From Oscillospiraceae bacterium (GTDB taxonomy: Bacteria; Bacillota; Clostridia; Oscillospirales; Acutalibacteraceae), in the NCBI GenBank assembly GCA_031288555.1, contig JAITRE010000029.1:3621-67620 (forward strand): a stretch of 64,000 nucleotides of DNA, read 5' to 3'. The translations under genes were made by a program, and so were the position numbers. Positions 1 through 64,000 of the stretch are shown here, one piece after another (position 1 is the first letter of the stretch; each line of letters opens with the position of its first letter). The notes under the pieces are model-generated. The model made no database searches. It worked only from the letters and a program-made list of their open reading frames with translations, and was not told where the DNA came from.

Positions 1-276
1 CTTGGAGAAACTATAGTCAGAAAAGTAAAAACATTAATTTTAATGGGTCAAACTACAAATGCTATTGAAGATTCTGTGAAAAATAGTGAAGGATACGAAA
101 AGAATAATCCTAAAATTATTAAAGTTGAAAATATGAAGAAGGCGGTAGATTTCTGCAGAAAAAATGCAAAATCAGGGGACATAATTGCACTTTCTCCAGC
201 TTCCGCGAGTTTTGATTCTTATGAAAATTTTAGCGAAAGAGGGAAACATTTTAAAAAATTAGTTATGTCGATTTAA
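1..276 (+). CDS. murD: UDP-N-acetylmuramoylalanine--D-glutamate ligase, C-terminal fragment (gene runs off the left edge)
   Basis: Frame 1 is open from base 1. The tail ...GDIIALSPASASFDSYENFSERGKHFKKLV resembles the conserved MurD C-terminus, and murein/division genes follow. Confidence 0.7.
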   Translation, partial: LGETIVRKVKTLILMGQTTNAIEDSVKNSEGYEKNNPKIIKVENMKKAVDFCRKNAKSGDIIALSPASASFDSYENFSERGKHFKKLVMSI

Positions 277-346
277 TTTTTTATTTATTTTGTTAAAATT
301 AATTATATTTTATAATATTGAGTTTCATTTAAAGAAAGGAAAAAAT

Positions 347-1375
347 GTGAAAGATTTAATTTTACAACTTTGTAGTTGCGATGGAGTTTCTGGAGATGAA
401 TGGGATGTTGCAAATTTAGCTCAAAAGCAACTTTCTAAATTTGTAGAAACATTTAAAGATGAACGTTTTCCAAATGTTTTAGGTAGAATTGGTAAAAAAA
501 ACTCAAGTAAAAGAATACTTTTGGATGCACATATAGATCAAATAGGTTTTATAGTTACTTATGTAAAGGATGGATTTTTAAAAATTAGCCCATGTGGAGG
601 TATTGATAAGCGTATATTTCCAGGAATTTGTGTTGAAATTTTTGGAAAAGAAAAAATTATAGGAACAGTGTGTTCAATTCCTTTACATTTAAGTTCAAAA
701 AAATACGAACAACCTTTAGAAATAGAGGAAGTTGTTATAGATAGTTTTTTATCAGAAGAAAAAGCAAAAGAACTAATACCAATAGGATCTTATGGAAATT
801 TTTTTGCACCATCTATTCAGCTTTTAGAAAATAAAATATGTTCAAAAGGTCTTGACAATCGTTCAGGTGTAGCTGTTGTTATTAAATGTGCAGAACTTCT
901 TTACAAATCAGATATAAATTGGGAAGATTTAGATTGTGAAGTATTTTTTTTGCTAAGTACAAAAGAAGAAACAGGTGAAAGTTTTGGAGCAAAAGTAGGT
1001 ACTTGGGCAACGAATCCTACAGAAGCCATTTCTGTGGATGTTAGTTTTGCAAATCAACCCAATATTAATAAAAAAAATTTAGGTGAACTTTCAAAAGGGC
1101 CAATGATAGGAATATCACCTGTGTTAAATAGAAAAATGTCTGATAAAATGATTGAAATTGCAAAGGAAAATAAAATTCCATATCAGCTTGAAATTATGAG
1201 CAACAGAACTGCAACAAATGCTGATTTTATTAGCGTTACTAGGTCGGGAGTCAAAACTTCTCTTGTTTCTATACCACTGCGTTATATGCACAGCCCTTGC
1301 GAAGTTATTGATATTAACGATTTGGAAAATACAGCTAAACTTTTATCACTTTATGTTAAATCACAAGTTGTTTGA
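347..1375 (+). CDS. M42 family (FrvX/YsdC/CelM-like) aminopeptidase
   Basis: LDAHIDQIGFIV, GLDNRSG and RYMHSPCEV motifs are typical of M42 peptidases. The ORF opens at 290, but GTG at 347 follows AAAGGA and gives the usual N-terminus. Confidence 0.8.
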   Translation: MKDLILQLCSCDGVSGDEWDVANLAQKQLSKFVETFKDERFPNVLGRIGKKNSSKRILLDAHIDQIGFIVTYVKDGFLKISPCGGIDKRIFPGICVEIFGKEKIIGTVCSIPLHLSSKKYEQPLEIEEVVIDSFLSEEKAKELIPIGSYGNFFAPSIQLLENKICSKGLDNRSGVAVVIKCAELLYKSDINWEDLDCEVFFLLSTKEETGESFGAKVGTWATNPTEAISVDVSFANQPNINKKNLGELSKGPMIGISPVLNRKMSDKMIEIAKENKIPYQLEIMSNRTATNADFISVTRSGVKTSLVSIPLRYMHSPCEVIDINDLENTAKLLSLYVKSQVV

Positions 1376-1417
1376 ATTTTTAAAAATTGTTTTTTAAATT
1401 ATCAATAAATAATTATT

Positions 1418-1462
1418 AGACTTGTTTGCTGCTTTACTTTAGTAGAAACAAGTCTATTTTTT
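1418..1462 (+). terminator. Rho-independent terminator after the M42 peptidase gene
   Basis: 10-bp stem AGACTTGTTT / AAACAAGTCT followed by ATTTTTT. Confidence 0.6.
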
Positions 1463-1743
1463 AAGATTATATTCAAGTTTTTAAAAAATTTATTTAAAAT
1501 AATTTCTGCGTTTTTAATATATTTTATTCTTTGATATATACAATGTTTTTTAAACTTAAAACTTTTTAAAATTCACTATTCTCTAAATACAGACTAGCTT
1601 ACACTAAAAATCTACGTATTGCATAATATAAATCTGAGAAACTTTTTTAAACTTTTAAATTTACAAAATTTTTAAAAACCTTCTTTTTAATGATTTTTAA
1701 AAAATTATTTATATAGTTGCTTTAACGGGGGTTTCATATTGTT

Positions 1744-2997
1744 ATGTCGAAACTTTTAATACAAGGCTCGCATCGACTTGAAGGGCAAATTTCAATACAT
1801 GGGGCTAAAAATAGTGCACTTCCTATTTTAGCTGCAACTATTTTATGTCGTGGAGAATGTGTGATACATAATTGTCCAATTTTGTCTGATGTTAATGTAT
1901 CACTAAAAATTTTAGAATATTTAGGAGCTAAGGTTAAACAAGAAAAACATGATATTATCATTAATACAGAGGATATTAATAAATATGATATTCCAGAGTT
2001 TTTAATGAGGCAAATGCGTTCGTCTATTATATTTTTAGGAGCAATAATTGCTAGAATGAACAAAGCTAAAGTTTCTTTTCCTGGTGGTTGTGAATTAGGT
2101 CCACGACCTATAGATTTGCATTTAAAAGCTTTAAAACAAATGGGTGTGGCTGTAAAAGAGTATAGTGGATGTATTGAATGCACGGTTAAAAGTGAACTAA
2201 AATCTCAGGAAATTCTACTTTCTTTTCCAAGTGTTGGTGCAACAGAAAATATAATATTAACTTCTGTGTTTACAAAAGGGATTACAAAAATTATAAACTC
2301 CGCAAGAGAGCCTGAAATAATCGACCTTATAAATTTTCTTAACAGATGCGGAGCTAAAATTTCGATAACAGATACAGGTTGCATTGTTATTGAGGGGGTA
2401 AAAAAATTATCAGGTTGCGAACACCGTGTGATACCAGACAGAATTGCAACGGCAACATATATGGCTGCGGCTGCGGTAACAAAAGGCGACGTTTTGCTTA
2501 AAGGAATTTGTTCTCGCCATTTAAGTTCTATTTTTCCTATTTTTGAAGAAATGGAAATAAATATTTCTGTTATAAAAAAACAATTAAGAGTTTGGATAAA
2601 TAAAAGACCAAAGTGTGTAAAACTAGTTAGAACAATGCCATATCCGGGTTTTCCAACGGATGCGCAATCAGTTATTATGGCTCTTTCGACATTTTGCTCT
2701 GGCACAAGTGTGTTTATAGAGAATATATTTGAAAGTAGGTATAAACACGTTGATGAGCTTACAAAGCTTGGAGCAAGTATAAAAGTGGAAGGGAAAACTG
2801 CTATTGTTGAAGGAGTAAAAAAGTTGCAAGGAAGTGCGGTAAAGTCTTATGATTTAAGAGGAGCAGCTGCTATGGTTGTTGCAGGGCTTGGCGCATATGG
2901 GGAAACTTGTTTAACAGATTTAAAACATCTTGATAGAGGTTATGAAAATGTAGAGAAAAAACTAAAAACTATTGGTGCGATGGTAAAGAAAATTTAA
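1744..2997 (+). CDS. murA: UDP-N-acetylglucosamine 1-carboxyvinyltransferase
   Basis: 417 aa. N-terminus IQGSHRLEGQISIHGAKNSALPILAA and the catalytic-Cys loop FPGGCELGPRPIDLH are both present. Confidence 0.95.
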   Translation: MSKLLIQGSHRLEGQISIHGAKNSALPILAATILCRGECVIHNCPILSDVNVSLKILEYLGAKVKQEKHDIIINTEDINKYDIPEFLMRQMRSSIIFLGAIIARMNKAKVSFPGGCELGPRPIDLHLKALKQMGVAVKEYSGCIECTVKSELKSQEILLSFPSVGATENIILTSVFTKGITKIINSAREPEIIDLINFLNRCGAKISITDTGCIVIEGVKKLSGCEHRVIPDRIATATYMAAAAVTKGDVLLKGICSRHLSSIFPIFEEMEINISVIKKQLRVWINKRPKCVKLVRTMPYPGFPTDAQSVIMALSTFCSGTSVFIENIFESRYKHVDELTKLGASIKVEGKTAIVEGVKKLQGSAVKSYDLRGAAAMVVAGLGAYGETCLTDLKHLDRGYENVEKKLKTIGAMVKKI

Positions 2998-3030
2998 AAT
3001 ATTAAATGAGTAAAGATAGAGATAACAAAT

Positions 3031-3807
3031 ATGAACAAAAAAAAACGAAGTTTTAAAAAAACAAAAGTCCGCGTTTATTTGAATCGATTTGTTATAATGT
3101 CAAGCGCTGCTTTAATTGTTTTTTTAATAGTTTCAAGTATTTCATATATTTTTCTTTTAATTAAGATAGAAAAAATTGAAGTTGAAGGAAGTAATAAGTA
3201 TAACCAAAAAGAAATTATAAAAAAAAGTGAAATTAATATTGGCGAAAATTTATTATTTTGTAATGAAGAAAAAGCAAAGCGGAATATAGAAAAATTTCTA
3301 CCTTATATAGAAAATGTAGAAATTAAAAAAATTTTACCCAATAAACTTGTAATTTTAACTTCAGAGGCTGAACCTAATTTTGTTGTAAGGGACAACGATT
3401 TTTCTTTTATGATTATAAGTTCGTCTTGGAAAATACTTGAAACAACAAATGTAAAAGACAGTAATTTAGCAGTTGTAGAAGGATTAGACGTAAAGCAGAA
3501 AGAACCTGGATTTAAGCTTGAGTGTAGAGATGCGGAAAATGAAAAGTTTTTAGCTGAATTGTTAAAAAGTCTTAAAGATAATGATTTGAGTGTGAATAAA
3601 ATAATTTTTTTAAAAGACTCTAAAAAAATTACACTTGATTATCAAAACAAAATAGAAATAATTTTAGGGCAAAATCATCAAGTTAATTATAAAATAAAAA
3701 CAGCTAAAAAACTACTCAAAGACAATATAAAAGAAAATGAATCGGGTCAATTAGATTTAACCTCTTTGCCAAAAGATGGTAAAACTTATTTTAAAAAAAA
3801 TTCTTAA
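3031..3807 (+). CDS. ftsQ: Cell division protein FtsQ/DivIB (POTRA domain)
   Basis: Basic N-terminus, one TM helix, then a POTRA-like IEKIEVEGSNKYNQKEIIKKSEINIGENLL segment. It lies directly after murA. Confidence 0.7.
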   Translation: MNKKKRSFKKTKVRVYLNRFVIMSSAALIVFLIVSSISYIFLLIKIEKIEVEGSNKYNQKEIIKKSEINIGENLLFCNEEKAKRNIEKFLPYIENVEIKKILPNKLVILTSEAEPNFVVRDNDFSFMIISSSWKILETTNVKDSNLAVVEGLDVKQKEPGFKLECRDAENEKFLAELLKSLKDNDLSVNKIIFLKDSKKITLDYQNKIEIILGQNHQVNYKIKTAKKLLKDNIKENESGQLDLTSLPKDGKTYFKKNS

Positions 3808-4520
3808 TTTGTTTTTGCTTTTTCTATTGTAGACAAAAATTCATCAAAATTAAGACTTTTTTCATCGTTATATATATACATAAACGAAATTACAATTTTG
3901 TTCTGTATTTTGAAGTAAGACACCATAGTAGGCTCGGTATCTCCAGTGTATTTAACTTTAATAGTGAAATAATCTTCCCCTGCTATTTTAAATTTTTCGC
4001 CTTTTTCAAATTCTATTTTTTTGCCGCCTTCGCTATTTTCGTCATCAGAGAGTTCTTGTTTTATAGATTCTTTAAACAATTCAAAATAACTGTCTTCGGT
4101 AATTTCTTTTTTTTCTGTTGACAGATTATCAAAACTTAAATACAGCAAAGACTTTTCGGGGCTAGTTAAAATAAAATCGAAAGTGGTGTCTTTTTTTTCA
4201 TATTCTTTTAGTTCTTCTTCAGAAAGCGCTGTTAAAGATTCAGGCTTTTTAAATTTAATATTCAGCCATGTGTTCGAAAAAGTATCTCCTTCCCAAGTTC
4301 CTTTTTTAATTTCATTTTTTCCTTCACTAGAGTTATCGTTGGATGATTTTTCTTTGTCGGAGTCAGTAGTTGGCTCTGTTTCAACTTTAGGAGTTTCTTG
4401 CTGTGTATCTTGAGGTGCATTGGAAGAGTTTTGTTTTTGATCCTCTTTCTTTTGACATCCAACTGATGATAAAGCAATTCCAATTATTGAAAAAAACACT
4501 AAAATCTTTTTAAATTTCAT
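3804..4520 (-). CDS. Secreted or lipid-anchored protein of unknown function
   Basis: Signal peptide MKFKKILVFFSIIGIALSSVGC followed by a low-complexity E/K/S/T-rich linker. The lipobox is non-canonical (S at -3). Confidence 0.55.
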   Translation of the reverse strand: MKFKKILVFFSIIGIALSSVGCQKKEDQKQNSSNAPQDTQQETPKVETEPTTDSDKEKSSNDNSSEGKNEIKKGTWEGDTFSNTWLNIKFKKPESLTALSEEELKEYEKKDTTFDFILTSPEKSLLYLSFDNLSTEKKEITEDSYFELFKESIKQELSDDENSEGGKKIEFEKGEKFKIAGEDYFTIKVKYTGDTEPTMVSYFKIQNKIVISFMYIYNDEKSLNFDEFLSTIEKAKTN

Positions 4521-4926
4521 TTTTTAAAAACCCTTTCAATAAAATAATTTTAAATTATATCAAGACAATACTTACGAATACTTTACTTATTATTACCATA
4601 TTTTAAAAAGTTATAAATACTTTTTATATTTTTATATTATAAACTGACCGGAACTTTAGATTATTTTCTGCAGAAATTTTAGTTTAAATAATATTTTTTC
4701 TACTTAAATATTACTATAAAATCTTTAAAGAGACAACTTTTTTCTTTATTTTAAAAATTTACTTAAATTTTTGAAACGCATACTTTAAAATTTTAAAAAT
4801 GAATTATTTTAAATGTTAGACAAAAATACGTATTGCTTTTAAAATAGATTAGCTATACAATTTTAAAGATACATATAAACGTAACAAAAATCGGTTCGAA
4901 GTAATCGCTGAAAAAGGGGAAATATT

Positions 4927-6018
4927 GTGGTACATGATAAAAATAAATCTTTAGAGGCGGCTCTTGCTCAAATAGAAAGGCAGTTTGGCAAAGGTTCTAT
5001 TATGCGTTTGGGTCAAAATCAAGCAATGAACGTTGATGTAATACCTACAGGTTCACTTTCTGTTGATAATGCTTTGGGAATAGGTGGCCTTCCTAAAGGA
5101 AGGATAGTCGAAATATTTGGTCCGGAATCTTCTGGGAAAACTACGCTTGCTTTGCATTGTATTGCACAGGGGCAGAAAATTGGTGGTTATGCTGCATTTA
5201 TAGATGTTGAACATGCGTTAGATCCAAAATACGCTAAAATTTTAGGAGTTGATGTTGATTCACTAATGGTTTCGCAACCGGATACAGGTGAGCAAGCTCT
5301 TGAAATAACAGAAGCTCTTGTTCGTTCTTTAGCTGTTAATGTTGTGGTAGTAGATTCTGTAGCGGCTCTTGTTCCTAGAGTTGAAATAGAAGGTGATATG
5401 GGTGAGTCTCATATGGGTTTGCAAGCAAGGTTAATGTCTCAGGCGCTTAGAAAATTAGCAGGTTCTATATCAAAGTCAGGTTGTGTTGTTATTTTTATAA
5501 ACCAACTTAGAGAAAAAGTAGGAAATATTTATGGAAACCCAGAAGTAACTCCTGGAGGTAGAGCTTTAAAGTTTTATTCTTCTGTTAGAATAGATATACG
5601 AAGAAAAGAGGCTTTAAAAATTGCAGATCAAATAATTGGCTCTCGTACTAAAGTTAAAATTGTTAAAAATAAAATGTTTCCTCCGTTTCGCGAAGCTGAA
5701 TTTGATATTATGTATGGTCGAGGAATTTCAAAAGAAGGTGAAATTTTAGATTTTGCAATTAAATATGGAATTATAGAAAAAAGCGGCACATGGTTTTCTT
5801 GCAATAAAATTAAACTGGGCCAAGGGCGTGATAAAGCAAAAGAGTATTTGCTTAGTAATAAGAAATTTTCAAACAGCATAGAAGAAAAAATTAAAGAAAA
5901 GTTAAATTCAATTAATAAAGGCAACGAAAAAGAGAAATCAAACAATATTGAAAAAGTAAGCACTAAAAAACAAAGCGATTTTGAAGATATAGATGTGGCA
6001 GTTGGAAACTTAGCTTAG
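4927..6018 (+). CDS. recA: Recombinase RecA
   Basis: GTG start after [26 protein letters not shown], Walker [10 protein letters not shown] and [10 protein letters not shown] are present. The C-terminal tail is extended and Lys/Glu-rich. Confidence 0.97.
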
Positions 6019-6084
6019 AATAAAAAGCTTTTGTATTTTGAATAATTTTTATTTATTAAAAATATTAAAGGAGATAGACTTCAA

Positions 6085-6753
6085 ATGCTTTCAATAGCTA
6101 TTGATGGTCCTGCGGCTGCGGGCAAAAGTACAACATCTAAAAAAATAGCTTGTAAGCTTAAATTTTTGTATGTAGATACAGGAGCTCTTTATAGAGCTGT
6201 TGGTTTTGAAGTTTTGAACTCAAAAATTAGTTTATTAGATGAATCTTCTATTAAAAATTTATTAAAATGTACAAATATAAATTTTGTTTTTAAAAATAAC
6301 TGCGCTGAGGTTATTTTGAACAAAAAAAATATCACTAGTTTAATAAGAACTGAAGAAGTTTCTATGATTGCATCTTGTATATCCAAAGTAGATTTTGTAA
6401 GAAGTTTTCTTATCGATATACAAAGAAGTATTTCGAAGAATAATAACGTTGTTATGGAAGGGAGAGATATAGGAACAACTATTTTACCAAATGCGTCACT
6501 GAAAATTTTTTTAACTGCTTCGTTGAACGAAAGAGCTAGGCGACGTTATTTACAACTTTCGAAAAATAAAATAAATGTCAGTTATCAAAAAGTTTTAGAA
6601 GATTTAAAGAGTCGCGATGAAAATGATATAACAAGGAAATTTTCTCCGTTAAAACAAGCTAAAGATGCATTTTTTTTAGACAATACCAATTTTAATCTTG
6701 AAGAAACAACAGAGAAAATTTTATCTTTAGTTAAACATAAAATTAACATATAA
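6085..6753 (+). CDS. cmk: Cytidylate kinase
   Basis: IAIDGPAAAGKSTTSK P-loop, YVDTGALYRAV and GRDIGT motifs. Confidence 0.92.
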   Translation: MLSIAIDGPAAAGKSTTSKKIACKLKFLYVDTGALYRAVGFEVLNSKISLLDESSIKNLLKCTNINFVFKNNCAEVILNKKNITSLIRTEEVSMIASCISKVDFVRSFLIDIQRSISKNNNVVMEGRDIGTTILPNASLKIFLTASLNERARRRYLQLSKNKINVSYQKVLEDLKSRDENDITRKFSPLKQAKDAFFLDNTNFNLEETTEKILSLVKHKINI

Positions 6754-6792
6754 TTTTTATATTTCTCGATTTATTTTTAAAAGAGGGATTTT

Positions 6793-7242
6793 ATGCAAAA
6801 CTCTTTAAAAGAAAAAACTCTTCCAGAAAAATCTGTTTTGGCATTACGTATAAAATATTCTATTTTTTTATTTATTGTTGCTTTTCTCTGCGGAAGTTTG
6901 GCGGTGTTTAGCGGATATCTATCGATTATTGTTTTGTTAATTTCTTTAGTGGTAGGTTTGTATGTAATTTGTTTTTATGCAAAAAGAAGAAGTCTGAGTG
7001 TGAGTTATTCATTTGACGAAAAGTATTTTGTAATTTCAAAAGGTGTATATTTTTGCAACAATATACAAATAAGGCTTTCACAAGTCCAATATATAGATAA
7101 AATTACAACACTCATACAGAAAATGCTTGGATTGTGTAATTTAGTTTTTTGTATGACAGGAACAAAAATATCACTTGAAAATATTTCTTTAGAAGATGCG
7201 CAGCAAATACTAAAGGAAGTAAAATGTTATGAAAAAGGCTGA
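6793..7242 (+). CDS. Membrane protein with bacterial PH (bPH_2) domain, YdbS-like
   Basis: Two TM helices followed by a PH-like domain. It overlaps and pairs with the larger YdbT-like gene, as in the Bacillus ydbS-ydbT pair. Confidence 0.6.
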   Translation: MQNSLKEKTLPEKSVLALRIKYSIFLFIVAFLCGSLAVFSGYLSIIVLLISLVVGLYVICFYAKRRSLSVSYSFDEKYFVISKGVYFCNNIQIRLSQVQYIDKITTLIQKMLGLCNLVFCMTGTKISLENISLEDAQQILKEVKCYEKG

Positions 7243-8659
7243 AAATTATTTTAAAGTCAGCAGGTATACAATTTTTGAATATTTGTATCGTTTTGCTTTT
7301 GTTTTAATTCTTCCAGTAACACAACAAATTTTATCTTGTATTTTAGACCCTTCCAAAATAATAAGTGCGATTACTACAAATACTTTTTTAGTATTCATTT
7401 TAGTAAATTGGGCTTATTTGGAATGTAAATCAAAAAAATATTCTGTAAAAGATAGTAAACTGTTTTTTACAAAAGGTTTTTTAATAAATCATGAATGTTC
7501 TGTAGATTTTTGTAAATTGCAATCAGTTCTTATAAGAAAAAATTTTTTAACTTTAGTTTTTTCTGCAAATAAATTGTTTTTTGAAACTTCGAGCTCTAAT
7601 AAATCAAAACCTGATATATCTCTTACTTTAAATAAAAAAAAATCAGAATCATTAGTTTTTGAAGTTATTCCCTTAAGTCAAATAAAAAAAACATACAAAG
7701 TAAAAATAAGCAGAGTTCTTCTAATGTCGTTAACTTGGTCAAACCCTTTAACAGGTCTTTTGTTGTTGTCTCCTTTTTTTGAACGAATTGGAAAGATGAT
7801 GGGTAATAAATTAAGAGATAAATTTTATTCAACAATAGATTCAAACCTCGATTTTGCTCTTTTAGGAGTTTCTCCTTTAATTACGGCTATTATAAGAATA
7901 CTGATAGTCGGATGGTTTGTTGCTTTTTTTGTTCATATGTTTAAATTTATAAATTTTAAATCAAATTGGATGAAGAATGTCGTATTTATAAACAAAGGAA
8001 TATTAGTTAATTTGCAAATAGCAATTTGTTTAAACAATGTTAACGTTATAATGTTGAGACAAACTTTAATTATGAAATTTTTAAAAATATACAATGTTTA
8101 TGTCGATGTAAATAGTTGCAAAAAAAATAAAAAAGATCAAAATCTTGTTTTACTCTATTCTAGAAAAGAAGAAATAGAAAAAGTTTTAGAAGATTTTTTT
8201 ATTTTTCCAGCACATAATAATGAAAAAATAAAAATGTCCCCAGAAACTCGCAATGGATTTATTTTGGCACCATCGATAATTTTTGTTACTTCAATTATAA
8301 TTTTTATTTTTGTTATTTTAAACAAACATAAAAATATTTATTTAGCGTTTAGTATTTTTTATATAATGTTTTCTATATGGTGGTTATGTTTAAAAATTTT
8401 AGCATTTAAAATTTCTGGCGTATCATTAGAACAGAAGAACATAGTAATAAGCAGTTATAATTATTTTTCCATTTATTCGAGCGTTATATCTATTGATAAA
8501 GTTCAACTTTTTAAAATTTATCAAAGTCTTCCACAGAAAAAATCTAAACTCTGCAGTGTAGAATTTTTTCTTTTTTCAAAAAATAAAAAACGATTTAAAG
8601 TAGATAATTTGCAGTTGTCTAAAGTAGAAAAATTATTAAGTATTATTAAAGAATTTTGA
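7229..8659 (+). CDS. Multi-PH-domain membrane protein, YdbT-like
   Basis: 476 aa with alternating TM pairs and PH-like modules. It has a 14-nt overlap with the upstream YdbS-like gene. Confidence 0.55.
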   Translation: MKKAENYFKVSRYTIFEYLYRFAFVLILPVTQQILSCILDPSKIISAITTNTFLVFILVNWAYLECKSKKYSVKDSKLFFTKGFLINHECSVDFCKLQSVLIRKNFLTLVFSANKLFFETSSSNKSKPDISLTLNKKKSESLVFEVIPLSQIKKTYKVKISRVLLMSLTWSNPLTGLLLLSPFFERIGKMMGNKLRDKFYSTIDSNLDFALLGVSPLITAIIRILIVGWFVAFFVHMFKFINFKSNWMKNVVFINKGILVNLQIAICLNNVNVIMLRQTLIMKFLKIYNVYVDVNSCKKNKKDQNLVLLYSRKEEIEKVLEDFFIFPAHNNEKIKMSPETRNGFILAPSIIFVTSIIIFIFVILNKHKNIYLAFSIFYIMFSIWWLCLKILAFKISGVSLEQKNIVISSYNYFSIYSSVISIDKVQLFKIYQSLPQKKSKLCSVEFFLFSKNKKRFKVDNLQLSKVEKLLSIIKEF

Positions 8660-8852
8660 AAAATAAAAAAGGACTTTGATAAGTTTTTTAAAATTTTACA
8701 AATAAAAGTTGTGTTTTTGATTTAAAGTTTAGATATTTTAGTTATTTAAATTTTTAAAAGTTTATTTTAATTGTTTAATATTTTATAATGTAGAATAGAG
8801 TTTGAATTAAAAACATTATAAAAATAAAGCATTAAATGAAAAGGAGAAAATT

Positions 8853-10241
8853 TTGCAGAAAGTAAAAGAGTTGTTAAATAAGTACAGTGCAAATCAAAAG
8901 CCTTTTGTTTTTGTTAAAACATATGGCTGTCAACAAAATGTGTCTGATTCTGAAAGAATAAAAGGAATTTTTATAAGCATGGGATGTATTTTAACAAATA
9001 TTAAAGAAAAAGCCGATGTTATAGTATTTAATACTTGTGCAATTAGAGAAAATGCAGAACATAGGGTTTTTGGTAATTTGGGACAATTAAAAAATTTAAA
9101 AAATAGAAATCCTAATTTATTAATTATTGTTTGCGGATGTATGACGGAACAAGAACATATTGGTGAAAAAATAAGATCAATATTTCCTTTTGTTGAAGTT
9201 ATATTTGGTACGAATTTTATAGGAAATTTAAAAGATTTTATATTTGAATCGCTTAGAAAACGCAGTTTGAATTTAAAAAAATCTATTGCTGAAAACTATA
9301 ATAATTTAAAGTTGCGTAGAGATTGTTTAAGTGAAGAAATACCTCGACAAAGGGATAATAAAATAACGGCTTTTGTTCCAATAATGTATGGATGTGATAA
9401 TTTTTGTACGTATTGTATAGTTCCATATGTTAGGGGAAGAGAAGTAAGTAGGAGCATCGAGAGCATTAAAAAAGAAGTAGAAAATTTAGTAAATTTAGGA
9501 TATAAAGAAATAATTCTTCTTGGACAAAATGTTAATTCTTATGGAAAAGATTTGGGAAGTAGTTTTACTGAAGTTTTAAGAGAAGTTACGAAGATAGATG
9601 GAGATTTTTGGGTAAGATTTATGACTTCTCATCCAAAAAATATAACAAAAGATATGATTGATGAAATTGCATCAAATGAGAAAATCTGCAAAAGTCTTCA
9701 TTTGCCATTTCAATCTGGTTGTGATAAAGTTCTTTACGACATGAATAGAAAATATACACGCAAAGAATATCTTGCTATTATAGATTATGCAAAACTAAAA
9801 ATTCCTGATATTTTGTTTACAAGTGATGTTATTGTTGGTTTTCCTTCAGAAATCTACGATGATTTCAAAGAAACGCTTTCTCTTGTAAAAACAGTTAAAT
9901 TTTCTTCATTATTTACTTTTATTTATTCAAAAAGAAAAGGAACCTTAGCTTACAACATGAAAGATAATGTTTCTTGTGAAGAAAAGGCTAAATGGTTTTC
10001 TGAGCTTTTGAAGTTGCAAAGAAGTATTTCTGCAAGTATTTATTCAAGTTTTGTTGACAGAAATTTAAAGGTTTTGGTAAAAGAAAGTAGAAATAAAAAA
10101 AATTTTGGTTTTGCAAAAACGAATGGAGATCTTGTTGTTAATTTAGAAAATTATAAAGAAGAATTTAAAGGAAAATTTTGTATAGCAAAAATTATTGGTT
10201 TTAAAGAGCGAGTTTTAAGAGGCATTGTGACCTCGTTTTAA
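8853..10241 (+). CDS. miaB: tRNA-i6A37 methylthiotransferase MiaB (radical SAM)
   Basis: TTG start after AAAGGAG. UPF0004 N-domain (TYGCQQNVSDSE), radical-SAM CDNFCTYC motif and a C-terminal TRAM-like domain. Confidence 0.88.
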   Translation: MQKVKELLNKYSANQKPFVFVKTYGCQQNVSDSERIKGIFISMGCILTNIKEKADVIVFNTCAIRENAEHRVFGNLGQLKNLKNRNPNLLIIVCGCMTEQEHIGEKIRSIFPFVEVIFGTNFIGNLKDFIFESLRKRSLNLKKSIAENYNNLKLRRDCLSEEIPRQRDNKITAFVPIMYGCDNFCTYCIVPYVRGREVSRSIESIKKEVENLVNLGYKEIILLGQNVNSYGKDLGSSFTEVLREVTKIDGDFWVRFMTSHPKNITKDMIDEIASNEKICKSLHLPFQSGCDKVLYDMNRKYTRKEYLAIIDYAKLKIPDILFTSDVIVGFPSEIYDDFKETLSLVKTVKFSSLFTFIYSKRKGTLAYNMKDNVSCEEKAKWFSELLKLQRSISASIYSSFVDRNLKVLVKESRNKKNFGFAKTNGDLVVNLENYKEEFKGKFCIAKIIGFKERVLRGIVTSF

Positions 10242-10404
10242 AGAATATTGTTATTGTATAATGTTGTTTACACTTTTTCTTTTGAGTATTATAATGATTT
10301 TAGTAGTTTTAAATTGAGTGCTTTATTTTAAGGGTAGATTTTTTAGAATGTAAAACGCTTTTGGGTTTTAGGCTAATTTTTTTTAAAAAGGGGGTTATTC
10401 TTCA

Positions 10405-10845
10405 GTGAAAACGAAAGTAACTTTAAATATTTGCGGACTTGATTATACAATTTCTTCTGATGATGATGTAAATTATGTAAAAGCTATTGCTGATGAAGTT
10501 ATTCAAAGCATTGAAAGAATTATGAAGAATAATTCTAAAGTTTCAACTGCTATGGCGGCAACTCTTGCTGCTTTAGAATATTGTGATGCTGCTAAAAAAG
10601 CCACAATTGGTGCTGATAATTTGCGTGCGCAAATAAAAAGTTACTTAGAAGATGTAGCTGAGGCTAAATCTGAAATCGAAGAAAAGAAAAGGCAGATTGC
10701 GCAATTGCATTTTGAAATTAAAGCTTTGAGACTTAAAACTATGCATCTTAGTGTTGTTGACGCTGAGAATAAAGCATCTAAGTTAGAAAATGTAGTTTTA
10801 GAACTTAAGTCAAAAAAGAGTATTTGCTCTGATCAAGATCTATAG
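10405..10845 (+). CDS. zapA: Cell division protein ZapA
   Basis: GTG start after AAAGGGGG. VTLNICGLDYTISSDDD...MAATLAALEY is ZapA-like, followed by a coiled-coil tail. Confidence 0.7.
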   Translation: MKTKVTLNICGLDYTISSDDDVNYVKAIADEVIQSIERIMKNNSKVSTAMAATLAALEYCDAAKKATIGADNLRAQIKSYLEDVAEAKSEIEEKKRQIAQLHFEIKALRLKTMHLSVVDAENKASKLENVVLELKSKKSICSDQDL

Positions 10846-10904
10846 AAATTTTAATTTATTTTTTTAAATTTTTGGAGTTATTTTTAGATTTTTAGGGGTT
10901 TTAT

Positions 10905-11363
10905 ATGAAGAATTCAATTGTTAATGAAGAATGTATTAAGATGATAAAAAAAAGAAATAACGCTTGCATTCCGACTAGAGCTTCTGAAGGTTCTGCTGGT
11001 TTTGATTTGTACGCAAGCATAGAAACGCAGCTTGTTGTAAAATCTGGCTGTTCAGAATTGTTGCCTTCTGGGGTTGCTTTGGCGATTCCTAAAAATTTTG
11101 TTGGGTTGCTTTTTGCAAGAAGTGGCTTAGGTATTCGTCATTGTATTTCGCTTTCAAATGCTGTTGGAGTTATAGACAGTGATTATAGAGGTGAAATTTT
11201 TGTTTGTCTTAAAAACTTTGGTGCGAAGAATTATGTAGTAAAACCAAACGATAGGATTGCACAGCTTGTTATAATTCCGTTTTGTTCTTTTTCTATCAAA
11301 GAAGTTTCTTTTTTGAATGACACAAAAAGGTCAACCGGAGGTTTTGGGTCAACAGGTAGATGA
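10905..11363 (+). CDS. dut: dUTP diphosphatase
   Basis: SAGFDLYA, GVIDSDYRGEI and C-terminal RSTGGFGSTG motifs. Confidence 0.9.
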   Translation: MKNSIVNEECIKMIKKRNNACIPTRASEGSAGFDLYASIETQLVVKSGCSELLPSGVALAIPKNFVGLLFARSGLGIRHCISLSNAVGVIDSDYRGEIFVCLKNFGAKNYVVKPNDRIAQLVIIPFCSFSIKEVSFLNDTKRSTGGFGSTGR

Positions 11364-11650
11364 AATTTTAAGGGTAACTAACAAAATAACTCGGTTTTTA
11401 TGGAGTTTTAAATTGTTTAAATTGGTTTTAGTTATTAAAATTTTTGTTTAGATTTGCTAATTGTTTCAATATGACTTACAATGAGTATATTCGTAATGTT
11501 TTTGTTGATTTGTTGAGCAACGAAATATGTTTAGCATTTGTTAATATTATTTTTTTATGTTTACGGCAGTAAGTTATTGTTAAGATGTTGTGGGTTTTAT
11601 TTTTTGTGTGAATGTTAATTTTGTGGCACATTTTGGAGGTAGAAAAATAT

Positions 11651-12688
11651 ATGTTCTCAAGGGATATTGGCATTGATCTCGGAACAGCTAATACTTTAGT
11701 ATTTGTTCGACACAAAGGAATTGTAATGAGAGAGCCTTCTGTTGTTGCAGTTGATATAAGAACAGATACGGTGCTAGCTGTAGGGTCGCAAGCTAAAAAC
11801 ATGATAGGTAGAACTCCCGGCTCTATAGTTGCTGTACGTCCACTCAAAGATGGTGTTATAGCTGATTTTGATGTTACAGCTACTATGCTTAAGCATTTTA
11901 TAAGAAAAGCTTCCAAGCCAGTCTTATTCGGAGGGAAGCCGAGGCTTGTGGTTTGTATTCCTTCTGGTGTTACAGAGGTTGAAAGACGTGCTGTGGAGGA
12001 TGCTGCGCGCCAAGCTGGAGCAAAAGATGTTGAACTCATAGAAGAACCTATGGCTGCAGCGATAGGGGCAGGGCTGCCTGTTGCTGAGCCAACTGGCAGT
12101 ATGGTTGTAGACATTGGAGGAGGTACATCTGAAGTTGCTGTTATATCACTAGGAGATATTGTTTCTGCTTGTTCTGTTCGTGTTGCAGGGGATAAATTTG
12201 ATGAGGCCATTATTTTTTATATTAAAAAGAAACATAATTTATTGATAGGCGAAAGAACAGCCGAAAACATAAAAATTGAATTAGGCTCAGCATTTCCTGA
12301 TCCAGAAAAAGAAAAAATTTCTATTGAAATTAAAGGGCGAAACCTTTTAGATGGATTACCAAAGCACATTATTATAACTGACGAAGAAATAAGAGAAGCT
12401 TTGAAAGATCCTCTTTCTGTTATAGTTGATGCCATAAAGAACACACTCGAGAACACTCCTCCTGAACTGTCTGCTGATATTATAGATCACGGTATAGTTT
12501 TAACAGGTGGAGGAGCTTTGCTGCCTAGACTTGACAAATTAGTTTCAGAAGAGACAAATATGCCTGTTAGAGTTGCAGAGACTCCCCTTGATTGTGTTGT
12601 TGATGGAACTGGTAAACAATTAGGTTTAACGATGCCTTCCGAGTATTATAAAGCACAAAGAAGAAAAAAAGTTAGAAGTCGCAATTAA
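11651..12688 (+). CDS. mreB: Rod shape-determining protein MreB
   Basis: [17 protein letters not shown] start at ATG 11651 after GGAGGT, although the ORF opens at 11612. Actin-fold motifs [11 protein letters not shown] and LTGGGALL are present. Confidence 0.93.
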
Positions 12689-13064
12689 AATAATGATTGT
12701 TAGACGGTTTATGAAATATTCTTAGTTTTTAGTTTGTTTTAATATGTTTAGTTTTAAAGTTTTTGAAGTTGATTTTTGCGGTTTGTTGTTTAAAATAGCA
12801 TGCGTTTTGTAAATTTTTAAGATACAATTGTGTTTTTTATGATTGTGTTGTTTTTGTTTCAATGTTTTAAATAGTTTATTTTTAAATTTTTGGTTGTTTG
12901 TTTAGTGTTAACTTGTAATTTTAAAGTTTTGAGAATAAAATATACTTAAAGATCATGTTTGAGTAACTGACTATTAAATTTTGCCAATTTATTAAATTTG
13001 TTTTAAATGAATTAGCTGTGAATTTTTATGTAGTTTCTAGTAGTTTCTAAAAGTTCAAGGGGAT

Positions 13065-13910
13065 GTGAGTTTGTTTATAAGTCGTGCGACTAAAATTATT
13101 ATATCTATTTTGATTTGTGTTGTATGTCTTGGTTTTGTTGGATTTTACACTGAAAATAATTATTTGACTGATTTTGTTAGTTTGTCCCTTTCTCCACTTC
13201 AAAAATTAGGGACTACGTTTTCTGACAACATTAAAAGTGTTATTCCTTCTTCAAAAACGGATGAAGACTATCAAAAAATAATAAAAACTCAACAGGAAGA
13301 GCTTCAAAAAATGCGTTCTATTGTTATTGATTATGAAACTCTTAAACAGCAAAATGAACAATATGAAAAGTATTATGAGTTTAAAAAACAAAATGAAAGC
13401 TTAAAGTTTGTTCTTGCTTCTGTAATTGGTAAGGATCCTGATGAGAATTTTTATGGTTTTTCTATAGACAAAGGTAGTTTATCAGGAATTTGTGTTAACG
13501 ATCCTGTTATAACTCCTAATGGTCTTGTTGGTTGGATTTATTCGGTTAGACCTATGTCTAGTTTAGTTAAGACTATACTTTCTCAAGATTCTAAAGTTAG
13601 CGTATTTTGTAAAGAAAAAAATGAGTCCGGCATTATAATAGGAGACGTAAAACTTGCGGATGAAAATTTAACAGCTATTACATTTCTTAATACGAAATCA
13701 AATTTTTCAGAAGGAGATATGCTGATAACTTCTGGTCTTAGTGGATTATTTCCAAGGGATTTACCTGTTGGCAGAATAAAAAGTGCAATTGAAAGTGATC
13801 AAAAAGATGGTGTACCTTTTTGCAAGGTTGAGCCGTTTGAAGATATTAAAAATATAACTGATGTTTCTGTTGTAAATGATTTTGAAAATAAAGGAAAAAT
13901 AAAAAAATAA
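13065..13910 (+). CDS. mreC: Rod shape-determining protein MreC
   Basis: GTG start after AAGGGGA. N-terminal TM helix, coiled coil, then a GLVGWIYSV / ITSGLSGLFPRDLPVG beta-barrel region. Confidence 0.8.
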   Translation: MSLFISRATKIIISILICVVCLGFVGFYTENNYLTDFVSLSLSPLQKLGTTFSDNIKSVIPSSKTDEDYQKIIKTQQEELQKMRSIVIDYETLKQQNEQYEKYYEFKKQNESLKFVLASVIGKDPDENFYGFSIDKGSLSGICVNDPVITPNGLVGWIYSVRPMSSLVKTILSQDSKVSVFCKEKNESGIIIGDVKLADENLTAITFLNTKSNFSEGDMLITSGLSGLFPRDLPVGRIKSAIESDQKDGVPFCKVEPFEDIKNITDVSVVNDFENKGKIKK

Positions 13911-14024
13911 ATTGTTGCGTTGTAACGGAAAGTTGTAACCAGAAATAGGTGTTTTTTGTAGAACATTATTTTACAAAAAAATTTAAATTTTTAGAGTCAA
14001 GTGTTTTTTAAACGAGAGGTTTTT

Positions 14025-14597
14025 ATGGATGTTATGCTAGAAATTTCCGCGAGGCACATTCATTTATCGCGCGAAGATTTTTTTAATTTATTTAGCAAAA
14101 CAGAGAAATTTGAAGCAAAAAAATTTTTATCACAAAAAGGGCAATTTTTAAGTTTTTTAAAAGCTGATGTAATTGGTTTGAAATCAATTTTAAAAGGTGT
14201 TTCTATTTTAGGGCCTTTTCGCAAAAATACTCAAATTGAAGTTTCATTGACGGATTCTAAAAAACTCGGAATTGATATTCCAATAAAGGAATCAGGGGAT
14301 TTAATAGATACGCCAGGATGTATTTTAAAGACTGAGTTTGGTGAAATTAAAATTAATAAAGGATTAATAGTTGCTAAAAGACACGTCCATCTTTCTTGCG
14401 AAAGCGCTAAAAAGTTTAATTTAAAGAACGGAAAAAATGTTTCTGTTAAAGTAGATTCAGGCGAAAGATCGCTAATATTTTTTAAAACAATTGTTAGAAT
14501 TTCCGAAAATTTTACAGATGCAGTTCACATAGACACAGACGAAGCTAATGCAGCTGGAATCAAACAAGATAAAAATTATTGTGAGCTTATTATTTAA
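14025..14597 (+). CDS. pduL: Phosphate propanoyl/acetyl-transferase PduL-type
   Basis: Duplicated ISARHIHLS / AKRHVHLS motifs characteristic of PduL. ATG 14025 follows GAGAGG. Confidence 0.8.
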   Translation: MDVMLEISARHIHLSREDFFNLFSKTEKFEAKKFLSQKGQFLSFLKADVIGLKSILKGVSILGPFRKNTQIEVSLTDSKKLGIDIPIKESGDLIDTPGCILKTEFGEIKINKGLIVAKRHVHLSCESAKKFNLKNGKNVSVKVDSGERSLIFFKTIVRISENFTDAVHIDTDEANAAGIKQDKNYCELII

Positions 14598-14600
14598 TAA

Positions 14601-15203
14601 TTGTTGTTTTACAAGAAAGATGGTGATTTTAATTTGTATGAACTTTGGGAAGAATTAGAGAAAAATTGTTCTAAATGCGTTAAATGTGAATTATTTGAAA
14701 CTCGCAGCAATGTTGTTTTCGGCGTAGGCAATAAAAAGGCTGAAGTTATGTTTGTTGGCGAAGGGCCTGGTGAAAATGAAGACCTTAGAGGGGAGCCTTT
14801 TGTTGGAAAAGCCGGTAGATTGTTGGACGAAATGTTAGCAGAAATTAATTTTTATAGGGATAAAAATATTTACATAGCGAATATTGTAAAATGCAGACCT
14901 CCAAAAAATAGAGACCCGTCGTCAGAGGAGCAATTAGCTTGTATAGATTGGCTTAGAAATCAAACATTGCTTATAAAACCTAAAATTTTAGTTTGTTTAG
15001 GAAGAATTGCTGCTCAAAGAATTATTAAAGATGATTTAAAAATTACAAAAGAACATGGGTTGTTTTATAAAAAAGGAGATATATTTTTTATGCCAACCTT
15101 TCATCCCGCTGCTATTTTAAGAGATCCTTCTAGAAAAAAAGACACTTTGAAGGATTTTTTAAATCTAAAAAAGAAATTAAAAGAACTTACAGTTATTAAT
15201 TAA
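14601..15203 (+). CDS. Uracil-DNA glycosylase, family 4 (Fe-S)
   Basis: CSKCVKCEL cysteines, GEGPGENED motif A and FHPAAILR motif B. The start codon is uncertain (TTG). Confidence 0.85.
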
Positions 15204-15363
15204 ATTTAATAAGCAATATTTTAATTTTTTTTGATATATTTTTATAAAATTATTTGTTTTAAAATCTTAAAAAATAAACTACAATAAGAAATTACTGTTG
15301 TAGTATGAGTTTTTTAAATTTTTTGCTACCGTATATTTTAAATAAAATTAAATTTTTACTTAT

Positions 15364-16260
15364 TTAAATAATTTTCTTTTTTATATATTCTTCAAAGGCG
15401 TTTTTTAATTTTTTTTTGTGAGAAACATTTAAATCGCAAAGAGGTAATCTACATTTTCCGCACGGTATGTCTAAAAAATTCATAGCAGTTTTTATCGGTA
15501 TTGGATTTACGTCTAAAAAAAGTGAATTTATAACTTTTAAGGAAGAAAAAAATAAGTTTAAACTTTTTTGACAGTAACCTTTAGAATAATATTCTACGAT
15601 TTTGTGAGATTGCAAAGGAAAAGCATTAGCAAAGACAGATATTATACCAGCCGCACCTAATGAAAGAGTAGGAATAATTTGATCGTCATTTCCGCAATAA
15701 ATGTCTAAATTATTTTGACATAAAGAAATTGTTTTAGCAAGTTTGCTTAAATCGCCAGATGCTTCTTTTGTAGCCACGATCCTTTCGTGTTTTGATAAAA
15801 TTTTATAAGTCTCAGGTTCTATGTTACAACCAGTTCTTGAAGGTACATTATATAAAATTATTGGTATTTTAACATTATTTGCTATGTAATTATAATGTTC
15901 TATTAATCCATTTTGAGAGGTTTTGTTGTAGTAAGGCGTTACAATAAGTAAAGCGTCTGCTCCAAGGTTTTGGGCTTTCAGTGACAGAAATAAAGCATTT
16001 TCTGTGTTATTACTGCCGGTTCCCACTATTAAAGGAACTCTTTTATTTATTTTTCTTACACTATATTTTATTATTTGTATTTTTTCGTCATTTGTTAAAG
16101 TTGCAGATTCTCCTGTTGTTCCGCACAAAACTATTGCATCAATATTATTTCTGATTTGAAATTCTATTATTCTTCCTAAAGTTTTAAAATCTATGTCTAA
16201 GTCTGATTTCATAGGAGTTACCAAAGCTACAGCGGAGCCTTTAAAGATTGTGTTTTTCAT
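15364..16260 (-). CDS. dapA: 4-hydroxy-tetrahydrodipicolinate synthase
   Basis: GSAVALVTPM, CGTTGESATL, YNVPSRTG and the KEASGD active-site Lys region. Confidence 0.92.
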   Translation of the reverse strand: MKNTIFKGSAVALVTPMKSDLDIDFKTLGRIIEFQIRNNIDAIVLCGTTGESATLTNDEKIQIIKYSVRKINKRVPLIVGTGSNNTENALFLSLKAQNLGADALLIVTPYYNKTSQNGLIEHYNYIANNVKIPIILYNVPSRTGCNIEPETYKILSKHERIVATKEASGDLSKLAKTISLCQNNLDIYCGNDDQIIPTLSLGAAGIISVFANAFPLQSHKIVEYYSKGYCQKSLNLFFSSLKVINSLFLDVNPIPIKTAMNFLDIPCGKCRLPLCDLNVSHKKKLKNAFEEYIKKKII

Positions 16261-16384
16261 AAAAATCTCCTTATCTATAAAGTTTTTGAAACTTTATTTA
16301 AGTTTATGTTTTATATATTTGATTTTTGCAGAGTATAATAATTTTTATAAAAATAACAAACATTTAAATACTTAAAATCGTTTT

Positions 16385-17767
16385 TTAAGTTTCTTTTGTA
16401 ACTTCTTTTAATAGTTTAGCGGCGATTGGCACAGCTTCTTCAAAACCAGATCCTGCATTTTCGACTAAAACAATGAAAGCTACAGGATGTTTCTCGTTTT
16501 GTAAAAATCCTGTTACCCACGCATGAGGCTTTTTTTCTCCTCCTACTTCAGCTGTACCAGTTTTTAAACATGTGTTAAAATTATGAAATTTATAAAAAAT
16601 AGAACTCTTCGCAGTGTAAGACATCATCTCTTTAACCTTATTCGCTACATCTTTCGTCGTATATCTTATACAATTTTCTTCAGAATTCTTTGATTTCCTA
16701 TGGTTTAAAAAATTATTTTTATTTTCTTTTATTATTTTTGGCATTACAGCAACGCCTTCGTTTGCTATAGCCCCAACTATAGTTAACATATGAAGGGGGT
16801 TTACTAAATTTTTATATTGTCCTATCCCAGACCATGCGACAGAAGCTTTGTTTGCATCAGATAAATTAAAATAACTTTCTTTTGTTTCGCCAATATCTGT
16901 CTTTATAGGCTTGTTAAAACAAAGTTTCTCAGCTGTGCGAATCATATTATTTTTTCCAAGAGTCATTGCAAAATTGCCTAAAACTATATTGCACGATTCT
17001 TTTAATCCTTCTTTAAGACCTATTTTTCCGTGATATCCTGCACAAGTTATTTTTTCATTTTCTACTATTTCCTTTCCCTTGCATTCAAATGTTTTTTCTA
17101 AAGCTTCTTTTGGTATATTTTCAAATGTACAAATGGCTGTTACTAATTTAAAAATAGAGCCTGGAACAAAATTTGCAGATAATATCTTATTTAAAAAAAC
17201 AGCGTCGTAATCTTTATTTTTATTGCTACTTATATCGTTTGGCAAATTTTTTATATCAAGCGTTGGCGTGCTAACCATGCATAAAACTTCTCCCGTTTTG
17301 TAATTATACAAAGCCACGGCGCCCTTGTGATCTTTAAGTTCCGAAAGAGCAAGTTTACAAAGCTTGCTATCTACATTTAAGTAAACATCAGATTTTTTTC
17401 TTAAAAAACTAGGAAGATCAATCCCGGATAAAAAATTATATCCAAAAAGTTTATCTCGAAATTTGTTTTGTATAGATGTAGAAATATTAAAAGATTCATC
17501 TCCTACTAAATGAAAAACAGCTTTTCTTATTTGAGAATCTTCATTATAAATTCGTTTTCCGTCAATACTTTCAGCAAGAACTGTTGAATTAGTATCGTAA
17601 ATTCTACCCGCGTCTGCAAAGGAATTCAGCGAAAGATGTAAATTATAAGGTTTAAAAGCCCATTTTTCTGCATTTGTAGAAAATTTGGTTATTAAAAATA
17701 TCATACCGCTAAAAAAAGACAAGACTAAAAGTAAAAGAATTATTGATCTTTTTCGAGAGTTCTTCAA
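16385..17767 (-). CDS. Class B penicillin-binding protein (PbpA-like transpeptidase)
   Basis: N-terminal TM helix with SIFK (SxxK), SCN (SxN) and KTGTAE (KTG) motifs. It lies immediately downstream of the FHA-SEDS gene. Confidence 0.8.
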   Translation of the reverse strand: MKNSRKRSIILLLLVLSFFSGMIFLITKFSTNAEKWAFKPYNLHLSLNSFADAGRIYDTNSTVLAESIDGKRIYNEDSQIRKAVFHLVGDESFNISTSIQNKFRDKLFGYNFLSGIDLPSFLRKKSDVYLNVDSKLCKLALSELKDHKGAVALYNYKTGEVLCMVSTPTLDIKNLPNDISSNKNKDYDAVFLNKILSANFVPGSIFKLVTAICTFENIPKEALEKTFECKGKEIVENEKITCAGYHGKIGLKEGLKESCNIVLGNFAMTLGKNNMIRTAEKLCFNKPIKTDIGETKESYFNLSDANKASVAWSGIGQYKNLVNPLHMLTIVGAIANEGVAVMPKIIKENKNNFLNHRKSKNSEENCIRYTTKDVANKVKEMMSYTAKSSIFYKFHNFNTCLKTGTAEVGGEKKPHAWVTGFLQNEKHPVAFIVLVENAGSGFEEAVPIAAKLLKEVTKET

Positions 17768-17900
17768 TGCTCTTCTCCTTTTGTTTTAAATTACTTTTTT
17801 GCAAAATACAACTTAAAAATTTAATAATCTGCAATAATTCTACACTGCATTTAAAAAGCAGAGAACTATATTTTAAAGAGTAAATTTATTAGATTCACAA

Positions 17901-19625
17901 TTATTTTAACGAATACGTACGATCGTCAGAAGCTTTTATGAAGGCGAGTAAGCCCCAAACTGAAACTAAACTTGAGCCTCCTAAACTTAAGAATGGCAAA
18001 GTAACTCCTGTTAGTGGTAAAACATCTGTTGAACCGAATACATGAAGACAAGATTGAAAAACAAGAATTCCGCCAGCTGTGCAAGAAGCTATTGAATAAA
18101 AAGTAGATCTGCATCTTTCACTATAACTTCTTGAAAAAAGTGCAATGAGCGCAATTGAAAAAGTGACGGAAATTCCTACAATTAAACCTAATTCTTCAGA
18201 AATAGTTGAAAACATAAGGTCGCTAGTTCCAGCAAATATATATCTTAATTTTCCATTTCCGGAGCCAACTCCAATTAAGCCCCCACTTGCTAAATAAGTA
18301 AGAGCACGACTTTGTTGATATCCTACTCCTTGCGAGTTCTCAAAAACATGTTGCCACACAGAAAATCTTTCTGCTATATAAGGTTTGAATTTTAATATTA
18401 AAAACATTCCAATAAGTGCTGCAGAACACGAAAGAATAATTGTACGAATACTTCCAGATCTCATAAACGAACATATTAAAAAAGCTACAAAAAACACGCA
18501 AGCTGTTCCAAAATCTTTCATAAAAAATAAACAACATATACAAAAAGCTGAAAAAAGAATAAATCCACTTAAATTTTTAGTTGTTTGAAGTTTGTCAAGT
18601 GTTGAAGCTCCTGAAAAAACAAAAGCAACTTTTATAAATTCAGAGGGTTGTATCGATATTGGTCCTATAAAAATCCAATTTTTAGAGCCGTTGTGCTCTT
18701 TTGCTATAAGTAAATTTAAAATAAAAAAAAGTGTAGCAAAAATTGTTATTAATAATCTTAATTTTGATATTTTTTCTAAATTTTTAATAATTTTTATTAA
18801 TGAACAAAATAAAACTATCCCAATTATTAGACTAACAATTTGAATTTGTATTACTTCAACTTTGTTTTGAGAAGCTAAAATCAAAATTCCTGTGCCCGAT
18901 AAAAATATGCCAATAGCCTCTAGCTCAAAATTTTTTCTTTTAAAAACAATTTTTGTTATAAAAAAGAAAACCCAAGATATCATCAAAATTATTAAAAATG
19001 GTACCAAACAGTTGAACATTTTATCTAAATCAAAAATATCTTTAAATTCGAAATTACTTTTTTCTTTTTTTACTTCTCTAATATGAGTAAAATATGTTTC
19101 AAGCGAAATTAGAAAATGAAAAAAGTTTATTATTAAAAGAAGTAAAAATTGATTAATATGTCGTTTATTAGATGTTATTTCCGATGAAGATAATATGTCA
19201 AATCCGTCATCAAAGTTAAGTGAATCTTTTTTTTTAACAATTAAAGAATTCGATCCTAAAGTCAAAATATCATCTATGTATATTTGTGTTGGTTTTTTAA
19301 TTTTTTCTTCATTAACATAAACGCCAGATTTAGAATTTGTGTCAGAAATTATCCATCCTTTTTCACGCCTAAACAACACAGCGTGATCTCTAGAAACTGT
19401 AGGATCATTAAGGACTATATCAGAACTTCTACTTCTTCCTATAGAATTTTCCCAAAACATTACAGGAATCTGTTTTTTTGCTGTTTTATTTTTTAAAGAG
19501 ATTAGAGGAGTTTTGATTCTTTGGTTGTTTTTTAATGATTTAAAAGTTGTATACACAATAATAATACTGAAAAAAGGTAGAAGTAGTCGTACAAAAAACA
19601 TTAATGTTTCTACCACATAATACAA
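17901..19625 (-). CDS. FHA domain fused to a SEDS (FtsW/RodA/SpoVE family) peptidoglycan polymerase
   Basis: The N-terminal third has FHA signatures (IGRSRSSDIVL...VSRDHAVL...SKSGVYVNEEKI). The C-terminal ~380 aa is a multi-TM SEDS domain (...GYQQSRAL...LPLTGVTLPFLSLGGSS). Confidence 0.8.
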   Translation of the reverse strand: MYYVVETLMFFVRLLLPFFSIIIVYTTFKSLKNNQRIKTPLISLKNKTAKKQIPVMFWENSIGRSRSSDIVLNDPTVSRDHAVLFRREKGWIISDTNSKSGVYVNEEKIKKPTQIYIDDILTLGSNSLIVKKKDSLNFDDGFDILSSSEITSNKRHINQFLLLLIINFFHFLISLETYFTHIREVKKEKSNFEFKDIFDLDKMFNCLVPFLIILMISWVFFFITKIVFKRKNFELEAIGIFLSGTGILILASQNKVEVIQIQIVSLIIGIVLFCSLIKIIKNLEKISKLRLLITIFATLFFILNLLIAKEHNGSKNWIFIGPISIQPSEFIKVAFVFSGASTLDKLQTTKNLSGFILFSAFCICCLFFMKDFGTACVFFVAFLICSFMRSGSIRTIILSCSAALIGMFLILKFKPYIAERFSVWQHVFENSQGVGYQQSRALTYLASGGLIGVGSGNGKLRYIFAGTSDLMFSTISEELGLIVGISVTFSIALIALFSRSYSERCRSTFYSIASCTAGGILVFQSCLHVFGSTDVLPLTGVTLPFLSLGGSSLVSVWGLLAFIKASDDRTYSLK

Positions 19626-19643
19626 AAAACAACCTCCTTTTTA

Positions 19644-20213
19644 TTATTGTTTTAAAAATAAGTCCTTCAGTAATTTGAATTCTTCTTCATCACAATCGTT
19701 TTTTTTTCTAATAGCTAAAGTTTTAGTTTTGTTTCCTAAAGTTTTAACTCCTCTTATAGACATGCAAAGATGTTCGGCATTTATTAGAGTCAACACACTT
19801 TTAGCAGGAATATTTTTAAAAATAAAATCTGCAATTTGATTAGTAAGCCTTTCTTGAACTTGTAAGCGGCTTGCAAAATAATTACAAATGCGTACAAATT
19901 TTGAAAAACCTAATATTCTACCGTTTAATGGCATATAAGCAATTTTCACTTCACCTAAAAACGGTAACAAATGATGTTCACATATTGATCTAAAAGGAAT
20001 TTTTTCCAACACAATAAAACTCTTTTCAGAAACTTCTTTCTCGTTAAAAATATCAAAAGAAGGCAAATTTTCCTTATTATTTCCACAGAAAACCTCACAA
20101 CACATATTGTAAATACGTTCTGGAGTTTTTTTCAAGCCTTCTCTTTCTGGATTTTCTCCAATAATCCTCAAAAAATCAGTGACAATTTTTTTAATTTTTT
20201 CTTTTTCTATCAT
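19644..20213 (-). CDS. folE: GTP cyclohydrolase I
   Basis: REGLKKTPERI, CEHHLLPF and LQVQERLT motifs. Confidence 0.92.
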   Translation of the reverse strand: MIEKEKIKKIVTDFLRIIGENPEREGLKKTPERIYNMCCEVFCGNNKENLPSFDIFNEKEVSEKSFIVLEKIPFRSICEHHLLPFLGEVKIAYMPLNGRILGFSKFVRICNYFASRLQVQERLTNQIADFIFKNIPAKSVLTLINAEHLCMSIRGVKTLGNKTKTLAIRKKNDCDEEEFKLLKDLFLKQ

Positions 20214-20466
20214 AATAAAAGCAATTAATTAAAAATGCTGTTGTCCATAAAACGAAAGTATAATATTAATTTATATTAACAAATAAAAATCTGACTAATT
20301 TTATTTTAAATCAACAGAACAACTGCACTAAATCAACTAATTTCCTCCTTTTTATCATTAAAGTAAGTTTGATATCATATTATTAAGCAATGCAAGCAAT
20401 CAAAAATTAATTTAAACAAATAATTATAAATTCAACTTATTTTCAATATTTGTAAAAGGAGATTTT

Positions 20467-20784
20467 ATGGAAATTTTAGATTTTATACCACAAAACACAT
20501 ACATAGTCTGCGTAGTTTTATTTATTGTTGGGATGATATTAAAACAAACTCCATTTATTAAAAATTGGGTGATACCTTATATTCTAAGTATTGTAGGAAT
20601 TTTGATTTGCAATTTTGTATTGGAGCCAGGCGTTTATGCCACGATGCAAGGAATATTGACAACAGGATTCACAGTCTACATTCATCAATTAAGTAAACAG
20701 GGAAGTCAAATATTTACCAGTAAAGAAAAAGATTCAACAAAAAGTTCTTTTAATAGTAAATTTAAAACGACAGTTTCAAAATAA
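20467..20784 (+). CDS. Phage-holin-family-like small membrane protein (orphan)
   Basis: 105 aa with 2-3 TM helices and a polar Lys/Ser tail. ILKQTPFIKNWVIPYILSIVGI...YIHQLSKQ resembles Firmicute phage holin families from memory. AAAGGAG RBS is present. Confidence 0.45.
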   Translation: MEILDFIPQNTYIVCVVLFIVGMILKQTPFIKNWVIPYILSIVGILICNFVLEPGVYATMQGILTTGFTVYIHQLSKQGSQIFTSKEKDSTKSSFNSKFKTTVSK

Positions 20785-21145
20785 AACATTTTTAAAAATG
20801 TACCCTAAGTTTTTAAAGTTAATTTAAAAATCTAAAAACAATTTGAATTTCTTATTCTATTTTAAGCAAACAAGCTACGGCTAAAAATCATCAATGAGTC
20901 TACTTTTCATAGTTTTTAGCTTATCAGTTTTTTTAAAAAAATTCAATAATAAAATTTGGATTTTATTAAACTAAACTGTAATTAGATTTTTACTTTTAAA
21001 AGCTTCATTTTATAAAACAATAATAAAGATGTTTATTTGATATTTGTATGTAATTTCTTTTAAAAATTGTTTTTAAAATTTTTTTGTATTTATTTATTGT
21101 CATAAAACATTAATATAAATCTTAATATTAAAGCACTAAAAAATC

Positions 21146-21173
21146 TTCTGCAAACCTTCACTTAAGCTGCAGA
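21146..21173 (-). terminator. Terminator of the rplU-prp-rpmA operon (hairpin flanked by A and T runs, potentially bidirectional)
   Basis: TTCTGCA ... TGCAGAA 7-bp stem. A T-run follows on the minus strand, about 50 nt after the rpmA stop. Confidence 0.5.
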
Positions 21174-21221
21174 AAATTTTTCTATAAGATGTGGCAAAAA
21201 TTAAAGCGAGTTTTAAACTAT

Positions 21222-21503
21222 TCAGTCAACAGTGTACACACAAGCGCGTTTATACTTTTTTTTAAAACTTTCAAACTTAACTTTACCATCTATTAATGAA
21301 AAAAGAGTGTCATCTTTACCTTTTCCAACATTTTTTCCTGGATGAATACGAGTGCCACGTTGTTTAACAATAATGTTGCCTGCAATTACATATTGACCAT
21401 CGGCGCGTTTAATACCCAATCTTTTTGACTCAGAATCTCTTCCGTTTTTTGTGGAACCCATTCCTTTTTTGTGAGCAAATAATTGAATATCAACTTTAAT
21501 CAT
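21222..21503 (-). CDS. rpmA: 50S ribosomal protein L27 with N-terminal propeptide
   Basis: [24 protein letters not shown]. This is the Firmicute-type extension that precedes the conserved (A)HKK start. Confidence 0.95.
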
Positions 21504-21854
21504 TTAAATCAACCTTTCAGTTTTTACTAGCAAAGAATTAGAATATTCTTTTGCAATCTCTAGCAAATGAATTTCAAAACCTTTTAATACGTCGTGAGTC
21601 GCCTTTAAATCACCGGACAAAGCTCTAAAGTACAGCGCGCCGTTATTTTTTTCTAGGGAAACGTGCGCCTTTACAAGTAAAACTCCCGTAATTGTATTTG
21701 CAGCCATACAAGCCGCAGAGGAAACAGCTGCACATACGATATCGTATTCACCAGGTTCACTGTGTTCAGAGTGACCGTTTACATCAAACCCTAAAAACAT
21801 GTTATCTTTAATTAACAGTTTAGCAACAATTATAAAAATCACTCCAAACAACAA
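21504..21854 (-). CDS. prp: Ribosomal-processing cysteine protease Prp (YsxB family)
   Basis: GHSE...YDIVCAAVS His/Cys dyad, positioned between rplU and rpmA. The exact start is uncertain (TTG/GTG candidates). Confidence 0.85.
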   Translation of the reverse strand: MLFGVIFIIVAKLLIKDNMFLGFDVNGHSEHSEPGEYDIVCAAVSSAACMAANTITGVLLVKAHVSLEKNNGALYFRALSGDLKATHDVLKGFEIHLLEIAKEYSNSLLVKTERLI

Positions 21855-21898
21855 AAAAACAAAATTGCATTAAAACTCTACTAACATAGCCGTTTAAT

Positions 21899-22207
21899 TT
21901 AAGAATTTATAGACTTAATTTTAATCATACTATACAGTTGACGATGACCAAGCTTACGACTTTGGTTCTTTTTAGGTTTATAAGTAAACACAGTAATTTT
22001 TTTAGCTTTACCGTTCTTTACAACTTCGGCCGAAACTTTAGCTGAAGCTACATAAGGTAAGCCAACTTCTAATTTTCTACCGTTTGAAACCGCAAGAACT
22101 TTCAAATCAATAATTTCACCGCTTTGAGCGTCAAGCTTATTAGTAAATAAAACATCATTTTGCTTTACTTTGTGTTGTTTACCGCCAACTTCTATTATTG
22201 CATACAT
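21899..22207 (-). CDS. rplU: 50S ribosomal protein L21
   Basis: MYAIIEVGGKQHKV canonical start at ATG 22207, although the ORF opens at 22243. Confidence 0.93.
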   Translation of the reverse strand: MYAIIEVGGKQHKVKQNDVLFTNKLDAQSGEIIDLKVLAVSNGRKLEVGLPYVASAKVSAEVVKNGKAKKITVFTYKPKKNQSRKLGHRQLYSMIKIKSINS

Positions 22208-22264
22208 AATTATACAAAAACACCCACTTTTAAAACGTTTCAATAAATTAAAAAACTTGTTTAA

Positions 22265-22293
22265 ATGTTATCATTCTGTAAATCATTTGTCAA
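22265..22293 (-). promoter_or_regulatory. Candidate sigmaA promoter of rplU operon
   Basis: Minus strand reads TTGACA-17 nt-TAACAT, about 60 nt upstream of the rplU ATG. The -35 lies only about 10 nt beyond the stop of the adjacent peptide gene. Confidence 0.45.
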
Positions 22294-22303
22294 GAACGCT
22301 AAA

Positions 22304-22651
22304 TTAAAACTTTAAAAAAGAGCAAATGCCATCTCCTATTTTATCTCCTATGTCAGTTCCAATACCTTCTAGCTTGTTTCCACTTTTAAACAAACCACCA
22401 ACAAGGTTACCTACAGCTTTGCCTAAAGTTTTACCTATCGCTCCTCCTCCTGAAACATTCATTAAATCTTCATTTGATAGTGGGCCTTTAATTTCTTTAA
22501 GTTGATTTTGAAATTCTTCAAAGGAACACCCGTTTAGATAAGGAGAAACTAACTTTCTTTTTTCTTCAGTTGATTTAGCATTTTCAATTTTCTTTCTTAA
22601 CTCATCATTATTTTCTAAAATTTCTAAAAATTCTTGAGCACAATTCTTCAT
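22304..22651 (-). CDS. Nif11-like-leader / double-glycine precursor peptide, paralog A (69-aa leader + 46-aa Gly-rich core)
   Basis: The leader MKNCAQEFLEIL...SPYLNGCSFEEFQNQLKEI...EDLMNVSGG is shared with two neighbours. GAAAGGAAG RBS is present. Confidence 0.7.
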   Translation of the reverse strand: MKNCAQEFLEILENNDELRKKIENAKSTEEKRKLVSPYLNGCSFEEFQNQLKEIKGPLSNEDLMNVSGGGAIGKTLGKAVGNLVGGLFKSGNKLEGIGTDIGDKIGDGICSFLKF

Positions 22652-22725
22652 AAATTCAACTTCCTTTCAAAATAAAATTTTTAATAAACAATAAAAATTA
22701 TTGCAAGACTTATTATTTGTTAAAA
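22652..22725 (-). promoter_or_regulatory. Conserved upstream module of paralog A (RBS plus candidate promoter/operator)
   Basis: This ~74-nt block is nearly identical upstream of all three paralogs. It contains AATAATAAGTCTTGCAAT and, on the minus strand, TTGCAA-17 nt-TAAAAA. Confidence 0.4.
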
Positions 22726-22839
22726 GACAAAAAATTATACTAAAAACCTCAGAGAACACTTTAATTTAAAAAATCCGTTTCATATATATCTTAATTTATA
22801 ATCAGATAATAATTTTTATAAGAATTAAGATTTTATTTG

Positions 22840-23211
22840 TTAAAATTTTAATTTATCGCAAAATTCTTCAGTTGCATTGCTTCCGATGTTACCATACTTA
22901 GTTTCTAACAAACGTCTTTTACCTTTACCAAGTATTGAAGAATCATAAAGTAGCTTTCCAACGCATTCACCTACAAGCTGGCCTACTCTTTTACCTACTT
23001 GTCCTCCTCCTGAAACATTCATTAAATCTTCATTTGATAGTGAGCCTTCAATTTCTTTAAGCTGATTTTGAAACTCTTCAAAGGAACACCCGTTTAGATA
23101 AGGAGAAACTATTTTTTTTCTTTCTTCAGTCGACTTCGAGTTTTCAACTTTCTTTCTTAATTCTTCATCATTTTTCAAAATTTCTAAAAATTTTTGAGCA
23201 CAATTCTTCAT
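22840..23211 (-). CDS. Nif11-like-leader / double-glycine precursor peptide, paralog B (69-aa leader + 54-aa core)
   Basis: Leader MKNCAQKFLEILKNDEELRKKVENSKSTEE...EDLMNVSGG. The core ends FCDKLKF. Confidence 0.7.
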   Translation of the reverse strand: MKNCAQKFLEILKNDEELRKKVENSKSTEERKKIVSPYLNGCSFEEFQNQLKEIEGSLSNEDLMNVSGGGQVGKRVGQLVGECVGKLLYDSSILGKGKRRLLETKYGNIGSNATEEFCDKLKF

Positions 23212-23285
23212 AAATTCAACTTTCTTTCAAAATAAAATTTTTTATAAACAATAAAAGTCATTGCAAGACTTATTATTTGTTAAAT
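23212..23285 (-). promoter_or_regulatory. Conserved upstream module of paralog B
   Basis: Same block as at 22652-22725, with a few substitutions. Confidence 0.4.
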
Positions 23286-23346
23286 TTCTGCAGACCTATT
23301 GTATTTTCAAAAGACCAAAGTGTAAAAAATTTTCTAAAGAATGTTG

Positions 23347-23724
23347 TTAAAATTTTAATTTATCGCAAAAATTCCCAGTTAATTTCTCTCCATATCCACT
23401 TATTTTTTTGCGAAACGCTTTTGCATCTTCATCCTTTTGATTTTTAAACAGCAGTTTTCCGATATACCTACCCACAAATTTACCTAAGTTCCAGCCTACT
23501 CCTTTATTATCTCCTTTTCCTCCTGCAACATTTGTTAATTCTTCTTTCGACAATGAGCTTTCAATTTTTTTTAATTGCTTTTGAAATTCTTCAAAAGGAC
23601 ATCCGTTTAAATAAGGAGAAACTATTTTTTTTGTTTCCTCAGTCGACTTCGAGTTTTCAACCTTCTTTCTTAATTCTTCATCATCTTTCAAAATTTCTAA
23701 AAATTTTTGTGCACAGTTTTTCAT
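23347..23724 (-). CDS. Nif11-like-leader / double-glycine precursor peptide, paralog C (69-aa leader + 56-aa core)
   Basis: Leader MKNCAQKFLEILKDDEELRKKVENSKSTEE...EELTNVAGG. The core ends FCDKLKF. Confidence 0.7.
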   Translation of the reverse strand: MKNCAQKFLEILKDDEELRKKVENSKSTEETKKIVSPYLNGCPFEEFQKQLKKIESSLSKEELTNVAGGKGDNKGVGWNLGKFVGRYIGKLLFKNQKDEDAKAFRKKISGYGEKLTGNFCDKLKF

Positions 23725-23795
23725 AAGCTTAACTTCCTTTCAAAATAAAATTTTTAATAAGCAATAAAAGTTATTGCAAGACTTATTATTTATTT
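23725..23795 (-). promoter_or_regulatory. Conserved upstream module of paralog C
   Basis: Same block as upstream of paralogs A and B. Confidence 0.4.
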
Positions 23796-24132
23796 AAAAA
23801 ATGAGATTATGCTAAATTTTTTAAAAACACTTTACTTTTAGATATAAAAGTATCTTATAAAAATAAGTATATATTGTTAAATTTGCATTTGATATGGTAG
23901 ATTTTGATAAATAAATTTTATAAAATTAGTTTAATTTCAATACGAAAAATGACATATTTTGTGCGATCTAAAATGAAGAAGGAACTTCTGTTTTTCTTTG
24001 AAATAAAGAAACAAAAAAATTCTTAGTTTTTTTAAAAGATTTGTTTTAATTTTGATAAATAAAAAAGTTTTTTACAATTATTTACTAAAATTTTAATATT
24101 TAAAAATTTAGTTATTTAGTACAAAAAAATCC

Positions 24133-24161
24133 TTGCATTTTATTCAAATTTATTCTAAGAT
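24133..24161 (+). promoter_or_regulatory. Candidate sigmaA promoter of the dcw (mraZ) operon
   Basis: TTGCAT-17 nt-TAAGAT, about 60 nt upstream of the mraZ ATG. Confidence 0.5.
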
Positions 24162-24175
24162 AACTTTATACGAAA

Positions 24176-24199
24176 GTGGTAGATAGTGGTTGGCAGTGG
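24176..24199 (+). promoter_or_regulatory. Putative MraZ operator (three direct AGTGG repeats at 10-bp phasing)
   Basis: GTGG occurs at 24176, 24186 and 24196 (aAGTGGtagatAGTGGttggcAGTGGt), between the candidate -10 and the mraZ start. Confidence 0.55.
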
Positions 24200-24222
24200 T
24201 TTCATATCCCAGAGGTTTTGTT

Positions 24223-24642
24223 ATGCTTATTGGAGAATATGAACATAGCTTAGATGCAAAGGGTAGGGTAATTGTTCCAGTTAAGTTTCGCGAAGATTTG
24301 TCTGATATTTTTTACATTACTAAAGGTATTGACGGTTGTTTGTTTGTTTTTTCAAAAGAAGAGTGGAAAAAACTTGAGCAGAAAATAATCACAATGTCAA
24401 TTTTCAAATCTCGTGGTATTCAGCGTTTCTTTTTTTCAGGGGCAGCTCAAATTGTTGCTGACGCAAATGGGCGAATACTTATACCTCAACCACTTCGCAA
24501 TTTTGCAAGTCTTAAAAAAGACGTAATTTTTTTAGGTACAATAACTCGTGTGGAAATTTGGGATAAACTACGCTGGAAAAAAGCAAGCGATTCTCTTACA
24601 GATGAAAGTATAAAGCAAGCTATGAGTTTAATGGACATCTAA
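24223..24642 (+). CDS. mraZ: Transcriptional regulator MraZ
   Basis: MLIGEYEHSLDAKGRVIVPVKFR plus a second DANGRILIP SpoVT/AbrB-like repeat. The ORF opens at 24190. Confidence 0.93.
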   Translation: MLIGEYEHSLDAKGRVIVPVKFREDLSDIFYITKGIDGCLFVFSKEEWKKLEQKIITMSIFKSRGIQRFFFSGAAQIVADANGRILIPQPLRNFASLKKDVIFLGTITRVEIWDKLRWKKASDSLTDESIKQAMSLMDI

Positions 24643-24659
24643 GAAGAGGTGTTGTTTTT

Positions 24660-25592
24660 ATGAAAACTATACACAAACCTGTTTTACTTTCAGAAAGTAT
24701 TGAATTATTAGATATAAATCCAAATGGTGTGTATGTGGATGCAACCGCTGGTTTTGGAGGGCATTCCGAAAAAATACTTAATGTGTTAAAAAGCGGAAGT
24801 CTTTTTATGATTGATCAAGATCCAGATGCTATAGAATTTATAAGAGAAAAGTTTAAAGGAAATTCTAATGCAATTATAGTAAAAGGTAATTTTTTAAATA
24901 TTAAAGACTTAATTAAGCCTTTTGGTGTTGAATTTGTAGATGGAATACTTTTGGATTTAGGGGTTTCTTCTTTTCAACTTGACTCTTATAAGCGTGGGTT
25001 TTCGTATAATAAAGAAACTTCATTTTTAGATATGCGTATGAGCAAAGAAGGTTTATCTGCAAAAGATGTTATTAACACTTACTCGTTTAAAAGTTTAAAA
25101 AAAATAATTTGGGAATATTCTCAAGAAAAATTTTCAGGGAATATTGCAAAAGCTATAGTTAAAAAAAGAGAAAGCACAGTTATAAAAACTGTTGGCCAGC
25201 TTGTTGAAATTATAAAATCAGCGATTCCTATTAAGTTTTTTAAAAAAAGAAATGCTCATCCTGCAAGAAAAACTTTTCAAGCTCTAAGAATAGAAGTAAA
25301 TAATGAGCTTGATGTTTTAAAAAAAGGGCTTGATGCAGCATTTTCTGCTTTAAAGCCAAAAGGTAGACTTGCTGTTATAACTTTTCATTCACTAGAAGAT
25401 AGAATAGTAAAGGAAAAAATAACTAATTGGCGTAAAGATTGCGTTTGCCCAGCAGATTTTCCTATGTGTATATGTGAAAAAACTAAAGAGTGTCATTTAA
25501 TTACAAAGAAACCTATAGTTCCTTCAAAAGATGAACTTAAAGATAATTTAAGAAGCAGAAGCGCTAAGTTAAGGGTTATTGTTTCGGTTTAA
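24660..25592 (+). CDS. rsmH: 16S rRNA (cytosine1402-N4)-methyltransferase
   Basis: HKPVLL, DATAGFGGHS, LLDLGVSSFQLD and SLEDRIVK motifs. Confidence 0.95.
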   Translation: MKTIHKPVLLSESIELLDINPNGVYVDATAGFGGHSEKILNVLKSGSLFMIDQDPDAIEFIREKFKGNSNAIIVKGNFLNIKDLIKPFGVEFVDGILLDLGVSSFQLDSYKRGFSYNKETSFLDMRMSKEGLSAKDVINTYSFKSLKKIIWEYSQEKFSGNIAKAIVKKRESTVIKTVGQLVEIIKSAIPIKFFKKRNAHPARKTFQALRIEVNNELDVLKKGLDAAFSALKPKGRLAVITFHSLEDRIVKEKITNWRKDCVCPADFPMCICEKTKECHLITKKPIVPSKDELKDNLRSRSAKLRVIVSV

Positions 25593-25626
25593 TCTTTAAT
25601 AATTTTATAGTAAGTTTGGTGAAATT

Positions 25627-26064
25627 ATGTTGTTTAAAAAGAATTTAGCTTATGATCTATCGTTGTTTGAAGAAGCGCCGGAAGATTGTTTTAACAGCAA
25701 AAGTAATGTAATTAAAATATCTAAAACAAAATTTATAAAAAACAGAAATATTTTAAGAAAAAAAACAATAACTTCAGTGATATGTGTGTCAGTTGTTGTT
25801 TTATGTGGCGCTACTAATCTTGTTTTAGGGCAAGTGAAACTTTCAGAATTAACTCAACGAGTTTTTAATTCTAAAAAATTATTGGAAGAAAGTAAAAATG
25901 ATGAGACTAGACTTAAAATGCAACTCGAATCTTTTTTATCTCTTGGAGAAATTGAAGAATATTCAAAAAAATTGCTTATGATGAAAAAACCAGAACCTTA
26001 TCAGATAGAGTATGTTAATATTTTCGAGCAGAACAAAGCTTTATTTGGGCGAAGGATTGATTAA
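25627..26064 (+). CDS. ftsL: Cell division protein FtsL-like
   Basis: Position between rsmH and the division PBP. Single TM helix followed by a coiled coil and ...EIEEYSKKLLMMKKPEPYQIEYV. Confidence 0.65.
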   Translation: MLFKKNLAYDLSLFEEAPEDCFNSKSNVIKISKTKFIKNRNILRKKTITSVICVSVVVLCGATNLVLGQVKLSELTQRVFNSKKLLEESKNDETRLKMQLESFLSLGEIEEYSKKLLMMKKPEPYQIEYVNIFEQNKALFGRRID

Positions 26065-26248
26065 TTTCTTTGCTTGTCATAAAGACTTTGATTTTTAAAT
26101 AAGTTTTAAATGATGCAGTGTTTTATTTTGAATAAATTTTAAAATTTTTAAAGACAATTCTATCTAGGATTAAACTTATATTTTCTTTGCATTAAATGTG
26201 TAGGACGCTTTAAGTAAGGTTAAAATAATAAACAGAGGTTTATTTTTT

Positions 26249-28468
26249 ATGGCAAAAGGCACTACTGTTAGAATGTGGCGTAGATCCACTTTTGTTTTAT
26301 TTATGTTAATAGCAGTAGGATTTGGCACGATTGTTTTAAGGCTTTTAAATTTACAAATTTTTCAAGGAAAAGCTCTTAGACAAATGGCCTTAGACCAACA
26401 GTTAAAAGATACAGTGATATCTGCCCAACGTGGCACTATATACGATAGAAATATGAAGCCTGTTGCTCAAAGCGCAACTGTTTTTACTGTGGTTTTAGAG
26501 CCAGCATATATAAAAACTGATGAAAAGAAAAAACTTATAGCTTCTGGTTTGTCTGAAATTCTACAATTAGAAGAGGATGAAATAATAAAAAAAGCAAGTA
26601 AAAAATCTTATTATGTCATAGTAAAAAGAAAAATAGAGAGCGATGTTAAAGAAAAAATAGTTAATTTTCAAAAAGAAAAAAAAATAAAAGGTGGCATTAG
26701 GCTCATAGAAGACTACAAAAGATACTACCCTTATGGTCGCTTTGCTTCAAATGTTATAGGTTTTACGGGATTTGATAATCAAGGTCTTTCTGGGATTGAA
26801 AATTTTTACGATAAAGATTTGATGGGGGAATTTGGCAGAATTGTGACTGCTAGAAATGCTGTTGGTACCGATATGCCTTTTGAATATGAGCAAATGATTC
26901 CGGCTAAGAGCGGTCACAATCTTGTTTTGACGATAGATGAAAGTATTCAACATTCTATGGAAAAATATTTAGAAGAAGGAAGAATCAACAACAGAGTAAA
27001 GAACGGTGCGGTTGCTATATTAATGGACGCCGAAGAAGGAGATATTTTAGGATTGGCCAGCGGAGGATTTGATTTAAATTCTCCGTTTGAAATAGTTGAT
27101 TTACAAGCTAAAACTGAAATTGAATCTACAAAAGAAGAAGATCGTTCAAAGTTAAAAGGAGATTTTTTGCAAAAGCAATGGAGGAATAAAGCCGTTAGCG
27201 ACACTTATATGCCAGGTTCTACTTTTAAAATTATAACTGCTTCAATGGCTTTAGAAGAAGGAGTTGTGAGCGAAAATTCTTCTTTTAATTGTACGGGTAG
27301 TGTTATTCCTTTTGAAGGAGCAAGGCGAATACATTGTCACAATCGAAGAGGCCACGGAGTTCAAGATTTTCAAGGAATAATAAGTCACTCTTGTAATCCG
27401 GGATTTATAAGCTTGGGTCATGCTTTGGGTGCTGAGAACTTTTATAAGTATTACAAGCTTTTTGGTTTTACACAAAAAACTGGAATTGATCTTCCGGGTG
27501 AGGCAAAAGGAGTGTTTTTTAATAAAGACGGTTCGATGGCACCTATGGATCTTACTGTTGCTTCGTTTGGACAAAACTTTACTATTACACCAATGCAATT
27601 GGTGACAGCGGTTGGCGCAGCTGTTACTGGAAAATTGGTTGAACCCCATGTTGTAAAACATATAACTGATGAAAACGGAAATATATTAAAGACTAAAGGA
27701 AAAAGCATTAAAAGGCACGTTGTTTCTGAAAATACATCAAAAAATATTTGTGAATTACTTAAAAATAATGTTGCTACAGGATCTGGTCGAAATGGGTCGG
27801 TTCCAGGGTACAACATAGGTGGCAAAACAGGTACGTCTGAAAAAGTTGGTAACAGTGGTCCGGGTGGCAAAGATTACATAGCTTCTTTTTGTTCTTTTTT
27901 TCCAACTGATTTTCCAAAATACGTTCTTTTCATTATGTACGATACTCCGAAAGGAGATTATTATTACGGTGGGCTTATCGCGGCTCCTGTTGCAGCTAAG
28001 ATTATGTCGGAAATTTTGCCTTATTTAGGAATAAACAAAAGATACACAGAAGAAGAGCTTGAAAAACTTGATACAAGTACACCTTCTTTGATAGGGTTGC
28101 CGATTGAAAAAGCAAAAAGCGAATTAATTCAAAATCAGTTAAAATTCTCTATAAAAGGTGATGGAGAAACTGTTGTTTCTCAAATTCCTGACGCTGGGTC
28201 TGGAATCCCGAAGGATGGAACGGTTGTTATATACACAAACAAGGAAAATTCTTCCAAAAAAATAAAAGTTCCAAATTTTGTAGGCCTTAGTGCGCTAAAC
28301 GCAAATAAACTTGCTTTTTCTTTTGAACTCAACATGAGGGTTTCAGGTGTGCCTACACAATCAAACGAAGAAGTGGTAGCATCTAATCAAAGCATTTCCC
28401 CGGGTGAGTTTGTAGATCCTGGAACAGTTATTTGTGTAGAATTTATTCAAAAGGATGATATAGATTAA
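26249..28468 (+). CDS. Class B penicillin-binding protein with two C-terminal PASTA domains (SpoVD/PBP2B type)
   Basis: STFK, SHSCN and KTGTSE motifs, plus two PASTA-like repeats near the C-terminus. It occupies the dcw position. Confidence 0.88.
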   Translation: MAKGTTVRMWRRSTFVLFMLIAVGFGTIVLRLLNLQIFQGKALRQMALDQQLKDTVISAQRGTIYDRNMKPVAQSATVFTVVLEPAYIKTDEKKKLIASGLSEILQLEEDEIIKKASKKSYYVIVKRKIESDVKEKIVNFQKEKKIKGGIRLIEDYKRYYPYGRFASNVIGFTGFDNQGLSGIENFYDKDLMGEFGRIVTARNAVGTDMPFEYEQMIPAKSGHNLVLTIDESIQHSMEKYLEEGRINNRVKNGAVAILMDAEEGDILGLASGGFDLNSPFEIVDLQAKTEIESTKEEDRSKLKGDFLQKQWRNKAVSDTYMPGSTFKIITASMALEEGVVSENSSFNCTGSVIPFEGARRIHCHNRRGHGVQDFQGIISHSCNPGFISLGHALGAENFYKYYKLFGFTQKTGIDLPGEAKGVFFNKDGSMAPMDLTVASFGQNFTITPMQLVTAVGAAVTGKLVEPHVVKHITDENGNILKTKGKSIKRHVVSENTSKNICELLKNNVATGSGRNGSVPGYNIGGKTGTSEKVGNSGPGGKDYIASFCSFFPTDFPKYVLFIMYDTPKGDYYYGGLIAAPVAAKIMSEILPYLGINKRYTEEELEKLDTSTPSLIGLPIEKAKSELIQNQLKFSIKGDGETVVSQIPDAGSGIPKDGTVVIYTNKENSSKKIKVPNFVGLSALNANKLAFSFELNMRVSGVPTQSNEEVVASNQSISPGEFVDPGTVICVEFIQKDDID

Positions 28469-28511
28469 ATTTTAAATTAGAAAAATTAGTAACAAGGAGG
28501 AAGGTGGAATA

Positions 28512-29549
28512 TTGAATAAAACTTGGGTTATAATTGCAGCAATTACATCTTTTTTTTTAACGTGTTTGCCCGCAGAAAAAATAATTAAACGTTTAACTAA
28601 ATTAAAATATGGCCAAACTATATTAGAAATTGGTCCCTCTTGGCACAAAAAAAAAGAAGGTACTCCAACAATGGGCGGGATTATATTTATATTCGGGATA
28701 GTAATTTCTTTTTCTATGTGCCTTCTTCTAAATTATATTTTTGTTGATAATTTTCTTAACATAAATACTAAAAATCTTTTATCGCTTTTAAAAATTTTTG
28801 CTGGGATTTTAATGGCAATTGCTTACTCAGTAGTAGGATTTATAGATGATTATATTAAAATATCAAAAAAAAGAAATTTAGGTTTAAGTGGAAAACAAAA
28901 ATTAATTTTTCAATTTTTAATAGCATTTGTTTATCTTTTTTTTATTTATTTTATAAAACAATATTTTTCAGACGAGCCATTTAATACAATAGAAATTCCA
29001 TTTTTAGGCAATTATAATTTTGGTATTTTTTATTTTATAATTTGTTCAATAATGATTGTTGGTATAGTTAATGCTGTAAATCTCACTGATGGCATAGATG
29101 GCCTTACTGCATCTGTTACTTTTTTTACTTCTGTACTTTTAATGATGTCTTCATCATTTGTAAATATTTCTTATTTAGATGTAATTTCAGCTTGCCTTGC
29201 TGGAGGGTGTCTTGGTTTTTTGATGTTTAATTTTCACCCCGCAAGAGTTTTTATGGGGGATACAGGGTCTTTATTTTTAGGAGGAATGATTTGTTCTATA
29301 GTCTTTGGGCTTGAAAAACCTTTATTGTTAGTTAGTTCTGGTATAGTATATTTAATTGAAATGTTTTCAGTGGTATTGCAAGTTATTTATTTCAAAGTGA
29401 CCAAAGGCAAGCGACTTTTTAAAATGAGTCCAATTCATCATCATTTTGAAATGATAGGCTGGTCTGAAGCTAAAATTTGCATAGTATTTGGATTTGTTTC
29501 TGTTATTGGAGGAATTTTTTCTTTATTGTATTGCGTTTTTTCAAATTAA
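28512..29549 (+). CDS. mraY: Phospho-N-acetylmuramoyl-pentapeptide transferase
   Basis: TTG start after AGGAGGAAGGTGG. KEGTPTMGGIIF, NAVNLTDGIDGL and GDTGSLFLGG motifs. Confidence 0.93.
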   Translation: MNKTWVIIAAITSFFLTCLPAEKIIKRLTKLKYGQTILEIGPSWHKKKEGTPTMGGIIFIFGIVISFSMCLLLNYIFVDNFLNINTKNLLSLLKIFAGILMAIAYSVVGFIDDYIKISKKRNLGLSGKQKLIFQFLIAFVYLFFIYFIKQYFSDEPFNTIEIPFLGNYNFGIFYFIICSIMIVGIVNAVNLTDGIDGLTASVTFFTSVLLMMSSSFVNISYLDVISACLAGGCLGFLMFNFHPARVFMGDTGSLFLGGMICSIVFGLEKPLLLVSSGIVYLIEMFSVVLQVIYFKVTKGKRLFKMSPIHHHFEMIGWSEAKICIVFGFVSVIGGIFSLLYCVFSN

Positions 29550-29588
29550 AATTTATTAAAATAGTTTTTTATTTTTTTGGAGGCTAAA

Positions 29589-30803
29589 ATGAAAGATAAA
29601 AGAGTTCAAAAAATAAAACCAATTGTTCATAAAAACTTTTTTAAAAATTCAAATTTTAAAATTAAAAAAAGAAAAAAAACTTTTGGCGAAAGTGTAAGAA
29701 TTTTTTCAACAAGATCTGGAATAGACTTAGTTTTCTGCACAATAACACTTGTATTATTAGCAATAGGACTTGTTATGTTATTTTCGGCTTCATTTTTTAA
29801 TGCTTATCATTATCAAAAAGGTGATAGTTATTTTTTTATAAGAAGTCAATTAATGTGGGCTGTTTTAGGAATTATTGTTTTTTTTATTACTTCTTTTTTT
29901 GATTATCGCAAACTAAAAAAAATAGCAATTCCTACATTAATTTTATCTTTTCTTCTACTTATTTTAGTTTTGTTTATGCCGATTAGAAATGATGTTAGAA
30001 GATGGATACCGTTAGGTCCTGTTAGTTTTCAAGCCTCTGAAATTACTAAGTTTGCTATAGTGCTGTCTTTTGCTTATCTTATTTCGAAGAATTTTAAAAG
30101 AATGAGTACTTTTAAGTATGGTGTTTTGCCGTATTCTATTATTTTGTTGTTTACAGCGTTTTTACTATATTTAGAACCGCATATTTCTTGTCTTGTAATA
30201 GTAGTTTTGTTGTCTGGCGGAATGCTTTACATAGGGGGAATAAAGCTTAGATGGTTCGGTGTTGTGCTTTCAGCAGCAATTTTAGCGGTGGTTTTTCTGT
30301 TAGTTTCTAACAAACTTTCATATGCAAATGAAAGAGTAATAGGTTGGCTTGACCCATTTAACTCAACTGCTGACACGTGGCAAACAAGGCAAGGCCTTTA
30401 TGCTATAGGTTCAGGAGGATTATTTGGCGTTGGACTTGGAAAATCAAGACAAAAATATTTATTTATACCAGAACCACATAATGATTTTATATTTTCAGTA
30501 GTTTGTGAAGAGCTCGGATTTATTGGAGCTTTGCTTATAATATTGCTTTTTGTAATGTTAATTTGGCGAGGCATAGTTATTTCTATGAGAGCCAGGGAAA
30601 GATTTGGTGCTCTTTTGGGAATAGGTCTTACAGCGCAAGTAGGTTTGCAGGTTATTTTAAATATTTTTGTTATAACAAATACTATTCCTAACACAGGAAT
30701 AAGTTTACCATTTTTTAGTTATGGAGGAACTGCTCTTGTTATGCTTTTAGCACAAATGGGAATTATTCTTTCAATTTCTAGAACATCAAGTATTGAAAAG
30801 TAA
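29589..30803 (+). CDS. SEDS peptidoglycan polymerase FtsW/SpoVE
   Basis: ATG 29589 follows GGAGG. Multi-TM protein with PEPHNDFIFSVVCEELG and LPFFSYGGT motifs. Confidence 0.88.
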   Translation: MKDKRVQKIKPIVHKNFFKNSNFKIKKRKKTFGESVRIFSTRSGIDLVFCTITLVLLAIGLVMLFSASFFNAYHYQKGDSYFFIRSQLMWAVLGIIVFFITSFFDYRKLKKIAIPTLILSFLLLILVLFMPIRNDVRRWIPLGPVSFQASEITKFAIVLSFAYLISKNFKRMSTFKYGVLPYSIILLFTAFLLYLEPHISCLVIVVLLSGGMLYIGGIKLRWFGVVLSAAILAVVFLLVSNKLSYANERVIGWLDPFNSTADTWQTRQGLYAIGSGGLFGVGLGKSRQKYLFIPEPHNDFIFSVVCEELGFIGALLIILLFVMLIWRGIVISMRARERFGALLGIGLTAQVGLQVILNIFVITNTIPNTGISLPFFSYGGTALVMLLAQMGIILSISRTSSIEK

Positions 30804-31228
30804 TTTTAAAATTATTTGTTTTAAAAATTTAAAAATAAATAAACAATTTCTTTATTAAATGCGATTAAAATATTTTTAAAATAAAAAAATTTTTGAACTT
30901 CTGCGAATTAATTTTATAAAATCTTTTATTATCAAAGATTGACAATATTAAAATTTTTGAGTTTTGTTTTGATTATTAAGTTTATAACACAAAAATTATT
31001 ATTTTTTAGCAAAGTTTATTATTAATCAAATAGGATTAATTGACTATAAAAGGCATATTAAATAATTAATTTTTAATTTTATTAAAATTTTTTTAAAACG
31101 ACGACATAAAATGATAAAATAATAACTAAACAGTGGTTAATCTTAAAAGTAGATGGTTCTTTAAGCGCTATTTTTTTCTGCTACATATTTAAAAATTCTA
31201 TTTTTACAATTTGGAGGTGATTTTTAAA

Positions 31229-31537
31229 GTGGGAGTAAAGATCACCCAGGAAGATATTAAATGTACTGTTTTGTTAGAAGGAGACATTGATCATCACAAT
31301 GCACGTTTTATGCGACAATCTATAGATGATTATATCAGCAAAAATCATCCTAAGGTTTTGTGTCTTGATTTTAGTAGAATAAAATTTATGGATAGCTCCG
31401 GAATAGGTTTGATAATGGGTAGGTTTAAGTTTATAAAGCTTTTGGGCGGGGAACTTGAAGTTGTGGGAGCTTCTAATTCAATTAAAAAGATTATTAAACT
31501 TTCTGGTTTAGAGTCTTTGGGAATTATTAAAAAATAA
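31229..31537 (+). CDS. spoIIAA: Anti-sigma F factor antagonist SpoIIAA (STAS)
   Basis: FMDSSGIGLIMGRF contains the phosphorylatable Ser. The likely GTG start at 31229 follows GGAGGTG, although the ORF opens at 31211. Confidence 0.85.
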   Translation: MGVKITQEDIKCTVLLEGDIDHHNARFMRQSIDDYISKNHPKVLCLDFSRIKFMDSSGIGLIMGRFKFIKLLGGELEVVGASNSIKKIIKLSGLESLGIIKK

Positions 31538-31585
31538 AATTTTTAAGTTTTTGATAAATATTTTCACAGAAAGAAGGGGGAAGTT

Positions 31586-32032
31586 TTGAAATTTGTAAAT
31601 GAAATGAGACTTGAATTTATTAGCTGTTCTTCTAATGAAAGTTTTGCGCGCGTTTCTGTATCCGCCTTTGTTTCTCAACTTGACCCAACTATTGCGGAAC
31701 TTTCTGACATAAAGACCGCTGTTTCAGAAGCTGTTACCAATTGTATAGTACATGCTTATAATCAAGATTTTGGAATTATTTACATATCAGTAAAAATTTT
31801 TGAAAATGGTCATATAGTTATTAAAATTAGGGATAAGGGTTGCGGTATTTCAAATGTTGGTCAAGCTATGCAGCCTTTGTTTACTACAGGAGGAGAAGAG
31901 CGTTCAGGTCTTGGTTTTGCTGTTATGAAAAGCTTTATGGACGATGTTAAAGTTACATCTAAACCCAATAAAGGCACGATGGTTACGCTTGAGAAAAACA
32001 TAATAAGACGAACAATTAAAGCAAGGAATTAA
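31586..32032 (+). CDS. spoIIAB: Anti-sigma F factor / serine kinase SpoIIAB
   Basis: EAVTNCIVHAY N-box, DKGCGI and RSGLGF G-boxes. TTG start after AAGGGGGAAG. Confidence 0.9.
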   Translation: MKFVNEMRLEFISCSSNESFARVSVSAFVSQLDPTIAELSDIKTAVSEAVTNCIVHAYNQDFGIIYISVKIFENGHIVIKIRDKGCGISNVGQAMQPLFTTGGEERSGLGFAVMKSFMDDVKVTSKPNKGTMVTLEKNIIRRTIKARN

Positions 32033-32164
32033 TGCTGTTTTTAAAAAATAATAGCAGTGAGCTTAATGTTAAATATTTTAGATTTTTATATTAAATTGTT
32101 TAATTTTAAAAAATTTTGTTTTAATTTTAAAATTTTTAAAGTTATAAAACACTAAGGAAAATAT

Positions 32165-32830
32165 ATGGAAAATAAGTGCCAAAAGAAAATTATTATAAAC
32201 GAAAACATTGGCCTTGTTCATCTTTGTATTAAAAAATTTGTAGGAAAGGGCATAGAGTACGACGACCTTTTTCAAGCTGGGTCGTTAGGTCTTGTAAAAG
32301 CGGCTGCTAAGTTTGATTATACTAAAGGTTTGAAATTTTCTACTTATGCTATTCCTGTAATTTTGGGTGAAATAAAACTTTTGTTTCGCGAAGGTGGTTC
32401 AATAAAAGTTAGCAGAAGTCTTAAATCTATGGCTATTCGTATATCAAGAGAACGCGAAAGTTTTTTTATTAAAAATGGTAGAGAGCCTTCTATTAATGAG
32501 CTTTCTAAAATTCTAGAAACAACCACCGAATTTATAACAGAAGCTATAAACTCAAGTTCAGTACCTATTTCTTTGACTATAGTTGACAATAAAAACAGTT
32601 CGGGTCAAATTGACATTCCCACAGAAGAAATAGAAGAAAATTTATCAGAGTGTATTTCTTTAAAGCAGGTTATAAGCGAATTACAGTCTTTCGACAGGAT
32701 ACTTATAATATTAAGATTTTTTAAAAAACATACCCAAAGCGAAACAGCGAAAATTTTAAAAACTACTCAGACTCAAGTTTCACGACGAGAAAAAATTATT
32801 TTATCAGAACTTAGAAGGAAATTATTGTAA
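32165..32830 (+). CDS. sigF: Sporulation sigma factor SigF
   Basis: DLFQAGSLGLVKAAAKFD...FSTYAIPVILGEIKLLFREGGSIKVSRSLK (region 2) and a C-terminal HTH. It follows spoIIAB. Confidence 0.88.
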   Translation: MENKCQKKIIINENIGLVHLCIKKFVGKGIEYDDLFQAGSLGLVKAAAKFDYTKGLKFSTYAIPVILGEIKLLFREGGSIKVSRSLKSMAIRISRERESFFIKNGREPSINELSKILETTTEFITEAINSSSVPISLTIVDNKNSSGQIDIPTEEIEENLSECISLKQVISELQSFDRILIILRFFKKHTQSETAKILKTTQTQVSRREKIILSELRRKLL

Positions 32831-32871
32831 TTAACATAACAAAAAGTAAACATAACAAAACTCATTTAACT

Positions 32872-32947
32872 TGGTGAGCCATCGGAGATTCGAACTCCGG
32901 ACACCTTGATTAAAAGTCAAGTGCTCTACCAACTGAGCTAATGGCTC
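32872..32947 (-). tRNA. tRNA-Lys (anticodon UUU), CCA encoded
   Basis: Reverse complement GAGCCATTAGCTCAGTTGGTAGAGCACTTGACTTTTAATCAAG...GGCTCACCA folds as a cloverleaf. Confidence 0.9.
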
Positions 32948-32969
32948 TTACATAAAACTTAATTTGTTT

Positions 32970-33044
32970 TGGCTGGGGTGGATGGACTCGAACCAACGAA
33001 TGACGGAGTCAAAGTCCGTTGCCTTACCACTTGGCTACACCCCA
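32970..33044 (-). tRNA. tRNA-Gln (UUG), CCA encoded
   Basis: Reverse complement TGGGGTGTAGCCAAGTGGTAAGGCAACGGACTTTGACTCCGT...CCCCAGCCA. Confidence 0.9.
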
Positions 33045-33066
33045 CAATATTTACCACCCTTGGGCT

Positions 33067-33144
33067 TGGGGTGGGTAATCGGATTTGAACCGACGGTCTC
33101 CAGTGCCACAAACTGGCGCTTTAACCAGCTAAGCTATACCCACC
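33067..33144 (-). tRNA. tRNA-His (GUG) with G-1, CCA encoded
   Basis: Reverse complement GGTGGGTATAGCTTAGCTGGTTAAAGCGCCAGTTTGTGGCACTGG...ACCCACCCCA. Confidence 0.88.
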
Positions 33145-33188
33145 AAGTATTTTTAACATTTAATTAAAATATATGCGGTGTGATATTA

Positions 33189-33265
33189 TGGTGCGCCAAA
33201 AGGGATTCGAACCCCTGGCCTACTGCTTAGAAGGCAGTTGCTCTATCCAGCTGAGCTATTGGCGC
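33189..33265 (-). tRNA. tRNA-Arg (UCU), CCA encoded
   Basis: Reverse complement GCGCCAATAGCTCAGCTGGATAGAGCAACTGCCTTCTAAGCAGT...TTGGCGCACCA. Confidence 0.88.
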
Positions 33266-33277
33266 AATTAAAACACC

Positions 33278-33351
<74 letters not shown>

Positions 33352-33789
33352 TAATTTTTAAAAAGCAAGTTTACCCTTTAACTAATCTACCAATTATTCG
33401 TAATTTTAACATACAACTAAAGAAAAAGTCAACTTTTGTTTTAATAAAAGTTAAAAATTTTTTAAAACATTGTACTTTTTATTTAAAATTAATTTGTTGT
33501 TTTATCTTTTAATTAAATACAATGAAAATTATAGAAATTTGTCATTAAAATTATTTTTAGATTTTACAAAGAGCAGATAATTGTAAATTTTATTTTAATA
33601 TCCAGTATAAAGAGTTTTGTTTAATTTAAAATTTTTAAATATGTTTATTAAAATTTAGTTTTTATATAAAAAAATAAAAAGAAGTATTATTTTTAAAGTT
33701 GATTAACTATAATATAATATATTTGTTGTCAATGAATGTTAGTTCACCGGTCTTTAAATTTTGAACCTGAAAAACTTAGAGGGATAGTG

Positions 33790-34929
33790 ATGAAATTGAT
33801 AAAAAAAACGTTAGCTATTCTTTGTTCATTTCAATTTTTATTTTTTTCTATAACTAATAAAGTTTTAGCTTTTGAAGAAAAAAATATTACTGCTCCATCG
33901 GCAGTTTTGTTAGATTTTGCTAGTGGTAGAGTTCTTTTTGAAAAAAAGTCCCACGAAAGAATGTTTTGTGCTTCTCTTGGTAAAATAATGACTCTTTTAC
34001 TAGCTATGGAAGCTTTAGAAAATGGTAAAATAACCTTAAATGACACTGTTATAGCTAATGAAAATGTAGATTCTATCACAGGTGCTCATGTTTTTATAAA
34101 ATCTGGCGATAAATTATCGGTTGAAGATTTAATAAAGGCTGTTGCTGTGACTTCAGCAAACGATGCAGAAATTGTTCTTGCAGATCATATAGCAGGAAGT
34201 GAAAATGATTTTGTTAGTGAGATGCAAGAAAAAGCTAGTGAATTAGGTTTGCAAGATACGATTTTTAAAAACTGCAATGGCGTTGAAGAAGAAGGACAAT
34301 TTTCGAGCGCACATGATATAGCTTTAATTACACAAGAACTTTTAAAATATCCAAAAATCCTTGATTATACTTCGATTTGGATGGATAATATAAGAGATGG
34401 AAAAACTCAAATTGTTAGTTCAAACAAACTTTTAAAAAATTACCACGGTGTTAATGGAATTAAAACTGGAACTACCGATAAAGCCGGATCTTGCATTTCA
34501 GCTTCTGCTACAAATAATAATTTTACTCTTGTAGCTGTAGTTTTAGGTTGTAAAACAGGAACTGATCGTTTTAACGATGCAGTAAGACTTTTTGATTATG
34601 GGTTTAAAAATTTTTCTTGTTTTATTCCGGAAAAACAAAGTTTACCTTTTGTAAAAGTGATTTCAGGTACGAAGGAATTTGTTTGCGCAAAGGTGGTCTC
34701 TTGTAATTTTTTGGTTCCTTTTGGCAAAGAAAAAAACATAACAACTGAAATTGAAATTTTTGATAATATAGAAGCTCCTGTAGAAATTCATCAGAGTTTA
34801 GGAAAAGTTATTTTTAAATTGGAAAATGTTGTTTTAGGAGAGAGCAATATAGTAGCTCTTGATAATGTTTCAAAGTTAAATTTTAGTTCAGCTTTTCGTA
34901 TTTTATTAAAAGAATTTTTAAATATGTAA
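33790..34929 (+). CDS. D-alanyl-D-alanine carboxypeptidase (S11; DacB/DacF-like)
   Basis: Signal peptide with SLGK (SxxK), SANDAE (SxN) and KTGTT motifs. ATG 33790 follows AGAGGGA, although the ORF opens at 33736. Confidence 0.85.
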   Translation: MKLIKKTLAILCSFQFLFFSITNKVLAFEEKNITAPSAVLLDFASGRVLFEKKSHERMFCASLGKIMTLLLAMEALENGKITLNDTVIANENVDSITGAHVFIKSGDKLSVEDLIKAVAVTSANDAEIVLADHIAGSENDFVSEMQEKASELGLQDTIFKNCNGVEEEGQFSSAHDIALITQELLKYPKILDYTSIWMDNIRDGKTQIVSSNKLLKNYHGVNGIKTGTTDKAGSCISASATNNNFTLVAVVLGCKTGTDRFNDAVRLFDYGFKNFSCFIPEKQSLPFVKVISGTKEFVCAKVVSCNFLVPFGKEKNITTEIEIFDNIEAPVEIHQSLGKVIFKLENVVLGESNIVALDNVSKLNFSSAFRILLKEFLNM

Positions 34930-35068
34930 ATTATAAGTTTTTGCATAGAAATTTTAAGATATAGATTTTTAAAATTATAAAATATTTTATGTTGAATTTT
35001 GCTGTTTTATTGAAAATAATTTTTGTTTAAATTAGTTTTTAGTTTAAAATAAATATAAGGAGAGTTTT

Positions 35069-35737
35069 ATGCAAAAACCTTTTAATATACATTCTTTGTT
35101 AGACTTAACAAAAACTATTTCATTTAAAATTTTTGATAATAAAATTTACCCATGGGAAGTATTATCACATTTATCTTCTTTTATTTTTTATTTAGGTGGT
35201 AAACTGTCGTCTGATAAATACATATTCTATAAAGAAAATATTTGGATAGCAAAGAACTCAAGAATTTCTGAGTTGGCATCAATAAATGGACCAACAATAA
35301 TTGATGAAGAAGCCGAAATTCGTCCTTCGGCTTTTATAAGACAGAATTCGATTATTGGCAAAAATGTTGTTGTGGGAAATTCTACAGAAATAAAAAATTC
35401 CATTTTATTCGATAATGTTCAAGTACCTCACTATAACTACGTCGGAGATTCTGTTCTTGGATATAAATCTCACCTTGGTGCAGGAGTTATTCTTTCAAAT
35501 GTTAAATCCGACAAAACGAAGATTACTGTTCACTTGGGTGACAAAAATCTGCCGACTAATCTTAAAAAATTTGGTGCTATACTTGGAGATTTTGCAGAGA
35601 TAGGTTGCAATAGTGTTTTAAATCCCGGCACAATTATTGGAAAAAATTCTGTTGTTTATCCTCTTTGCTCTGTTAGAGGATTTGTTAAAGAAGATTGTAT
35701 TTTTAAAAGTCCTATTTCTATAGTGGAAAAAATATAA
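35069..35737 (+). CDS. Left-handed beta-helix (hexapeptide-repeat) protein, GlmU C-terminal-like
   Basis: Repeated [LIV]G..x.[IV] hexapeptides (IIGKNVVVGNSTEIKNSILFDNVQVPHYNYVGDSVLGYKSHLGAGV). Confidence 0.6.
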   Translation: MQKPFNIHSLLDLTKTISFKIFDNKIYPWEVLSHLSSFIFYLGGKLSSDKYIFYKENIWIAKNSRISELASINGPTIIDEEAEIRPSAFIRQNSIIGKNVVVGNSTEIKNSILFDNVQVPHYNYVGDSVLGYKSHLGAGVILSNVKSDKTKITVHLGDKNLPTNLKKFGAILGDFAEIGCNSVLNPGTIIGKNSVVYPLCSVRGFVKEDCIFKSPISIVEKI

Positions 35738-35968
35738 AATTAATATAAATCTATAAATATTTATAGTTAATAAAAAGTTGATATTAGTAATTTAAAAAAT
35801 TTATTAAAAAAATTTTATTTTAAAAAAATTTTACAGCCTTAAAATAAAATTGTTATGTTTACAAATAATTTTGATTAATCAAGTTAATTTTGTAATAAAA
35901 TTAATAAGTAAAGCTTTTAATTAAACTTTTTTAATTTAAAGCTACAAAATTTAAAGGAGTTGCACATA

Positions 35969-36376
35969 ATGCCAAAAGACAGTAATGACAATGATAATTG
36001 TTGTGTAATTACTTTAGTTGATGAAAAGGGTTTAGAACAAAATTTTAAAATTTTAGACGTAATAGAAAATAATGATGGTAAATTCTACGCTTTGCTCCCC
36101 GACAGTAATTACGGCTTTTTTGTCGATCTTCAAGAAAATTTGATTGGAACTTATGAACTTAAAAGCAAAAATTTTTATTCTTATTTTATTTTTAAATCTT
36201 TAAATGATGGCAGAGAAGAAAGGCTTGTCGAGGTTTTTGATGATATTCTATTAGAAAAAATAGGAAAAATTTTTAAACTAGATAAAGTAGCTGGGATTTT
36301 TTTAAAGAATAAATTTGAAAAAATTTGTGATAAAGTTTCTAAAGAAATAAATAAAGATTCTAAAGATCTTGAATAA
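35969..36376 (+). CDS. DUF1292 family protein
   Basis: ITLVDEKGLEQNFKILDVIENNDGKFYALLP...EERLVEVFDDILLEKIGKIF matches the DUF1292 pattern. Confidence 0.65.
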   Translation: MPKDSNDNDNCCVITLVDEKGLEQNFKILDVIENNDGKFYALLPDSNYGFFVDLQENLIGTYELKSKNFYSYFIFKSLNDGREERLVEVFDDILLEKIGKIFKLDKVAGIFLKNKFEKICDKVSKEINKDSKDLE

Positions 36377-36489
36377 ACTAAGAAAAGTTTAGTAAAATGT
36401 ATTTTAGCACGAAACTTTAAAGTCTATTTAATTTGCGAATATTTAGTTTTTTATAACCCTACAACTTCATAATAGGAGTTTTGCCTCAG

Positions 36490-36612
36490 ATGCTTGGAAA
36501 TAGCAGGCCTTTTATTATTAATTTAATTTTTTATTTATTTCAATCTCAAAAAAGGAAGCGCGAAAACATCTGGGAAACACCACGGTTTTTAAAAGTAGGC
36601 CGGTTATTATAA
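36490..36612 (+). CDS. Candidate 40-aa small ORF (MLGNSRPFIINLIFYLFQSQKRKRENIWETPRFLKVGRLL); may instead be a structured RNA
   Basis: Not in the ORF track (<60 aa). AGGAG lies 11 nt upstream of the ATG. It coincides with the only G+C-enriched island in a 670-nt AT-rich spacer. Confidence 0.2.
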   Translation: MLGNSRPFIINLIFYLFQSQKRKRENIWETPRFLKVGRLL

Positions 36613-37045
36613 AATTTTACGGTTAAATGGATTTTTAGATTTTGTGCTATTATTATTATTTTTATATTTTATATTTAATTTTTACTAATTGATATTTATT
36701 CTAAACGAATAAAAAGATACATATTTAAATTAGATCACCTAAATTTAATGCTGTTAGTTATTTTTTTATGTTTAACTGATGGGGTTATTTTGTAAAAAGC
36801 AGATTAAACTAATAAATTAAATATAAAGATTCAATAATTTAGAAATTAAATTTATTTTGTATATTTCATGAATTTTGTTAAATAATTTAAATAAATTTAT
36901 ATATTAGATTATAATTTATTTTAGAAAAAATTATCTCAAAATATATAATATTTTTTTGCTTTTATATGTAATAAATAGTTGTTTACTTCAAATACTATAA
37001 AAAGAGTTTTTATTCTTTTTGAAATAAAAGTAAAGGAGGTTTAAA

Positions 37046-38116
37046 GTGAAAAAAAAATATGTTGCTTTATTAATTTCTACAATTATAGTAATTTTTTCTA
37101 TAAGTTTTATAGGTAGTTTTATAAAATCTTTAGTTGTTGAAGCAGATGTAATAGGAATAGCTCCTATTTGCATTGATAATAATATAATTTGCTCAGGAAA
37201 AGTAGAATTTGAAGAAAAACAAAATGTATTTGCTGATCGAGTTTGTATAGTAAAGGAAATGCTCAAAAAAGAAGGAGAGTTTATAAATGAAAATGACGCT
37301 TTGTTTGCAGCTTTAGAAGTAGGAGATGTAAAGACAACAAGTTCGAATGATTCGTTAGAAATACCTGATATAACAGAAGATATTAAAGAAAAGATAAAAA
37401 ATTCTTCAGAAATAGGTGATTTACAATCTTTTTATAAAAAAGCTTTAGAGAAACAAAATAATAAAGCTGATACAAACGAAAGAAATAACACTTGTGTGTT
37501 GAGCACGGGAGAAACTCATGAAATTAATTCACCTTGTGCTGGAATTTTATCTTCAGTATTTGCAAAAGAAGGCCAAACAATTTTCCCAGGAAGTCTTGTT
37601 GCAACAGTTGCTAATCCTTCAAATTTGCAAGTAGCTTTAAAAGTAAGCGAAAAACAAATTTCTGAGATAAAATCAGGACAAAATGTTCACATAACCGGCA
37701 CTGGTTTTGAGGGTATGTATACGGGGAAAATAAAAGAAATTTCTAATCAAGCTCAACAAAATTTTTCAAATACAAATTCAGAAGCTTATATAAACGTTTT
37801 CGCTAGTATTAATAAGACCGAAAATAGTCCCATAAAACCAGGCTTTACTGTAAAATGTGAGATAGTTCTTCCTGAATATTCGAATGTTTTGATAATTCCT
37901 TATGATTCTGTAAAGTCAGATGAAGATGGAAGAGAGTTTGTGTTTAAATATGAAAGCGGAAAAGCCAAAAAAACTTATATAGAAACGTGTAAAGAATTCA
38001 ACAAGGGTTTTGAGGTTTGTTCTGGAATTTCAGAGGGAGACATGGTTGTAAAAAACCCAGATATTGTAAAAAAAGAAGGTGTGACTATTAAAGTAAAGAA
38101 TATTTTAGAAAATTGA
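37046..38116 (+). CDS. HlyD/MacA-family periplasmic adaptor (membrane fusion protein)
   Basis: GTG start after AAGGAGG. N-terminal TM helix, barrel-sandwich and beta-barrel signatures (INSPCAGILSSVFAKEGQTIFPGSLVATV; IIPYDSV...). Confidence 0.75.
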   Translation: MKKKYVALLISTIIVIFSISFIGSFIKSLVVEADVIGIAPICIDNNIICSGKVEFEEKQNVFADRVCIVKEMLKKEGEFINENDALFAALEVGDVKTTSSNDSLEIPDITEDIKEKIKNSSEIGDLQSFYKKALEKQNNKADTNERNNTCVLSTGETHEINSPCAGILSSVFAKEGQTIFPGSLVATVANPSNLQVALKVSEKQISEIKSGQNVHITGTGFEGMYTGKIKEISNQAQQNFSNTNSEAYINVFASINKTENSPIKPGFTVKCEIVLPEYSNVLIIPYDSVKSDEDGREFVFKYESGKAKKTYIETCKEFNKGFEVCSGISEGDMVVKNPDIVKKEGVTIKVKNILEN

Positions 38117-38172
38117 TCAAATAAAAAAGGAATATGTAGTATTTAAATAAAAAAAGTAAAGGTTAAAAAAAT

Positions 38173-39375
38173 ATGTTTGATATTTTGCTGTGTTCCATAA
38201 GAAATATAGGAAGAAAAAAGACCAGGAGCTTTCTTACTGCCATAGGGGTGGCTATTGGCGTTGCATCGGTTGTTCTCATAGGTAATATATCTCAGTCGGG
38301 ATCTTTTGCGATAAATAACGAACTTGATAGCCTTGGACTTGATGGGCTAACAGTCAGTGCAAGTACTAGAACTGCGGATATGGAAAAAAAACCACTTTAT
38401 GATCAACATTTAGATGTAATTAAAAAATCAGAATATGTAAAACAAGCAATGCCACTTATAACAAGAAATGCTGAAGTATCTTGTCACAATTTACAAACTA
38501 ATGCTTTGGTTTTTGGAGTAAACGAGAATGCAAATAAAATAATTTCTCTTAATACTTTGCACGGCAGATCTATAAATAAATCTGATGTTTGCGGTGGTAG
38601 TAATGTTTGTATTGTAGACCAAAAGTTTTCTCAAAAATTTTATTCAAGAAACAATGTAATTGGAAAAAAAATTCTTATAACTTTAAATTTAATACCAGAA
38701 GTTTATGAAATTGTGGGGGTTGTTAAAACTGGCACAGGGTTAATTGACAATGTACTTGGAAATTATATTCCAAATTTTGTCTATATTCCTTACACAAGTG
38801 TTCAAAAAATTACTGGCACAAAGACTTTTGATCAAATAGCGGTAAAAATTAACGATAAATTTAATCTTCCAATAGAAGAAGTAGGCGCAAAATTGGCTCA
38901 ATCTTTAGAAAATCATTGTAAAGTGTATGACAAATATATATCTAACAATCTTTCTAAACAAAGAGATGGATTAATAAGACTATTAGACATAATTGCTATT
39001 ACTTTATCTATTGTTGGAGCTATATCTTTAATTGTAGCAAGCCTTAGCATAATGATAGTAATGTTAGTTTCTGTTGGCGAAAGAACGAGAGAAATAGGAA
39101 TTAAGAAATCAATAGGAGCTAGTAGAATATCTATTATGGTAGAATTCTTGTTGGAAGCCATTATAATAACATTAATAGGAAGTATTTTAGGAATATTAAT
39201 GGGTAATTCATTATTTTTTGTTGGATCCAAAATTTTTGGATTTCAATTTACTATAAAAATAGAAAATAACTTGCTTGGATTTATATTTGCAACTAGTACA
39301 GGATTAATTTTTGGAATTTATCCAGCGATAAAAGCTTCTAAAATGAATCCTGTAGATGCATTAAAATTTGCATAA
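38173..39375 (+). CDS. ABC transporter permease, MacB/FtsX type
   Basis: N-terminal TM helix, large extracytoplasmic domain, and a C-terminal FtsX domain (ERTREIGIKKSIGASR...GIYPAIKASKMNPVDALKF). Confidence 0.85.
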   Translation: MFDILLCSIRNIGRKKTRSFLTAIGVAIGVASVVLIGNISQSGSFAINNELDSLGLDGLTVSASTRTADMEKKPLYDQHLDVIKKSEYVKQAMPLITRNAEVSCHNLQTNALVFGVNENANKIISLNTLHGRSINKSDVCGGSNVCIVDQKFSQKFYSRNNVIGKKILITLNLIPEVYEIVGVVKTGTGLIDNVLGNYIPNFVYIPYTSVQKITGTKTFDQIAVKINDKFNLPIEEVGAKLAQSLENHCKVYDKYISNNLSKQRDGLIRLLDIIAITLSIVGAISLIVASLSIMIVMLVSVGERTREIGIKKSIGASRISIMVEFLLEAIIITLIGSILGILMGNSLFFVGSKIFGFQFTIKIENNLLGFIFATSTGLIFGIYPAIKASKMNPVDALKFA

Positions 39376-39480
39376 AATGAATATTTTGTATAATTAGAGT
39401 ATACGTAAAATAACATCTGACTTATTTATTGTGAAATATTATTCAATAAGTTTTTATATTTTAAGTTTTTATATTTTAAA

Positions 39481-39508
39481 GCCTTAACTAATATAAAGTT
39501 AGCAAGGC
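39481..39508. terminator. Bidirectional hairpin between the convergent permease and small-peptide genes
   Basis: GCCTTAACTAA...TTAGCAAGGC imperfect stem followed by a T-run on the plus strand. Confidence 0.45.
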
Positions 39509-39569
39509 CTTAAAAATTTTTTCATTAATTATCAAATTACTTTTTATATTTTTTATTTAAATGATTTAA

Positions 39570-39803
39570 TTATATATTTTCGTCATTTTGATATTTATCA
39601 AAAAAACTTTTACGATTTACATTGTTAAAATCAAAACGATTATTTTTAAAACCATGTTGATGATTTAAAGGTCCATTATGATTTTTGGGGAATCTCATAT
39701 CCTTTTTATTTCTATCAAATTTCAACGATAACCCACCACCTACTGATTTTAAATCACTGTTTTTTATTTTGTTATTTTTTTGTTGTTTTTTATTTTTCTT
39801 CAT
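39570..39803 (-). CDS. Small basic peptide with double-glycine-type leader (MKKNKKQQKNNKIKNSDLKSVGGG + ~53-aa polar N/K/F/H-rich C-terminus)
   Basis: ORF 39570..39809. The second ATG (39803) lies 9 nt after AAGGAAG. A TATAAT box and the 12-bp palindrome ACAAATATTTGT are upstream, and there is no hydrophobic Sec signal. Confidence 0.5.
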   Translation of the reverse strand: MKKNKKQQKNNKIKNSDLKSVGGGLSLKFDRNKKDMRFPKNHNGPLNHQHGFKNNRFDFNNVNRKSFFDKYQNDENI

Positions 39804-40076
39804 AAACATTCTTCCTTTCTTTTTTATTATTATACAAATATTTGTGATCAGTCTTATAAACAGGCAATTTAATTTTTGCAGATTCTAGCAATTTGATAAA
39901 TTAATGATTATATGGAAGTTTTTAAAATTAGATAGTAATTAATTATAAATATTTATTAATTTGTGTAAATTAAAAGAAATATTTTAAAATAAATCCTTAA
40001 ACTTTATAAGCTGTCACAATTACAATTATTTACAAATATTTTATTTTTATTCAAAATAATAATTGTAGAAAATAAT

Positions 40077-40107
40077 AAAAAAATCCCGCTGCCTAAGGGA
40101 AGCGGGA
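40077..40107 (-). terminator. Rho-independent terminator (minus strand)
   Basis: Minus strand reads TCCCGCTTCC-CTTA-GGCAGCGGGA followed by TTTTTTT. This is the strongest G+C hairpin in the region. Confidence 0.6.
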
Positions 40108-40277
40108 AAACAGGAATATTTGGATAAATAATAAAAATAAAAGTAAATGATTTTTATTTTGATATAAAATCAATTAGTTTGGAATGCAAAATAAATATAA
40201 TGTTTAATAATTTAGAAGAATTTCTAATGAAAATATTTCAAAAATTATAAACTAGGACAGGTTTTTTCCATGGAGGA

Positions 40278-40400
40278 CTATGGTGAATCAGGGATTAAAT
40301 AAGGTTTAAATTTAATATTTGCATTCACATTTAAAAATAGCAGCTCTTCGCTGATTTTCAAATCCAAAATCCTGTTATAATACCTTTTATTCCTGCTCAT
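40278..40400 (-). CDS. Candidate 40-aa small ORF (MSRNKRYYNRILDLKISEELLFLNVNANIKFKPYLIPDSP)
   Basis: Not in the ORF track. A strong SD (AGGAAGGTGAGGGG) lies ~7 nt upstream of the ATG, a GGACTT/AAGTCC hairpin sits in the 5' leader, and the terminator at 40077-40107 is downstream. Confidence 0.3.
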   Translation of the reverse strand: MSRNKRYYNRILDLKISEELLFLNVNANIKFKPYLIPDSP

Positions 40401-40820
40401 ACAAATCCCCTCACCTTCCTATTTGTTTGGACTTAATTAAAAGTCCTTTATTAATCTGTCCTAAAAATTATTTATTATTCAAATTTTTGAATTGAATATG
40501 TTTTGTTAAGTTTTAATATTTTGTAATTGATTTGGTTTCTTCTATTTCTTGTTTACTTTTTTTTTGTAAGTTTTTGTTTTTGTTTAAAAGATTTTTATAA
40601 TAATTTTCAAGTCTTTTTTCTCAAGTACTTGAACTATTAATACCTAAAAGAATACTATTTGTCTTTTTTACAATAGTGTTTGATAAAGTATTAATTTCTT
40701 TACTATCCATTATAAAATCATTACTACGCTTTATTAAATGTTGATTTGGAAACAAAAGAAAAAAATGTTAAAATTATAATTGGTTTTAAATAATTTTAAC
40801 CAAAAGAAGAGGTGCAAGCT

Positions 40821-41162
40821 TTGAATAATTATAGAATAAAAAGAATTTCTTCGAGCATTAAAAAAGAATTAAGCTGCATATTAAGAGATTTAAATAGCTT
40901 TGAAATACAAAGAAATTTATTGAGTATAGTAAAAGTTTCTGTATCTCAAGATTTGTCTGTTTGCAAAGTTTATATTAGTATATTAAAAAGTAAAGTAAGA
41001 TCTTACGACGTTTTTGCAAGTATACAATCATCTTCGAAGTTTATTCGTAAAGAACTTGCTAAGCGTCTTCAACTTAAACGCACACCTGAAATAAAATTTT
41101 ACAAAACCGATTCCATTGAATATGCTATAAAACTTAAGAAAGTTCTTGAAGATTTAAGTTAA
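40821..41162 (+). CDS. rbfA: Ribosome-binding factor A
   Basis: RIKRISSSIKKELSCILRD...VKVSVSQDLSVCKVYIS...LKRTPEIKFYKTDS. TTG 40821 follows AAGAAGAGG, although the ORF opens at GTG 40812. Confidence 0.85.
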   Translation: MNNYRIKRISSSIKKELSCILRDLNSFEIQRNLLSIVKVSVSQDLSVCKVYISILKSKVRSYDVFASIQSSSKFIRKELAKRLQLKRTPEIKFYKTDSIEYAIKLKKVLEDLS

Positions 41163-41210
41163 ACTTTTTCAAACAATAAAAAAATCAATAGATTTAATTA
41201 AAGGTGGAGC

Positions 41211-42194
41211 ATGATAAATTACGAAAAGTTAAAGAGTGTTTGTGATATTTTTCAAAATAAAGATGATTTTGTAATAATTACTCATGATAATCTTGATGGA
41301 GATGCGATTAGTTCATCTCTTGCAGTTTTTTGCATTTTAAAAAAGCTTAATAAAAAGTGTGTAATAGCATATGAAAGTAAGATTCCTCAAAATTTTAATT
41401 TTTTAATTGACGATTATTTTTTAAAAGAAAAGCCCTATGTATTGTTTGATTGTGAAGAATTTGATATAAAAGATAAATACGTTGTAAGTGTTGATTTAGC
41501 GGATAAAAAACTTTTAGGAAAGTTTTTGCAAAATATAGAAAAAATAGATCTTTGTATAGATCACCATAGAACTAACAAAATTTTTGCTGAAATTTCTTCA
41601 CTCGTAAACCCTTTAGCAGCATCAACAACTGAAATTATTTATGAAATTGCAAAATTTTTAAAACTTATCGACATTCAAATTGCAGAGTATATTTATGTGG
41701 GGATTATAACGGATACAGGAAGATTTGCTTATCCGAATGTTACTGAAAAAACACATAAAATAGCTTCTGATCTTATAAAAATTGGAGTTAGAAACGATAC
41801 TTTAAACTATAAAATTTTTGATTGCATAACTAAAAATCAAATTTTTTTAAACCAACTTGTTTTACAAACACTAGAGTTTTTCTTAAACTCAAAATGTGCT
41901 ATGATTTTCATAAATCAAAGTATGCTTTCAAAAAGTAATACTAGTAAAGAGGATATTGGTCTTTTTACTCAAATACCTAGACAAATTAAAGGTGTATTGG
42001 TGGGTGCTACTATTAAAGAAGAAAAAAAGAATGTTTATAAAGTATCTATTAGAACAAAAGTTGGTGTAAGCGCTGAAGATATTTGTAAAAAATTTGGAGG
42101 CGGTGGTCACAAAAACGCAGCTGGATTTACGGTTAAAGGCGATTTAAACCAAATAAAACAAAACTTACTTTGCGAAATAAGTGCTGTTTTATAA
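41211..42194 (+). CDS. nrnA: DHH/DHHA1 phosphoesterase NrnA (oligoribonuclease/pAp phosphatase)
   Basis: ITHDNLDGDAISS, IDHHRTN, DTGRF and GGGHKNAAG motifs. Confidence 0.85.
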   Translation: MINYEKLKSVCDIFQNKDDFVIITHDNLDGDAISSSLAVFCILKKLNKKCVIAYESKIPQNFNFLIDDYFLKEKPYVLFDCEEFDIKDKYVVSVDLADKKLLGKFLQNIEKIDLCIDHHRTNKIFAEISSLVNPLAASTTEIIYEIAKFLKLIDIQIAEYIYVGIITDTGRFAYPNVTEKTHKIASDLIKIGVRNDTLNYKIFDCITKNQIFLNQLVLQTLEFFLNSKCAMIFINQSMLSKSNTSKEDIGLFTQIPRQIKGVLVGATIKEEKKNVYKVSIRTKVGVSAEDICKKFGGGGHKNAAGFTVKGDLNQIKQNLLCEISAVL

Positions 42195-42228
42195 GAATTT
42201 TTAAAAGTAAAGCTTGTAATTTTAAGTT

Positions 42229-43140
42229 TTATTGCTTTAAATTTAAGAGATTAAAAAGATTTAAAATTGATTTTGTCGCCTCATTAACAGTTAAAACACA
42301 GTCTGGCAAGCTTTTATAACCAATAGATTTTAATTCCATAATGACGTTTGTAATTTCAGGGATAGATAAACCTATTTCTGTAAGTTTGTTGGCTTTAGAA
42401 AATATATCTATTGTTTTTCCAAACATGATAGCATTTCCATGATGTAAAACCAGCACTTTGTTGGCAATTTGTGCGACTTCTTCCATATTATGCGATGTGA
42501 AAATAACAGTATTTCGTCTTTTTTTATGATAATTAAAAATATCAAAAAGAAGCATATCTCGACTAAGAGGGTCAAGACCTGTTGTTGGCTCATCTAGAAC
42601 GATAACGTCTGGATCCATAGCAATTATACCCGCAATTGCTGCTTTGCGTTTCTCTCCGCCAGAAACATCAAATGGTGATTCGTTAAGTATTTTTTTATTT
42701 AAACCTACAAAATTCGCTGCAACTTCAACTCTTTTTCTGATTTCTTCTTTGCAAAGTCCCATATTTTTTGGCCCAAACGCAATATCTTTACTTATAGTAT
42801 CTTCGAAAAGTTGGTGTTCTGGATATTGAAAAACAACCCCGACTTTAAATCTTAAATTTTTTATATTAAAGTTATTTGACCAAATATCTTCCCCGTTAAA
42901 AAAGACTTTACCATATGAAGGTTTTAAAAGACCGTTGAGATGCTGAATGAAACTGGACTTTCCTGAACCTGTGCAGCCTATTATAGCAACGATGTCCTCG
43001 GGATAAATTTTAACGTTTATGTTTTTTATTGCAGTATTTTTAAAGTTACTGCTTAGTAAATAATTATAAGTAAGATTTTTTGTTTCTATTATAGGAACTG
43101 ACAAATTTCTCACCTCTTTATTTAATATTTTAAAAGTCAA
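42229..43140 (-). CDS. ecfA2: Energy-coupling factor transporter ATPase EcfA2
   Basis: GCTGSGKSS Walker A, VSGGEKRKAAIA signature, VLDEPTTGLDP Walker B. It follows ecfA1 by 3 nt. Confidence 0.88.
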   Translation of the reverse strand: MTFKILNKEVRNLSVPIIETKNLTYNYLLSSNFKNTAIKNINVKIYPEDIVAIIGCTGSGKSSFIQHLNGLLKPSYGKVFFNGEDIWSNNFNIKNLRFKVGVVFQYPEHQLFEDTISKDIAFGPKNMGLCKEEIRKRVEVAANFVGLNKKILNESPFDVSGGEKRKAAIAGIIAMDPDVIVLDEPTTGLDPLSRDMLLFDIFNYHKKRRNTVIFTSHNMEEVAQIANKVLVLHHGNAIMFGKTIDIFSKANKLTEIGLSIPEITNVIMELKSIGYKSLPDCVLTVNEATKSILNLFNLLNLKQ

Positions 43141-43143
43141 ATT

Positions 43144-44001
43144 TTATTTTTGTTTAAAGTCATTTGTTTTTAAAAAATTATGCAGAATGTTTGCACATTC
43201 TCTGCTGTTTAAAGGATTTCCTTTTACATTAAACCCCATTTTTTTTAGAGATAATATAAGTTTCATAGGCTGAGTTAAAGATAAATTGCAAGAACGTAAT
43301 AAATCTAGCTTCGAAAAAATATTTTTATCGCCATTATCTACTATTTCTCCATTTTTCATAACAAAAATCTTATTTGCTAACACAGCTTCTTCCATAAAAT
43401 GAGTTATAATTATGACAGTAATGTTTTGTTTTTTGTTAAGATCTAAAAGTGTTTTTAACAATTCTTTTCTTCCTTGAGGGTCTAACATAGCTGTAGACTC
43501 ATCCATTACTAAACATTCTGGATTCATAGCTAAAATTGAAGCGATAGCGACTTTTTGTTTTTGACCTCCAGAAAGTTTGTGAACAAATTCCCTTTTTTTA
43601 TCGAAAATTCCCACTGCATTTAAAGCAAAATCAACTCTTTTTCTTATTTCATCTGGATCAATACCTAAATTTTCAGGGCCAAAAGCTACATCATCTTCAA
43701 CTACGCTCGAGACTATTTGATTATCAGGGTTTTGAAGTACGAGACCAACACTAGATCTTATTTTATAAGTTTCGTTTTCATCCGATGTGTCTTTTTTTTT
43801 TACAAAAACTTTGCCTTCAGTTGGAACGAGTATAGCGTTAAAGTGTTTCGCTAAAGTTGATTTTCCACTTCCATTGTGCCCAATAATAGCTACAAATTCG
43901 CCTTTGTTTATCGTCATATTAATGTTCTTTATGGCTAAAGATTTTAAAGAATTTTTGTCATATTTGAAACTTGCGTTTTTGACTTCAATAAAAGCTTTCA
44001 T
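43144..44001 (-). CDS. ecfA1: Energy-coupling factor transporter ATPase EcfA1
   Basis: GHNGSGKST, LSGGQKQKVAIA and VMDESTAMLDP motifs. ATG 44001 follows AGGAG and overlaps the alaS TGA as ATGA. Confidence 0.88.
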   Translation of the reverse strand: MKAFIEVKNASFKYDKNSLKSLAIKNINMTINKGEFVAIIGHNGSGKSTLAKHFNAILVPTEGKVFVKKKDTSDENETYKIRSSVGLVLQNPDNQIVSSVVEDDVAFGPENLGIDPDEIRKRVDFALNAVGIFDKKREFVHKLSGGQKQKVAIASILAMNPECLVMDESTAMLDPQGRKELLKTLLDLNKKQNITVIIITHFMEEAVLANKIFVMKNGEIVDNGDKNIFSKLDLLRSCNLSLTQPMKLILSLKKMGFNVKGNPLNSRECANILHNFLKTNDFKQK

Positions 44002-46661
44002 ATTTCTTCTCCTAAACAAATCATAGCTAAAATTTCTTTGTCTATATTTTTTAGCAAATCAGGAAGCTTTTGCTTTAATTTTATTCCTGCTGTACCAAAT
44101 TTAATTGTTCCTCCACCACTTCCATCTACAAATTTTGCTAAAATTCTAACTAAATTTCCGGCATGTAATCCAATTTTTTGAGCAGATTTACTAACAAACA
44201 CCATCATTAGTAGTTTATCTCCATGAGTTAAAAAAATAATAGCGACTATATTTTCGCTTCCCTGCACTATGTTATCACACATATGTCTGACAACATCAGT
44301 TTGTATTTCTTTCAATTTGCCTACAACAATTTTTATAATGTTATCAGTTTTTTTAAGTTTTATTTTTTTAGCATCAGATAAAAATTTTTTAGCCATATTG
44401 TTGCAAATTTCAATTTCTAATTTTTTTAATTTATCAGCATTTTCTTTATTTGAATTTAAAAGATTTTCAATTCCTTTAATCAAATCGTTTTGTTTTAATA
44501 TTTTTTTAGCTTTTTCTAATATTTCGTTGCAATTTTTAAAAAGCTCTAGAGCACAGGCACCAGTAAGGGCCTCTATTCTTCTTATTCCAGAACCAACAGA
44601 AGTTTCGTTAATTATTTTGAACAAACAAATCTCGGAAGTATTTGAAACATGAGTGCCCGAGCAGAATTCACTCGAAAAATCTGATATTTGAACAACTCTA
44701 ACAACATCACCATATTTTTCTTCAAAAAGCGCCATGGCGTTAAGTTTTCTAGCTTTTTCAATAGGCATCTCGGTTGTTTCTACACTGATAGCATCTAAAA
44801 TTTTTAAATTAATATTTTTTTCAATTTCGTTTAATTGATTTTTAGTTAATTTTTCTGAATGTGTAAAATCAAAACGAAGAAGCTTATCATTAACAAATTG
44901 ACCAGATTGATAAACATGATTTCCTAAAATAATCCTAAGGGTCGAATGCAACATATGTGCAGCTGTGTGATTTCTTTGAGTGCTTTTTCTTTTATCTACG
45001 TCAATATTAACCTTCAAAATATCACCTATTTCTACGGTACCTGACTTTAAACTGCATTCATGAATGTAGACAGAAGAATTTTTTTCAACATGAATCACTT
45101 TTAAATCGACATTTTCTGAAAACATTCTTCCCGTATCAGATGCTTGACCACCTCCTTCTGCAGAAAAAGGGGTTTTATTTAAAATAATATATAGGTTTTT
45201 ATAAAATTTATTTTTATCCAGTGAAATTGATTGTAAAGAGTTGTTTTCTAAAAAAATACCAATAACTTTAGAATTAGAAGAAAAGGCGTTGTATCCAATA
45301 TATTCAGAATGAAAATTGTTGTTTAAAATTAAATTCTTCTTTCCCCAAGTGTCATTACTGCATGAAGTATTCCTAGCAATGTTTGACATTTTTTTTTGTT
45401 TTTCTATAAGTTCATTAAATTCTTCTATGTTAACAGAAAAACCTCGTTCATTCAGTATTTCTATTGTAAGATCTATGGGAAAACCGTGAGTGTCATGAAG
45501 CAAAAAAGCATCCTTACCAGACATAATATTGTTCTTTATATTTTTTAACATTTCTTCTAAAACATTTAAACCATTGTTCATAGTTTTTAAAAAATTTTCT
45601 TCTTCAAGCAATATAATTTTTTTAATACAAGAAGCGTTTTCTAAGAGTTCTGGGTAAGCAGTTTTATTTTCTTCTATAATCGCATCGCAAATTTTATACA
45701 AAAATGCATTATTAAATCCAATAATTTTGCCATATCGAATTGCCCTTCTAACAAGTTTTCTCATCACATAGCCACGTCCCTCGTTCGATGGGATTACTTT
45801 ATCAAAAGCCATAAAAACAATACTTCTGATGTGGTCCGCTATTATTTTAACTGAAGTATCATTTTTTTCATTATGTCCGTAGATTATATTTGCTTTTTTG
45901 CATATAAATTTTAAAATATTTTTTATAGAATCTATTAAAAAGAAATTATCAACACCTTGAACTACACAAGCTAGCCTTTCAAGACCCAAACCTGTATCAA
46001 TATTAGGACTTTTTAATTTCGAATAGCTCCCATTTCCATCGTTTAAAAACTGAGTAAAAACTAAATTCCAAAGTTCTATATATCTTTCACAATCGCAGTC
46101 TACATTGCAGTTCTCTTTTTTACATCCGTACTTTTTACCCTTATCAAAATAAATTTCCGAACAAGGTCCACAAGGCCCTTTTCCATGTTCCCAAAAATTA
46201 TTTTTTCTATCAAATTTCATTATTTTTTCTGGGTTTATTTTCTCTTTCCAAATTTTATAAGCTTCTTCATCTTCTTCGAAAACAGAAATAACTAATTTTT
46301 CTTTAGGCAATTTTGCAACTTCGCAAAGAAATTCAAAAGCCCAATTTATTGCTTCTTTTTTAAAATAATCTCCGAAAGAAAAATTGCCTAGCATCTCAAA
46401 ATATGTGCCATGTCTTGAGGTTTTACCAACTAAATCAATATCGAGGGTGCGCACGCATCTTTGAGAAGTAACAACTCTGCTTTTAGGCGCAGAGTTGTTT
46501 TCCATAAAAAATTTTTTCATTGGAGCCATGCCGGAGTTTATAAACAATAGACTATTGTCGTTATTTGGAATTAAAGAAAAACTTTTAAGCCTCAAATGTT
46601 TTTTTGATTCAAAAAAAGTAAGAAAACTTTCTCGAAGCTCATCTAGCTTCATATATTTCAT
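43998..46661 (-). CDS. alaS: Alanine--tRNA ligase
   Basis: 887 aa with FTNSGM-like INSGMAPMKKFF, HTAAHMLH editing motif and a C-terminal DHHA1-like domain. Confidence 0.97.
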   Translation of the reverse strand: MKYMKLDELRESFLTFFESKKHLRLKSFSLIPNNDNSLLFINSGMAPMKKFFMENNSAPKSRVVTSQRCVRTLDIDLVGKTSRHGTYFEMLGNFSFGDYFKKEAINWAFEFLCEVAKLPKEKLVISVFEEDEEAYKIWKEKINPEKIMKFDRKNNFWEHGKGPCGPCSEIYFDKGKKYGCKKENCNVDCDCERYIELWNLVFTQFLNDGNGSYSKLKSPNIDTGLGLERLACVVQGVDNFFLIDSIKNILKFICKKANIIYGHNEKNDTSVKIIADHIRSIVFMAFDKVIPSNEGRGYVMRKLVRRAIRYGKIIGFNNAFLYKICDAIIEENKTAYPELLENASCIKKIILLEEENFLKTMNNGLNVLEEMLKNIKNNIMSGKDAFLLHDTHGFPIDLTIEILNERGFSVNIEEFNELIEKQKKMSNIARNTSCSNDTWGKKNLILNNNFHSEYIGYNAFSSNSKVIGIFLENNSLQSISLDKNKFYKNLYIILNKTPFSAEGGGQASDTGRMFSENVDLKVIHVEKNSSVYIHECSLKSGTVEIGDILKVNIDVDKRKSTQRNHTAAHMLHSTLRIILGNHVYQSGQFVNDKLLRFDFTHSEKLTKNQLNEIEKNINLKILDAISVETTEMPIEKARKLNAMALFEEKYGDVVRVVQISDFSSEFCSGTHVSNTSEICLFKIINETSVGSGIRRIEALTGACALELFKNCNEILEKAKKILKQNDLIKGIENLLNSNKENADKLKKLEIEICNNMAKKFLSDAKKIKLKKTDNIIKIVVGKLKEIQTDVVRHMCDNIVQGSENIVAIIFLTHGDKLLMMVFVSKSAQKIGLHAGNLVRILAKFVDGSGGGTIKFGTAGIKLKQKLPDLLKNIDKEILAMICLGEEI

Positions 46662-46736
46662 AAAATAATACCGCCTATTTTTGAAGCTTTTTAACGAAAT
46701 TTTTAAACAAATTAAAAAGCATTAATTTGAAATTTT

Positions 46737-49307
46737 TTATTTTTCACTTTTATGTTCATCATTTTCTGCGTTCTCTTCTTCGCTATTTTCATTGTTATCT
46801 TCTTCTTCATAATTTTCTTTACTTTCGAAAAAAAACTCTTCATTTTCATCTACATCACAAATTATTGTACTGTTTTTATCAAAATCTTTTTGTAACATAA
46901 ATTCAGAAAGCTTATCTTCAATATTGTAACTTATAGCTCTTCTTAAAGGACGAGCACCATATAATGGATCAAAACCTTTTTCTGAAATTTTTTCTAAGGT
47001 TTCTTCTGTAAAAACTATTTTCGATCCCAAAGCTTCAACGCGGTTTTCAAGGTCTATAAGCATTCTAATTGCTATTTCTTTAACATCTTCTTGGGAAAGT
47101 TTATCAAAAACAATTATATCGTCCACTCTGTTTAAAAATTCTGGACGAAATGACTTTTTAAGCTCTGACAACACTGTTTCTTTAAGATGTTTTTTGTCTT
47201 CTTTATATTCAAAATTTTCAAAACCCAATCTTTGTTTTTCCGTTATTAACCTCGCTCCAACATTTGATGTCATTATTATTATAGTGTTTCTAAAGTCTAC
47301 TTTTCGGCCTTGAGAGTCTGTAAGGTGCCCATCGTCTAAAATTTGAAGCATCATGTTAAATAAATCAGGATGAGCTTTTTCTATTTCGTCAAAAAGAACA
47401 ACAGAATATGGCTTTCTTCTAACTTTCTCTGTTAATTGCCCAGCGTCGTCGTAACCAACATAACCTGGAGGTGATCCTATAAGCTTTGACACAGCGTGAG
47501 TTTCCATAAATTCAGACATATCAAAACGCACAATTGAATTTTCATCTCCAAACAAAACATCTGCCAGAGCTTTGCAAAGCTCTGTTTTTCCTGTGCCTGT
47601 TGGACCTAAAAATATAAAAGATCCTGCTGGCCTTTTAGGGTCTTTAAGGCCCAAACGACCCCTTCTTATAGCTCTTGAAACACTACTCACCGCTTCATCT
47701 TGGCCTATTATTCTTTCGTGCAAAACATCTTCCATTTTAAGAAGTCTTTCGCTTTCTTCTTCTGTTAACTGTTTAACTGGAACTCCTGTCCAACTAGAAA
47801 CTATGTGAGCAATATCCTCCGATAAAACTTCTTCCCCGTTGCTTTCTTTGCAATCTTTCCAAAGCTTTTTTCTTTCTTCCAATTTTACTTTTTTTGTTTT
47901 TTCTTCGTCTCGAATTTTAGCTGCACGTTCAAAATCTTGAGCATTTATTGCGGCAGATTTTTCAGCATCCAACTGTTTTATATCATTTTCAAGATCCTTC
48001 AAATAATCAGGAGCCGTATAAGATCGAAGCTTTACCATAGAAGCAGCTTCATCTATAAGATCGATAGCTTTATCCGGAAGATATCTATCTGGTATATATC
48101 GAGAAGAAAAGGCAACCGCAGCTTCTAACGCTTCATCTGTAATTTTTATTTTATGGTGAGCCTCATACCGATCTCTTAAGCCTTTTAAAATTTTAACAGC
48201 TTCTTCTTTCGTAGGTTCTCCAACAGTAACAGGTTGAAATCTTCTTTCAAGCGCTGCGTCTTTTTCTATATGTTTTCGATACTCACTGATAGTTGTTGCC
48301 CCCACAACTTGAAAATCGCCGCGCGCCAAGCTTGGTTTTAAAATATTAGCAGCGTCAGCTGAACCTTCAGCAGCCCCAGCGCCAACAATTGTGTGCAATT
48401 CGTCTATAAACAAAATCACATTGCCTGCTTTTTTAACTTCATTTATAATGTTTTTTACTCTGTCTTCAAAATCTCCACGATATTTAGTACCGGCTATCAT
48501 TCCTGGCAAATCAACAGTGACCACACGCTTTCCTTTCAAAAGTTCTGGAACATCTCCTGAAATTATTTTTATAGCAAGGCCTTCAACTACCGCTGTTTTT
48601 CCAACACCAGGTTCTCCTATTAAACAAGGGTTATTCTTAGTTCTTCTTGATAAAATTTGAATAACTCTTTCAATTTCTTTTTTACGGCCAATGACAGGAT
48701 CGACCGACCCAGATCTTGCAAAAGAAGTAAGGTCTCTTCCAAATTGATCAAGTGTTTTAGTGTTAGAATTTTTTTCTCTTCTGTTACTTTGATTGTTTTG
48801 TATAGAAAAAGGAGGGCCTTCGCTGTAAATTTCTAAAGAAAACGATGCCGACATTTCTTCAGCTTCGCCAATTGTTCTGCTTATTTTTTCTAAAATAGTT
48901 CTAAAATCGGCACCTAATTCTTTTAAAAACCTAACAGCATAACTATCTGTTTCTCCAATTAGAGCCAACAAAATATGTTCGGTGCCCACATAATTGTGAG
49001 AAAGCTTCGACGCTTGAACAACTGAAATTTGTAAAATACGTTTTGTTCTTGGGGTAAAGTCATCCATATTAAGACTTGTTTTAATATCACCAAATCCTAT
49101 ATCTCTTTTCATAAGAGTAATTATTTTATCTGCAGTAACGCTTAAACTATTTAAAACCACGCACGCAACACCGCTGCCTTCTTTTAACAAGCCAAGCAAA
49201 ACATGTTCGCTTCCTACATAAGTATGACCCATGCTTTCTGCACTACTAACAGCGAGATTTAAAGCGGTGTTTGCTTTTTGTGTAAATCCATTAAAACGAT
49301 ACATCAC
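46737..49307 (-). CDS. clpC: ATP-dependent Clp protease ATP-binding subunit ClpC
   Basis: Double Clp_N repeats and two AAA+ modules (GEPGVGKTA; GPTGTGKTE). It carries an unusually acidic C-terminal tail (EEDNNENSEEENAENDEH). Confidence 0.93.
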   Translation of the reverse strand: MMYRFNGFTQKANTALNLAVSSAESMGHTYVGSEHVLLGLLKEGSGVACVVLNSLSVTADKIITLMKRDIGFGDIKTSLNMDDFTPRTKRILQISVVQASKLSHNYVGTEHILLALIGETDSYAVRFLKELGADFRTILEKISRTIGEAEEMSASFSLEIYSEGPPFSIQNNQSNRREKNSNTKTLDQFGRDLTSFARSGSVDPVIGRKKEIERVIQILSRRTKNNPCLIGEPGVGKTAVVEGLAIKIISGDVPELLKGKRVVTVDLPGMIAGTKYRGDFEDRVKNIINEVKKAGNVILFIDELHTIVGAGAAEGSADAANILKPSLARGDFQVVGATTISEYRKHIEKDAALERRFQPVTVGEPTKEEAVKILKGLRDRYEAHHKIKITDEALEAAVAFSSRYIPDRYLPDKAIDLIDEAASMVKLRSYTAPDYLKDLENDIKQLDAEKSAAINAQDFERAAKIRDEEKTKKVKLEERKKLWKDCKESNGEEVLSEDIAHIVSSWTGVPVKQLTEEESERLLKMEDVLHERIIGQDEAVSSVSRAIRRGRLGLKDPKRPAGSFIFLGPTGTGKTELCKALADVLFGDENSIVRFDMSEFMETHAVSKLIGSPPGYVGYDDAGQLTEKVRRKPYSVVLFDEIEKAHPDLFNMMLQILDDGHLTDSQGRKVDFRNTIIIMTSNVGARLITEKQRLGFENFEYKEDKKHLKETVLSELKKSFRPEFLNRVDDIIVFDKLSQEDVKEIAIRMLIDLENRVEALGSKIVFTEETLEKISEKGFDPLYGARPLRRAISYNIEDKLSEFMLQKDFDKNSTIICDVDENEEFFFESKENYEEEDNNENSEEENAENDEHKSEK

Positions 49308-49321
49308 TTTTTCTCCTTTTT

Positions 49322-49678
49322 TTAAAATAGATCATTTTTTAAACCAGGAGGCCAAGCTAAAGCGCGTCCTCCCAAAAGATGAAAATGTAAATGAAAAACA
49401 GCCTGACCTGCACCTTTTCCACAGTTGCTAACAATTCTGTAACCGTTTCTGCAATTAAGCTTTTTTGCTATATCTTTAATTTTTAAAAACATATGTCCAA
49501 TAATTTTTTCTTCGTTTTCTCGAAGCTTGTCTACTGAAACAATGTGTTTTTTAGGAATTACCAATGCGTGAATAGGAGCTTGAGGATTGCTGTCTTTAAA
49601 AGACAAAATTTCATCATCTTCATAAATATTATCTGAAGAAATTTGCTTTTCTACAATTTTACAAAAAACACAATCCAC
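49322..49678 (-). CDS. HIT family (Hint-like) nucleotide hydrolase
   Basis: Histidine triad HLHFHLLGG, and CVFCKI near the N-terminus. Confidence 0.88.
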   Translation of the reverse strand: MDCVFCKIVEKQISSDNIYEDDEILSFKDSNPQAPIHALVIPKKHIVSVDKLRENEEKIIGHMFLKIKDIAKKLNCRNGYRIVSNCGKGAGQAVFHLHFHLLGGRALAWPPGLKNDLF

Positions 49679-49747
49679 AAAAACACCTCTTTTGTAATTT
49701 TATTTTAAAGATTAATTTAAAGTTATACCAAAAACGCTAAATTTATT

Positions 49748-50746
49748 TTATGAACAAAAAGTACAAACAGCATCTGATATTTTTCTTATAACATCTGTTT
49801 TAGCATAAGAAATAGCTAAATTTATTGCACTTTTAAACGATTTAGCCGCTGAATTTCCATGAATTTTAAAGATAGGTTTAGATACACCAAGAATCGGAGC
49901 TCCTCCATGTTCTTCTTGACTAATTTCTTTTTTAAATTTTTGAAAATCAGAAAAGAGAAGAGAGGAAGCAAATTTATTTTTAAAATCTTTGTTAAAAATA
50001 TCTTTTGTTTTTTTCATAAAAGTAGAAGCAAGACCTTCATAAAGTTTTAAAACTACATTTCCTGTGAATCCGTCTGTCACAACAACGTCAGCACCACTTT
50101 TTGAAAGTTCTCTTGCTTCAATATTTCCTATAAAATTAAGAGAACTTGATTTTAAAGTTTTAAAAGCTTCTACATGCAAAGATCTACCCTTACATTCTTC
50201 AACCCCTATATTCAAAAGCGCAACACGCGGATCTTTAATTTTCATGACATTTTTCATATAAACAGACCCCATAACACCAAATTGCACAATCATAGAAGGG
50301 GTACATTCTATGTTGGCTCCTCCATCTATCAATAAAAAAGGAGTTTTGTAAGCAGGAACAATTGGCGCAAACGCACATCTTTTTACGCCTTTTATTCTTT
50401 TAACTATAAACGTGGAACCAACAATTAATGCGCCGCTATTTCCTGCAGATAAAAAAATATCCGCTTCACCTTTTGCCAAAAGTTCTAAACCTTTTGCCAT
50501 TGAACTTTGTCTTTTAGATCTCATAATCTCTTGAGGTGCATCTTCCATGCTTATTTCATCTAAGGCATGAAAAATTTCTAATTTGTTTAGATTTATATTA
50601 TTTTTTTTAGCAGAAGAAAAAATTTTTTCTTTATCTCCAACAACAATAATTTTTTCATTAAAATCTTCACAAACCGCCATTTGACAACCTTTTAAAACTT
50701 CTGATGGGGCATTGTCTCCTCCAAAGGCATCTATTGCAATTCTCAT
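49748..50746 (-). CDS. plsX: Phosphate acyltransferase PlsX
   Basis: MRIAIDAFGGDNAP start, GNSGAL and DGFTGNVVLK motifs. Confidence 0.95.
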   Translation of the reverse strand: MRIAIDAFGGDNAPSEVLKGCQMAVCEDFNEKIIVVGDKEKIFSSAKKNNINLNKLEIFHALDEISMEDAPQEIMRSKRQSSMAKGLELLAKGEADIFLSAGNSGALIVGSTFIVKRIKGVKRCAFAPIVPAYKTPFLLIDGGANIECTPSMIVQFGVMGSVYMKNVMKIKDPRVALLNIGVEECKGRSLHVEAFKTLKSSSLNFIGNIEARELSKSGADVVVTDGFTGNVVLKLYEGLASTFMKKTKDIFNKDFKNKFASSLLFSDFQKFKKEISQEEHGGAPILGVSKPIFKIHGNSAAKSFKSAINLAISYAKTDVIRKISDAVCTFCS

Positions 50747-50942
50747 CTAAACCCCCAAGTCATTCCAAAAAAATTTAATAGAACAACAAAATAGCTTTTT
50801 AATAACATTCTAATTGCTAGAATATCACTTTTAACCATTTTAATCAATCTACACAATTTAAATTTCTACGTCTTTTCATAGTTATGTAGTGCAATATATG
50901 CTTTTTTAAATTTTAAAAAAATTATATACACTTTTTGTAAAG

Positions 50943-51209
50943 TTAAGTGTTAAAAAGAATGTTCATAATTAAAAGCATAGTGACTCCAGGGATACCTAAA
51001 ACCATAGTTATACCTATCGACAACAAACTGACGGGTAACCAAGCGTTAGTTAAAAAACTTACAGCATTTACAAATATTAAAGTCAAAATACCCCAAAATG
51101 AGCTTATAATAGCTTTTCTTATTGGTTTTTCTGATTTGATAGCAATTTGCACAAATATCAAAGATGAAAAAACAGAAAAAATTAAAAAATACGCTGCTGT
51201 ATTAGACAT
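50943..51209 (-). CDS. bofA: Pro-sigmaK processing inhibitor BofA
   Basis: 88-aa two-TM protein with C-terminal ...VLGIPGVTMLLIMNILF, matching the BofA GILGIPG motif. It follows a YaaL-like gene, as in Bacillus. Confidence 0.72.
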   Translation of the reverse strand: MSNTAAYFLIFSVFSSLIFVQIAIKSEKPIRKAIISSFWGILTLIFVNAVSFLTNAWLPVSLLSIGITMVLGIPGVTMLLIMNILFNT

Positions 51210-51280
51210 TTCTACCTCTCTTTGATAACGCCTTTAGTTTTAAAATCTTAAATCTAAAAAATTATATTAAAACTTATAAA

Positions 51281-51574
51281 TTATTTTGTTTGAACATATT
51301 TTTTATTTTTTGCAAATTTCTTTGATGATTTAGTTTTTAAAACTTTAGTTTTCATTAACAAAAATTTATTTTTTGCTTCTAAAGATTTAAGTTTGTAAAT
51401 GCAAGCATCTATTAAATCATTATTAGTTTCAAAATTAAACCAATTTTCTGTACAAAAAATTTCATCTTTAGTTCTTTTTACTTCATTTAATAAACCTCTA
51501 CTTTTATTTTTAGCTTTTGTATTATTTATTTTTTTTTTCTTAAAATTCAATAAATTAAACTTTTTAAAATTCAT
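51281..51574 (-). CDS. DUF2508 (YaaL-like) protein
   Basis: ...DACIYKLKSLEAKNKFLLMKTK resembles the YaaL ELKLAEAKYFFLL region, and the gene shows synteny with bofA. Confidence 0.55.
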   Translation of the reverse strand: MNFKKFNLLNFKKKKINNTKAKNKSRGLLNEVKRTKDEIFCTENWFNFETNNDLIDACIYKLKSLEAKNKFLLMKTKVLKTKSSKKFAKNKKYVQTK

Positions 51575-51884
51575 ATACCTTCCTTTTCGAAAAATCTATA
51601 AATTTATTTAATAAAATTTTCTACTTTTGAACTTTATGGATCTTTCTAAAAAAATATGACTTAAATTTAAAAATTTAAATCATACAAAAATAAAAATAAT
51701 ATAAAATTTTAAAACTTTTTTAATTTTTAATTTGAGTTAATAAAAGCTTTTAAAGTAAATTTAAATTAATTTTTAAAATATTAAAAGTTAGACTAAAATA
51801 AAAAACACTTTTAAAAGTTTCTGCCTTTTAAAATTAAGTCGTGGCTTTAATTTTAAATTTTTTTAAAAAACATGTAGTTTAAAA

Positions 51885-53054
51885 TCATTTAATTTCTTTA
51901 ATTTCTATATTTTTGCTCAAAGTGTCTGATATTAATTGTGTTGAGTCTATATTGTTTTCGTCTAACAAAACCTTATTAAGATCGGGGCGAGTATTTGGGT
52001 GTTTGGGCGTAAAAACAGTGCAGCAATCTTGAAACGGTTCTATTGATATATCAAACGTTTCTATTTTTTTAGCAATGTTTATAATTTCGTCTTTATCCAT
52101 CCCTATAAGAGGCCTTAAAACCAAAGTATTTACAGCGGCGTTTGTGCAAATAATAGAATCGATGGTTTGACTTGCAACTTGAGCAAGGCTTTCTCCAGTT
52201 ACTAATGACTTTGAATTTTCTGTTTTTGCTATATTTTCTGAAATTTTCATCATCATACGTCTGTTTATTATAGTGTGCAATTCTTTTCGGCATTTTCTAC
52301 AAATTTCTTCTTGTATTTTTGTAAATCCAACTATAAACAATTTAATGTTTCCACAATATTGAGACAATTTTTCAACCAATCTAACAACTTTATCTTCGGA
52401 TCTTTTATTTGTGTAAGGAGGACTTGCAAAATGAACAGCATTTATAGATGACCCTCGCTTTGCCATCATCCAAATAGCAACAGGACTATCAATTCCTCCC
52501 GAAATTAAAGCTGTAGATTTTGAGCTTGTTCCAACAGGCATACCTTTAGATCCGCTTATTGTTTTGCTGTATAAAAAAGCATAATTTTTACGCACTTCTA
52601 TGTTTACAATCAACTCAGGGTTACAAAGATCTACACGTAGATTTTTATAGTTTTCAAGAACAATGCTTCCTAGAATTTGAGAGATTTGACAAGATGTAAA
52701 TTCAAAATTCTTGTCAGATCTTTTAGATGCTATTTTAAAGCTTTTGGAATTTGATAAATCGTCCTTAAAAAAATTTATTAAAACATCTGAAATATCTTTT
52801 ATATTTTTTTGTGCAACAAATGCTTGGCAAAGCACAGAAATACCAAAGACTTTTTTAATTTTCTCTAAAACATAATCAAAATCAATATTATCTTTTTGAG
52901 GAAATAAACAAATTGTTGATTCTGAGTTTTTAAGCTCAAACTCACCTTTTTTCAGTTTTTTTCTAATGTTGTTAATTAATGATTTTTCAAAAGCTGGACG
53001 ATTTAAACCTTTCAAAAATATTTCTCCAACTTTTATAAGTATTACCTTTTTCAT
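51885..53054 (-). CDS. thiI: tRNA 4-thiouridine synthase ThiI (no rhodanese domain)
   Basis: N-terminal ferredoxin-like/THUMP region and PP-loop SGGIDSPVA. Confidence 0.9.
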   Translation of the reverse strand: MKKVILIKVGEIFLKGLNRPAFEKSLINNIRKKLKKGEFELKNSESTICLFPQKDNIDFDYVLEKIKKVFGISVLCQAFVAQKNIKDISDVLINFFKDDLSNSKSFKIASKRSDKNFEFTSCQISQILGSIVLENYKNLRVDLCNPELIVNIEVRKNYAFLYSKTISGSKGMPVGTSSKSTALISGGIDSPVAIWMMAKRGSSINAVHFASPPYTNKRSEDKVVRLVEKLSQYCGNIKLFIVGFTKIQEEICRKCRKELHTIINRRMMMKISENIAKTENSKSLVTGESLAQVASQTIDSIICTNAAVNTLVLRPLIGMDKDEIINIAKKIETFDISIEPFQDCCTVFTPKHPNTRPDLNKVLLDENNIDSTQLISDTLSKNIEIKEIK

Positions 53055-53159
53055 ATTTTAAACTCCGTATTATAAATTTAATTGGTATTTAAAAAGCAAT
53101 TTAGAACGCAAGTTTTTAAAATTTTAAAACTTACTTTTTTAAGAAAATTAAAAATTAAT

Positions 53160-54311
53160 CTAAATGCTAGTATTTTTATTTTTTAAAGCTTCTAAAGCGT
53201 TGTCGATTACTTTCAAAAAATATAAAACCTCTTCTTTTGTGTTGTTCTTTGAAAAGCTTATTCGAATTGAACTGCTTATTCGATCGCTCGGTAATCCCAT
53301 GGCTTTTAACACATGGCTTTTTTTATTTTTTGAACATGCGGAGGCGCTTGAGACAAAAATATTTCTTAAAGATAAAAAATTAAGCAAAATTTCGCTTTTA
53401 ATACCTAAAAAAGATATATTCAGTATATATGGAAAAAAGTCAGAACTACCATTTATTTTAACATTTTGAAAATTTTTAAAAGAATTTTTACACATTTTAA
53501 AAAGTTCAGAAACTTTCAAGAAGTTTTTATCAAAATTTTTTGATTCTTCTACAGCTTTAGCAAAACCAGATATCAAACTAACACTTTCTGTGCCTGGACG
53601 AATCTTTCTTTCTTGATCACCACCAAAAATCAAAGGGTGTATTTTAATCTTATTAGAACAAAAAAGAGCCCCTATTCCTTGAGGGCCATGCATTTTGTGG
53701 GCACTTACAGTAAGTAAATCACATTTTAATTTAGAGATTTTAGTTTCAATTTTACAAAAAGATTGGACAGCATCTATGTGAAAAATTGCATCACTTGATT
53801 TTTGTTTTATTATATTTTTTATTTTTTCAACAGGAAAACAAACGCCAGTTTCGTTATTAGCCGCCATTATACTGACAAATATAGTGTTACTATCTACAGC
53901 ATTAAATATCTGTTCTTCATGGATTTTTCCATTTTTATCGGGTTTTAAATATACAACTTCAAAACCTTTGCTTTCAAGCTCCTTACATGTTTTAAGAACA
54001 GAAAAATGCTCACAAGAGCTTGTAACAATTTTATTGCCTTTATGCTTTTTTGCATAAACACTGCCTAAAATAGCGATATTATTGCTTTCAGTGCCGCCGG
54101 ATGTAAAATAAATTTCGTTTGATTCACATTTTAAAACATCGGCAATTTTTTTTCTTGATTGCGCCACAATTTTAGCACTTTCATATCCTTTTGTGTGCAT
54201 CGAAGAAGGGTTTGCAAAATTTGAAGAAAGAGTTTTGTAAACTTCTAAAGATACTGTATCTGAAGGTTTTGTACTAGCACTGTTGTCAAAATATATTTCC
54301 TTAAAATTCAT
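53160..54311 (-). CDS. Cysteine desulfurase (NifS/NifZ/IscS class)
   Basis: FTSGGTESNN, PLP lysine SAHKMHGPQG, catalytic SSASACS. It is paired with thiI as in the Bacillus nifZ-thiI pair. Confidence 0.9.
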   Translation of the reverse strand: MNFKEIYFDNSASTKPSDTVSLEVYKTLSSNFANPSSMHTKGYESAKIVAQSRKKIADVLKCESNEIYFTSGGTESNNIAILGSVYAKKHKGNKIVTSSCEHFSVLKTCKELESKGFEVVYLKPDKNGKIHEEQIFNAVDSNTIFVSIMAANNETGVCFPVEKIKNIIKQKSSDAIFHIDAVQSFCKIETKISKLKCDLLTVSAHKMHGPQGIGALFCSNKIKIHPLIFGGDQERKIRPGTESVSLISGFAKAVEESKNFDKNFLKVSELFKMCKNSFKNFQNVKINGSSDFFPYILNISFLGIKSEILLNFLSLRNIFVSSASACSKNKKSHVLKAMGLPSDRISSSIRISFSKNNTKEEVLYFLKVIDNALEALKNKNTSI

Positions 54312-54515
54312 GTTTAATCCTTAAAATTTTAAATTTACATTCTTTATTTAACAATTTATAAAAATGACCTTTGCGCATAATTCATAATATTTTAATATTA
54401 AATTATCAAAAATTTTTATTAATGACAATGTGATTTTTAAAGTATTTTATTAAGGTGCTCTTTGAAAAATTCTTACATGTTTTTAAAATTTAAAACCTTG
54501 AAAGTATCATAAAAT

Positions 54516-54592
54516 TGGTGGACACAAAGGGAATTGAACCCCTGACCCCTCGTATGTGAAACGAGTGCTCTAACCATCTGAGCTATGCGTCC
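54516..54592 (-). tRNA. tRNA-Val (anticodon CAC), CCA encoded
   Basis: Reverse complement GGACGCATAGCTCAGATGGTTAGAGCACTCGTTTCACATACGAG...TGTGTCCACCA. The anticodon loop is TTCACAT. Confidence 0.78.
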
Positions 54593-54646
54593 AATTAAAC
54601 ACACTCCCCTCGACATAATAATCGAAGGGAGAACGTTAATCTTAAA

Positions 54647-54721
54647 TGGTGACCCGGACGAGATTCGAACTCGTACTACCGCCGTGAAAGGGCGGTGTCT
54701 TAACCCTTTGACCACCGGGCC
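54647..54721 (-). tRNA. tRNA-Glu (UUC), CCA encoded
   Basis: Reverse complement GGCCCGGTGGTCAAAGGGTTAAGACACCGCCCTTTCACGGCGG...CCGGGTCACCA. Confidence 0.9.
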
Positions 54722-54743
54722 AATTTATAAAAATCAAAGTACT

Positions 54744-54820
54744 TGGTAGCGGTAGATGGACTCGAACCATCGACTTTTCGGATATGAACCGAATGCTCTG
54801 ACCAACTGAGCTATACCGCC
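54744..54820 (-). tRNA. tRNA-Met (CAU; elongator-like acceptor stem), CCA encoded
   Basis: Reverse complement GGCGGTATAGCTCAGTTGGTCAGAGCATTCGGTTCATATCCGAA...ACCGCTACCA. It lacks the 3 G-C anticodon-stem pairs of initiator tRNA. An Ile2 (lysidine) identity is not excluded. Confidence 0.8.
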
Positions 54821-55360
54821 AAATCCCCTCTACCGTTTCTATAATTTGCAGACTTGATTTTTAATAATTAATACTTTAATTTTAAATAAGCTAAAAATGT
54901 TTAAGGAAAATTATTTTTAAAATAGTCATGTTTAATTGTATTATAAAAAGACTTAATTTGTCAACATTGAAAAAACAATATGTTTAAAATTTTAAAAGTG
55001 AAGATTAAAAAATAAAAATTATTTTCGTAAACAATTTTTATTTAAAATTAAATTTCCTTTGACGTAACGTTTTAGCGTACAATTAATTAAAAATTAATAA
55101 ATCAAAGCATTAGATTTAAACGAAAGTGAGGTGTTTTTTAAAATTTTTTTTAAAACTTCTAGCGTTTAAATTATTTTATTGTGCTAAAATAATCTTCTAT
55201 ACGTTTTTTAAAAATCTAAAAGATCTAATAATTTAAAGAGCTAATTATAAAACTAAATTGCTTGAAATTATGAATAAATAATATAAAAACTATTTTAAAC
55301 ACATTAAAATATGTAAAATTAAACAAATATCTACTTTCAAATTAATAAAAAAATATATGT

Positions 55361-55389
55361 TTGACAAAACAACGATATTACGATAAAAT
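55361..55389 (+). promoter_or_regulatory. Near-consensus sigmaA promoter, ~375 nt upstream of metK
   Basis: TTGACA-17 nt-TAAAAT. Confidence 0.4.
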
Positions 55390-55764
55390 ATGACTGTAAA
55401 AAATGCGATAGAGTTTAATTAAGTGTTATTACATATTGTGTGTTTAACAACGATACAATAAATTGAACAGAGTTTCGCTAATTTTCTTCAATAAATTTAT
55501 TATTTAATAAGTAAGTTTTTAAAAATAGTTTTTATTAAATATTTCTTTTTACAAAAACAGTGATTTATCATTTAATTTGCAGATTTAGAAATTTAAAAAT
55601 ATGCATTAATTTTAAATGTAGGGTTAATGAAGAATTTTTTTGTTTTTATTATTAAGTTTAAACGTAATTTATATTAAAAATGTATTACACAAAAAATGAA
55701 GAACGTACAGGAAACTGACAAAAGCGGCCGGTGTTTTTAAAGTCCAAAGGTACATTAAAACTAT

Positions 55765-56976
55765 ATGAAGAGAAAAACTAAAAAAATTACCTTTTTTACA
55801 TCAGAATCGGTTACAGAGGGACACCCAGACAAAGTGTGCGATCAAATCGCGGATGCTATTCTTGATGCCATAATTAAAAAAGATCCTGAAGAGTCTAGAG
55901 TTGCGTGTGAAGTGGCAATTACAAAAGAATTAATACACGTTATGGGAGAAATTTCAACAAAAGCATCTTTAGACATAGCAAAAATTGCTAAGGGTGTCGT
56001 GTGCTCAGTAGGATACACACATTCTGTTACAGGTTTTGATGGCAATAATTGTAGCGTGATTTTGTCTGTTAACCCTCAATCTGAAGATATAGCGATTGGC
56101 GTTAATCATTCTTTTGAAGAAAGACTGGGTTTTAAAGGTAGTTTTAACAAATTAGGAGCGTCAGATCAAGGAACGGTGTTTGGATTTGCTTGTAATGAAT
56201 CCCCTAATTTAATGCCTTTACCTATCTTTTTTGCCAATAGGCTTGCTTTCTACATTGATAACTGCAGAAAAAATAAAAAAATAGATTATTTAATGCCGGA
56301 TGGAAAAGCTCAAGTTACTGTTGAGTATGAAAATTCTCTTCCAAAAAGAGTAGAAACTATAGCTATTTCTGTGCAACACATGGAAGGTGTTCCGATAGAC
56401 CAAATTCGAGAAGATATTACAAAGCATGTAATTTTACCTGCGATTAATAGAAAATTTTTAAACAGTGAAACGCAAATATTAATAAATCCTACAGGAAGAT
56501 TTGTTATAGGAGGTCCACTGGGTGATACAGGGTTAACCGGTAGAAAAATAATGGTAGATACATATGGAGGTTATTCAAAACATGGTGGAGGGTCACTTTC
56601 AGGCAAAGATCCTACAAAAGTAGATCGTTCTGGTTCTTACGTTGCAAGATATATAGCAAAAAATATAGTTGCTGCAAAGATAGCGGAAAAATGCGAAGTG
56701 CAAATTTCGTATGTTATTGGTTTAGCAAACCCTATTTCATTTACCATTAATGCTTTTGGCACATCACGTTATTCTAATAGAAAAATTTTAAATGCCGTTA
56801 AAAAGATTTTTGATGTTCGCCCTTATGCAATTATAAAACAGCTAGATCTTCGCAAACCTATATATAGAAATTTAGCTAAATATGGTCAAATAGGCCGGCA
56901 ATCTTTAGGTGTTAAATGGGAAAGAACAAATAAAATAAAAAGTTTATTAAATGCAATAAACAATTTTAAAAATTAA
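55765..56976 (+). CDS. metK: S-adenosylmethionine synthase
   Basis: FTSESVTEGHPDKVCDQIADAILD, GASDQG and GGGSLSGKDPTKVDRSG motifs. Confidence 0.96.
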   Translation: MKRKTKKITFFTSESVTEGHPDKVCDQIADAILDAIIKKDPEESRVACEVAITKELIHVMGEISTKASLDIAKIAKGVVCSVGYTHSVTGFDGNNCSVILSVNPQSEDIAIGVNHSFEERLGFKGSFNKLGASDQGTVFGFACNESPNLMPLPIFFANRLAFYIDNCRKNKKIDYLMPDGKAQVTVEYENSLPKRVETIAISVQHMEGVPIDQIREDITKHVILPAINRKFLNSETQILINPTGRFVIGGPLGDTGLTGRKIMVDTYGGYSKHGGGSLSGKDPTKVDRSGSYVARYIAKNIVAAKIAEKCEVQISYVIGLANPISFTINAFGTSRYSNRKILNAVKKIFDVRPYAIIKQLDLRKPIYRNLAKYGQIGRQSLGVKWERTNKIKSLLNAINNFKN

Positions 56977-57055
56977 AAGACATATTAGCTTTTAAAAATA
57001 AGTTTGCTGATTTTGTAAATTTGCAAGTAGATATTAAAAGCAATGTAGTTTTATT

Positions 57056-57265
57056 TTATGATTTTTGACGATAATTGCAAGAGGACGGAAAGTTAATAAT
57101 TTTACAACAATCTGCTTGGTTATTTGTAGTGCTATAATTTTCATCGTTAAAATCCATAAAAATAACATTTGAATTTTTATTTTTTTTAACATCTAATTTT
57201 ATTGCTTTAAAATTTAAATTTTTGTAAAAAATTTTGAAAACAAACGTCTTTAAAAAATCTTTCAT
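57056..57265 (-). CDS. Hypothetical 69-aa protein
   Basis: The internal ATG 57265 lies 9 nt after AAGGAG, whereas the ORF-track start 57286 has no SD. No recognisable domain. Confidence 0.3.
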   Translation of the reverse strand: MKDFLKTFVFKIFYKNLNFKAIKLDVKKNKNSNVIFMDFNDENYSTTNNQADCCKIINFPSSCNYRQKS

Positions 57266-57562
57266 TAGTAGAATCTCCTTAAACATTGTTTTTTAAAACA
57301 ACTTAAACTTAAAAAAAATTCTTTTAATATTTTTTAAAATAAGTTCAAATATTTTATTGTTAAATCAACAGTAATTACTAAGACCGAAGCCTGACTCATC
57401 TATTTTATGCAACAACAGAAAAAATATTCTTGTTTTAAAAAATATTTTTCTACTTTTTAACTTATTCAAAAATAGTTTGGCCCAAAAAAGAAGTAATTAA
57501 ACAAAAAACTGAAATTAACATAAGTTTAAATAATTTTGTTAAAGTTTTTCTGTTCTCTAAAA

Positions 57563-57594
57563 AATACCTTCAATTTTAAAAAATTAAAGGTATT
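57563..57594 (-). terminator. Near-perfect hairpin plus T-run; probable feo operon terminator
   Basis: AATACCTTCAATTTT / AAAATTAAAGGTATT arms (one mismatch), with TTTTTT following on the minus strand. Confidence 0.45.
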
Positions 57595-57834
57595 TTACAA
57601 TAAAACTACTTAAAATAAGATAAAAAATAATAAACAAATTTTCAACTTTAGAAGTACATAGCTTTTTAGAGAAAAATATATAATTTTCCGTATTGTAAGA
57701 AGAAGTGATTTTCAAAATAAAATTTCATTAATTTTAAAACTTTAATTTGTACAACAGCTTACAGTACATAATATGCCTATAAAAAATAATTTGTGATTTT
57801 TAATTTGTTGCTGTGCACCAAGCTTTTGCTAAAT

Positions 57835-57999
57835 TTAAGTTTTATTTTTTTTATTTTTAGAATAGCAAAATTGACATTTTCCACCGCAAGATTTACAGTC
57901 AATTTTATCTGTTTTGCTTTTCTTTGCAAAAGTAAATTTAAGAACTGGAAATAAAACTACCGTTCCAGCAAAAATGGCTACTATCAAATCTACTATCAT
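57835..57999 (-). CDS. FeoB-associated Cys-rich small membrane protein (54 aa; MIVDLIVAIFAGTVVLFPVLKF...CKSCGGKCQFC)
   Basis: Not in the ORF track. AGGAG RBS, one TM helix plus a CxxCxxxCxxC tail, immediately downstream of feoB, as in many Firmicutes. Confidence 0.6.
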   Translation of the reverse strand: MIVDLIVAIFAGTVVLFPVLKFTFAKKSKTDKIDCKSCGGKCQFCYSKNKKNKT

Positions 58000-58036
58000 A
58001 GCACAAGCTCCTAATTTTTGAGTTATTTTAATTTAT

Positions 58037-60115
58037 CTACATTAAAAAGATATTGCAAACAAAAAATACAAATGCCGACACAACCCAAGCAACAACCAAC
58101 TGATATATTACTGCAAAAAAAGTAAGTTTAGTATTTTCAAATTCTTGTCGAATAGCTGAAACAGCTGCTATACAAGGGGTGTATAATAAAACAAAAGTCA
58201 TAAAAGAAAAAGCTGATGCTTTAGAAAATACATTTGATACGACTTTGGAAAGTTCAGCTGTATCAATGGTGTTGTAAAGTACAGCCATAGTGCTCACAAC
58301 GGACTCTTTAGCTGCTATTCCCGCAACAAGTGCCACAGAAGCTCTCCAATCGCCAAATCCGCAAGGAGTGAAAATAGGACTAATAAATGCTGCTATTTTA
58401 GCAAGCATACTTTCGTGACTACTTTCAACCATTTGCATTTTAAAATTAAAAGATTCAAAAAACCAAATTATTATTGAACACGCCAAAAGAACTGTTCCGG
58501 CTCTTTTTAAAAAATCTTTAACTCTTTCCCACACGTGCATGAAAAGACTTTTAATTGTTGGCATTCTGTATTGAGGAAGTTCCATTATAAATGGCGCACT
58601 CTCTCCTTTGGCTACAGTTTTTTTTAATACCACTGCTGAAAAAATAGCTACAAGTACTCCTATTAAGTAAAGCAAAAAAATTATTAACGGTTGATTTTCG
58701 CTAAAAAAAATAGGTACCATAAGTGCGTATATAGGCATTTTAGCACTACACGACATAAATGGTATAACAAAAATTGTCAAACGCCTATCTTTTTGGTTTT
58801 CGATAGTTCTAGTGCTCATAACCGCTGGAACAGTGCAACCAAACCCCATAAGCAAAGGTACGAAAGATTTACCTGACAAACCTAGTTTTCTTAAAAGTTT
58901 ATCCATTATAAAGGCGCATCTTGACATATATCCACTATCTTCTAAAATAGAAAGTAGAGAAAATAAAATTACAATTTGAGGTAAAAACGACGCTGCTGCT
59001 CCAACCCCTTTTACTATTCCGTCTAAAACAAGACTTTTAGTCCACAAAGAAGCTTTGGCACTCACTAATATGTTAATAAAAAAATTTGTTACGTGTTCGT
59101 CTATAAAAAATGCAACTTTTTCTTTTAAAAATTCACCAAAACTTCCAAAAGTCATATTAAAAATTATAAAAATAAAAAAGAAGAATATTGGAATTGCAAG
59201 TATTTTATGCGTTAAGATTTTATCTATTCTGTCTGAAAATGTTTCTTTTTCTCGATCACATTTTTTAACAACTTTATTGCAAACACTGCATATATACTTG
59301 TAGCGTTGATCTGCTATTATAACTTGTCTATCCACATTTTTAGATGTTTTTATACGATTTTTTAAAATATTAATTTTATTAAATTGCGATTTATTAAGTT
59401 TTATAGATTTTAAAATTAACTGATCGTCTTCAAATAATTTTACAGCACCCCATCTTGTTGAGCTAAGTTTTTTATGCTTTGCATCAGATATGATATTTTC
59501 TATTTTTTTTATTACATAATCAACCTCACTGTTGTAAAAACTTTTAGTTTTGTAATTACTAACTTTTTTTTTTGAAATTTCTAAAGCTCTTTCTATTAGT
59601 TTTTCAAGACCCTCACCACGACTAGCTGAAATTGGTACAACGCAAACACCAAATTTACGTTCCAATTCTTTTATGTTGACTGTATCACCTTTTTTGTTAA
59701 ATATATCTATCATATTTAAAGCAACTACTATAGGTATACCAAATTCTGCTATTTGTGTTGTTAAATAAAGATTTCTTTCTATATTAGTCGAATCTACAAC
59801 ATTAATAATCGCATCTGGCGGGTCGTTAATTAAACTGTTTCTTGTTATAATTTCTTCAGGTGAATAAGGTGAAAGCGAGTAAATTCCCGGTAAATCTAAA
59901 ATTTTCATAACTTGTTTTTTAAATTTTGATTTACCTTCTTTTTTTTCAACTGTAACACCTGGCCAATTTCCAACGTATTGAGTGCTTCCTGTGAGCTGAT
60001 TAAAGAGCGTTGTTTTGCCGCTGTTAGGATTGCCAATAAGAGAAAATTTTAAAATTGCTTCTTTGTGTAGAGTCTTACTTTTTTTTGTAAGATTTGTATT
60101 TTTTGGTTGAATCAT
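58037..60115 (-). CDS. feoB: Ferrous iron transporter FeoB
   Basis: G-domain GNPNSGKTTLFN, DLPGIYSL, then a polytopic membrane domain. ATG 60115 lies 9 nt after GGAG, and the ORF-track start 60130 is TTG. Confidence 0.92.
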   Translation of the reverse strand: MIQPKNTNLTKKSKTLHKEAILKFSLIGNPNSGKTTLFNQLTGSTQYVGNWPGVTVEKKEGKSKFKKQVMKILDLPGIYSLSPYSPEEIITRNSLINDPPDAIINVVDSTNIERNLYLTTQIAEFGIPIVVALNMIDIFNKKGDTVNIKELERKFGVCVVPISASRGEGLEKLIERALEISKKKVSNYKTKSFYNSEVDYVIKKIENIISDAKHKKLSSTRWGAVKLFEDDQLILKSIKLNKSQFNKINILKNRIKTSKNVDRQVIIADQRYKYICSVCNKVVKKCDREKETFSDRIDKILTHKILAIPIFFFFIFIIFNMTFGSFGEFLKEKVAFFIDEHVTNFFINILVSAKASLWTKSLVLDGIVKGVGAAASFLPQIVILFSLLSILEDSGYMSRCAFIMDKLLRKLGLSGKSFVPLLMGFGCTVPAVMSTRTIENQKDRRLTIFVIPFMSCSAKMPIYALMVPIFFSENQPLIIFLLYLIGVLVAIFSAVVLKKTVAKGESAPFIMELPQYRMPTIKSLFMHVWERVKDFLKRAGTVLLACSIIIWFFESFNFKMQMVESSHESMLAKIAAFISPIFTPCGFGDWRASVALVAGIAAKESVVSTMAVLYNTIDTAELSKVVSNVFSKASAFSFMTFVLLYTPCIAAVSAIRQEFENTKLTFFAVIYQLVVAWVVSAFVFFVCNIFLM

Positions 60116-60368
60116 ACTTTTTTTCTCCAATGTAATCCTTATTTAGCTCTTCTATAATAATTTCTCTTGCTTCAGCTTTTCTTATACTTAAACTATAGCC
60201 TCTAACATTAATTTCTATTGGGTCGCCAAAAGGCGCTACTTTTTTCATTGTTATAATAGCCCCAGGAGTAACACCCATATCTATTATTCTTCTTCTAAGT
60301 GCTCCCGAGCTGCCAACACTTAAAACAACTCCAGACTCGTATGGTTTTAATTTATTAACAGTTTTCAT
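60075..60368 (-). CDS. feoA: FeoA with Lys-rich C-terminal extension overlapping feoB
   Basis: LKPYESGVVLSV...RRIIDMGVTPGAIITMKKVAPFGDPIEINVRGYSLSIRKAEA is a FeoA SH3-like domain. ATG 60368 is the probable start. Confidence 0.8.
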   Translation of the reverse strand: MKTVNKLKPYESGVVLSVGSSGALRRRIIDMGVTPGAIITMKKVAPFGDPIEINVRGYSLSIRKAEAREIIIEELNKDYIGEKKYDSTKKYKSYKKK

Positions 60369-60664
60369 TTTTGCATATCCTTTCTTAAGAAAAAGATATG
60401 AAAGCATTAAATTTCGCTATTTTAAAAACTAATTTCTGCATATTAATTATTTTATATTTTGAAAAGTATTTTTAAAATAAATATATTTTTTAAAAATATG
60501 AAAAAATTTTAAAAAGTATTCAAAATGAAAATTGAAGAAATTAATTTTTAAAAACTATACGTTCTTTTAATTTGTCCTTAATGCTAACAAATCTTGCTAA
60601 AATTTTTACAAAAAAATTAAAGTTTTCTTTTAAATTTAAAAAGCCAGTAGTAACTTTTCTATTT

Positions 60665-60742
60665 TGGTCCGCTCGGAGGGATTTGAACCCACGATCTACA
60701 GAATCGGAATCTGTTGCGATATCCAAGCTTCGCTACGAGCGG
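60665..60742 (-). tRNA. tRNA-Arg (anticodon CCG), CCA encoded; atypical C1:G72 and a T-stem mismatch
   Basis: Reverse complement CCGCTCGTAGCGAAGCTTGGATATCGCAACAGATTCCGATTCTGTAGATCGTGGGTTCAAATCCCTCCGAGCGGACCA. Confidence 0.65.
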
Positions 60743-60853
60743 AAATTTTTAAAATTTAACTTATAAAATTTCATACACTTTAAATTATATCATAAAACAA
60801 AAACTATTTAAAATTTAAGCTTATTCTTTGTTCTAAATTATTATTTTAAAATT

Positions 60854-61642
60854 TTAAACAACCATCAAATTACACACTGGTAGAAAACTCAAGCTTTCTG
60901 AACTTAAATTAAAATTTAAGTTTTTAGGGCAAACAATAGCAATGTTGAAATCTGCATAATTAAAAGTTATAAATTTATATTGTGGGAAATTTTTAAAATC
61001 ACCTATAATTTTTTCATTAACAATGTGGATTTGATTAATGTCTAAAATTTTTAAATTTACATTTATTCCTGTTTTCAAACATTTGCCCAAAGCTTCTTTA
61101 ATCACCCATAAAATCATTAGTTTTCTCGACAAATCTAATTCTAAATCTTTTAGTAAATTTATTTCTTTTGGATTTATAAGTCTTTTGAGTGAATCTATTT
61201 TTTTAATGTCGTATTTTTCAACATCTACTCCAAAAATTAATGAACTATCAAAAACTAAAGATATTCCTAAATTTTTAGAATGAGATATAGTAGCACTTAA
61301 ATTTTTTTGACAATTTTCTATAATAGGCTGATTAAATATACCGTTTTTAATTAGTATTTCTTTTAAATTCAAGTAGCTGAAAAGCGAAAAAAGTGCTTTT
61401 TTAGTTGCATATCTTCCTAAAAGATAATCTTTTATTTTTGATTCGCAAGATGTCTGAGATAAAATTTTTAATTCTTTTAAATGAAAGAAATTTGGTAATT
61501 TGTAATTTAACAAAATGGTATTTATTTTATTTTCTTTTATTATGTCGTTTAATTTATCAATTTCACACAAACACAGTGAAACATTATAAAATTCTTCTTC
61601 ACAATTAACAGAAGTTTTGAATAATCTGCTTTTTATGACCAT
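60854..61642 (-). CDS. Sfp-type 4'-phosphopantetheinyl transferase
   Basis: GRYATKKA, ISHSKN, FGVDVE and WVIKEALGK motifs in a two-domain (~260 aa) protein. Confidence 0.72.
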   Translation of the reverse strand: MVIKSRLFKTSVNCEEEFYNVSLCLCEIDKLNDIIKENKINTILLNYKLPNFFHLKELKILSQTSCESKIKDYLLGRYATKKALFSLFSYLNLKEILIKNGIFNQPIIENCQKNLSATISHSKNLGISLVFDSSLIFGVDVEKYDIKKIDSLKRLINPKEINLLKDLELDLSRKLMILWVIKEALGKCLKTGINVNLKILDINQIHIVNEKIIGDFKNFPQYKFITFNYADFNIAIVCPKNLNFNLSSESLSFLPVCNLMVV

Positions 61643-61700
61643 TTTAAAAGAGCTCCTTTTTAAAATTACATTTATATATTTTTAAAAAACACAAAGAAAT

Positions 61701-62993
61701 TTATTTAATAATTTTTCCGTCCCAAAGATCGCAACCTTCTGTAACAATTTTATCGTAAGCTTTGATAGTGTTTTCTAAACTTACGTCTTTTGGATCAGGA
61801 TTTTGGTTACAAATTACGTAATCATGTCCAACATATGTAATAACAACTTCTTTAAAAATTAACTCATTACCTCTAAGAGTAAAAACTCCTGTAGCTTTTT
61901 TAGAAACTTCTTTACAATTTTCTTGTTTTCTAGCAACCTCTTTGTGTAGAGCAATTTTAGGAATTTTTATCCCGCTGTAACTGTTTAAACAAATAGATAG
62001 TTTTTCCTGCCTAAGATTTATAAGTTCTGTATTCATATAATCGCAACTGCAAACAATAGTCGCTAAAGAATTTTTGTCTTTTTGATTTATAGATACTACC
62101 TCTACAGGAATTTTTTGAGATGTAATCATTGGAATTAATATGTTAAAATTCATTCCTGCTGCAAACTTCGTTACGTCATCAGAATTTATATTAAACGCAA
62201 TATACCAAGATAAGTCGTCAACAATTTTGCCTATAATATTTTTAGAATTGAATTTATTTTGAGGAGTTACAGAATTTAGATCTTCGGGAGTCAAAAAAGC
62301 AATTGATTCAAAATTAAAAACATTTTCATAGCCGTCTAGATGATCTATAAAACTACCGGCTTCAGTAGATCTTATACAAGCTTTCACAGCCTCCTTGCAA
62401 GAATCTTTTAAGGTTTGGCGTCGTTTTTTTAATTCTAAAATTCTATCATTGAAATTTTGAGTCTTTCCTAATATAATTTGTCTTTCATTCAAAAATTCAA
62501 TTAGAGCTTCTTTTTTAAAAGTAATTTCTTGATGGCGAAAATTATCTACATCATTAGAAATAAAACGAATTACATTGAAAATTTGTTTTGAAACTTCATT
62601 TGGGTCTGATGCAAAGGAAATTTTAGACTTGTTAAACAATTTTAGTTTTTCTATTTCAATGTTTATGTCTTTTATCTTTTTTTTTGCAATAGCGTCTTCA
62701 ACCGTGTTGTAAACAGAAGCAATTAGCCCTCCTTTAGAAACTCTTTGACCGTTTTTAAGTTCAAAAATCATAACACCTTTGTTAACGTCGTCAGAAGAAA
62801 CAACAGTTTCCTTTTTGATTATGTATCCATACGCATCAACATTATCTTCGATTGTTGCTAAAACGGCTATTTCTGTTTTTATACTTGGGTATATTAAGAA
62901 AAAAACTTGATAAAATACCAAAAGGAACACTAAAAAAAATAAACAACATAAAATTTGCAAAGTTCTATTTTTTTTAAAAAATAAAAATCTCAT
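61701..62993 (-). CDS. HlyD-family-like membrane-anchored protein (barrel-sandwich + coiled coil)
   Basis: N-terminal TM helix, lipoyl-like segment (...VMIFELKNGQRVSKGGLIASVYNT), long coiled coil, then IRSTEAGSF... typical of adaptor proteins. No partner transporter is adjacent. Confidence 0.45.
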   Translation of the reverse strand: MRFLFFKKNRTLQILCCLFFLVFLLVFYQVFFLIYPSIKTEIAVLATIEDNVDAYGYIIKKETVVSSDDVNKGVMIFELKNGQRVSKGGLIASVYNTVEDAIAKKKIKDINIEIEKLKLFNKSKISFASDPNEVSKQIFNVIRFISNDVDNFRHQEITFKKEALIEFLNERQIILGKTQNFNDRILELKKRRQTLKDSCKEAVKACIRSTEAGSFIDHLDGYENVFNFESIAFLTPEDLNSVTPQNKFNSKNIIGKIVDDLSWYIAFNINSDDVTKFAAGMNFNILIPMITSQKIPVEVVSINQKDKNSLATIVCSCDYMNTELINLRQEKLSICLNSYSGIKIPKIALHKEVARKQENCKEVSKKATGVFTLRGNELIFKEVVITYVGHDYVICNQNPDPKDVSLENTIKAYDKIVTEGCDLWDGKIIK

Positions 62994-63039
62994 TTTTTCA
63001 AAAACCCTTTAATATTAAAATTTGATTTTAAACATAATT

Positions 63040-63984
63040 CTATTTTAAAAACTTTAAATTAATTATTTTTTTGGCTTTATAAAAAATTTCTTCAAAGTTC
63101 TTACATTCGTCTACATAAATCCAAAAAATAGATTTATCTTTTAAAAACCAAGTTATTTGTCTTTTTGCATAATGTCTAGTTGCTTTTTTAATATTTTCCA
63201 CAGCTTCCGAAAGAGAAATTTCATTTTTGAAATATGGTAAAAACTCCTTATATCCAATAACACAACTAGCTGTAGCAACGTTGCCACAATCTTTCTTAAA
63301 AATTTTTCTTGCTTCTTCTTCAAGACCTAAAGAAATCATGCGATCGACACGGGAATTTATTTTATTGTAAAGAGTTTCTCTGTTTTTATAGTTTAAACCT
63401 ATAGAACATACGTTATATTTATCGGTTCGTCGATTTAATTTATTTTGTTCAGTTAAAGTTCTACCAGTAGCATAATAAATTTCCAAAGATCTTATTATTC
63501 TTTTTTCGTCATTTACATGTAATTTATTTGCTCTTTCTAGATCAATTTTGGAAAGTTCTGAAAGCAAATAATCATATCCATGTAAATTTGCACGATGTTT
63601 TAAATATTTTTTAATTTCTTCGTTATTATTTTGCTCTGCAAAGAAAATATCGTTTAAAAGACTTTTTACATAAAAACCAGTGCCTCCGCATACAATGGGA
63701 AATTTTTTTTTATCCATTTTTTTTATGATATTTCTCGCAAGCTTAACATATTTTGCTACGCTGCATTCTTCGTAAATAGATAAAGATCCAAATAAATGAT
63801 GGACTACATCGCACATTTCTTCTTTATTCGGTTTATTAGTAGCTATATTGAAAGTGTCATAAAGCTGCATAGAATCAGCGTTTATTATCTCACCGTTTAA
63901 GTCTTTAGCAATTTCAATCGAAAGACGAGTTTTCCCAGTGGCAGTCGGCCCTATTAACGATATAATTTTAGTTTTTTCAAGCAT
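63040..63984 (-). CDS. miaA: tRNA dimethylallyltransferase
   Basis: IIGPTATGKT P-loop, INADSMQLY and GGTGFY motifs. Confidence 0.93.
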   Translation of the reverse strand: MLEKTKIISLIGPTATGKTRLSIEIAKDLNGEIINADSMQLYDTFNIATNKPNKEEMCDVVHHLFGSLSIYEECSVAKYVKLARNIIKKMDKKKFPIVCGGTGFYVKSLLNDIFFAEQNNNEEIKKYLKHRANLHGYDYLLSELSKIDLERANKLHVNDEKRIIRSLEIYYATGRTLTEQNKLNRRTDKYNVCSIGLNYKNRETLYNKINSRVDRMISLGLEEEARKIFKKDCGNVATASCVIGYKEFLPYFKNEISLSEAVENIKKATRHYAKRQITWFLKDKSIFWIYVDECKNFEEIFYKAKKIINLKFLK

Positions 63985-64000
63985 TTTAAAAAATTAAGTT

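Follow-up and report, generated by a model that had tools for sequence, protein, structure and literature searches.

Precursor peptides with Nif11-type leaders have been described as the N11P family (TIGR03798), whose members include the ProcA prochlorosins and LahA1-9. Haft, Basu and Mitchell defined N11P as a RiPP precursor family with a leader of 69–70 amino acids carrying the motif ELSDEELEAVAGG, listed N11P families from Pelotomaculum and Desulfitobacterium, and observed that a long distance frequently separates the precursors from their export genes and that tailoring genes are often distant as well (Haft et al., 2010). LahA1-9 are Nif11-type leaders in a Lachnospiraceae (Lachnospiraceae bacterium C6A11), and leaders of the Nif11 type from a Clostridia relative are substrates of LahT150. 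Both the occurrence of such leaders in Clostridia and the remoteness of precursors from export genes are already documented, and the statement in the original prediction for the locus described here, that this leader class is known mostly from cyanobacteria and proteobacteria, is outdated. Two further groups are relevant for comparison. For every two-peptide (class IIb) bacteriocin characterised, GxxxG motifs have been proposed as the elements through which the helices interact; activity in this class depends on complementary peptides present in roughly equal amounts. The Microbial Anti-inflammatory Molecule (MAM) of Faecalibacterium, an Oscillospiraceae, is an abundant envelope protein with a double-glycine leader that a peptidase-containing ABC transporter (PCAT) is thought to process.

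The present locus belongs to a gut-type uncultured Clostridia MAG (locus tags LBT82_*) and was analysed within a window, meaning the whole stretch of 64,000 nucleotides. Three adjacent small ORFs, all intact, lie on the minus strand. The gene g1 (LBT82_03330, 115 amino acids) occupies 22304–22651, with the leader codons at 22445–22651 and the core at 22307–22444; g2 (LBT82_03335, MDR3179065.1, 123 amino acids) occupies 22840–23211 (leader 23005–23211, core 22843–23004); g3 (LBT82_03340, 125 amino acids) occupies 23347–23724 (leader 23518–23724, core 23350–23517). This is the gene arrangement originally predicted. The array is not an assembly artefact, because window positions 23082–32918 are reproduced with 0 mismatches in a Logan assembly made independently from run SRR14710895; that assembly contains the complete g3 and then the start of the next copy, breaking only within the repeated leader DNA. 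Synteny anchored on the neighbouring gene prp indicates that no close reference genome exists, since the best genome matches to Prp reach 34% identity over most of the protein, or 52–58% over only about 27 residues.

The three precursors have a common leader of 69 residues, with the two glycines at residues 68–69. The leader ends in NVSGG in g1 and NVAGG in g3; for g1 and g2 the sequence of this region is LSNEDLMNVSGG, for g3 it is LSKEELTNVAGG. The residues preceding the double glycine include L-12, E-9, D/E-8, L-7 and V-4; of these, L-12, D/E-8, L-7 and V-4, together with the GG itself, match the published PCAT recognition consensus, while the length of the leader and its LSNEDLMNVSGG ending fit the ELSDEELEAVAGG-type N11P motif. 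Both the leader consensus of the original prediction and its description of the cleavage motif (valine at -4, leucine at -7, acidic residues at -8/-9) agree with these data. Its term "almost invariant" overstates the case: 49 of 69 leader columns are invariant, pairwise identities are 71–86% for amino acids and 80–90% for nucleotides, and a dS of 0.27–0.84 signifies substantial synonymous divergence. As dN/dS is only 0.14–0.25 at this dS, the leader is under purifying selection and its conservation is functional, not merely a consequence of recent duplication. The leader is acidic and contains two Cys residues that are peculiar to the trio. An AlphaFold2 model of the precursor comprises a confident four-helix leader (pLDDT 81–90 for residues 1–57), a GG linker modelled with low confidence and a helix in the core (residues 70–92); Foldseek comparison of this model with the PDB retrieved no relative (all E > 1).

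Family membership was assessed with curated models and profile searches. TIGR03798 aligns to leader residues 5–69 over model positions 6–68 of 68, with E values of 6e-4 to 9e-6, and to that extent the originally proposed Nif11-like reading stands; the scores of 20.0, 25.8 and 25.2 bits for g1, g2 and g3 all remain under 32.3, the curated cutoff. Here that reading falls short, and for the same reason the deposited annotation calls the proteins hypothetical. The Pfam Nif11 model (PF07862, gathering score 23.8) gives a divided outcome, with g2 above the threshold (24.4), g3 exactly at it (23.8) and g1 below it (22.9). A word-indexed homology search with g2 returned only g1, g2 and g3 themselves, and the alignment of the three paralogues, scanned against species genomes from GTDB and metagenomes from JGI, yielded no relatives. 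A profile of g1–g3 run against 1.84 billion representatives found 25 distant relatives, every one matched through the leader. In an alignment of 25 sequences, made up of g1–g3 and 22 of these relatives, conservation stops at the GG, and 18 sequences match TIGR03798 at E ≤ 1e-3 (best 2.6e-19). These profile comparisons place the leader, as a divergent member, among the Nif11-type (N11P) leaders, and g1–g3 belong to a distinct "PYL(D/N)G.S.EEF" leader subfamily.

The cores had been described as hypervariable, a view that the alignment does not sustain, as they are homologous over 42–48 positions at 40–44% identity. All three contain a ladder of four glycines (G-x3-G-x3-G-x3-G, that is, repeated GxxxG) at the same position and a common C-terminal motif, C-x-x-L-K-F. 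The g1 core has 46 residues, a pI of 9.0 and 26% Gly; the g2 core has 54 residues, a pI of 9.3 and two Cys; the g3 core has 56 residues and a pI of 9.9. Overall, they are characterised by a pI of 9–9.9, 16–26% Gly, a hydrophobic moment of 0.51–0.57 and only 1–2 Cys. Core dN/dS is 0.44–0.69, so that cores evolve faster than leaders, and no positive selection was seen in them. The C-terminal part of the precursors is basic, Gly-rich and mostly disordered. Taken alone, the cores match no NCBIfam family and no ORF of 85 related loci, and among the 1.84 billion representatives no core homologue was found, with weak resemblance only in P0010 and P0030. No bacteriocin model scores g1–g3 above its cutoff (9.5–16.7 bits against cutoffs of 21.5–37), and the weak, sub-threshold matches to NF038034, NF038035 and TIGR03949 cover the GG site and the first 20 or so core residues.

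Each gene is preceded on the minus strand by a block of about 70 nucleotides, with 85–92% identity between copies, that holds a 31-nt element with the palindrome CAATAA-N3-TTATTG. The block of g1 (22652–22725) contains the Shine-Dalgarno-like sequence GAAAGGAAG, a -35-like hexamer TTGCAA and the 31-nt element at 22684–22714. In the block of g2 (23212–23285) the element lies at 23244–23274, and in that of g3 (23725–23798) at 23757–23787, where the palindrome is a perfect one of 7 bp (GCAATAA/TTATTGC). Each block appears to be its gene's own predicted promoter/operator and ribosome-binding site. Across the window and every locus retrieved, the element and its palindrome occurred only at g1–g3, and no regulon could be defined.

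Directly after the g1 stop codon, and outside the array, a promoter-like site for rplU (TTGACA-17-(TG)TAACAT, minus strand, 22265–22293) marks the boundary to rplU-prp-rpmA; no terminator-like hairpin was seen between the array and these genes. The cysteine protease Prp, encoded just downstream, was considered as a processing enzyme and rejected, as nothing in the precursors corresponds to the site at which it cuts L27 (…IQLF|AHKK); its adjacency to the array looks coincidental. No immunity-like small membrane gene or ORF was seen beside the array. The window contig and its flanks (about 78 kb) contain no C39/PCAT gene, no HlyD-type partner and no DUF7005 gene. Several transport genes were rejected as exporters of the peptides. 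The HlyD/MacB pair at 37–39 kb, two ABC ATPases at 42.2–44.0 kb and an RND-adaptor-like gene at 61.7–63.0 kb all lack a C39 domain, and their similarity to the TIGR03794/96/97 set does not go further than the generic ATPase domain. A further 14-kb locus of the same MAG (L019) also lacks C39, bringing the DNA of this organism covered by the C39/PCAT and LanM checks to about 92 kb. On these 92 kb there is no LanM, cyclodehydratase or functional maturase, and for the window contig the original remark that no tailoring enzyme is in sight is borne out. The original prediction had named a complete genome lacking any C39 peptidase, PCAT or other GG-processing protease as evidence against itself; over the 92 kb covered, no C39 or PCAT turned up.

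The genes with the nearest related leaders form tandem arrays that are flanked on one side by an NHLP/N11P-type exporter and on the other by DUF7005, an HExxH protein that is uncharacterised. The exporter consists of an HlyD-like gene, a C39-peptidase ABC gene and a second ABC gene, which score above the curated cutoffs (TIGR03794, 167 bits against 156; PCAT TIGR03796, 941 against 853; TIGR03797, 723 against 709), and the leader arrays lie directly downstream of it. This linkage was encountered in two loci (L012 and L018), and the relatives in exporter-linked arrays carry the same PYL.G.S.EEF...NVSGG leader. The arrays of related loci contain 2–6 paralogues. Upstream of DUF7005, 1–6 such leaders occur within 3 kb in 14 of 15 close loci, and a C39 gene is found within about 10 kb in 16 of 19 long ones. 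DUF7005 itself is a soluble protein of about 290 amino acids with an invariant HExxH...HDE signature; its family counts over 1,100 proteins, and no literature on it was found. No relative emerged from Foldseek (best E = 0.7, TM ≤ 0.23) or from a sequence profile search of the PDB (best E = 0.12). The MAG with g1–g3 has a DUF7005 gene of its own (LBT82_03685), situated on another contig and preceded by a fourth GG peptide, one with a short leader.

From this evidence, g1–g3 are read, with a probability of about 60%, as a satellite array encoding class II-like, membrane-active peptides that an exporter processes and secretes, probably without modification. The three paralogous precursors would each comprise a folded, acidic 69-residue Nif11-type leader, a flexible double-glycine site and a cationic core of 46–56 residues. 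The leader would be recognised by an NHLP/N11P-type peptidase-containing ABC exporter (TIGR03796 and TIGR03797, with TIGR03794) encoded elsewhere in the genome; its C39 domain would cut after Gly69, and the core would then be exported. We infer that the released peptides are probably unmodified and have antimicrobial activity, the N-terminal amphipathic helix with its GxxxG ladder inserting into target membranes and associating there as class II, and especially class IIb, bacteriocins do. The three peptides may act in combination. The array would be a satellite of a dispersed system, of which the DUF7005 gene and the fourth GG peptide on the other contig would form another part in this organism.

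Among the alternatives, an unlikely one, though the strongest of them, accepts export and cleavage at the GG but takes the products to be signalling peptides or structural peptides of the envelope or spore, as proposed for MAM. The precedent of an abundant, probably PCAT-processed envelope protein in the same family of bacteria speaks for it, as do the lack of an immunity gene near the array, the many cores of related arrays that are hydrophilic and not bacteriocin-like, and the position of the array between a division/cell-wall cluster and sporulation-related genes. However, the MAM leader motif MMMPANx(8,11)VxGG is absent from g1–g3, whose leader has 69 residues and not 21, the short, cationic, amphipathic and GxxxG-rich cores have a typical bacteriocin make-up, and three diverging paralogues would be more expected of a toxin in an arms race than of a structural protein.

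Slightly less probable again is that g1–g3 are true RiPP precursors, modified before export by a tailoring enzyme (LanM, radical SAM or other) that is encoded elsewhere and binds the leader in trans, as with prochlorosins. The definition of N11P as a RiPP family with often distant tailoring genes (Haft et al., 2010) favours this, and one Cys near the C-terminus is kept in 3/3 cores; in g2 and g3 it could form a single methyllanthionine ring through T-x-x-x-C. This spacing is absent from g1, the cores have only one or two Cys and few Ser/Thr, and the 92 kb offered no LanM, cyclodehydratase or functional maturase. A radical SAM/SPASM gene does lie 2.5 kb from DUF7005 in the same MAG, but its product scores far below every curated cutoff (98 against 592; 96 against 725), lacks an N-terminal CxxxCxxC motif and is not a conserved neighbour in other loci; it was rejected as a maturase. 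In the exporter-linked arrays of the relatives, too, no known tailoring enzyme family adjoins the precursors, DUF7005 being uncharacterised, and because 50 of 62 cores in related arrays have no Cys, their products are consistent with being unmodified.

It is improbable that the array is an orphaned relic, its exporter lost in this lineage and its peptides either not made or left uncleaved in the cytoplasm. No PCAT was found beside the precursors or DUF7005 in this MAG, nor, in its sister MAG (LBJ95), within 8.5–10.8 kb on either side of the corresponding locus (L014), although a PCAT accompanies most other DUF7005 loci. Yet the three ORFs are intact, their ribosome-binding sites and promoter-like blocks are conserved, purifying selection on the leader is clear even at a dS of up to 0.84, and remoteness from export genes is a described family trait (Haft et al., 2010), the check having covered about 92 kb. 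Least credible are small cytoplasmic Nif11-domain proteins with an incidental GG motif, for although the Pfam Nif11 match is as good as that to the N11P leader model and the leader is a predicted folded four-helix domain, family-wide conservation ends exactly at the GG, no PCAT recognition position is missing, the genes of relatives are in physical linkage with those of peptidase-ABC exporters, and the C-terminal portion is rich in Gly, basic and largely disordered.

The reading of g1–g3 as a satellite array of secreted peptides can be extended to DUF7005, albeit tentatively. Array, exporter and DUF7005 may constitute an undescribed and widespread Clostridia system with mostly unmodified cores, in which DUF7005 would be a dedicated zinc peptidase and which would have become dispersed in this lineage, satellite arrays such as g1–g3 being served in trans; this is possible, but is less probable than the reading of the array itself. 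Once C39 has cut, such a peptidase might dispose of the unusually large, folded leader or recycle it; alternatively, it might contribute a second processing or immunity step. There is no sign of co-regulation of the array with DUF7005, because the 31-nt element is absent from the DUF7005 locus. A leader subfamily that travels with an NHLP/N11P exporter and DUF7005 gives this protein a concrete, testable functional setting, and the three related GxxxG-ladder peptides are candidates for synthesis and antimicrobial testing against gut Clostridia.

Compared with known systems, MAM is like g1–g3 in its Oscillospiraceae origin and N-terminal double-glycine leader, which in MAM is presumably cut off by a PCAT. 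Their sequences are unrelated, and MAM differs in its 21-residue MMMPAN... leader, its structured cargo of 113 residues and its adjacent PCAT, none of the last being found beside g1–g3. The class II lanthipeptide precursors of prochlorosin type, which come with a LanM synthetase in the genome and with cores that pair Ser/Thr with Cys, differ from g1–g3, for which no LanM was found on about 92 kb and only one Cys is conserved. Closer in core properties are class IIb and other class II GG bacteriocins (lactococcin G, enterocin 1071, plantaricin EF/JK), which are likewise cationic, amphipathic, helical and GxxxG-containing, are encoded by adjacent genes for related peptides and have a GG leader cleaved by a C39 ABC transporter, as would be expected for g1–g3. 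The class IIb GxxxG (or AxxxA/SxxxS) feature is present in 3/3 cores as the four-Gly ladder, at a pI of 9–9.9 and with a predicted helix at 70–92. Class IIb leaders, on the other hand, are unstructured and have 15–30 residues, whereas that of g1–g3 has 69 and is predicted to fold; a class IIb system is one operon with an immunity gene, whereas here three genes each have a promoter-like block and no immunity gene follows; and g1–g3 pass no curated model (TIGR03949, NF038034, NF038035).

The N11P family differs from g1–g3 in its short, hypervariable, Cys/Ser/Thr-rich cores, those of g1–g3 being 46–56 residues long, mutually homologous and Cys-poor. In addition, g1–g3 score below the curated cutoff, form a distinct leader subfamily with two leader Cys, and have no LanM or cyclodehydratase partner on the contig, the conserved partner in relatives being DUF7005. 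Common to both are a leader of about 69 residues that aligns over the full model and ends in ...LS.E(D/E)L..V(S/A)GG, tandem paralogous copies (three here) in which conservation ends at the GG, precursors located apart from export genes, and, among the relatives, linkage to the TIGR03794/03796/03797 exporter. The three genes add not a new kind of system but a sub-branch of the Nif11-type leader peptides that is divergent and at present unannotated; annotation pipelines miss it because its scores fall below the curated model cutoffs.

Three tandem genes on the minus strand of the window, at 22304–22651 (g1, 115 aa, LBT82_03330), 22840–23211 (g2, 123 aa, LBT82_03335) and 23347–23724 (g3, 125 aa, LBT82_03340), encode double-glycine (GG) precursor peptides, just as the original prediction described them. 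Their source is an uncultured Oscillospiraceae MAG, in which they lie on a 79.6-kb contig of about 27–30% G+C. Run SRR14710895, assembled independently in Logan, yields sequence with 0 mismatches to window 23082–32918 that includes the complete g3 followed by the beginning of the next copy; the tandem array is therefore genuine. This assembly ends only within repeated leader DNA (window 22442–22482 and 23082), where g1 and g2 have an exact stretch of 41 nt in common, and g3 is the sole one of the three proteins with Logan as its listed source, in agreement with a break at the leader repeats. Upstream of each gene is a conserved block of ~70 nt (85–92% identity). In it are a TTGCAA hexamer, a sequence of Shine-Dalgarno type and a palindrome, CAATAA-N3-TTATTG, carried on a 31-nt element that is present within the window only at these three sites.

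Residues 1–69 of the three proteins, the leader, form a gap-free alignment with NV(S/A)GG at its end. The predicted cleavage site holds, with Val at -4, Leu at -7, Asp or Glu at -8 and Glu at -9, together with Leu at -12. The description of the leader as almost invariant was too strong, as 49 of its 69 columns do not vary and pairs of leaders are 71–86% identical in amino acids and 80–90% in nucleotides. Nei-Gojobori counts give a dN/dS of 0.14–0.25 at a dS of 0.27–0.84, and the leader is therefore under purifying selection and not merely young. All three leaders are acidic (pI 4.9–6.3).

Assignment of this leader to the Nif11-like type was assessed with both the TIGR03798 and Pfam Nif11 models and stands in part. 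TIGR03798 (leader_Nif11) aligns over nearly its full length (residues 5–69, model positions 6–68 of 68, E = 6e-4 to 9e-6), but its scores of 20–25.8 bits fall short of the 32.3 set as curated cutoff; with Pfam Nif11, whose threshold is 23.8, g1, g2 and g3 obtain 22.9, 24.4 and 23.8 bits. Among 5.8 billion proteins, a word-indexed search recovered g1–g3 themselves and no other protein. Exhaustive profile searching with HMMER across 1.84 billion representatives brought up 25 distant relatives, every match running through the leader. In an alignment of 25 sequences, comprising the three window proteins and 22 of these relatives, TIGR03798 matches 18 (best 2.6e-19), a sub-branch motif PYL(D/N)G.S.EEF is evident and conservation ends at GG. 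AlphaFold2 models residues 1–57 as a confident four-helix bundle (pLDDT 81–90), followed by a low-confidence GG region, a helix of moderate confidence at residues 70–92 and a disordered tail; no solved structure resembling the model was found. Judged by homology, length and motif, the leader reads as divergent Nif11-type; under the strict curated TIGR03798 cutoff it is not called a member.

The cores, the residues after GG, change faster than the leader (dN/dS 0.44–0.69 at a dS of about 1, Nei-Gojobori), with no sign of positive selection in these values. They are not hypervariable as had been proposed, being alignable at 40–44% identity with common motifs, among them a G-x3-G-x3-G-x3-G ladder at the same position in all three and a C-terminal end C-x-x-L-K-F. 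The cores are cationic (pI 9.0–9.9), rich in glycine (16–26%) and amphipathic (hydrophobic moment 0.51–0.57), not transmembrane-hydrophobic. Weak, sub-threshold matches to the lactococcin G, enterocin 1071 and cerein 7B models cover the GG site and the first ~20 core residues. Searched alone, the cores gave no family match and no homologue in related loci; the only relative aligning into the core, P0010/P0030 of a sister MAG, does so via a similar small-residue ladder.

The array is flanked by a divergent mraZ-rsmH-ftsL-PBP-mraY-ftsW cluster and by rplU-prp-rpmA (21222–22243, minus strand). The g1 stop is directly followed by a promoter-like site for rplU, with no terminator-like hairpin found in between. 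Annotation of the entire window and both contig flanks (~78 kb) gave housekeeping genes throughout, with no C39 peptidase or peptidase-containing ABC transporter (PCAT), no LanM or cyclodehydratase, no SPASM-type maturase and no immunity-like small membrane gene adjoining the array. The organism's description as a spore-former is supported by spoIIAA, spoIIAB and sigF-like genes at 31.2–32.8 kb.

Several other features of the window deserve mention. In the usual Firmicutes gene order obg follows rplU-prp-rpmA; here it does not, and obg is found on a second contig of the MAG (L019, 12509–13837). A 105-aa membrane protein matching Phage_holin_5_2 (Hol44) is encoded at 20467–20784 (plus strand), 440 nt past rpmA and ~1.5 kb from g1, with no visible prophage around it; no connection with the array could be shown. 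At 17901–19625 (minus strand) a 574-aa protein fuses an N-terminal FHA domain to an FtsW/RodA/SpoVE domain, with a transpeptidase gene (16385–17767) downstream. An HlyD_3 adaptor adjoins a MacB/FtsX-type permease at 37046–39375 (plus strand); no ABC ATPase ORF of 90 aa or longer lies next to them. Beside this pair, in a 1.4-kb AT-rich gap, a 79-aa ORF (39570–39809, minus strand) has a good RBS and a short N-terminus resembling a double-glycine leader (MFMKKNKKQQKNNKIKNSDLKSVGGG), with Ile at -12, Asp at -8, Leu at -7 and Val at -4 provided the cut falls after GGG. This ORF has a hydrophilic core with many N, K and F residues and matches the leader profile weakly (E = 0.008, small local database); no family match was obtained and it may be a chance ORF.

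Outside the window, contigs of the nearest leader relatives fall into two arrangements. In the first (loci L012 and L018), a periplasmic-binding-protein gene, an HlyD-like gene, a peptidase-ABC gene and a second ABC gene stand in this order ahead of one to five tandem precursors, after which comes a ~294-aa DUF7005 protein. The transport trio passes the curated cutoffs (TIGR03794, 167 bits vs 156; TIGR03796, 941 vs 853; TIGR03797, 723 vs 709) of precisely the exporter tied to NHLP/N11P precursors, N11P being the Nif11-like leader peptide family (Haft et al., 2010). In the second, precursors lie amid housekeeping genes, as in L010/L011, where two are beside htpG. Also of this second kind is the locus of sister Oscillospiraceae MAG LBJ95 (L014), which holds DUF7005 along with two precursors bearing this leader and a third GG-type peptide gene with a short GG leader, and no PCAT within 8.5–10.8 kb either side. 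Among the relatives, P0014 is a 432-aa repeat-rich protein with an N-terminal Nif11-like GG leader and P0011 carries two tandem leader copies in one ORF (L012, 7995–8645).

DUF7005 (PF22541) is a family of about 290 aa with an invariant HExxH followed by HDE (…RREHECTHYFTKRF…HDEL.AD…), a very confident AlphaFold2 model (pLDDT 93) and >1,100 homologues; no PDB fold or sequence relative was found, nor any mention in the searchable literature. Its genes lie at 10654–11538 in L012, 10820–11701 in L014, 3043–3927 in L016, 7786–8670 in L018 and 3285–4157 in L019, and also in L020–L099. Linkage was counted by local scanning of 80 DUF7005 loci from metagenomes and five further loci. Of the 19 whose sequence extends 8 kb or more to either side, 16 have a C39 gene within ~10 kb, and 14 of 15 close DUF7005 relatives (at least 1.5 kb upstream) have one to six leader-profile ORFs no more than 3 kb upstream and in the same orientation. 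On the 3' side of Nif11-like GG precursor arrays and of C39 ABC exporters, DUF7005 is a conserved neighbour.

The DUF7005 search also recovered LBT82_03685, from another contig of the MAG that encodes g1–g3; its locus, L019, derives from the same sequencing run. Immediately 5' of DUF7005 here is a 73-aa peptide gene (3023–3244) with a short GG leader of textbook form (…LDDSELDSVLGG) and a hydrophilic core; a short acidic or hydrophilic GG peptide likewise immediately precedes DUF7005 in L012, L014 and L016. Downstream are an AAA+-like protein and a generic radical SAM/SPASM protein (6620–7654, 344 aa), the latter not a conserved neighbour in other loci. Its N-terminus lacks CxxxCxxC, its best NCBIfam matches, GDL-motif and nif11-class-3 peptide maturases, are, like all its curated-model scores, far under cutoffs, and it may be a pseudo-radical-SAM. 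The 3.2 kb before DUF7005 and the 10 kb after it contain no C39 gene. The organism's GG-type substrates thus number four or more, and DUF7005, the family-specific partner gene, is present as well.

With a probability of about 0.6, g1–g3 encode exporter-processed, probably unmodified, membrane-acting peptides. Each gene would be transcribed from its own conserved promoter/operator. Leader homology, intact recognition positions and the linkage in relatives suggest that the peptide stays inactive while attached to its 69-aa leader, through which it would dock with a peptidase-ABC exporter of the N11P/NHLP type encoded at another site. The C39 domain of this exporter would cleave after Gly69, with export of the core. 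Core composition and established knowledge of class IIb bacteriocins point to mature peptides that may act on membranes via a GxxxG-ladder helix, perhaps in combination; in every two-peptide bacteriocin characterised so far, contact between helices is proposed to run through GxxxG motifs.

That the exported peptides instead signal or build envelope or spore is unlikely, set against the bacteriocin-like cores, and has a precedent within the Oscillospiraceae in the Microbial Anti-inflammatory Molecule (MAM) of Faecalibacterium. Slightly less probable are true RiPPs tailored in trans. N11P precursors can be distant from modification and export genes (Haft et al., 2010); the cores of DUF7005-linked arrays are diverse, short (median 28 aa) and in 50 of 62 cases without Cys, which argues for unmodified products. 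An orphaned relic without exporter is improbable; no peptidase-exporter of the organism was located within the ~92 kb of genome read. A cytoplasmic Nif11-domain protein, compatible with the predicted helical leader bundle, is very improbable beside a conserved GG site.

The suggestion that Nif11-type leaders are rare outside cyanobacteria and proteobacteria is contradicted by the Clostridia listed with N11P families (Haft et al., 2010) and by LahA1-9 of a Lachnospiraceae, whose Nif11-type leaders are cut by LahT150. With these families, and distant precursors, already known, g1–g3 belong to a known class, within which they are new, divergent and presently unannotated Nif11-leader peptides; the apparently new part is the DUF7005 linkage, located outside the window. 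The core chemistry resembles that of class IIb bacteriocins, but leader length, operon structure and models differ. With N11P precursors g1–g3 are homologous and alike in working, although they score under the TIGR03798 curated cutoff and are without the family-typical Cys/Ser/Thr-rich hypervariable core and tailoring partner.
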